DNA from: Wolbachia endosymbiont of Drosophila innubila
Lineage (GTDB): Bacteria > Pseudomonadota > Alphaproteobacteria > Rickettsiales > Anaplasmataceae
Length of the DNA stretch: 32,000 nucleotides
NCBI RefSeq assembly: GCF_021378375.1
Contig: NZ_CP076228.1
Location: 330,001 to 362,000, forward strand
Direction of reading: 5' to 3'
In this document: positions 1 through 32,000 of the stretch, one piece after another
Layout: each line of letters opens with the position of its first letter
How positions within the stretch are numbered: position 1 is the first letter of the stretch
Notes under the pieces: model-generated
Seen by the model: only the letters and a program-made list of their open reading frames with translations
The model's database searches: none
What the model was told of the DNA's origin: nothing
Position numbers and translations under genes: made by a program

Positions 1-1695
1 TATCTTCGCCAGTTTTGCATACAGCCCGTCTTTACTCATTAGAAAGTCATGAGTTCCTACTTCTTCTACTTTTCCATGATTAATTACTATAATCTTGTCA
101 GTCTTGAGTGCGGTTGATAGCCTGTGTGTAATTACGATTGTTGTTCTGTTTTGCATTAACTTGCTCAATGCTTTTTGCACGAGGTTCTCACTTTTGTAAT
201 CAAGGGCAGAGGTTGCTTCATCCAGTATTAAAACCTGAGGATTGTTGAGTATGGCCCTTGCTATTACAATACGTTGTTTTTGTCCTTCAGAAAGTTTTAA
301 TCCTCTTTTTCCTACAAATGTATCAAATTTATCAGGCAGCTTATCAATAAATTCCATCGCATAAGCGCTGATGGCTGCTTGCTTCACTTCCTCATATTCG
401 GCACCTGGTTTGCCATATAGTATATTTTCCATTATTGAGCAAGAAAATATCATGTGATCTTGTGGCACTAAGCCAAACAACGATCTGAGGTCATTTAGCG
501 CAATTGACTTAATATTGTGCCCATCGATAGTAATGCTACCTTTGTTTGGATCATGAAAACGGAGCAGAAGCTTTAAAATGGTGCTTTTACCACTGCCAGA
601 TGGTCCAACAATTGATACTGCTTGACCTGCCTCTATAGAAAATGATACGTTATCTAATGCTGGCTTATCAGCATAAAAAAATGTTACACCATTAAACGAA
701 ATTCCTTTTTGAACACTATAAATTTTTATAGGATCATCGGCATCTACTATAGAGCTTTTCATATTTTTAAATTCAAATAAACGCTCTACTATTCCAAGAC
801 CTCGTTGTAAATCACTGATATTATCGCTCAAATTATTTATAGCTCCTGCCGCAAGCGCTGAATAAAACACAAATGAGGAGAGTTCTCCAATAGTTATATT
901 ATTGCTTAAGACTTCTTTAATACCAAAAAAGAGCAAAACAACTAGTGAACCTATCACACACGTGATAACTAGAGTTACTAGAATAGCACGCAAGAGTACT
1001 AATTTTACGTATGATTTTGATACTGAGTTTAAATACTCCTTAAAACGGGTTTTTTCATTTTCTTCGAGTACAAACGATTTGATAGTCACTATAGATCTAA
1101 AATTTTCCTCACTAAATGACGCAAGCTCACTTAATTTATCCTGGGCAAAGCGTGCATAGCTACGCACTTTTTTTCCAAGTGAGGTCATGATAATGAGTAG
1201 TATAGGTATTATTGCGGCTGCATACGCAGTTAGTTGTATATTTGTATATAATAACATAGCAACACTGCCAATCAGAATCACAAAATTTCGTAATATGGTT
1301 AGTAAGCTGCTGTTTATTATTGATTGCAGCACAGAGGTATCAGTAATTAACGCTGAGATAACATCTTGTACGCCTGTGTTCTCAAAGAAACTTGGTTGCA
1401 AGTTAGTGATACTGCTATATAAGTCATATCTGATTCTTGCGATAACTTTCTCGCTGCCAATGCCAATGAAATATAACCGAGTAAATGCAGTGAGAGAAAT
1501 GGCTAAAACTATAAGTATTGCAACTAATAGTTTGGTAGTAAAATCGTGCTCTGTGCCAGAATCAATTATATTGCTTAAGCCTCTGCCAAAGAGGAGGATC
1601 GTTAAGGCTGAAAATAAAACTGCAATAAAAGCTATGACAAAATAGGATAGATTAGGCTTTATATAGTAAAATAACTGCCTAATATTAGATCGCAT
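1..1695 (-). CDS. ABC transporter, fused permease/ATP-binding protein (MsbA-like type I exporter); C-terminal end runs off the window
   Basis: Absent from the ORF track because it is open at the window edge. My minus-strand translation from ATG (1693-1695) gives MRSNIRQLFYYIKPNLSYFVIAFIAV..., a hydrophobic multi-TM half, then Walker A GPSGSGKST (~590-615), signature LSEGQKQR (~280-300) and Walker B VLILDEATSALD (~200-235). Confidence 0.9.
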   Translation of the reverse strand, partial: MRSNIRQLFYYIKPNLSYFVIAFIAVLFSALTILLFGRGLSNIIDSGTEHDFTTKLLVAILIVLAISLTAFTRLYFIGIGSEKVIARIRYDLYSSITNLQPSFFENTGVQDVISALITDTSVLQSIINSSLLTILRNFVILIGSVAMLLYTNIQLTAYAAAIIPILLIIMTSLGKKVRSYARFAQDKLSELASFSEENFRSIVTIKSFVLEENEKTRFKEYLNSVSKSYVKLVLLRAILVTLVITCVIGSLVVLLFFGIKEVLSNNITIGELSSFVFYSALAAGAINNLSDNISDLQRGLGIVERLFEFKNMKSSIVDADDPIKIYSVQKGISFNGVTFFYADKPALDNVSFSIEAGQAVSIVGPSGSGKSTILKLLLRFHDPNKGSITIDGHNIKSIALNDLRSLFGLVPQDHMIFSCSIMENILYGKPGAEYEEVKQAAISAYAMEFIDKLPDKFDTFVGKRGLKLSEGQKQRIVIARAILNNPQVLILDEATSALDYKSENLVQKALSKLMQNRTTIVITHRLSTALKTDKIIVINHGKVEEVGTHDFLMSKDGLYAKLAKI

Positions 1696-1840
1696 CTTAT
1701 TTTAAAGTTTCTAAAGTTAAGTATATAGATTTTAGTTTCAGGGGAAAGGGGAAAGGTGTAGTATGAAGCAATTTAGGTTCTGCAGCTGTTGTGATTTTAG
1801 TCCACCAAGAAAGGGTAGTAGCTCGCAGAAACAAAAAACT

Positions 1841-2534
1841 TACTTGACAAACTCCGCCAGCCCCCTTATCATAAAATTGAAGCTATTGTATTTGCTTTCG
1901 CCAATCTGCAGATTAAAAGGTAAGGATTACTTAATGTATCGGCGTCTCATGTTCAATTTTTTGCAGTATATAGATACTGTATGTCTTTACAAAACTTCAT
2001 CTACATCTAGATTTTTATCTAAATAAGCTGAACGCGCTTATAAAGCGTTACAAGACATCAAAAAATGCCAATACTCGACAGAGATAGTAAAAGACTAGCT
2101 AACTCGGGGATTCTTTGTCTTTTTTTCTGCTTAGTAAACTTCTTAAACATTTGCAGCGTAAGTTAGTTGCAATTAAAAGCAGCTTAATCTTGCTTGTCAA
2201 GCGTTTAAAACATAAAAAACGCCAATATTTTAAAGCGGATAATAACCCCAGGGCTTCTTTTGCCTTTTTTTTCATTTGGTAAATTTCTTAACGTTTGCAG
2301 CTAAACGACAACCGTCATCCCGCTACTTGTTAGCGGCTAAGAGATACTGCGGCGGTATGACGGTTTGCGGCGGCATGACCTCGTCATTCCCCTACGTGTT
2401 AGCGGGATCTATGTTAAGGTATGACGGTTAAGTAAGGGATCTATGTTAAGAGATACCGCGGCGGTATGACGGTTCGTGGCAGCGTGACGATAACCTCGTC
2501 ATCCCGCTACGTGTTAGCGCCGCGGCGGTATAGC
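1841..2534 (+). repeat. Left arm of a diverged ~690-bp inverted repeat module: promoter-like head, two ~110-125-bp internal subrepeats, GC-rich palindromic hairpin cluster (WPE/RPE-like)
   Basis: Aligns end to end by eye with the reverse complement of 8150-8772. Conserved blocks include CTTGACAA..CCCCCTTATCAT, GGCGTCTCATGTT, AACGCGCTTAyAAAGCGTT, CTGCTTAGTAAAyTTCTTAAACAyTTGC, GGGGCTTCTTTTGCCTTTTTTT and AGCTAAACGACAACCGTCATCCCGCT. Hairpin units GTCATCCCGCTAC-N-GTTAGCGGGAT and GGTATGACGG recur in 2311-2534. Confidence 0.75.
1844..1872 (+). promoter_or_regulatory. Sigma70-like promoter candidate at the head of the left repeat arm (TTGACA-17 nt-TATCAT)
   Basis: TTGACA at 1844-1849, a 17-nt spacer, TATCAT at 1867-1872. 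The same hexamers and spacer length are conserved in the right arm although flanking sequence has diverged. Confidence 0.35.
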
Positions 2535-2607
2535 TATACTTAAAAATATGGTTGAATAGTTGTTAATAATAGTGTATAATTATTAATCTTTTCTCAGTAT
2601 TTTTACT

Positions 2608-2853
2608 ATGGCTCTTTCTAAATTTCTCGATCCAAAGTTAGATTTAACATTTAAGAAAATCTTTGGCACTGAAAAAAATAAGAATATTCTTATCCATTTT
2701 TTAAACGATATTTTAGGATGTACTGAAGTCAACACTATACAAGAAGTAGAATTCTTAAGCACCATTATGGACCCTGAAATTGCTTCTGATAAACAAAGCA
2801 TTGTTGATGTTCTTTGCAGAGATTCTAGTGGGAACAGGTATATAATTGAGATG
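2608..2853 (+). CDS. Rpn-family (YhgA-like, PD-(D/E)XK) recombination-promoting nuclease/putative transposase, exon 1 (interrupted by a group II intron)
   Basis: MALSKFLDPKLDLTFKKIFGTEKNKNILIHFLNDIL...SIVDVLCRDSSGNRYIIEM is a typical N-terminus of this family. The family-like sequence ends at ATG 2851-2853, immediately before GTGCGAC. It resumes in frame at 5141 (QVAKTKGFEKRAQLYAAKAY). Confidence 0.8.
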
Positions 2854-5140
2854 GTGCGACCTGAAAGCCTTCGGTCATATTGTTTATAAAAGGAGAGGAA
2901 TTCATTCAGAAAGAAACTGAAAGGATTCTAAAGCTTATTGAGCCAGATGTTTTGCCATCTGAGTCTACGCATCAGTGCGAATTGGGTAACCAGTTGGTGC
3001 TGAGCGACGCGGACAATGAACCTCCTCTTGATAAAGAAGATGCTCAATCGTGAGAGAAAGCATAAACTACAAGCATCATGTGGTTGGAGGGCTAGGCTTA
3101 GTGGTATGGTGAACGTAAGTGAAGCTTCATAAGTATCGTAACGATTAAAGAGCTAAAGATGCTGATAAGCTCCGACCAAAAGGTAATGTGACATTTTTCA
3201 TTTCTGGATGTACGCAAATAATAATTCCACCGGTATAGAGAAGCCACCTAACCCACTATTGTATGACAAAAGGAACAGGATAAGCCTGTATTTTCGCCTA
3301 TATGGCAGGCAACCCGCAAGGAATGCTGATGGATGTGCAGGTAAAGGATAATGGAGAAAGCGAATGCCATTTTGTAACGAAATGGATAGAATTTGTAACA
3401 TTAATTCGCGTGAAAACGAGCAGACTTCCATTTGGTCCTTCATGACAAGAAACTTTGTTAACCACTTAAGGTAGGAAAGCAGATGATTACAAGTACAACT
3501 GTAAGTGCACCTACCAATAACTCCGAAGCATGGAACCAGTTACCCTGGAAGAAATGCCAAAAGTTGTTATGAGGCTACAGAGGCGTATTGTTAAGGCTGT
3601 CCAACAAGGCAGATGGGGTAAGGTGAAAACTTTACAACACCTTCTCACACGCTCTTTTAGCGGCAAAGCTTTGGCGGTTAAGAGAGTAACTGAAAACCAA
3701 GGAAAAACACAGCAGGTGTAGATCGTCAAATATGGTCAACTTGCAACACAAAATTTCAAGGAATAAAGCTATTAAAACAAAGAGGATACAAACCTTCTCC
3801 GCTAAAACGGATATACATCAGTAAGTCTAATGGCAAAAGAAGACCTCTGAATCCCTACGATAAAAGATAGAGCCATGCAAGCATTATACTTGTTTGCTTT
3901 GGAACCGATAGCTGAAACGATCAGTGATCGTCACTCTTATGGTTTTAGACCAAAAGATCCTGCGCAGACGCTACTGTGGCTTGCCACTTGTTACTGGCAA
4001 GCCGTAACCAACTACAATGGATACTCGAAGGTGATATTAAAGGGTGTTTTGATAACATTAACCATGAATGGCTCATGAAGCATATTCCTATGGAGAAGAA
4101 AATTCTTCATAGCTGGTTAAAAGCTGGCTTCCTAGAATCAAAACTCTGTATTCCACAACTGCAGGTACCCCACAAGGTAGTATCATCTCTCCAATACTAG
4201 CAAATCTAGCCCTAAATGGACTTGAAAAATCATTGGAAAGTCAATTTGGTAAACTTGGCAGTAAAAGAAGAAGCAAAATCAGAAGTGGAGTAAATGTAAT
4301 CAGGTACGCAGATGACTTTATCATTTCAGGAATCACACGTGAAGTACTGGAAAATGAAGTAAAACCTCTAGTATCGTCCTTTCTTCAGGAGAGAGGTCTT
4401 ATCCTTTCCGAAGAGAAAACAAAAATTACATCTATTACAACAGGGTTTGACTTTCTTGGTTGTAATGTACGCAGGTATAATAAGAAGTTAATTATAAAAC
4501 CTTCAAAAGAAAGTATTAAGAAACTTCTTAATAAAGCACGTACATTGATAAAGGCAAACATAGCGAACACTCAGGCCGTACTAATCAAGTTGCTCAATTC
4601 CCTATTAAGGGATGGGAAAATTACTACAGCCATGTGTGTGCGAAAAGAGCTTTAACAAAATAGACCATGAAATTATGTGTGCTCTATGGAAATGGGCAAA
4701 GAAAAGACATCCTCGTAAAGGATTACGTTGGATAAAGAATCGTTACTTCAAGGTAATGAAACAACGCCAATGGGTCTTTGCTGCACCCATATGCAAGAAC
4801 AAACCGAAAGAGATAAGGTATTTAAGACTGCTTAGGTTGATTGATATACCTATCAGACGACATGTTAAAATCAGGGCGGATGCAAATCCACTTGACTTAA
4901 AATGGAAAAAGTATTTTGATGAAAGAGTGAAACAAACAAAAATGTTAGCAAGCTCTTTCTCAAGAGAAGGTTCTCTGCTGTTGGTGTCACCATTAAGAAT
5001 GATGTTTTCTGAGGAATCATGAAGGACAAGCCGGTTCGAGAAAAGAAGGACTTAGATAAGGGGCTCAAGCGTAGTGTGGAGAAACCTGCATGCTGCGTTT
5101 CTAAGGGAGGAGTAGTAGCAATACTACTTCCTTACCTAAC
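2854..5140 (+). mobile_element. Group II intron, copy 1 (2,287 bp), ribozyme apparently intact but intron-encoded protein degraded
   Basis: 5' GTGCG and 3' ...CCTTACCTAAC. Canonical 34-nt domain V at 5067-5100 (AAGCGUAGU GUGGA GAAA CCUGC AU GCUGCGUUU). Domain VI hairpin with GCAA loop and a bulged A 7 nt from the 3' end. Collinear with copy 2 (26195-28490) except for 8 deletions and 1 substitution. Confidence 0.9.
3483..5022 (+). pseudogene. Intron-encoded reverse transcriptase/maturase, frameshifted remnant
   Basis: ORF fragments 3530-3721, 3875-4078, 3976-4200, 4233-4655 and 4612-5022 together recapitulate the 515-aa protein of copy 2. They are broken by 1-nt contractions of A/G/T runs and one 2-nt deletion. 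Confidence 0.9.
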
Positions 5141-5815
5141 CAGGTCGCTAAAACTAAGGGCTTTGAAAAACGCGCACAACTTTATGCTGCTAAGGCTTAC
5201 TCAAGACAAGCTGATAAATCTGGTAAATACGTTGATTTAAAGAAGATTTTCTTTATCGCGATTTCAAATTGTACCTTATTCCCTGATAAGCTTGACTATA
5301 TATCTAGCCATACCATAAGAGATGAAAAAACCAATGAGCATGACTTAAAAGATTTTCAATTTATCTTCATAGAGCTGCCAAAATTTCCTAAGAGTAGAGA
5401 AGAACAACTAGAAAGTGTAGTAGACCGTTGGCTATTTTTTTTCAAATATGCAGATGAAACAACGGACGAAGATCTCAGAAAAATTGCGGAAAAATCACCA
5501 ATAATAAAGCTAGCATATGATGAATTAGATAAGTTTCACTGGAATGAAAAAGATCTAATAACTTATGAAGAAAGAATAATGGATCTGCGCAAAGAAGAAG
5601 CCATTCTTGAATACAGACTTGATCTTGCTACTGAAAAAGGCATCCAAATTGGCGAAGAAAGAGGCATCAAAATCGGTAAAGAGGAAGGAAAAATCGAAGG
5701 AAAAATCGAAGTCGCAAAAGCAATGCTGGCTAACAATGTTGATGTCAACACTATTGTCAAATTTACTGGCCTTTCTATTAGTGAGATTGAAGAATTAAGT
5801 GTGAACGGTTACTAA
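5141..5815 (+). CDS. Rpn-family nuclease/putative transposase, exon 2
   Basis: Continues QVAKTKGFEKRAQLYAAKAYSRQADKSGKYVDLKKIFFIAISNCTLFPD...FIFIELPKF...EKGIQIGEERGIKIGKEEGKIEGKIEVAKAMLANNVDVNTIVKFTGLSISEIEEL. Spliced product would be 82+225 = 307 aa. Confidence 0.8.
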   Translation, partial: QVAKTKGFEKRAQLYAAKAYSRQADKSGKYVDLKKIFFIAISNCTLFPDKLDYISSHTIRDEKTNEHDLKDFQFIFIELPKFPKSREEQLESVVDRWLFFFKYADETTDEDLRKIAEKSPIIKLAYDELDKFHWNEKDLITYEERIMDLRKEEAILEYRLDLATEKGIQIGEERGIKIGKEEGKIEGKIEVAKAMLANNVDVNTIVKFTGLSISEIEELSVNGY

Positions 5816-6217
5816 TTAAGAACTTTAATTATCAATCATAAATCACTGAATTTCGCTAGTAAATTTGTTGCCATTGTCCATATTGCACAATTGTATATAA
5901 GATATAGTATAACAATAGTGTCCGTTCAGCTAATACCAATTCCCACTGCACAATAAACGGATAGATAACAATGGAAAAAAAGCCATACTATTGCCTTTCT
6001 TTCTCACTCCACAATTAAATAACTCTACAATATCGCTTATTTGATTCACTAATAATGAGAATTGGTATAACTTTGCTATTTTTCTCTCTAGATTCTTGCA
6101 AAGTTCTACAAGATTAACCACATTACCTCACGGTTTCTCTATGATTATTTTTTTAGATTACTTGTTTACCTTATTTGCCGTTCTCCTGAACGAATATACA
6201 TAAGCTATAAAAACTAT

Positions 6218-7105
6218 CTAATAGCTACCCAAAACCCTTATTTCCCACTCAAGTTCAACATTAAATTTATCCTTTACTGCATCTTTTACTTTGTTGCCAA
6301 GGTTTTCCAAGTCAGATGCAGTTGCATTATCGTAATTGAGCAAGAAGTTACAATGTTTCTTAGAGATTCTAGCTCCACCAATATTTAACCTTAGGCAGCC
6401 AGATTTATCAATTAACTCCCATGCTCGGTAGTTTTTTGGATTTTTGAATATGCACCCAGCAGTTTTTCCTCTTATTGGCTGGCTTTTATTTTTCCTCTCA
6501 ATAACTTCCTTTAACCTTTGCAGTATAAGCTCATACTCTGAGTTTACTCCTTTAAACTCAGCTTCAACAAAAATCCAATTTCCTTTTAGGCTATGTCCAC
6601 GGTAAAAATACCCCATTTCTTCGCTGGAGAACTCATATAGGTTTCCATCCTCTAGATTCACTGCTTTTATAGATTGTACAACACTTGCGATATCACTACC
6701 ATATGCACCTGCATTCATTTCTATTCCGCCACCAACTGTTCCTGGAATTCCAACTAGAAACTCCAACCCACTAATCTGCTGATTTCCCGCAAAGTGAGCA
6801 AGGTTGCTGAGCAGCACAGCTCCCCCAGCTACAATAGAGTTGTTACCCTTACTTTTAATATATGCAAACTCCTTACCTAATTTTACTGTTATTCCTCGAA
6901 TGCCACTATCTCGCACTATTATGTTGGATGTTGCACCAATAACGCTAACTGGCAGTTCAGTATTTTTAATCAAGTATGTTAAATCTTCAATATCACATGG
7001 TTTAAATAATACATCAGCTCGTCCACCAACATTTAACCACGTCGCTTTAGACATTAAGACATCATAACGATAGATTCCACGTACTTTAGGTAAGCTTATA
7101 AGCAT
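6218..7105 (-). CDS. murB: UDP-N-acetylenolpyruvoylglucosamine reductase
   Basis: 295-aa ORF with MurB-type FAD-binding N-terminus (WLNVGGRADVLFKP...VIGATSNIIVRDSGIRG) and a conserved C-terminal half. Its start overlaps the hemC stop by 10 nt. Confidence 0.93.
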   Translation of the reverse strand: MLISLPKVRGIYRYDVLMSKATWLNVGGRADVLFKPCDIEDLTYLIKNTELPVSVIGATSNIIVRDSGIRGITVKLGKEFAYIKSKGNNSIVAGGAVLLSNLAHFAGNQQISGLEFLVGIPGTVGGGIEMNAGAYGSDIASVVQSIKAVNLEDGNLYEFSSEEMGYFYRGHSLKGNWIFVEAEFKGVNSEYELILQRLKEVIERKNKSQPIRGKTAGCIFKNPKNYRAWELIDKSGCLRLNIGGARISKKHCNFLLNYDNATASDLENLGNKVKDAVKDKFNVELEWEIRVLGSY

Positions 7106-8004
7106 TTTGATTTCAACTCTAATCCTGCATCCATACCCATTTTCTCCGCATCTTCTATAAATGAAGTGCGCTCAGTGAAGTATATATTTTTTCCACTTGC
7201 TAACATACAACGAAGGTGTAGCATATTTTCGCTCACATATTCAGCCAAAGCTGCAAGTGGTGTAAAACATGAACCATTCACTGTCTTCATAAAACTGCGC
7301 TCTGATTTCACTCCTATAAAAGACATATTATTATTAATTTTCTCTAAAAGATCGATAATTTTTACATCATTCCTTCTACATTGAATACAAACCGCCCCCT
7401 GCCCCACTGCACTTAACATAACTTTTGGTGGCAATACCTCTGTAATCAAGTGATGTTTTTCTAATCTTATGAGTCCTGCTTCAGCTAGAATTATTCCATC
7501 AAAACTTTGATTTTGCAATCTGGTTGTTACATTTCCACGTAGCGGTACTATATTTAAATCTGGTCTAACATTTAACAACTGAACTTTTCTTCTTATTGAA
7601 GAAGTGGCAATAGTAGCCTGCTGTGGCAAAGACTCAAGGCTATTGTGTTTATGAGAAATAAACGCATCGCATGAACTTAGCCTTTCTAAAACACAAGGAA
7701 TTGTTAAACCCCCTGAGAAAAACGCAGGCATATCTTTTAGCGAATGAACTGCCATGTCTATATTATTTTCGAGCAATTCAGTCTCAATTTCTTTAATGAA
7801 TAATCCTTTGCCTCCTATTTCAGCAAGATTTGCGTTTGCATACTTATCTCCAGAAGTTTTTATTTTAACAATTTCAATAGATAAGTTAGGAAAAGAATCC
7901 AGCAACTTTTGTTTTGCTTCCAAAGCCTGGGCAACTGCAAGCTTGCTTCCTCTGGTACCTATTTTGACTAGCATGTGTACGATTGTTTGTCTGATGTCAT
8001 TCAA
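7096..8004 (-). CDS. hemC: Hydroxymethylbilane synthase (porphobilinogen deaminase)
   Basis: KIGTRGSKLAVAQA...HSLKDMP...RGNVTTRL motifs. The true start may be the internal Met (MLVKIGTRGS, codon 7972-7974) by comparison with typical HemC N-termini. Confidence 0.93.
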   Translation of the reverse strand: MNDIRQTIVHMLVKIGTRGSKLAVAQALEAKQKLLDSFPNLSIEIVKIKTSGDKYANANLAEIGGKGLFIKEIETELLENNIDMAVHSLKDMPAFFSGGLTIPCVLERLSSCDAFISHKHNSLESLPQQATIATSSIRRKVQLLNVRPDLNIVPLRGNVTTRLQNQSFDGIILAEAGLIRLEKHHLITEVLPPKVMLSAVGQGAVCIQCRRNDVKIIDLLEKINNNMSFIGVKSERSFMKTVNGSCFTPLAALAEYVSENMLHLRCMLASGKNIYFTERTSFIEDAEKMGMDAGLELKSKCL

Positions 8005-8149
8005 GTAGCTGACTACTTGGATCCAGTTTATATAAACCTTTGCATTTATTGTACTTTAACTTAAAACCAAAAGCAACTTTGACTTTACAAAATAATAACC
8101 TTTTATATGCATAAATAAGCTTACTGGATTCTAGTACTTGCATGACAAG

Positions 8150-8772
8150 GTATAAACCTTATCGTCATACCACCGCGAACCGTCATACCGTCACGGTATC
8201 TCTAGATCCCGCTAACACGTAGCGGGATGACGAATTATTTAACCGTCATCCCGCGATTCATTCGCGGTATCTCTAGATCCCGCTAACAAGCAGCGGGATG
8301 ACGGTTGTCGTTTAGCTATAAATATTAAAAAATTTACCAAGCGAAAAAAAAAGGCAAAAGAAGCCCCGTGGTGGTTGGCTATTTACTATGTACTAAAATA
8401 TCGGCGTTTTTTTTATTCTAAAACGCTTGATTAAGAGCGATTTAGCTGCTTTTAACTTGCAACTAACCTACACCGCAAGTGTTTAAGAAATTTACTAAGC
8501 AGGAAAAAGGCAAAGAAACCCCGTAGTAGCTAGCATTCAAATTCTCCTTGTCAATTTGACGTTTTTTGCTGTCTTAAACGCTTTGTAAGCGCGTTTCGGC
8601 TTATATAGGTAAAAACCCAGAAATTTTTAAAGACATGCGATGCACGTAGTGCGAAAAATTAAACATGAGACGCCAAATACCCTAAGTTTTTTGTCATTAA
8701 CCTGCACAGATTGCGAAGATAAATAAATAGCTTCAGTTTCATGATAAGGGGGTTGGCGAAGCTTGTCAAGGA
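8150..8772 (-). repeat. Right arm of the diverged inverted repeat module (reverse complement of 1841-2534)
   Basis: Same block order as the left arm when read on the minus strand. Palindromic cluster at 8161-8316 (CCCGCTAACACGTAGCGGG, CCCGCTAACAAGCAGCGGG, CCGTCATACC/GGTATGACGG-type units). Confidence 0.75.
8741..8769 (-). promoter_or_regulatory. Sigma70-like promoter candidate at the head of the right repeat arm (TTGACA-17 nt-TATCAT on the minus strand)
   Basis: Minus strand reads CCTTGACAAGCTTCGCCAACCCCCTTATCATGAAACTGAAGC: -35 at 8764-8769, -10 at 8741-8746, spacer 17 nt. It points toward hemC-murB, ~740 nt upstream of the hemC start. Confidence 0.35.
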
Positions 8773-8928
8773 ATTTTTATGGCCTAGCGTCACGTGCTGG
8801 AATGACATTTGGGAATATGTTATCCGTTTGTCACTTCTAAATGATAAGAGCCTCAATGAATTTATTAGTTTATTACATGTCTCTTTTCATGTATAAATCT
8901 ATAGAAAGTTTTATACGGAAGTTGTTTT

Positions 8929-10101
8929 ATGAGCAAAATTATAGAAATCAGAGCACCAAAAACTCTTGGTGGTGAATCAGTTACAGAAGGTATAGTAAAA
9001 ATAAAGAAGGGTATTGGAGAAGCAGTAAAAGTAGATGACTTGATCTTTGAAATTGAAACTGACAAAACAGCACTCGAATTAACTGCAGAAGCTTCAGGGC
9101 AAATAACTGAATTTCTTATAAAAGAAGATGATGTAATAAGTCCTGATCAATTGTTAGCGAAGCTTTCCATGGGAGAAGTAAAAGAGGAAGCGAGAAAAGA
9201 AGATAAAAGCGAAAGTGCTGCTAAAAAAGATGCTCCATCAGCTCGTAAAATTATGGAAGAAAATGCAATCAGTGCAGAAAGCGTCAAAGGAACTGGCATG
9301 GGAGGCAGAATAACAAAAGCAGATGTGATAGGCCATATGAACAAAGCTGAACAACCTGCAATAAAACAATATGAATTGCCAAAAAGTGTAGTAAATGGAG
9401 AGCAAAGAGAGGAACGAGTAAAAATGAGCAAAATAAGGCAAGTAATTGCCGCTCGTTTGAAAGCATCGCAAAATACTGCTGCAATACTGACCACGTTCAA
9501 TGAAATTGACATGAAGAATGTCATGGATCTAAGAGCAAAATATAAGGACGCCTTTGAAAAAAAATATGGAATAAAACTTGGTTTTATGTCGTTTTTTATA
9601 AAGGCAGCGGTGCAAGCATTGAAAGAAATTGCTGAAATTAACGCTGAAATCTCAGGCGATGAAATCATATATAAACATTACTATGACGTAGGTGTTGCTG
9701 TTGGCACCGATAAAGGTCTTGTTGTACCAGTTATTCGGGGTGCCGATCAGATGTCATTTGCAGAAATTGAGTTGACTTTAGTTGCTCTTGGCAAAAAAGC
9801 TCGTGAGGGTAAATTACAAGTATCAGAAATGGAAGGTGCAACATTTACCATCTCAAACGGTGGAGTATACGGTTCACTTCTTTCCACTCCGATAATAAAC
9901 CCTCCGCAATCTGGAATACTTGGAATGCATTCAATACAAAACAGGCCAGTTGCTGTTGGTAATGCAGTAGAAATCAGACCTATGATGTACATTGCTCTCT
10001 CTTACGATCACAGAATAGTTGACGGCAAAGGAGCAGTAACTTTCCTCGTTAAAATAAAAAATTATATAGAAGATCCAAATAGATTAGTTTTGGAAGTGTA
10101 G
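8929..10101 (+). CDS. sucB: Dihydrolipoyllysine-residue succinyltransferase, E2 of 2-oxoglutarate dehydrogenase
   Basis: N-terminal lipoyl domain ([11 protein letters not shown]), E3-binding segment ([12 protein letters not shown]), catalytic domain with DHRIVDG. Confidence 0.93.
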
Positions 10102-10139
10102 CTCAAATGAATTGTTGTTAATCCAGTATTGCTAAAAAC

Positions 10140-12695
10140 CTAAATGTCATCTAGTTCTGCCAGCAGTTTAGCAACTTCCGGATGATCAGGGCCATAATGT
10201 TTCTCAAAAATAGGCAAGGCCTGTTCAAGCAATTCCTCTTGTTTCTTGTGATCGCCCAAAGCGCCATAGGCAATACCAAGATTTGCCAGTAGTTTGGCAA
10301 CTTGAACATGACCAGAGCCATAATGTTTCTCAAAAATAGGTAAAGCTCGTTCAAACAACTCTTTTGCTTTCTGATGATCGCCAAAAGTGCCATAAACGAT
10401 ACCGAGGGTTGCCAGTAATTTAACAACTTCAAAATGGTCGAGGCCGTAATGTTTCTTTCGAATTGCTAGAGCCTGTTCAAGCAACTCTTTTGCCTTCTGG
10501 GGATTACCTAAAACCCTATAAGAATTACCGAGATTTGCCAGTGTTCTAGCAACTTCAAAATGGTCAGGCCTGTAATGTTTCTTTTTGATTGCTAAAGCCC
10601 GTTCAAGTAACTCCTTTTGTTTTTTATAGTCACCTAAATCCACATGAGAGATACCAAGGTTTGTCAGAGTAATAGCGACTTCAAAATGATCAGAGTTGTA
10701 ATATTTTTCTTTAATTGTTAAGGCCTGTTCAAGCAGCTCCTTTTCTTTCTGAGGATCACCCAAAGCACCATAAGCGATACCAAGGTTTGCTAGTAGTTTA
10801 GCAACTTCAAAATGATCATAGCCATAATATTCCTTAAAGATAGGTAAAGCCCGTTCAAGCAACTCTTTTTCTTCCTGAGGATCACCTAAAGCCCTATAAG
10901 CGGTGCCTAAACTTATTAGTGTTCTAGCAACCTCAGGATGACCAGTGCCATAATGTTTCTCAAAAGTAAGTAAAGCTCGCACAAGTAAAGCCTTTTGTTT
11001 CTGAGGATCACCTAAAGCACCATAAACGTTGCCTAAGTTTGCCAGTGTTCTAGCAACTTCAGAGTGATCGGAACCACAATGTTTCTCTTGAATTGCTAAA
11101 GCTCGTTCAAGCAATTCCTTTTGTTTCTTATAATTGCCTAAATACCCGTAAGCGTTACCTAGGTTTGCCAGCAGTTTAGCAACTTCGAAATGATCAGGGC
11201 TATAATGTGTCTTCAAGATAGGTAAAGCCCGTTCAAGCAACTCTTTTTCTTTCTGAGGATCACCTAAAGCACCATAAGCAATGCCAAGGTTTGCTAATGT
11301 AATAGCAGCTTGAAAATGATCAGAGCCATAATGTTTCTTGATGATAGGTAAAACCCGTTCAAGCGACTTCTTTTGTCTTCTAGGATCTAAATCAAAATAT
11401 CCATCGCCTATCCATATTAACAAATTTACAAGATAATCCTTTTCTATTGTTTGTTTTTCTGAAGGATTTTTTGTTAGCCAATTATCTACATGTGATAAGA
11501 ACGCTTCTAAATGCGGCAATAATTGTCGTTTCTTAGCATAATCTTCTAATTTATCACTGCCGTAAGGAAAGCTTTCTTCCAGTAACTCAAAAGTCTTTTT
11601 CACAACTTTGTCTTTGCCTTGTTTTTCTAACTCTATTCTTGTTACTTGCTGTACTAACCTGTGGATATTGACTGAGCTTTGCTCTTCTCCTGAGTTGATC
11701 ATTGAATATTGTTTAAGTAGTTGGATAGCATCACCTAACTTTTCTTCATTGCGTTCTACCCCTAAAAACATTTTTGCAGGAATGTTGTCAGGAGCAATAT
11801 AGGCAATGATATCCAAGATTTCTTTGGCTTGCTGACCATACTCTGGGTTATCTTTGATTTTATCAATAGTAATTCTCCAGGTTATAAAAGTTGTCTTGGT
11901 GTAGCTATTGTCGCTGTCTTTAGGAAACTTAAAATCAAGTAATTTTTCTGCTTCCTCTTTGTATCTCTTTAAATAATCACTAATTTCAAACTTCAAGCCT
12001 ACATTCTTTAATGCTATATCCCTTTCTTTTATGTATGCAACTGCCTGCTGCAAAGCTAAAGGAAAATGCTGTAATGTTTCTGCCAAATTCTTTATTTCAT
12101 TTTCTTGTGAACCATCTTTTATACCTAATGCTTTTCTAATAAAGTCTATTGATTCTGGTTCAGTAAATGCACCCAATGTTAATGATTTTATATCTCCCCA
12201 TTTCTGATTACGAGAGGTAATCAAAACACTAGGTTTATTATCATCAGATGATAAAAAGTGGGACGGTAAGAATTGACTAATACCAGCATCTTGACCTTCA
12301 CTTCTATATTCTTCTGCATTATCGAAAACAAAGAGACTTTTTCTCTTGGCGAAAAAAGCGTATATGTCTCTTACAATAGATTCAATATCCCTATCTTCTG
12401 TAGGAATGCCTAAAGGATCTCTAGCTAACCTGAGAAAAGACTGCACCATGGTTTCATGGGTTTCAGCTTTTATCCATATAATATTGTTGTCATAATCTTT
12501 ACTGTGTTCTTCAATATATTTTTTGGCCAGCTCAGTCTTACCTATTCCTCCCAACCCACTAATAGAAACCAGTTGCGATATTACTGTGGCTACACCTTGA
12601 CTTTTTTGTATTAATTTGTGTAGTTCTCGTAATTCTTCTGTGCTTCCAGTGAACGATCCTACTGGATTTCTCACCTCAAATCGAAAGCCTCCTAA
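10140..12695 (-). pseudogene. C-terminal fragment (NB-ARC NTPase + 42-aa TPR array) of an IS-disrupted NLR-like STAND gene
   Basis: Walker A GLGGIGKT (12534-12557), LFVFDNAE, VLITSR, HFPLAL (GLPLAL-type) and NIHRLV (MHD-like) motifs, then ~10 TPR_10/12-like repeats. The track ORF start (TTG 12711-12713) and its first 6 codons lie inside the IS terminal repeat. Confidence 0.85.
10143..11366 (-). repeat. Coding tandem repeat, 126-bp period (9 full + 1 truncated 42-aa TPR units)
   Basis: Units of the form LLERALPIFEKHYGxDHxEVAKLLANLGxAYGALGDxQKxKE repeat head to tail to the stop codon. Confidence 0.85.
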
Positions 12696-13610
12696 GAGGT
12701 TGTCCGGAAACAAGTAAATTCAAGCATATTCCCTCTTTAACATAACCCTACTCATAGCTAGGTATATGAAATTCTCAGTGGATGTTGTGAGTAAATCATA
12801 CTCCTTCGATAGCCTTCTATTCCTATTAACCCAAGCAAAAGTCCTTTCTACAACCCATCTTCTTGGCTGTACTTTAAACCCTTGTTCTCTTGTTGGTAGT
12901 AGCTCAGGTGGCGTATCTTTGTGCACCCAAAATCTACATGGAGGCCTTTTAACAATTTCAATATCTATGTCATATTCTTCCTTTATGTGATTCTTTAAAT
13001 TTCTTCCTTGGTATCCCATGTCAGCCCACATTTTTTTAACTTTAGTATATTTTGTTCTCATATTGTTTAATGCTATTTTAATACCATCTCTATCATTTTC
13101 GTTAGCAGCGCCTACGTAACAACCTAGTATAAAACCCTGAGTGTCTGTAATTATATGCCTTTTTCTACCCTTTACTTTTTTACTTCCATCATAGCCTTTG
13201 ATCCCCCCTTTTCTGTAGTCTTTACAGATTGACTATCTACTATACAGGCACTCGGCTGCTCATTCTTTCCTATTTTTCTTCTACTATATTTTGTAATTTC
13301 ATAATTCATTTTCTCAAAATTCCCTGCTTCTTCCATTGCCTGAACTGCTCATACACAGTCTTCCATAGCGGAAAATCATTTGGTAAATACCGCCATTGAC
13401 ACCCTGTACGCAATACATAGAAAATTGCTTCTAATATTTCTTTTTTGCTATACTTTGGCAGCCTTCCTCCTTTCTTGTATGATACTCTGAAGTGTTTTTC
13501 TATTCTTGCCCATTCCCTTTCGCTTAGATCTGTTGGATACTTTTTTCTCATCTTTACCCCGTACTAAAATTTCAGATATTATAGCCTTTTACTTGTTTCC
13601 GGACAACCTC
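12696..13610 (-). mobile_element. IS5-family insertion sequence (ISWpi1-like), copy 1, 915 bp, inserted inside the STAND gene
   Basis: Terminal inverted repeats GAGGTTGTCCGGAAACAAGTAAA / TTTACTTGTTTCCGGACAACCTC. TAA duplicated at 12693-12695 and 13611-13613. Collinear with copy 2 (18651-19566) apart from 3 indels. Confidence 0.92.
12720..13551 (-). pseudogene. IS5-family DDE transposase (orfA/orfB), orfA truncated by a T-run contraction
   Basis: orfA 13306-13551 ends after 81 aa (..QGILRK*) because GGGAATTTTGAG has T4 where copy 2 has T5 (..QGIFEKMNYEITKY..). The orfB part (12720-13061 and upstream) carries ..WADMGYQG...VERTFAWVNRNRRL. Confidence 0.8.
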
Positions 13611-14534
13611 TAAGATTTCTTCTTTCATCTTGCGAAAGAATTCTCTTCCGTCTTCATGTGTAAGAAAACGTCTCCCTTTTTCTTTCAACCAATCTAGCAT
13701 TTTTTCTTGGAAGCGAGCGTAAACATTCTGTCTATCAATATCATTAAATTGCTCGCCTAGCTCACTTTTGATAATATCCGCTAGTTTTATTTCATTGGGC
13801 TGATTTACTGCAAATACTAACTTATCAAAAAATTCTTTTATATTGTCTTCCAACCTACCTTCATTCATCATTCGTCCAAATTCACGTTGCCACATCTGAT
13901 TTCTTTCCAATTTCCTTTTTGAGTTCTGATCTGGCTTGTTTTGGAGTTTTTTTATCTCCTCTTCTAATTCTTCCATCGCTTCTTCTACAGCACTTTCAAA
14001 TGCTGGTTGCACTACTGAAATTATGTTATTGTGAATATAAGAGAACTTATATCTAGTGCCACCATCTTTAAAAAAGACATCACTAGTGTCGATTACTTCA
14101 ACTAAAATTTCTATTTCCTCGTTTGGTCCTAAAGTTTTTACCCTCAACTTCTTCACTGTGTTTCGTGCTGTGCTTTGATCCAGATCAAAATCGATATTAG
14201 TACAGATAATAAAATCTTTCAGGTTACCATCTGCAAAATCTTGATTATTTTTGATCTTTAGGTAAGAAACAAAATACTTTGCTAATCCAAACTCACCACT
14301 TTTATCTTTTGTAAGTAAGTTCCCTACTCCAATTTTCTTGTTATCTTCATCTTGTGTGTGTTTAGCCTGCAAAAAACGGTATACTTTCTTACTACCTTGG
14401 GTACATTCAAATACTAAATCATCGAATTTTCTGGCCTCTTCTATTTCTGTACCTAAGCGAAAAGAGTGCTGATAGAGCACTCCTCGATGCAAAAATAGCA
14501 TCAATACCTTTAGCTGGTAGATATTACCGTGCAT
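13611..14534 (-). pseudogene. N-terminal fragment (308 codons) of the IS-disrupted STAND gene; PD-(D/E)xK-like head plus charged coiled-coil-like linker
   Basis: MHGNIYQLKVLMLFLHRGVLYQHSFRLGTEIEEARKFDDLVFECTQGSKKVYRFLQAKH has D38-D39, E43 and Q56-x-K58 spacing (14361-14447). GAGG lies ~10 nt upstream of the ATG. The last 12 codons of the track ORF (13572-13610) are IS sequence. Confidence 0.8.
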
Positions 14535-14723
14535 AACTAGTTACCTCATACAGGCTGCTATAAATTTGTTTGATCTAGAATTAAAGATTACCAAACACTA
14601 AAATAATGCAATAGAGTCTTTATGTGTTGATAGAAAGGCCTTCGAGGGTAGGAATTGCCTGGCAAACTCTTAATTCTTGATTTAAAAAAGACTTTCCAAA
14701 GACTCCCCAAATCTAATATGTAA

Positions 14724-14752
14724 TTGCTGTAGGCTGCATTTAGTAATATAAT
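14724..14752 (+). promoter_or_regulatory. Candidate secA promoter (TTGCTG-17 nt-TATAAT)
   Basis: TTGCTG at 14724-14729, 17-nt spacer, TATAAT at 14747-14752, ~30 nt upstream of the first possible secA start. Confidence 0.4.
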
Positions 14753-14782
14753 CTCATATTAAATAAGACTTTACTTAAGTTT

Positions 14783-17443
14783 ATGCTAGATTCTCCGCTA
14801 ATTTTGACAGCCATTCTTATATTTTTCATTTTTACGTTGTCATTCTTTTTTATAAGAAAGATATTTGGGTCAACAAATAAGAAGATAATAAAATCCTTTA
14901 GGAAAATTGTTCAGCAAATAAATGCATTAGAAACAGAAATGCAGAGTTTATCTGATGAGGAGCTTGCTGGTAAAACTGAAGAATTCAAACAAGAATTGAA
15001 AAATGGGAAAACGTTAAATGATCTTCTCGTACCTGCATTTGCAGTTGTGCGTGAAGCCTCTCGAAGGTTTCTTAACATGAGGCACTTTGATGTTCAACTG
15101 ATTGGTGGAATGGTGCTCCACAATGGTATGATATCAGAAATGAAAACAGGAGAGGGAAAGACACTCGTTGCAACTTTAGCAGCATATCTAAATTCCTTAG
15201 AAGGGAAAGGCGTACACGTCGTAACTGTTAATGACTACCTTGCAAAACGAGACACAGAGTGGATGAGCAAATTATATAATTCTCTTGGGGTTTCTGTTGC
15301 GTTTATTACGAATAACTTGACAGACGAAGAGAGGAAAGAGGCTTACAGTGCAGATATCGTGTATTCCACAAATAACGAGCTTGCCTTTGATTACCTGCGA
15401 GACAATATGAAATTTTCTCAAGAAGACATGGTTCAGAGAGGCTTTCACTACGGAATAGTTGATGAAGTGGACTCAATACTCATTGATGAAGCTCGCACTC
15501 CGCTTATTATTTCTGGCCCGGTTGAGGAAAACAATCAGATATATAAGCATATCAATAAAATAGTAACCAAATTAGTTGACTCCGATTATGAAGTAGATGA
15601 AAAAGGTAGAACGGTATTCTTGACTGAAGATGGTATTTCACGAGTGGAGGAACTACTAAGGTCATACAATCTCATTCCTGAAAATTCCTCGCTCTATGAT
15701 ACTGACAGCATGATAATGACTCATTATATAGACCAAGCATTACGTGCATATAAGCTGTTTACTGCTAATAAAGATTATATAGTAAAGGATGGCAAGGTAG
15801 TGATTATTGATGAATTTACTGGGCGTATGATGGAGGGCAGGAGATATTCCGATGGTCTTCATCAGGCACTTGAAGCGAAGGAGAATCTTGAAATTCAGCA
15901 TGAAAACCAAACTTTAGCATCGGTCACATTTCAGAATTACTTTCGTATGTACAATAAACTTTCCGGAATGACGGGAACAGCAGCAACAGAGGCAGAAGAG
16001 TTTCGTGATATATACAGATTAAATGTAGTAAAAATTCCAACCAATGTACCTGTAAAAAGAGTTGATATTGATGATGAAATTTACGGTACAGAAAAGGAAA
16101 AATTTAATGCTGTGTTGAAGTTTATAGAAGAATGCTACAAACGCCTTCAACCGGTCCTTGTTGGCACGGTGAGCATCGAAAACTCTGAGAAGCTTTCTGC
16201 GCTTTTGCAAAGCCATTCTCTTAAGCATTCAGTATTGAATGCTCGTTATCATGAACAAGAGGCGTACATAATAGCGCAAGCTGGGGTGCCAGGTAGTATC
16301 ACTATAGCAACTAACATGGCAGGGCGTGGAACTGATATTCAACTCGGTGGAAATGCTGAAATGATCGCAAAGGTAGAGCTAAAGAAGATAAAAAATGCTG
16401 ATGAAAGAGAAAAAAAATACCAAGAAATAGTTGAAAGAGTAAAAAAAGATAAGGAAATTGCTATAAAAGCTGGTGGTTTATGTGTGGTTGGAACCGAAAG
16501 ACATGAAAGCAGGAGAATAGATGATCAATTACGCGGCCGTTCTGGTCGTCAGGGGGATCCTGGACTTTCTAAGTTCTTTTTATCGCTCGAAGATGACCTA
16601 ATGAGAATATTTGGCTCTGATAGAATGAGAAGCTTTTTACAAAAAGTAGGGTTAAAGAATAACGAAGCTATTCATCATCCATGGATCAATAAGGCACTCG
16701 AGAAAGCGCAAAAGAAAGTTGAAGCTAGAAACTATGACGTGCGGAAATCTCTACTTAAGTTTGATGACGTAATCAATAACCAACGTAAAGTTATTTTTAA
16801 ACAGAGAAACAATATCTTAGGCAACGAAATTAATGATTTACTTGAAGTATATAGCGAAGTAAATGAGAGCGTAGTAGAAGGCATAATCCAAAGTGGCTAT
16901 TATGAGGATTATATTGAAAATATAGTCAAAGAATTCCATACAAGGTATGGAATAACGCTTGATAAAGAAGACTTGGCAAAGTTTTTGAATAAACAAGAAG
17001 CTTTGAATTATATAAATGATAAGATACAAGAATTTTTTACTGAGAAAGAAAAATATTTCAACAGTCAGCACACTACAGATTTGTGGAATACGATCGTGAA
17101 GCAAATGATGATAATGACACTTGATCATTTATGGAGGGAACACCTTTCAGTTCTAGAGAGCCTAAGACAAAGCATAAGCTTACGTGCTATGGGGCAGAAA
17201 GATCCACTGAATGAATTTAAACGCGAAGCTTTCTTGATGTTTGAGTCAATGCTTGAAAAATGGAAGGAACTCACCATTCACCGCTTAGCACACTTTAAGT
17301 TGGCAGACAACCAAGAGATAGGCAATAGGTTACATTCTGCTAGAAATAGCAGACTTCCCAAAGTCTCAAGAAACGACAAATGTCCTTGCAACTCCGGAAA
17401 GAAATACAAACACTGCCATGGTGCGGTTACTGTGGTGAGCTAA
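14783..17443 (+). CDS. secA: Preprotein translocase ATPase SecA
   Basis: 886-aa ORF with MKTGEGKT Walker [30 protein letters not shown] and a C-terminal zinc motif [14 protein letters not shown]. The real start is probably the in-frame TTG at 14837-14839 ([12 protein letters not shown] aligns with the canonical SecA N-terminus). Confidence 0.95.
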
Positions 17444-17452
17444 TAATTATGG

Positions 17453-18619
17453 TTATACAGTTTGTTTATTTCCATCAACATTACTGCATCTAACCTCACT
17501 TAGCTTACTGTTTAATGAGTGCTCTGATGACTTATACGCAGCCCCATAGGAAATTCCACCAACTATCAGTGCAGATGCTACAGTAATTCCAATTATTGCT
17601 AGTGCAGGTAATGCAGTAGCGTAAACGAGTGCTAATGGAGTAACAATGGCAGCTAATATACCCACAGCAACTCCTGCTGTTATAGCTTTAGATCTATGAA
17701 TAAATGATGGATCTGCACCATCATTTAGTAGAAGTTTTGCTAGCTTTGGGTATCCACGCTGAACAGCGTAGTGTAAAGGAGTTCTTCCTCCTCGATCTTG
17801 TATATTAACATCTGCTCCTTTTTTTAGTAAAACTTCTACTACTTGTGTGTGTCCATGCTTAGCAGCATTATGTAAAGGAGTTCTTCCAACTTTACTTTGC
17901 ACATTAACATCTGCCTCTTTTTCTATAAGATGTTTTACTACCTCTATATAACCATTATTAGCAGCATTATGTAAAGGAGTTCTTCCAACTTTACTTTGCA
18001 CATTAACATCTGCCTCTTTTTCTATAAGATGTTTTACTACCTCTATATAACCATTATTAGCAGCATTATGTAAAGGAGTTCTTCCAACTTTACTTTGCAC
18101 ATTAACATCTGCCCCTTTTTTTATAAGATGTTTTACTACCTCTATATGACCATTATTAGCAGCATCATGTAAAGGAGTTTCCCCATACCTATTTTTCAGA
18201 TCGATATCTGCTTCTTTTTTTGACAAAATTTCTACTATTCGTATGTGTACATGTTTAGCAACAACATGTAAAGGAGCTTCTTTGCAATATCCATTTTTTA
18301 TACCGGTTTTCGCTCCATTGTCTAATAGATTTTCTACTATTTGTATGTGCCCATGTTCAGCAGCAACATATAAAAGAGTCCTTTCATATTCTATAAAGAA
18401 CCCTGTTAATTTTGTATCTTTAGCTATCATACGCAACATGATACCTGGTAAAAACAGGTGATCTATATCAAACTTGTTATCTTTCCACCCGTTGTATACG
18501 CGTGGGTCCTTTTCCTGCAGCTTATCCTTAATTTTATCAATTATATTATCTTTATTGAAGCCTTGATCATTAATTTCTTGTAATATTTCCTTTAGCATTT
18601 CTTCAAATTCTGATCCCAC
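17453..18619 (-). CDS. Ankyrin-repeat protein (about 7-8 ANK repeats) with a C-terminal pair of predicted transmembrane helices
   Basis: Repeats of GRTPLHNAANNGYIEVVKHLIEKEADVNVQSKV type. C-terminus AITAGVAVGILAAIVTPLALVYATALPALAIIGITVASALIVGGISYGAAY. GTG start with AGGAAA 5-6 nt upstream. Confidence 0.9.
   Translation of the reverse strand: MGSEFEEMLKEILQEINDQGFNKDNIIDKIKDKLQEKDPRVYNGWKDNKFDIDHLFLPGIMLRMIAKDTKLTGFFIEYERTLLYVAAEHGHIQIVENLLDNGAKTGIKNGYCKEAPLHVVAKHVHIRIVEILSKKEADIDLKNRYGETPLHDAANNGHIEVVKHLIKKGADVNVQSKVGRTPLHNAANNGYIEVVKHLIEKEADVNVQSKVGRTPLHNAANNGYIEVVKHLIEKEADVNVQSKVGRTPLHNAAKHGHTQVVEVLLKKGADVNIQDRGGRTPLHYAVQRGYPKLAKLLLNDGADPSFIHRSKAITAGVAVGILAAIVTPLALVYATALPALAIIGITVASALIVGGISYGAAYKSSEHSLNSKLSEVRCSNVDGNKQTV
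17862..18158 (-). repeat. 99-bp tandem repeat inside the ankyrin gene (two identical units plus one with 3 differences)
   Basis: 17862-17960 and 17961-18059 are identical base for base by my reading. 18060-18158 differs at 3 positions. Confidence 0.9.
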
Positions 18620-18650
18620 TATTTCCTACCAAGCTATAAAACTTTATTAA

Positions 18651-19566
18651 GAGGTTGTCCGGAAACAAGTAAAAGGCTATAATATCTGAAATTTTAGTAC
18701 GGGGTAAAGATGAGAAAAAAGTATCCAACAGATCTAAGCGAAAGGGAATGGGCAAGAATAGAAAAACACTTCAGAGTATCATACAAGAAAGGAGGAAGGC
18801 TGCCAAAGTATAGCAAAAAAGAAATATTAGAAGCAATTTTCTATGTATTGCGTACAGGGTGTCAATGGCGGTATTTACCAAATGATTTTCCGCTATGGAA
18901 GACTGTGTATGAGCAGTTCAGGCAATGGAAGAAGCAGGGAATTTTTGAGAAAATGAATTATGAAATTACAAAATATAGTAGAAGAAAAATAGGAAAGAAT
19001 GAGCAGCCGAGTGCCTGTATAGTAGATAGTCAATCTGTAAAGACTACAGAAAAGGGGGGATCAAAGGCTATGATGGAAGTAAAAAAGTAAAGGGTAGAAA
19101 AAGGCATATAATTACAGACACTCAGGGTTTTATACTAGGTTGTTACGTAGGCGCTGCTAACGAAAATGATAGAGATGGTATTAAAATAGCATTAAACAAT
19201 ATGAGAACAAAAAATATACTAAAGTTAAAAAAATGGGCTGACATGGGATACCAAGGAAGAAATTTAAAGAATCACATAAAGGAAGAATATGACATAGATA
19301 TTGAAATTGTTAAAAGGCCTCCATGTAGATTTTGGGTGCACAAAGATACGCCACCTGAGCTACTACCAACAAGAGAACAAGGGTTTAAAGTACAGCCAAG
19401 AAGATGGGTTGTAGAAAGGACTTTTGCTTGGGTTAATAGGAATAGAAGGCTATCGAAGGAGTATGATTTACTCACAACATCCACTGAGAATTTCATATAC
19501 CTAGCTATGAGTAGGGTTATGTTAAAGAGGGAATATGCTTGAATTTACTTGTTTCCGGACAACCTC
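18651..19566 (+). mobile_element. IS5-family insertion sequence (ISWpi1-like), copy 2, 916 bp
   Basis: Same terminal inverted repeats as copy 1. TAA duplicated at 18648-18650 and 19567-19569. Opposite orientation to copy 1. Left end lies 31 bp upstream of the ankyrin gene start. Confidence 0.92.
18710..19542 (+). CDS. IS5-family DDE transposase, orfA-orfB joined by a putative programmed -1 frameshift
   Basis: orfA 18710-19090. Slippery heptamer A AAG GGG at 19051-19057. The -1 frame continues KGGIKGYDGSKKVKGRKRHIITDTQGF...NENDRDG...WADMGYQG to stop 19542. It differs from copy 1 by a +2/-2 indel pair that rewrites ~8 codons (KNILKLKKW vs KYTKVKKMW). Confidence 0.75.
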
Positions 19567-19877
19567 TAACTGATTTTTTTGTAATATATGATAATACTTG
19601 CGAATACTATCACATTATCAGGAAAAGTAATCGGGAGTACTGACGGCTGTGCCAACTAGCTTCTCTGCTAGCATTAGCAATATGTGTTTTCAGTATTAGC
19701 TGTGAAGACGTTAAAGAAAGTCATCAAACAGGCAGATTAGCAGCAAAACTTTACCTCAATTATGAAAATGTTTCAGTTGAGTCAGCTAAACAAATTTTCA
19801 GAATAGATATATTAAATACATAACCATTTTTACTTATATCTTAATATAATGTTTCTCAGTATCGTCTTTAACACAAT

Positions 19878-20771
19878 TCAATTTTCACACTCATCAGCAG
19901 TTAGGCCACTTGCTCGCAAAATAACATCAGTAGAAACACCCGCCTTCACTAGATTTTTCGCAACCTTGATCTTTTCTGTTTTTTTTACTTTCTCTTTGCT
20001 ATTCTTCATATCCCTAGATAAAAATTTCTTCACTAATTCTTGCTCTTCAGTTTTTCTTAGTAAATTAAGTAGTTCACTATCTTCATTTGTTTTAGGCAGC
20101 AGAACTTTAATATTCACTGATAATCCTTCTGCTATTTGATATAATTTGTCAAATGATATGGCAGTGTATCCTATTTCATACTCGTGTATTTCCTTGAGTG
20201 TTAAACCAACTTTATCCGCCAAATCTTTTTGAGTATATCTTCTTATTAGCCTCCATTCTCTTATTCTTTGCCCTATTCTGTAGTATATAGAATCAGTGCA
20301 GATTTCTCTCTCTTTATTATCATACTCGTAAATAGATAAGCCCGTTGCTTGGGAAATTATGTCAACTGAAACTCCTTCTTTAACTAGATTTTTTGCTACC
20401 TCTAATCTTGCCTCTTCTTGATTAATTTTCTCGCTAATATGAACAAACCTGACTAATGAAGGTACTATTTTGCCTAACTTTTGATTCTCGTATATTTTTG
20501 TTAAATAGAATATTTCTTCGTCTTCATCTTTATACTCTCTTACTACTACTGATTCAGGTAGTAGATCTGTAACACTAACCGATAGTTCTTTTGCTATTGT
20601 ATATAATACTTCAATTGGAATAGAAATATACCCATTTTCATAGCTGTTTACTTCTTTGTATGTTAAACCTATTTGGCTTGCTAATCCTATTTGAGTATGC
20701 CCTCGCATTAACCTACAATTTTCTATTTTTTGCCCTATTCCATAACTAACATTGCTTGCAGAAACAAACAT
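19878..20771 (-). CDS. Transcriptional regulator with two XRE/Cro-type HTH domains (internally duplicated)
   Basis: Two ~150-aa halves. Each has an HTH_XRE core (..RGHTQIGLASQIGLTYKEVNSYENG.. / ..RRYTQKDLADKVGLTLKEIHEYEIG..) followed by a ..VAKNLVK(E/A)GVS.D.I..A(T/S)GL.. module. Confidence 0.85.
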   Translation of the reverse strand: MFVSASNVSYGIGQKIENCRLMRGHTQIGLASQIGLTYKEVNSYENGYISIPIEVLYTIAKELSVSVTDLLPESVVVREYKDEDEEIFYLTKIYENQKLGKIVPSLVRFVHISEKINQEEARLEVAKNLVKEGVSVDIISQATGLSIYEYDNKEREICTDSIYYRIGQRIREWRLIRRYTQKDLADKVGLTLKEIHEYEIGYTAISFDKLYQIAEGLSVNIKVLLPKTNEDSELLNLLRKTEEQELVKKFLSRDMKNSKEKVKKTEKIKVAKNLVKAGVSTDVILRASGLTADECEN

Positions 20772-20820
20772 ATATCCTCCATTTAAGAAAAAAACTTTAT
20801 TGCTATAATTTTTTCACGAG

Positions 20821-21747
20821 CTACCCATCCAAAACTATATCAACAGGTAAACCTACTGCTTGCAAAATAATATCAATAGAAATTCCCCCTTTTACTAGAT
20901 CCTTTGCAACTTTAATCCTTTCTATCTCTCTCACTTTCTCCTCACAAATACGTATTCCCTCAAACAGAGATTTTATTAGTGCATTACGTAGTTCTTGGCT
21001 CTCAATTTCTTTGTATTCTTTAATTAAATCAGGTAGCTCATTTTCCACTCTACTACCTTCATCTTCCTCTGTTAGTAGATCTGTAATACTAATCGATAAT
21101 GCTTCTGCTATCTCATATAATTTTCCCAGTGGAGTAGCTACGCGTCCTTGTTCATAGTTGCTTATTTCGTCACGTGTTGTATTCATTTTCTCTGCTAAAT
21201 CCTTTTGAGTATACTCTCTCACTAGCCTCCATTCTTTTATCTTTTTTCCTATTTGGCAGTATATAGAACCAACTTTTTCTTCAATACATTCATCAGCAGG
21301 CAGACCAATTGTTTTTGCAACAATATCAACAGAAACTCCTGCTTTAACCAAACCCTTTGCAATTTTTATTTTTTCTGATTTTTTACTACTTTTTTCACTA
21401 ACTTTGACAAATTTAGTTAATAAACAAAACATCCTACGTAACTCCTGATCATTAATCTTTTTATATTCTCTTACTAGATTTAATATTTCTCCTTCCTCAT
21501 TTTTAAAGCCGATTTTCTCCTTTGATGCAGTAATGAGATCGGTAATACTTACTGACAATGCACCTGCTATAGCGTACAACCTTTTGATTGAAATTCTACG
21601 ATTCCCTTTCTCATATTGCAGTATTACCCAGTATTTTACACCAATTTTCTCAGCTAAATCTTTCTGAGTATACCCCCTCTCTAACCTCCAACTTTTCACT
21701 TTTTCCCCTACTTCATAGTCTAGAATTTTTTCCACGCAAAGAACCAT
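20821..21747 (-). CDS. Transcriptional regulator with two XRE/Cro-type HTH domains (paralog of 24005-24943)
   Basis: RGYTQKDLAEKIGVKYWVILQYEKG and REYTQKDLAEKMNTTRDEISNYEQG cores. Each is followed by an EYK.I..QELR segment and IK(I/V)AK.LVK.G(V/I)S(V/I)DI. Confidence 0.85.
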   Translation of the reverse strand: MVLCVEKILDYEVGEKVKSWRLERGYTQKDLAEKIGVKYWVILQYEKGNRRISIKRLYAIAGALSVSITDLITASKEKIGFKNEEGEILNLVREYKKINDQELRRMFCLLTKFVKVSEKSSKKSEKIKIAKGLVKAGVSVDIVAKTIGLPADECIEEKVGSIYCQIGKKIKEWRLVREYTQKDLAEKMNTTRDEISNYEQGRVATPLGKLYEIAEALSISITDLLTEEDEGSRVENELPDLIKEYKEIESQELRNALIKSLFEGIRICEEKVREIERIKVAKDLVKGGISIDIILQAVGLPVDIVLDG

Positions 21748-21822
21748 ACATATAATATTTTCTACTATAGCTCAAAGGCTCCAGATATAATAGCCAGACT
21801 CTGGAACCTTTAAATTGATGAA

Positions 21823-23061
21823 TTAAAGTGCCCTACAAGTTTCTTTACTATTTTCACGTACTTTGTCTGCCCATGAAAACAATTTTTCACTTACTTCCTT
21901 CTGCTTTTCACTCCATATGCCGCACCTAGTGAAATTACCTCTCTCTACTGCTTCTTTAAGTTTTACTCCTCCAAAGAGACAGTTTTTTCCTATTTCTTCT
22001 CCTATTTTTTGTAATTCAGCCCACATTTCCTTGTTTTCTACTCTCAATTGTACTTGATCATATTTTTTTACATCGTGGTACAATATAATATTTAGCTTAC
22101 CAATGCTTGTAGGAAATTCTAATATAATAGAGCTTTCATCTGACATATCGATATAGTTTCTTATACCTTCCTTCTCACTTTTAACCTCAACTGCATCATT
22201 GCCAATTTTTAAAATATTACTTCCTAATTCTCTCAGTATTTTGGCTACCTCTACCTTGCTATCATCAGAAAATTCTATATACGATGTTGTATTATCTATC
22301 TCAACATCTATTAATTCTCCTTCTTGCACAGCACTTTCACCAGCCTTCTCTAGTTCTTCTAGTCTCTTATCTATCTGTGGCTGAACTTCTGGCTGTAGCT
22401 CATTATAGATTTCACCTATTAGTTTATTCTGCAATAAAGTATCATGAAAATCTGCACCACTTAGCATTAATTTACGCATTATCTTTTTTCGATCAGTCTT
22501 ATCAAATTTATGAAAATGTGTACCCAATACTACATACTCTGCAATGCTCCATTCCCCATCGTTATATGCATTTATTCTTGCTCCAGAGGCTAGTACTTGG
22601 TCTATAGTTTTGTGCAATTCATTTATGTTCTTTGCCTCTACCACAGCACTCTTAAACCAGCTCAACTTTTCACTTTCGCTTGCACTTGGCTTTATTTTTT
22701 GCAAAGATGAAGCAAATGGGTTTAACATTTCCGGATAATCTGCTTGATCGCTCACAGGTTTTGTGCCATATATGTAATCAAGTCCTTTTCCGTAGTTGAT
22801 TTTGTTTTCGCGAACGTTTTTGCTAGGAAAAGGCACCTCTCCAAGCTTTTTAGCCTTATTAATTTTGCTTACAAAGCTATTACAACTAAGACCACTTAAT
22901 ATTCCCGACTTATCGCTTGTAGAAGTGAGTTGCTGGCTAGTACGACCAATTCCTACAATAGCATTTAACATCTCACCTTTTGATAATTTATCAAGATCAA
23001 CGTTTAACTCATAGATGCCTCCTTCCTTATCACCAAAAGGTACAATTATTTTATTAACCAT
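21823..23061 (-). CDS. Hypothetical protein, 412 aa, acidic, no family recognised; central degenerate ankyrin-like stretch
   Basis: Long uninterrupted ORF co-directional with its neighbours. Residues ~150-215 (IDQVLASGARINAYNDGEWSIAEYVV...MRKLMLSGADFHDTL) look like two weak ANK repeats. No TM segment or signal peptide seen. Confidence 0.6.
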   Translation of the reverse strand: MVNKIIVPFGDKEGGIYELNVDLDKLSKGEMLNAIVGIGRTSQQLTSTSDKSGILSGLSCNSFVSKINKAKKLGEVPFPSKNVRENKINYGKGLDYIYGTKPVSDQADYPEMLNPFASSLQKIKPSASESEKLSWFKSAVVEAKNINELHKTIDQVLASGARINAYNDGEWSIAEYVVLGTHFHKFDKTDRKKIMRKLMLSGADFHDTLLQNKLIGEIYNELQPEVQPQIDKRLEELEKAGESAVQEGELIDVEIDNTTSYIEFSDDSKVEVAKILRELGSNILKIGNDAVEVKSEKEGIRNYIDMSDESSIILEFPTSIGKLNIILYHDVKKYDQVQLRVENKEMWAELQKIGEEIGKNCLFGGVKLKEAVERGNFTRCGIWSEKQKEVSEKLFSWADKVRENSKETCRAL

Positions 23062-23177
23062 ATTAGCCTCCGCTATTAAATATACTTTCTAAGTGTATAA
23101 CGAACTTTATTACTCAGTTGTTATACACTATATTACTTATTATAAATTATAGTGAGTAGATTTGCAAATATTTTCTG

Positions 23178-23834
23178 CTATAACAATCCACTTTCCTTAA
23201 AACTAAAATAGCCCCCACTTGTGATGATAATGTGGTCAAACAATTTAACGCTTACAGTACTACACGCTGCTGCTAGGCTCTTTGTTACTGCTTGATCTTC
23301 TTCTGACGGCTCTAAACTTCCTCCAGGGTGGTTGTGTGACATTATTATTAATGTTGCATTTTTTATTAATGCTTTTCTTATAATCTCCTTTATGTACACC
23401 GGTGCTTTTTCCATTTCACCAATATAGGATTCTTCTCCAACTAATTGGCGCCTTTTATTCAAGTACAGTATTTTTACACATTCCCTTTCTGAGTGGCCTA
23501 TACTTACGTTCAAGTACTCTACTAGCCCTTGTAAGTCCATTATTGGCTCTCCCTTGAGCTTTTCTCTCAGCACCCTTTCTAGTGTTTCCTTAACACACAT
23601 AATCATTGCTACTGCAGAATCAGTTACTCCTTCTATAACTTTCAGATCATCCATTTCTCTACCTAAAATCCTTCCTACTCCTGCATAAGTATGCACCAGA
23701 TTTTTAGCAATTTCTTGAGCTTGTGGCCTTTCATGTACTGCACTTAGAAATGTTTCCATTATTTCACGATCAAGTAGAGCTTTGCCTTTGCTTTCTAATA
23801 TTCTGAATTCTATTTCTTCTTTACTTTTATTCAT
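23178..23834 (-). CDS. radC: RadC-like JAB/MPN-domain protein (DUF2466 family)
   Basis: 218 aa with an N-terminal HhH-like region and a C-terminal JAMM-type motif ...E(x)n...MSHNHPGGSLEPSEEDQAVT. Confidence 0.9.
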   Translation of the reverse strand: MNKSKEEIEFRILESKGKALLDREIMETFLSAVHERPQAQEIAKNLVHTYAGVGRILGREMDDLKVIEGVTDSAVAMIMCVKETLERVLREKLKGEPIMDLQGLVEYLNVSIGHSERECVKILYLNKRRQLVGEESYIGEMEKAPVYIKEIIRKALIKNATLIIMSHNHPGGSLEPSEEDQAVTKSLAAACSTVSVKLFDHIIITSGGYFSFKESGLL

Positions 23835-24004
23835 ATAATTTACCCTTCACTAACAACAAACTTTTTTTAGATATTTACTGCTGTTTTCTTATCAGCATTG
23901 GCATAAAGCCATAGCTTTTGCGTGAAGTCAAATCAATTTTTAAATCTTTTTTACTTATTTTTTTATCAAAAAGTAAAGATATTAATATATAATGATTTTT
24001 TATT

Positions 24005-24943
24005 TTAAACTTGTTGAATTTCGTCCAAAGAGAGGCCTGTTATTTGCAAAATAATATCGGTAGAAATTCCTTTTTTAACTAAATCTTTTGCAATTTTCAT
24101 CTTTTCTGCTCTTTTCACTTTCTCTTCGTAAATTTGTATGCCTTCAAGCAGAGATTTTATTAGCACATACCGTAATTCTTGACTCTCAATTTCTTTGTAT
24201 TCTTCAATTAAATTCGGTAATTCATTTTCCACTTTATCATCTGCATCCTCTGTTAGTTCAAGTAGGTCCATGATATTAATCGATAATGTTTCCGCTATTG
24301 CATACAATTTTTCCAGTGGAATAGCCACACGTCCTTGTTCATAGTTGCTTATTTCGTCACGTGTTGTACTCATTTTCTCTGCTAAATCTTTTTGAGTATA
24401 CCCTCTCACTATCCTCCACTCTTTTATCTTCTTTCCTATTTTGCAGTATATAGAACCAACCTTTTCTTCAACACACTCATCAGCAGAGAGACCTATTGTT
24501 TTCGAGACAATATCGATAGAAATTCCTTCTTTAACTAGACCCTTTGCAATTTTTATTCTCTCTGTTTTTTTACTATTTTCTTCACCAACTCGGGCAAATT
24601 TGGTTAATAAGCAAAATACCTTACGTAACTCCTGACCGCTAATCTTTTTATATTCTCTTATTAAATTTAGTATCTCTTCTTCTTTATTTTCAAGATAGAT
24701 TTTCTCATTTGATACAGGAATGAGATCCACAATACTTACTGACAATGCTTCCGCTATAGCGTACAATTTCTCAATCGAAATTTTTCGTGTTCCTTTTTCA
24801 TATTGTAGTACTATTTGATATGTTACGCCGATTTTTCCCGCTAAATCTTTTTGAGTATATCTCTTCGCTAATCTACGATTTCTTACTTCCTGTCCTATTG
24901 CTTTGTAGTCTAAAAAGCTAGAGCAGTTATTCTCTTTTCTCAC
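24005..24943 (-). CDS. Transcriptional regulator with two XRE/Cro-type HTH domains (paralog of 20821-21747)
   Basis: KRYTQKDLAGKIGVTYQIVLQYEKG and RGYTQKDLAEKMSTTRDEISNYEQG cores, with the same two-half architecture. Roughly three quarters identical to the 308-aa paralog by eye. Confidence 0.85.
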   Translation of the reverse strand: MRKENNCSSFLDYKAIGQEVRNRRLAKRYTQKDLAGKIGVTYQIVLQYEKGTRKISIEKLYAIAEALSVSIVDLIPVSNEKIYLENKEEEILNLIREYKKISGQELRKVFCLLTKFARVGEENSKKTERIKIAKGLVKEGISIDIVSKTIGLSADECVEEKVGSIYCKIGKKIKEWRIVRGYTQKDLAEKMSTTRDEISNYEQGRVAIPLEKLYAIAETLSINIMDLLELTEDADDKVENELPNLIEEYKEIESQELRYVLIKSLLEGIQIYEEKVKRAEKMKIAKDLVKKGISTDIILQITGLSLDEIQQV

Positions 24944-25011
24944 ATCTTATACTTCATAATCAGAAGAACTATTACGTATACTTAATTGGGAACCTTTTTG
25001 ACAAACTGAAT

Positions 25012-26193
25012 TCATCTCCTTTCAAACAATTTTTCTATATCACTTAGTTTCATTTCTATGTAAGTTGGTCTTCCATGGTTGCATTGCCCAGCATACGGTG
25101 TTTCTTCCATTCGTCTCAGTAGCTCATTCATTTCCTCTAACTTCATTTTTCTCCCTGCTCGAATCGATCCATGACACGCGACCGTGGCCAGCATTTTGTT
25201 CACCTTATCCTCTATTGGCAACATATCTTCCATTTCTGTTAATCTATCTACTACTTCAATTAGCATCTCTTTTATATCTATTGTTCCCAAGATTGCAGGT
25301 ATTTCTTTCACCCTTACTTTATCTTCTGATTCTATTTCAATACCAAAACCCATTTCAAAAAGCTTATCTTTATACATTTCAACCATCTCCATTCCTGCTT
25401 GGTTTTTAATCTCAACTATTTCAGGAAGAAGAAGCTTTTGCCTTTTTATGCTTGATTTTTGTTTTAAGCACTCATAGATCAACCTCTCATGGGCTGCGTG
25501 CTGGTCTACTATAATTAATTTGCCTTTAGCCTCAGCAATAATGTAAGTATTGTAGACCTGACAGCGTGCATATCCTAGAGGATAATCCTCTATAAAATCA
25601 ATTTGCTCCCTTTCTAGGGCAATAGTCTCCGCTTGTAGTAGGAATCTCTGTGTATCAGTATAGTCAAATGATTCTGACCGTTCTGATAAGCCTTTTTCTC
25701 CTGCATTTGGCAAGTTGAATTCTTTCATTAGCTGATTCTCAAAAGGACTTGGCCTCCTTCCGTAAAATTCTTTTTGACCCTTTACTTCTCTGCTTTTTCC
25801 ATTATTAACACACTCATTATTCCTTTGACTTTCACTAACATCAAAAGGTGAACCACTCAGTTCTTCTCCAATACCTTGACACCTAGATCCATTAATATCA
25901 CTCACTGAAGAGGTACCTATTCTCATTAACAACGCTTTTATTATCCCTCTTCTCACTATTTCATATATTAACCTTTTATTCTGAAATCTTACTTCTGATT
26001 TATTTGGATGCACATTTACATCTACTTGATCGTATGGTATACCTAAGTGCAGCACTGCAAAAGGATACCTCCCACTTGGAATAAAATCTTGATACGCATA
26101 TCGAATTGCACCAATAAGTAGATTATCCTTGATTGGCCTTCCATTAACAAACGTATAGATCTGAGTTGACTTACCGCGGTTGATAGTTGGTTT
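25012..26193 (-). pseudogene. mutL: DNA mismatch repair protein MutL, 5'-truncated (C-terminal ~394 codons only; GHKL ATPase domain missing)
   Basis: The frame is open from 26193: [70 protein letters not shown], then [12 protein letters not shown] (endonuclease motif) and [11 protein letters not shown]. MutL similarity ends one base before the intron 5' end. Confidence 0.9.
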
Positions 26194-26823
26194 GGTGCGA
26201 CCTGAAAGCCTTCGGTCATATTGTTTATAAAAGGAGAGGAATTCATTCAGAAAGAAACTGAAAGGATTCTAAAGCTTATTGAGCCAGATGTTTTGCCATC
26301 TGAGTCTACGCATCAGTGCGAATTGGGTAACCAGTTGGTGCCGAGCGACGCGGACAATGAACCTCCTCTTGATAAAGAAGATGCTCAATCGTGAGAGAAA
26401 GCATAAACTACAAGCATCATGTGGTTGGAGGGCTAGGCTTAGTGGTATGGTGAACGTAAGTGAAGCTTCATAAGTATCGTAACGATTAAAGAGCTAAAGA
26501 TGCTGATAAGCTCCGACCAAAAGGTAATGTGACATTTTTCATTTCTGGATGTACGCAAATAATAATTCCACCGGTATAGAGAAGCCACCTAACCCACTAT
26601 TGTATGACAAAAGGAACAGGATAAGCCTGTATTTTCGCCTATATGGCAGGCAACCCGCAAGGAATGCTGATGGATGTGCAGGTAAAGGATAATGGAGAAA
26701 GCGAATGCCATTTTGTAACGAAATGGATAGAATTTGTAACATTAATTCGCGTGAAAACGAGCAGACTTCCATTTGGTCCTTCATGACAAGAAACTTTGTT
26801 AACCACTTAAGGTAGGAAAGCAG

Positions 26824-28371
26824 ATGATTACAAGTACAACTGTAAGTGCACCTACCAATAACTCCGAAGCATGGAACCAGTTACCCTGGAAGAAATGCCA
26901 AAAAGTTGTTATGAGGCTACAGAGGCGTATTGTTAAGGCTGTCCAACAAGGCAGATGGGGTAAGGTGAAAACTTTACAACACCTTCTCACACGCTCTTTT
27001 AGCGGCAAAGCTTTGGCGGTTAAGAGAGTAACTGAAAACCAAGGAAAAAACACAGCAGGTGTAGATCGTCAAATATGGTCAACTTGCAACACAAAATTTC
27101 AAGGAATAAAGCTATTAAAACAAAGAGGATACAAACCTTCTCCGCTAAAACGGATATACATCAGTAAGTCTAATGGCAAAAGAAGACCTCTTGGAATCCC
27201 TACGATAAAAGATAGAGCCATGCAAGCATTATACTTGTTTGCTTTGGAACCGATAGCTGAAACGATCAGTGATCGTCACTCTTATGGTTTTAGACCAAAA
27301 AGATCCTGCGCAGACGCTACTGTGGCTTGCCACTTGTTACTGGCAAGCCGTAACCAACTACAATGGATACTCGAAGGTGATATTAAAGGGTGTTTTGATA
27401 ACATTAACCATGAATGGCTCATGAAGCATATTCCTATGGAGAAGAAAATTCTTCATAGCTGGTTAAAAGCTGGCTTCCTAGAATCAAAAACTCTGTATTC
27501 CACAACTGCAGGTACCCCACAAGGTAGTATCATCTCTCCAATACTAGCAAATCTAGCCCTAAATGGACTTGAAAAATCATTGGAAAGTCAATTTGGTAAA
27601 CTTGGCAGTAAAAGAAGAAGCAAAATCAGAAGTGGAGTAAATGTAATCAGGTACGCAGATGACTTTATCATTTCAGGAATCACACGTGAAGTACTGGAAA
27701 ATGAAGTAAAACCTCTAGTATCGTCCTTTCTTCAGGAGAGAGGTCTTATCCTTTCCGAAGAGAAAACAAAAATTACATCTATTACAACAGGGTTTGACTT
27801 TCTTGGTTGTAATGTACGCAGGTATAATAAGAAGTTAATTATAAAACCTTCAAAAGAAAGTATTAAGAAACTTCTTAATAAAGCACGTACATTGATAAAG
27901 GCAAACATAGCGAACACTCAGGCCGTACTAATCAAGTTGCTCAATTCCCTATTAAGGGGATGGGAAAATTACTACAGCCATGTGTGTGCGAAAAGAGCTT
28001 TTAACAAAATAGACCATGAAATTATGTGTGCTCTATGGAAATGGGCAAAGAAAAGACATCCTCGTAAAGGATTACGTTGGATAAAGAATCGTTACTTCAA
28101 GGTAATGAAACAACGCCAATGGGTCTTTGCTGCACCCATATGCAAGAACAAACCGAAAGAGATAAGGTATTTAAGACTGCTTAGGTTGATTGATATACCT
28201 ATCAGACGACATGTTAAAATCAGGGCGGATGCAAATCCACTTGACTTAAAATGGAAAAAGTATTTTGATGAAAGAGTGAAACAAACAAAAATGTTAGCAA
28301 GCTCTTTCTCAAGAGAAGGTTCTCTGCTGTTGGTGTCACCATTAAGAATGATGTTTTCTGAGGAATCATGA
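26824..28371 (+). CDS. Group II intron reverse transcriptase/maturase (no HNH endonuclease domain evident)
   Basis: 515 aa with RT motifs RRPLGIPTIKDRAMQ, ILEGDIKGCFDNINH, TPQGSIISPILANLAL, IRYADDFII and FDFLGCNV, plus maturase/X motif RGWENYY. The C-terminal tail lacks Cys/His HNH spacing. Confidence 0.95.
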   Translation: MITSTTVSAPTNNSEAWNQLPWKKCQKVVMRLQRRIVKAVQQGRWGKVKTLQHLLTRSFSGKALAVKRVTENQGKNTAGVDRQIWSTCNTKFQGIKLLKQRGYKPSPLKRIYISKSNGKRRPLGIPTIKDRAMQALYLFALEPIAETISDRHSYGFRPKRSCADATVACHLLLASRNQLQWILEGDIKGCFDNINHEWLMKHIPMEKKILHSWLKAGFLESKTLYSTTAGTPQGSIISPILANLALNGLEKSLESQFGKLGSKRRSKIRSGVNVIRYADDFIISGITREVLENEVKPLVSSFLQERGLILSEEKTKITSITTGFDFLGCNVRRYNKKLIIKPSKESIKKLLNKARTLIKANIANTQAVLIKLLNSLLRGWENYYSHVCAKRAFNKIDHEIMCALWKWAKKRHPRKGLRWIKNRYFKVMKQRQWVFAAPICKNKPKEIRYLRLLRLIDIPIRRHVKIRADANPLDLKWKKYFDERVKQTKMLASSFSREGSLLLVSPLRMMFSEES

Positions 28372-28415
28372 AGGACAAGCCGGTTCGAGAAAAGAAGGAC
28401 TTAGATAAGGGGCTC

Positions 28416-28490
28416 AAGCGTAGTGTGGAGAAACCTGCATGCTGCGTTTCTAAGGGAGGGAGTAGTAGCAATACTACTTCCTTACCTAAC
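28416..28490 (+). ncRNA. Group II intron domains V and VI (catalytic hairpin and branch-point hairpin) of copy 2
   Basis: DV 28416-28449: a 9-bp lower stem containing AGC, a 5-nt upper stem, GAAA loop and a 2-nt AU bulge, 34 nt in total. DVI 28451-28490: a 10-bp stem GGGAGUAGUA/UACUACUUCC with GCAA loop and an unpaired A 7 nt from the 3' splice site. Confidence 0.7.
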
Positions 28491-29108
28491 CAGGTCGCTA
28501 AAACTAAGGGCTTTGAAAAACGCGCACAACTTTATGCTGCTAAGGCTTACTCAAGACAAGCTGATAAATCTGGTAAATACGTTGATTTAAAGAAGATTTT
28601 CTTTATCGCGATTTCAAATTGTACCTTATTCCCTGATAAGCTTGACTATATATCTAGCCATACCATAAGAGATGAAAAAACCAATGAGCATGACTTAAAA
28701 GATTTTCAATTTATCTTCATAGAGCTGCCAAAATTTCCTAAGAGTAGAGAAGAACAACTAGAAAGTGTAGTAGACCGTTGGCTATTTTTTTTCAAATATG
28801 CAGATGAAACAACGGACGAAGATCTCAGAAAAATTGCGGAAAAATCACCAATAATAAAGCTAGCATATGATGAATTAGATAAGTTTCACTGGAATGAAAA
28901 AGATCTAATAACTTATGAAGAAAGAATAATGGATCTGCGCAAAGAAGAAGCCATTCTTGAATACAGACTTGATCTTGCTAAAGAGGAAGGTAGAAAAGAG
29001 AGGGAAATTGAAGTCGCAAAGAATCTACTTAAAGCAGGTGTTTCTATTGATATCATAGCTCAAACTACTGGTCTTTCTATGAGTGAGATCAAAGAATTGC
29101 AGAATTAA
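28491..29108 (+). pseudogene. Orphan 3' exon of an Rpn-family nuclease/putative transposase gene (no exon 1 upstream of the intron)
   Basis: QVAKTKGFEKRAQLYAAKAY... is identical to 5141-5630 for 490 bp, then has a different tail (KEEGRKEREIEVAKNLLKAGVSIDIIAQTTGLSMSEIKELQN*). The track ORF 28368-29108 begins inside intron domains IV-VI. Confidence 0.85.
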
Positions 29109-29195
29109 GTGTGAATGGTTACGAAAAATATAAGTTTTTGCGATAAACGACATAGTGATGTATTTGTTGTTCAGCATGTCAGTGGAATATTTTCT

Positions 29196-29436
29196 GGTAT
29201 CTGTTCAGATGCATGGCTAATGCTGAAACAAAAATTCCAGTGCTCCTTTTTTTGTCATCCCAGTCTGGAATCCAGATTGGGCACTAAGTTGGTAAACACG
29301 AAAGCGCTTTACAACGTTTTTGATGGAACTGTGCAAAAGGACTGGATACCAGTGTCAGCTACTTGCATGATACCCATTTGTTCCTATAGTTGCTTTTCTC
29401 GTCTACCTTATTTTGCCACTCATCTGAACAGATACC
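29196..29436. repeat. MITE-like element bounded by perfect 16-bp inverted repeats
   Basis: GGTATCTGTTCAGATG (29196-29211) and CATCTGAACAGATACC (29421-29436). The interior contains short hairpins such as CCCAGTCTGG-AAT-CCAGATTGGG. Confidence 0.45.
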
Positions 29437-29478
29437 CATTTTGGAGGGATACCAATAATAGTTGTGAGCGGTACAAGT

Positions 29479-30594
29479 TTAGTCCATATACCTTCCAAGC
29501 ATAACACGCTCACGAAACTTTAATGCGATAGCTTGGTTTCTACTGAAAGACAGCATTATGCCAAGTGCGATGCTCGAAGATAAAAGAGAAGAACCACCAT
29601 AGCTAAGTAACGGCAGGGTTATGCCGGTGGTAGGAAAAACACTCAATGTTACCCCTATGTTTATTATGAATTGTGTGATGAATTGCATTGAGATACCGAG
29701 AATCACCAACAGATTAAATAATTCATTTTCCCTATATGCAATGTAAAGCAAGCGGGCGGAAATGATGCCAAATAACATCAATGTGGCTAAGCACGTAATC
29801 AAACCAAATTCTTCTGCTAAAACAGAAAACACAAAATCTGTATGACAATCAGGAAGAGAGGCTTTTACGCTACCTTCACCAGGTCCAACTCCAGTTAATT
29901 GACCTCTTTTGAATGCTTCTAATGATTTTGTGACTTGAAAGTTATCGCGCTGCGTAAAAAAGACAAAATTGTAAATCCTTTGCTTTATATGTGGGAGGCA
30001 TAAGTAAGCTATTGTAGTTCCAGTTGTGGCCATTCCTATTATGCATAGAAAGTATAAAAATGGTATACATGCAATAAACATTTGACCGATAAAAGAATAT
30101 GTTAAAAGCATAGACATACTGAAATCAGGTTGCAAAAGTAACAACACAAAAACTAACAGAAATATTATGATTGATATGTGTATTTTAAACTTCATTTCGC
30201 TGGCCAAGATACTAGCTATAACAACAGAAAAAAATGGCCTTACGAACTCAGATGGTTGAACAGAAATTTTGACAATATGTAACCATCGTTTCGCACCTTT
30301 TACCTCTATACCAAGTATTATCGCAGTTGCTACTAGAATAGTAAATAAAGCGAAACCTGCGAATGAGAGGTTAAGTATAGTTCTTGTGTTGAGAAAAGAA
30401 AATGTCACCAAGGTAATTAGTGACAGGACTATATAAATTGTATGGCGCCGTATAAAATAATCCTGTGGTAGAGAAAGACGCTGCGCAATTACAGGGCTTG
30501 CTGAATAAACAAGAATGAAGCTTATAGTGAGCAAAAAAAACACTGGAAGGATGAGATAATAATCCAGCGTTCTATACCAGAGTTTAATATTCAT
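29479..30594 (-). CDS. ftsW: SEDS-family peptidoglycan glycosyltransferase, FtsW/RodA family (probably FtsW)
   Basis: 371 aa, ~10 TM segments, with N-terminal ..[24 protein letters not shown].. and C-terminal ..[18 protein letters not shown].. motifs. Its start overlaps the ubiE stop (ATGA, 30591-30594). Confidence 0.85.
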
Positions 30595-31307
30595 TTTGTT
30601 CCAATGTGTAATGCCACTATTCCATAGCTCATATTATGAAACTCAACATTCTTAAAGCCTACCTCTTCAATTTCCATTTTAAAATCAGCCTGAGTTGGAA
30701 ACTCTCTAATGCTCCTCACTAAATATTCATAAGAACTCTTGTCTTTAGCAACTATGCTGCCAATTTTAGGAATTACTTTAAATGAATATAAGTCATAAAG
30801 TTTGGTAAATATCTCATTTTGATAGTGCATAGGGGCAAATTCTAAGCAGATAAATTTCCCATGTGGTTTTAATACCCTGTGCGCCTCATTTAAAGCCTTC
30901 TTGCGGTCAGAAACATTTCGAATGCCAAAAGCTATTGTGCAATAATCAAATTCGGAGTCTTCAAATGGTAAACTTTCTGCACTTGCACATACCCAATCAA
31001 AATTAATTTGGTTTGAATTTATAGCTTTATCACGTCCTCTGTTTAGCATGTTTTGATTTATATCGCATACTGTAACCTTAGCACTTGGCTCTTTTCTTAC
31101 TACTCTTATTGCTATATCTCCAGTTCCTCCAGCAACATCTAAAACCTTAGAGTTTTTTGTAAAATGCACACTATTTACCATCTTATCTTTCCATAATCTG
31201 TGCATTCCGAGGCTCATTATATCATTCATGGTGTCGTAGCGACTTGCCACGGAATCGAATACCTCTTTAACTAATTGTGATTTCTTCTCGATTTTTATAG
31301 TAGACAT
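30591..31307 (-). CDS. ubiE: Ubiquinone/menaquinone biosynthesis C-methyltransferase
   Basis: 238 aa with [27 protein letters not shown] motif [10 protein letters not shown] and the FGIRNV motif. Confidence 0.92.
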
Positions 31308-31360
31308 TACGTAAAAACTCCTTTATAATTAGTAAAAATTAATTTGAATTAACACAAATG

Positions 31361-32000
31361 TCAACGACAGGCCTTGAGCCTGTTAAAATCTTCTTCAGCG
31401 TGGTATGATGACCGAGTTAGTGGGCTTGATGCAACCACTAAGAAACCTTTGGAGTAAGCAATGTATTTATAATGCTCAAACTCTTCTGGGGTAACATACC
31501 TATCAAGTTTTGCATGTTTTGGAGTTGGTTGTAGATATTGACCAATTGTAATAAAATCAACCTCAGCACTGCGCAAATCGTCCATAACCTGAAGTATTTC
31601 CTCTTTTGTTTCTCCAAGACCAACCATAAGCCCTGACTTTGTGAAAACTTTAGGATTAATCTGCTTTACCATCTTCAACAAATATAGTGAATGAAAATAG
31701 CGAGCTCGTGGTCTTATTTTTGCATACAATCTCGGCACTGTTTCAATATTGTGGTTATAGACATCAGGTGATGCAACAGCGATTGCTTCAAATGCTCCTT
31801 TCTTATTTAAAAAATCAGGAGTTAAAATCTCTATTGTTGTTTCTGAAGTTATCTTTCTAATTTCTTCTATGCACTGTATAAACTGATTTGCGCCACCATC
31901 TGGCAAATCATCACGATCAACGGAAGTAATGACAACATGTTTTAAGTTTAACTTTTTTATTGCTTTTGCTAAATTTTCTGGTTCATGAGGATCTAGTTTA
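31361..32000 (-). CDS. lipA: Lipoyl synthase, N-terminal part outside the window
   Basis: The frame stays open upstream of the track ORF to the window end (..[39 protein letters not shown]..). Downstream motifs include [21 protein letters not shown] and QYLQPT. Confidence 0.92.

What the first reader, a model, noticed from the sequence alone, without database searches (positions are those of the whole stretch)
10140..14534. IS-split NLR-like STAND gene (nuclease-like head + NB-ARC + 42-aa TPR array) reconstructable as one 1,158-codon ORF
Seen in sequence:
- ORFs 13572-14534 and 10140-12713 lie on the same strand on either side of a 915-bp IS (12696-13610) flanked by duplicated TAA.
- Removing the IS plus one TAA joins ...FFRKMKEEIL to GGFRFEVRNPVG... 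in frame (308 + 850 codons).
- The last 12 codons of the upstream ORF and the first 6 codons (including the TTG start) of the downstream ORF are IS terminal-repeat sequence.

Domain reading:
- Residues 1-~125 have G-x-x-YQ, then E30/E32/E33, D38-D39, E43 and Q56-A-K58. This is the spacing of a PD-(D/E)xK restriction-endonuclease-fold core, reminiscent of Cap4/DUF4297- or Mrr-type effector heads.
- A charged coiled-coil-like linker follows.
- The NB-ARC module has GLGGIGKT, LFVFDNAE, ITSR, HFPLAL and NIHRLV.
- Nine full and one truncated 42-aa TPRs complete the protein.

Established: effector head + STAND NTPase + repeat sensor is the architecture of bacterial antiviral STAND (Avs)/NLR-like proteins.

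Inference:
- This is a now IS-inactivated immune or cell-death-type sensor sitting between core genes sucB and secA in an obligate intracellular symbiont.
- This particular head/NB-ARC/TPR42 combination may be an uncharacterised Avs-like type.
- The downstream fragment keeps an IS-supplied start, so a headless NB-ARC-TPR protein could still be expressed.
Basis: partly seen in the sequence, partly recalled or inferred. Interest (0 to 1): 0.8.

Follow-up and report, generated by a model that had tools for sequence, protein, structure and literature searches.

The report
IS-split nuclease-NLR pseudogene in Wolbachia
A Wolbachia gene for an NLR-like switch protein (DNA-cutting-type head, NB-ARC ATPase, TPR sensor repeats) has been cut in two by a mobile element. 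It is a recognisable variant of bacterial immune-type sensors, belongs to a large family shared by insect endosymbionts and insects, and is dead in this genome.

Summary
A 915-bp ISWpi1-type IS5 element (12696-13610, perfect 23-bp inverted ends, duplicated TAA) splits one minus-strand gene. Deleting the IS and one TAA gives a 1,158-codon ORF. Its junction sequence, KMKEEILGGFRFEVRNPVGSFTG, also occurs in uninterrupted orthologs, one of them at the same secA-sucB locus in another Wolbachia.

The C-terminal 850 residues are NB-ARC (Pfam 31.7 bits, cut-off 23.5), DUF7779 and 9.8 copies of a 42-aa TPR_10/12 repeat.

The 308-residue head matches no Pfam family. Three lines of evidence make it a divergent Cap4/DUF4297-type PD-(D/E)xK nuclease module followed by a helical domain:
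- residues E30, D38, D39, Q56, K58 and H59 are invariant;
- the predicted core has alpha-beta-beta-beta-alpha-beta order;
- the best Foldseek hits are Cap4 and LmuA, and relatives repeatedly match PADLOC Cap4/LmuA models.

The architecture therefore parallels Avs3. It is not a member of Avs1-5 (no PADLOC Avs match), and the RefSeq-style name given to its ortholog, "FxSxx-COOH system TPR protein", is not backed by gene context.

The head family is large (1,711 clusters). Among the roughly 30 named members, all come from arthropod endosymbionts or insect genomes, and some are fused to ankyrin or OTU domains. Whether the protein guards the bacterium against phage or acts in the host cell remains open.

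Verdict: a real, ordinary pseudogene of a moderately novel NLR variant.

The parts
10140..14534 (-). Whole IS-disrupted NLR-like gene (pseudogene). It is 1,158 codons once 12696-13613 is removed.
   Evidence: Intact orthologs are colinear with the repair.
14037..14534 (-). Residues 1-166: Cap4/DUF4297-like PD-(D/E)xK core. It holds G3..YQ7, E30, D38-D39 (FDDLVF, 14409-14426) and Q56-A-K58-H59 (LQAKH, 14358-14372).
   Evidence: The AF2 model shows helix 2-20, strands 24-27, 40-46 and 49-58, helix 84-95 and strand 103-112. Foldseek's best hits are Cap4 and LmuA. Family members match PADLOC Cap4/LmuA models. The residues are invariant.
13611..14036 (-). Residues 167-308: helical domain conserved together with the nuclease core. 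It includes the LVFAVNQPNE motif (13791-13820). The last codon, TTA = L308, is the target-site copy.
   Evidence: AF2 helices span 171-307 with block pLDDT 88-96. The domain is conserved in the family alignments.
12696..13610 (-). ISWpi1-type IS5-family insertion sequence, 915 bp. Its 23-bp terminal inverted repeats lie at 12696-12718 and 13588-13610. Transposase fragments lie at 13306-13551 (DUF4096) and 12720-13061 (DDE).
   Evidence: ISWpi1 is described as targeting T(T/A)A and having 23-bp TIRs in PMC3004938.
13611..13613 (.). Target-site duplication TAA, copy on the head side.
12693..12695 (.). Target-site duplication TAA, copy on the NB-ARC side.
12078..12578 (-). Residues 347-513: NB-ARC NTPase. 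P-loop GLGGIGKT is at 12534-12557, Walker B LFVFDNAE at 12312-12335 and ITSR at 12210-12221. The GLPL-like HFPLAL (12051-12068) lies just beyond.
   Evidence: Pfam PF00931 scores 31.7 bits against a 23.5 cut-off.
11619..11834 (-). Residues 595-666: DUF7779, the STAND winged-helix/helical region. It contains the MHD-like NIHRLV (11652-11669).
   Evidence: Pfam PF25000 scores 38 bits against a 27 cut-off.
10143..11387 (-). C-terminal TPR_10/TPR_12 array: 126-bp (42-aa) unit in 9.8 copies. The stop codon is at 10140-10142.
   Evidence: TRF. Pfam TPR_10 E 9e-76 and TPR_12 E 8e-78.

Best explanation
This is the pseudogene of a signal-activated STAND (NLR-like) protein. Its parts, in order, are an N-terminal Cap4/DUF4297-type PD-(D/E)xK nuclease module with a helical domain, an NB-ARC ATPase with a winged-helix region (DUF7779), and a sensor made of 9.8 TPR repeats of 42 residues.

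Shown. An ISWpi1 element inserted at a TAA (codon L308) and split the gene into a 320-aa head fragment and an 857-aa NB-ARC-TPR fragment. In this genome the full protein cannot be made. Intact one-ORF orthologs exist, one of them (L004) at the same secA-sucB locus in another Wolbachia.

Inferred mechanism for intact alleles, by analogy with SeAvs3 and other STAND proteins. A ligand binds the TPR array. The NB-ARC domain exchanges nucleotide and oligomerises. The heads are brought together into active nuclease dimers, and DNA is cut as a cell-death or abortive-type output.

The compartment is not settled. My leaning is that the ancestral role is a conflict or immune sensor working inside the bacterium, for example against phage WO. 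A role after delivery into the arthropod host cell is nearly as likely.
For: IS, target duplication and exact in-frame repair.

Intact colinear orthologs with the identical junction: L004 (866 aa), L003 (900 aa) and P0038 (1,117 aa).

NB-ARC above the Pfam cut-off, plus DUF7779 and TPR_10/12. NF040586 above its cut-off. All canonical NB-ARC motifs intact. TPR array.

Head:
- AF2 model with pLDDT 86 and pTM 0.87, with an alpha-beta-beta-beta-alpha-beta core.
- Best Foldseek PDB hits are AbCap4 6wan/6wam (probability 0.98-0.99) and LmuA 9hr5 (0.85), then MspJI and FokI.
- The window head matches PADLOC SAVED_PDDEXK at E 0.0068. Relatives reach E 2.4e-7 and 1.4e-6 on that model and also match LmuA/DUF4297 and CBASS endonuclease models.
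- E30, D38, D39, Q56, K58 and H59 are invariant in 39 divergent members.

Literature: SeAvs3 has a Cap4-like nuclease that is activated when sensor binding drives tetramerisation (PMC11291478).
Against: Against the nuclease reading of the head:
- The head matches no Pfam family. PF14130 does not appear for the window head or among the 25 most-matched of the 46 families reported for 26 relatives.
- It matches no PDB sequence.
- A core-only model (pLDDT 79) gave no significant Foldseek hit. The best E was 0.15, and Cap4 reached probability 0.3-0.6 and TM 0.33-0.35.
- The (D/E)xK position carries Q, so catalysis is assumed rather than shown.

Against an antiviral, Avs-like role:
- No PADLOC Avs or bNACHT model matches.
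- The locus is not a defence island.
- All named family members come from arthropod endosymbionts or insect genomes. Several carry OTU or ankyrin domains typical of host-directed proteins.
- Published work treats Wolbachia NB-ARC proteins as host-manipulation candidates (PMC5062602, PMC6133264).
- Many orthologs and paralogs are broken, so selection for the function is weak or episodic.
Confidence: 0.6

Rival explanations
1. Host-directed effector. Intact family members are exported from the symbiont (type IV secretion or lysis) and act in the arthropod cytoplasm. There the NB-ARC-TPR switch senses a host or viral ligand, and the nuclease damages host or viral DNA. This would make it a cousin of other Wolbachia nuclease toxins rather than an anti-phage system.
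For: The head family occurs in Wolbachia, Ca. Mesenet, an Amoebophilaceae MAG and many insect genomes: Nasonia, Halyomorpha, Planococcus, Brassicogethes, Malaya, Temnothorax and Phymastichus. None of the roughly 30 named members comes from a free-living bacterium.

The head is fused to OTU deubiquitinase and ankyrin repeats in P0021 and P0034, and to ankyrin sensors in P0031, P0035 and P0039. One paralog lies in an IS-rich region with Latrotoxin_C, ankyrin, RadC and HTH genes.

The literature regards Wolbachia NB-ARC and OTU-Apaf-1-like proteins as candidates for manipulating host cell death (PMC5062602; PMC6133264).
Against: The window gene has no OTU, ankyrin or other eukaryote-type domain. 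It sits between housekeeping genes at a locus conserved across divergent Wolbachia. Its parts (Cap4-like nuclease, NB-ARC with FxsT-like TPR_10/12) are typical of bacterial conflict systems. No secretion signal can be tested here. Insect copies may simply be symbiont-to-host gene transfers.
Confidence: 0.3
2. The head is a catalytically dead or non-nuclease adaptor. The protein is then a signalling or scaffolding NB-ARC-TPR regulator, like AfsR/FxsT-type TPR ATPases, with no DNA-cutting output.
For: There is no Pfam or PDB sequence match. All Foldseek E-values are at or above 0.018, and the core-only search is not significant. Q replaces the acidic residue of the (D/E)xK triad. The rest of the protein matches regulators such as FxsT, HaaT and AfsR in NCBIfam.
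Against: E30, D38, D39, Q56, K58 and H59 are strictly invariant across 39 members at 31-68% identity to the window head, which is what a live active site looks like. Q-x-K variants are known in active Mrr-type PD-(D/E)xK enzymes (my own knowledge, not tested here). Independent PADLOC nuclease models (Cap4-type, LmuA, CBASS endonuclease) hit the same 40-140 region in many members.
Confidence: 0.12
3. The gene is not fully dead. The 3' fragment is still translated from the IS-borne TTG at 12713 or the GTG 13 codons downstream, giving a headless NB-ARC-TPR protein with a residual or dominant-negative role.
For: An 857-codon ORF with intact NB-ARC motifs and TPRs persists. The public record calls an 844-aa gene here. 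The transposase ORF ends 6 nt before the TTG, so read-through transcription and re-initiation are conceivable. The same split arrangement is kept in a near-identical genome.
Against: No promoter-like site faces outward from the IS beyond chance: 12 were found against 15 expected, and the only strong one is the IS's own promoter at 13606-13578. The TTG has no Shine-Dalgarno sequence. Persistence of the ORF is expected if the insertion is recent, since the flanks are 99.6-99.9% identical between the two strains. No expression data are available.
Confidence: 0.1
4. It is the TPR component of an FxSxx-COOH peptide-modification system, as the annotation of its intact ortholog says.
For: NCBIfam NF040586 scores 378.7 bits against a 300 cut-off. 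The ortholog XCA33130.1 is named 'FxSxx-COOH system tetratricopeptide repeat protein'.
Against: The best stretch covers only model positions 7-373 of 830, which is the generic NB-ARC part; the rest of the score comes from TPRs. The neighbours are sucB and secA. No radical-SAM, peptidase or precursor-peptide gene was found among the larger ORFs scanned. The FxSxx-COOH peptide system is described for actinobacterial systems (PMC7159879). The model does not cover the 308-aa head.
Confidence: 0.02

Closest known systems
Avs3 (SeAvs3), antiviral STAND / bacterial NLR-like protein
   Same: The order of parts is the same: N-terminal Cap4-like PD-(D/E)xK nuclease, STAND NTPase, C-terminal helical-repeat sensor. 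The likely logic is the same too: sensor binding, then oligomerisation, then nuclease dimers (PMC11291478).
   Different: No PADLOC Avs model matches. The NTPase is of the NB-ARC clade with DUF7779. The sensor is a regular 42-aa TPR_10/12 array. The family is confined to arthropod endosymbionts and insects. No anti-phage activity is known.
Cap4 (CBASS effector), LmuA (Lamassu) and DUF4297-HerA nucleases
   Same: They give the best structural matches to the head. Family members repeatedly match their PADLOC models. The head has a D...QxK-type motif in an alpha-beta-beta-beta-alpha-beta core.
   Different: The Pfam Cap4_nuclease/DUF4297 model is not matched, and identity is about 10%. Here the domain is controlled by a fused NB-ARC-TPR switch rather than by SAVED, SMC or HerA partners.
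FxsT-type NB-ARC-TPR proteins (NCBIfam NF040586) and other bacterial/fungal NB-ARC-TPR NLRs
   Same: NB-ARC plus TPR_10/12 core. The score is above the curated cut-off. Internally similar 42-aa repeats vary in copy number between alleles: about 3, 8.8 and 9.8 copies.
   Different: This protein has an extra 308-aa nuclease-type head. There is no FxSxx-COOH gene context.
Wolbachia NB-ARC / 'Apaf-1-like' ankyrin and OTU proteins of the phage WO eukaryotic association module
   Same: Same genus and same NB-ARC clade. Several of those architectures carry this same head: P0034 is OTU-Ank-head-NB-ARC, and P0035 is head-NB-ARC-Ank. Counterparts in arthropod genomes are noted in PMC6133264.
   Different: The window gene is chromosomal, between sucB and secA, and lacks ankyrin and OTU domains. 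The nuclease-type head was not described in the papers read. gwv_1093 of WOVitA1 is not a relative of the head.
ISWpi1 (IS5 family) of Wolbachia
   Same: 915-916 bp, 23-bp terminal inverted repeats, TAA target duplication, and a DUF4096 + DDE transposase (PMC3004938).
   Different: Both inverted repeats are identical here, whereas the canonical element has one mismatch at position 17. This copy also has an extra 1-bp deletion in a T-run of the transposase.

Membership tests
NB-ARC / STAND NTPase (Pfam PF00931) | HMM score at or above the Pfam gathering cut-off | tested here: met
   31.7 bits against 23.5, residues 347-513. Paralogs score 31-46 bits.
NB-ARC / STAND NTPase (Pfam PF00931) | P-loop, Walker B, sensor-1-type TSR/TTR, GLPL-like and MHD-like motifs in order, followed by a winged-helix region and repeats | tested here: met
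   GLGGIGKT 354-361, LFVFDNAE 428-435, ITSR 466-469, HFPLAL 517-522 and NIHRLV 650-655. DUF7779 595-666 and TPRs. Assigning these strings to the named motifs rests on my own knowledge of NB-ARC.
Avs (antiviral STAND, types 1-5) | Match to an Avs family profile (PADLOC / DefenseFinder type) | tested here: not met
   No Avs or bNACHT model matched at E <= 1; only TPR models and a weak SAVED_PDDEXK match appeared. The intact ortholog P0038 gave the same result.
Avs (antiviral STAND, types 1-5) | Tripartite architecture: effector, STAND ATPase, repeat sensor | tested here: met
Avs (antiviral STAND, types 1-5) | Protection against phage; recognition of a conserved phage protein | not testable with these tools
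The gene is disrupted in this genome.
Cap4_nuclease / DUF4297 (PD-(D/E)xK) | Match to the Pfam family model | tested here: not met
   The window head has no Pfam hit at E <= 10. PF14130 is not among the 25 most-matched of the 46 families reported for 26 relatives at E <= 1.
Cap4_nuclease / DUF4297 (PD-(D/E)xK) | Match to independent Cap4 / LmuA / DUF4297 profiles | tested here: inconclusive
   The window head matches PDLC02007 at E 0.0068. 9 of 26 and 13 of 39 relatives match it (best 2.4e-7). Others match LmuA PDLC03849 (2.4e-5), the DUF4297 models PDLC00242 and PDLC00260, and CBASS endonuclease PDLC00737. The hits are consistent but weak.
Cap4_nuclease / DUF4297 (PD-(D/E)xK) | alpha-beta-beta-beta-alpha-beta core, with Asp at the start of strand 2 and (D/E/Q)xK in strand 3, conserved | tested here: met
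   DSSP on the model gives H2-20, E24-27, E40-46, E49-58, H84-95, E103-112. D38/D39 precede strand 2 and Q56-A-K58 ends strand 3. These residues are invariant in 39 members.
Cap4_nuclease / DUF4297 (PD-(D/E)xK) | Significant structural similarity to solved Cap4, LmuA or Avs3 nuclease domains | tested here: inconclusive
Cap4_nuclease / DUF4297 (PD-(D/E)xK) | Metal-dependent dsDNA cleavage | not testable with these tools
   A biochemical assay is needed.
FxSxx-COOH system TPR protein (NF040586) | HMM score at or above the NCBIfam cut-off | tested here: met
   378.7 bits against 300. The best stretch is residues 321-705 on model positions 7-373 of 830.
FxSxx-COOH system TPR protein (NF040586) | Genomic association with the FxSxx-COOH precursor and its processing/modification enzymes | tested here: not met
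   The neighbours are sucB and secA. The other ORFs scanned in the 32-kb window are hemC, murB, an ankyrin gene, HTH regulators, RadC, MutL, group II intron RT and FtsW.
ISWpi1 / IS5 family | About 916 bp, 23-bp terminal inverted repeats, T(T/A)A target duplication, DDE transposase | tested here: met
   The family description is in PMC3004938.

The most novel reading that the evidence does not exclude
The head-NB-ARC-repeat proteins are a nuclease-armed NLR family exchanged between arthropod endosymbionts and their hosts. Under this reading, Wolbachia either delivers these sensors into host cells, or insects (which otherwise lack classical NLRs) have domesticated symbiont-derived, Avs-like nuclease NLRs as cytosolic immune or cell-death receptors. 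The 1,700-cluster family, with chromosomal copies in Nasonia, Halyomorpha, Planococcus, Brassicogethes and Malaya, would then be a cross-kingdom immune module. The Wolbachia locus here would be one decayed member of it.
Probability: 0.2. Interest if true: 0.8.

Novelty: new variant of a known kind. Interest (0 to 1): 0.45.

Why it matters
Nuclease-STAND-repeat proteins are the bacterial counterparts of animal and plant NLRs, and how they work is now understood for Avs3 and Avs4. This locus shows that Wolbachia carries an NB-ARC-clade version with a Cap4-like head that no Pfam model covers. It also shows that databases name this version misleadingly ("FxSxx-COOH system TPR protein", "hypothetical protein", "ankyrin repeat protein").

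The same head is found in hundreds of endosymbiont and insect proteins, some fused to OTU or ankyrin domains. A clear, testable mechanism (ligand-triggered oligomerisation switching on a DNase) can therefore be proposed for a set of Wolbachia "eukaryote-like" NB-ARC proteins whose function has only been guessed at. It bears on two open questions: whether Wolbachia defends itself against phage WO, and what these proteins do to hosts.

For this particular genome the finding is ordinary. The gene is an IS-inactivated pseudogene, one of many in Wolbachia.

Tried and rejected
1. Link to the 'gwv_1093 N-terminal domain' of phage WOVitA1. That domain is published as shared with mosquitoes, ants, beetles, a mealybug and a bee, a taxon list much like the one I found for the head. 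Rejected: tblastn of the head against 50,697 phage records found nothing. BLASTP against gwv_1093 gave only weak TPR matches. An HMM of the head family scored -34 bits on gwv_1093.

2. PADLOC candidate system PDC-M72A (E 2.4e-34 for some relatives). The hits lie in the ankyrin repeats, not in the head or NB-ARC.

3. Direct sequence links from the head to known structures or families. phmmer and a profile against all PDB chains found nothing relevant. Pfam found nothing for the head alone or for 26 relatives.

5. A second head copy, or an IS-truncated relative, elsewhere in the window (for example upstream of the ankyrin gene next to IS copy 2). None was found.

6. An outward promoter or terminator around the IS. 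Nothing rose above the shuffled expectation.

7. Literature. Searches for Wolbachia with STAND/NLR/nuclease, DUF4297/Cap4/Lamassu, or DefenseFinder found no paper describing this family as a nuclease NLR.

Full report
**1. The observation**

The minus strand carries ORFs 13572-14534 (320 aa) and 10140-12713 (857 aa, TTG start). Between them lies a 915-bp element at 12696-13610. Its ends are perfect inverted repeats, GAGGTTGTCCGGAAACAAGTAAA, and TAA flanks it on both sides.

The element encodes fragments of an IS4/5-type transposase (DUF4096 and DDE_Tnp_1_2). It is 99.5% identical to a second copy at 18651-19566. Size, 23-bp ends and T(T/A)A target fit ISWpi1 of the IS5 family as described by Ling and Cordaux (PMC3004938).

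Removing 12696-13613 gives one 1,158-codon ORF.

**2. The repair matches real genes**

A scan of one genome per species found the same gene next to secA in several other Wolbachia.
- L004 has an uninterrupted 866-aa ORF between secA and sucB.
- L003 has a 900-aa ORF.
- Both run straight through the insertion point with the sequence KMKEEILGGFRF(E/D)VRNP.
- A 1,117-aa protein from another Wolbachia (P0038 = XCA33130.1) is 79% identical from residue 1 to the C-terminus and has one TPR fewer.

The two halves are therefore one gene. The window copy is a pseudogene. Other alleles are also damaged. L001, L002 and L005 change frame. Paralogs P0012 and P0014 are truncated next to transposases. Draft-assembly indel errors cannot be excluded for some of these.

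**3. The C-terminal 850 residues**

Pfam gives NB-ARC (31.7 bits, cut-off 23.5, residues 347-513), DUF7779 (595-666) and very strong TPR_10/TPR_12 matches. The P-loop, Walker B, ITSR, HFPLAL and NIHRLV motifs are all intact.

Tandem Repeats Finder reports a 126-bp unit in 9.8 copies. The nine full repeats are 45-76% identical to each other, and variation is concentrated at a few positions. Copy number differs between alleles: about 3 in L004, 8.8 in P0038 and 9.8 here.

NCBIfam NF040586, 'FxSxx-COOH system TPR protein', is passed (378.7 against 300 bits), and that is the name the intact ortholog carries. The best stretch, however, covers only the NB-ARC part of the model. The neighbours are sucB and secA. 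Nothing resembling that actinobacterial peptide system (PMC7159879) was found among the ORFs scanned in the window. I treat the name as over-annotation.

**4. The head, residues 1-308**

The head matches no Pfam family and no PDB sequence.

An AlphaFold2 model built from 26 homologs is confident (pLDDT 86, pTM 0.87). It has an N-terminal helix, three strands, a helix and a fourth strand (residues 2-112). A small beta region follows, and then a compact helical domain (171-307). That domain is a folded unit, not a simple coiled-coil linker.

Foldseek against the PDB puts A. baumannii Cap4 first (probability 0.98-0.99, E 0.02). The Lamassu LmuA nuclease follows (probability 0.85), then MspJI and FokI. 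All four are PD-(D/E)xK enzymes. The statistics are weak, though. A model of the core alone gave no significant hit, although Cap4, MspJI, AspBHI, LmuA and CinB recur in its list.

Independent sequence evidence points the same way.
- The window head matches the PADLOC Cap4-type 'SAVED_PDDEXK' model at E 0.0068.
- 9 of 26 relatives and 13 of 39 more divergent relatives match that model (best 2.4e-7).
- Others match LmuA/DUF4297 and CBASS endonuclease models, always in the residue 40-140 region.
- Across 39 members that are 31-68% identical to the window head, the invariant residues are F25, E30, D38, D39, Q56, K58, H59, L73 and Y87. D38/D39 sit just before strand 2 and Q56-x-K58 at the end of strand 3. 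That is the PD...(D/E/Q)xK geometry.

I conclude, with about 75-80% confidence, that the head is a divergent Cap4/DUF4297-type nuclease module not covered by current Pfam models. Catalysis has not been shown.

**5. The family**

A full HMMER scan with the head profile found 1,711 clusters at 50% identity, 449 of them below 1e-30.

The architectures sampled are head-NB-ARC-DUF7779 followed by TPR_10/12 or ankyrin repeats. Some have OTU and ankyrin domains in front.

Named members fall into two groups.
- Endosymbionts: Wolbachia, Candidatus Mesenet, an Amoebophilaceae MAG and Rickettsiales MAGs.
- Insect genomes, several on chromosome-scale contigs: Nasonia vitripennis, Trichomalopsis, Halyomorpha halys, Phymastichus coffea, Temnothorax americanus, Brassicogethes aeneus, Planococcus citri, Malaya genurostris and Eufriesea mexicana.

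None of the roughly 30 named members was from a free-living bacterium.

Earlier work noted NB-ARC and 'Apaf-1-like' proteins in Wolbachia and counterparts in arthropods, and proposed host manipulation (PMC5062602; PMC6133264). In the library I could search, no paper describes the nuclease-type head.

**6. How it most likely works**

Shown: the domain order, the intact NTPase motifs, the conserved putative active site, and the IS disruption.

Inferred, by analogy with STAND proteins in general and with SeAvs3 in particular. In SeAvs3, a Cap4-like nuclease is switched on when sensor binding drives tetramerisation (PMC11291478). Here, a ligand bound by the TPR array would trigger NB-ARC oligomerisation. 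That would bring the heads into active dimers that cut DNA.

Not decided: where this happens. A bacterial self-defence role (against phage WO) fits the building blocks. A host-directed role fits the family's distribution and its OTU and ankyrin fusions. I give about 0.35 to the defence role, 0.30 to the host-directed role, and the rest to a non-catalytic or other role.

In this genome the full protein cannot be made. A headless product is possible but unsupported. There is no Shine-Dalgarno sequence before the TTG and no outward promoter above chance. The public record calls an 844-aa gene from an internal GTG.

**7. Comparison and novelty**

The protein works like Avs3 but is not an Avs family member, since no PADLOC Avs profile matches. 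It is an NB-ARC STAND protein: profile, motifs and architecture are all met. It passes the FxsT profile but fails the context test.

It is best described as a new variant of a known kind. It is an NB-ARC-clade, Cap4-like-nuclease NLR typical of arthropod endosymbionts and found in insect genomes, represented here by an IS-killed copy.

**8. Context seen in passing**

- A near-identical complete genome (OZ253934.1; flanks 99.6-99.9% identical) has the IS at the same TAA in the opposite orientation.
- IS copy 2 marks the point where synteny with that genome ends.
- Beyond it lies a phage-WO-like module in the same gene order as gwv_1098-1103 of WOVitA1: MutL, HTH, RadC, hypothetical, HTH, HTH.
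- A group II intron reverse transcriptase follows.

Noticed in passing
window 12696-13610, compared with L010 5925-6840 (OZ253934.1): A near-identical Wolbachia genome (flanks 99.6-99.9% identical) has the same IS at the same TAA in the same gene, but in inverted orientation. Its product P0001 therefore ends ...EVIRKLVNSSIFPL. The window copy has two identical 23-bp inverted repeats, while the L010 copy has two differences in one repeat. This fits either the TIR-TIR recombination inversions described for ISWpi1 (PMC3004938) or excision and re-insertion at a hot-spot TAA.
   Followed up: partly
window 18651-19566: A second ISWpi1 copy (916 bp, TAA on both sides) sits upstream of the ankyrin gene. 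Homology with the near-identical genome OZ253934.1 stops exactly at this IS. That genome has a transaldolase gene beyond it; the window has a phage-WO-like module. The IS therefore marks a rearrangement breakpoint.
   Followed up: partly
window 19878-26055 (minus strand): This is a phage-WO-like module in the same order as gwv_1098-gwv_1103 of WOVitA1. It runs MutL (C-terminal part only, 25012-26055), a double-HTH_3 protein (24005-24943), RadC (23178-23834), a 412-aa protein with no Pfam match (21823-23061), then two more double-HTH_3 proteins (20821-21747 and 19878-20771). The double-HTH_3 proteins have the domain make-up reported for Wmk-type regulators (my own knowledge). The module lies only about 5 kb from the NLR-like gene, beyond secA and an ankyrin gene.
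   Followed up: partly
window 26824-28371 and 4233-4655: 26824-28371 is a group II intron reverse transcriptase/maturase ORF (RVT_N, RVT_1, GIIM). It lies just upstream of the truncated mutL-like gene and may have interrupted it. A separate short reverse-transcriptase fragment lies at 4233-4655.
   Followed up: no
window 12696-13610 and 18651-19566: The two IS copies differ only by indels in homopolymer runs, with no substitutions. Copy 1 lacks a T in a T-run at IS position 291, which puts its transposase in three frames. Copy 2 has +AA and -TG changes around position 557-582. These are either decaying transposase genes or homopolymer errors of the assembly. If they are errors, frameshift calls elsewhere in this record need caution.
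   Followed up: partly
window 17453-18619 (minus strand): A 388-aa ankyrin-repeat gene lies directly after secA. Against the near-identical genome it aligns at only 98% identity, with alternative shifted alignments. That suggests differences in ankyrin repeat number or sequence between the two strains.
   Followed up: no
L012 10001-12588 (CP099592.1) and L014 10001-11926 (OZ181655.1): Paralogs of the gene (about 40% identity) are also broken. One is split into 409 + 442 aa in an IS-dense region with Latrotoxin_C, ankyrin, RadC and HTH genes. The other is truncated at 474 aa next to gatB, with IS (rve) copies nearby. Recurrent decay of this family in Wolbachia looks like the rule.
   Followed up: partly
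P0038 (XCA33130.1), ortholog of window 10140-14534: The intact ortholog is named 'FxSxx-COOH system tetratricopeptide repeat protein' in its source record. The likely reason is that the generic NB-ARC-TPR part passes NF040586. There is no supporting gene context, and the 308-aa head is unannotated, so this is likely a systematic mis-naming of the family in Wolbachia genomes.
   Followed up: partly
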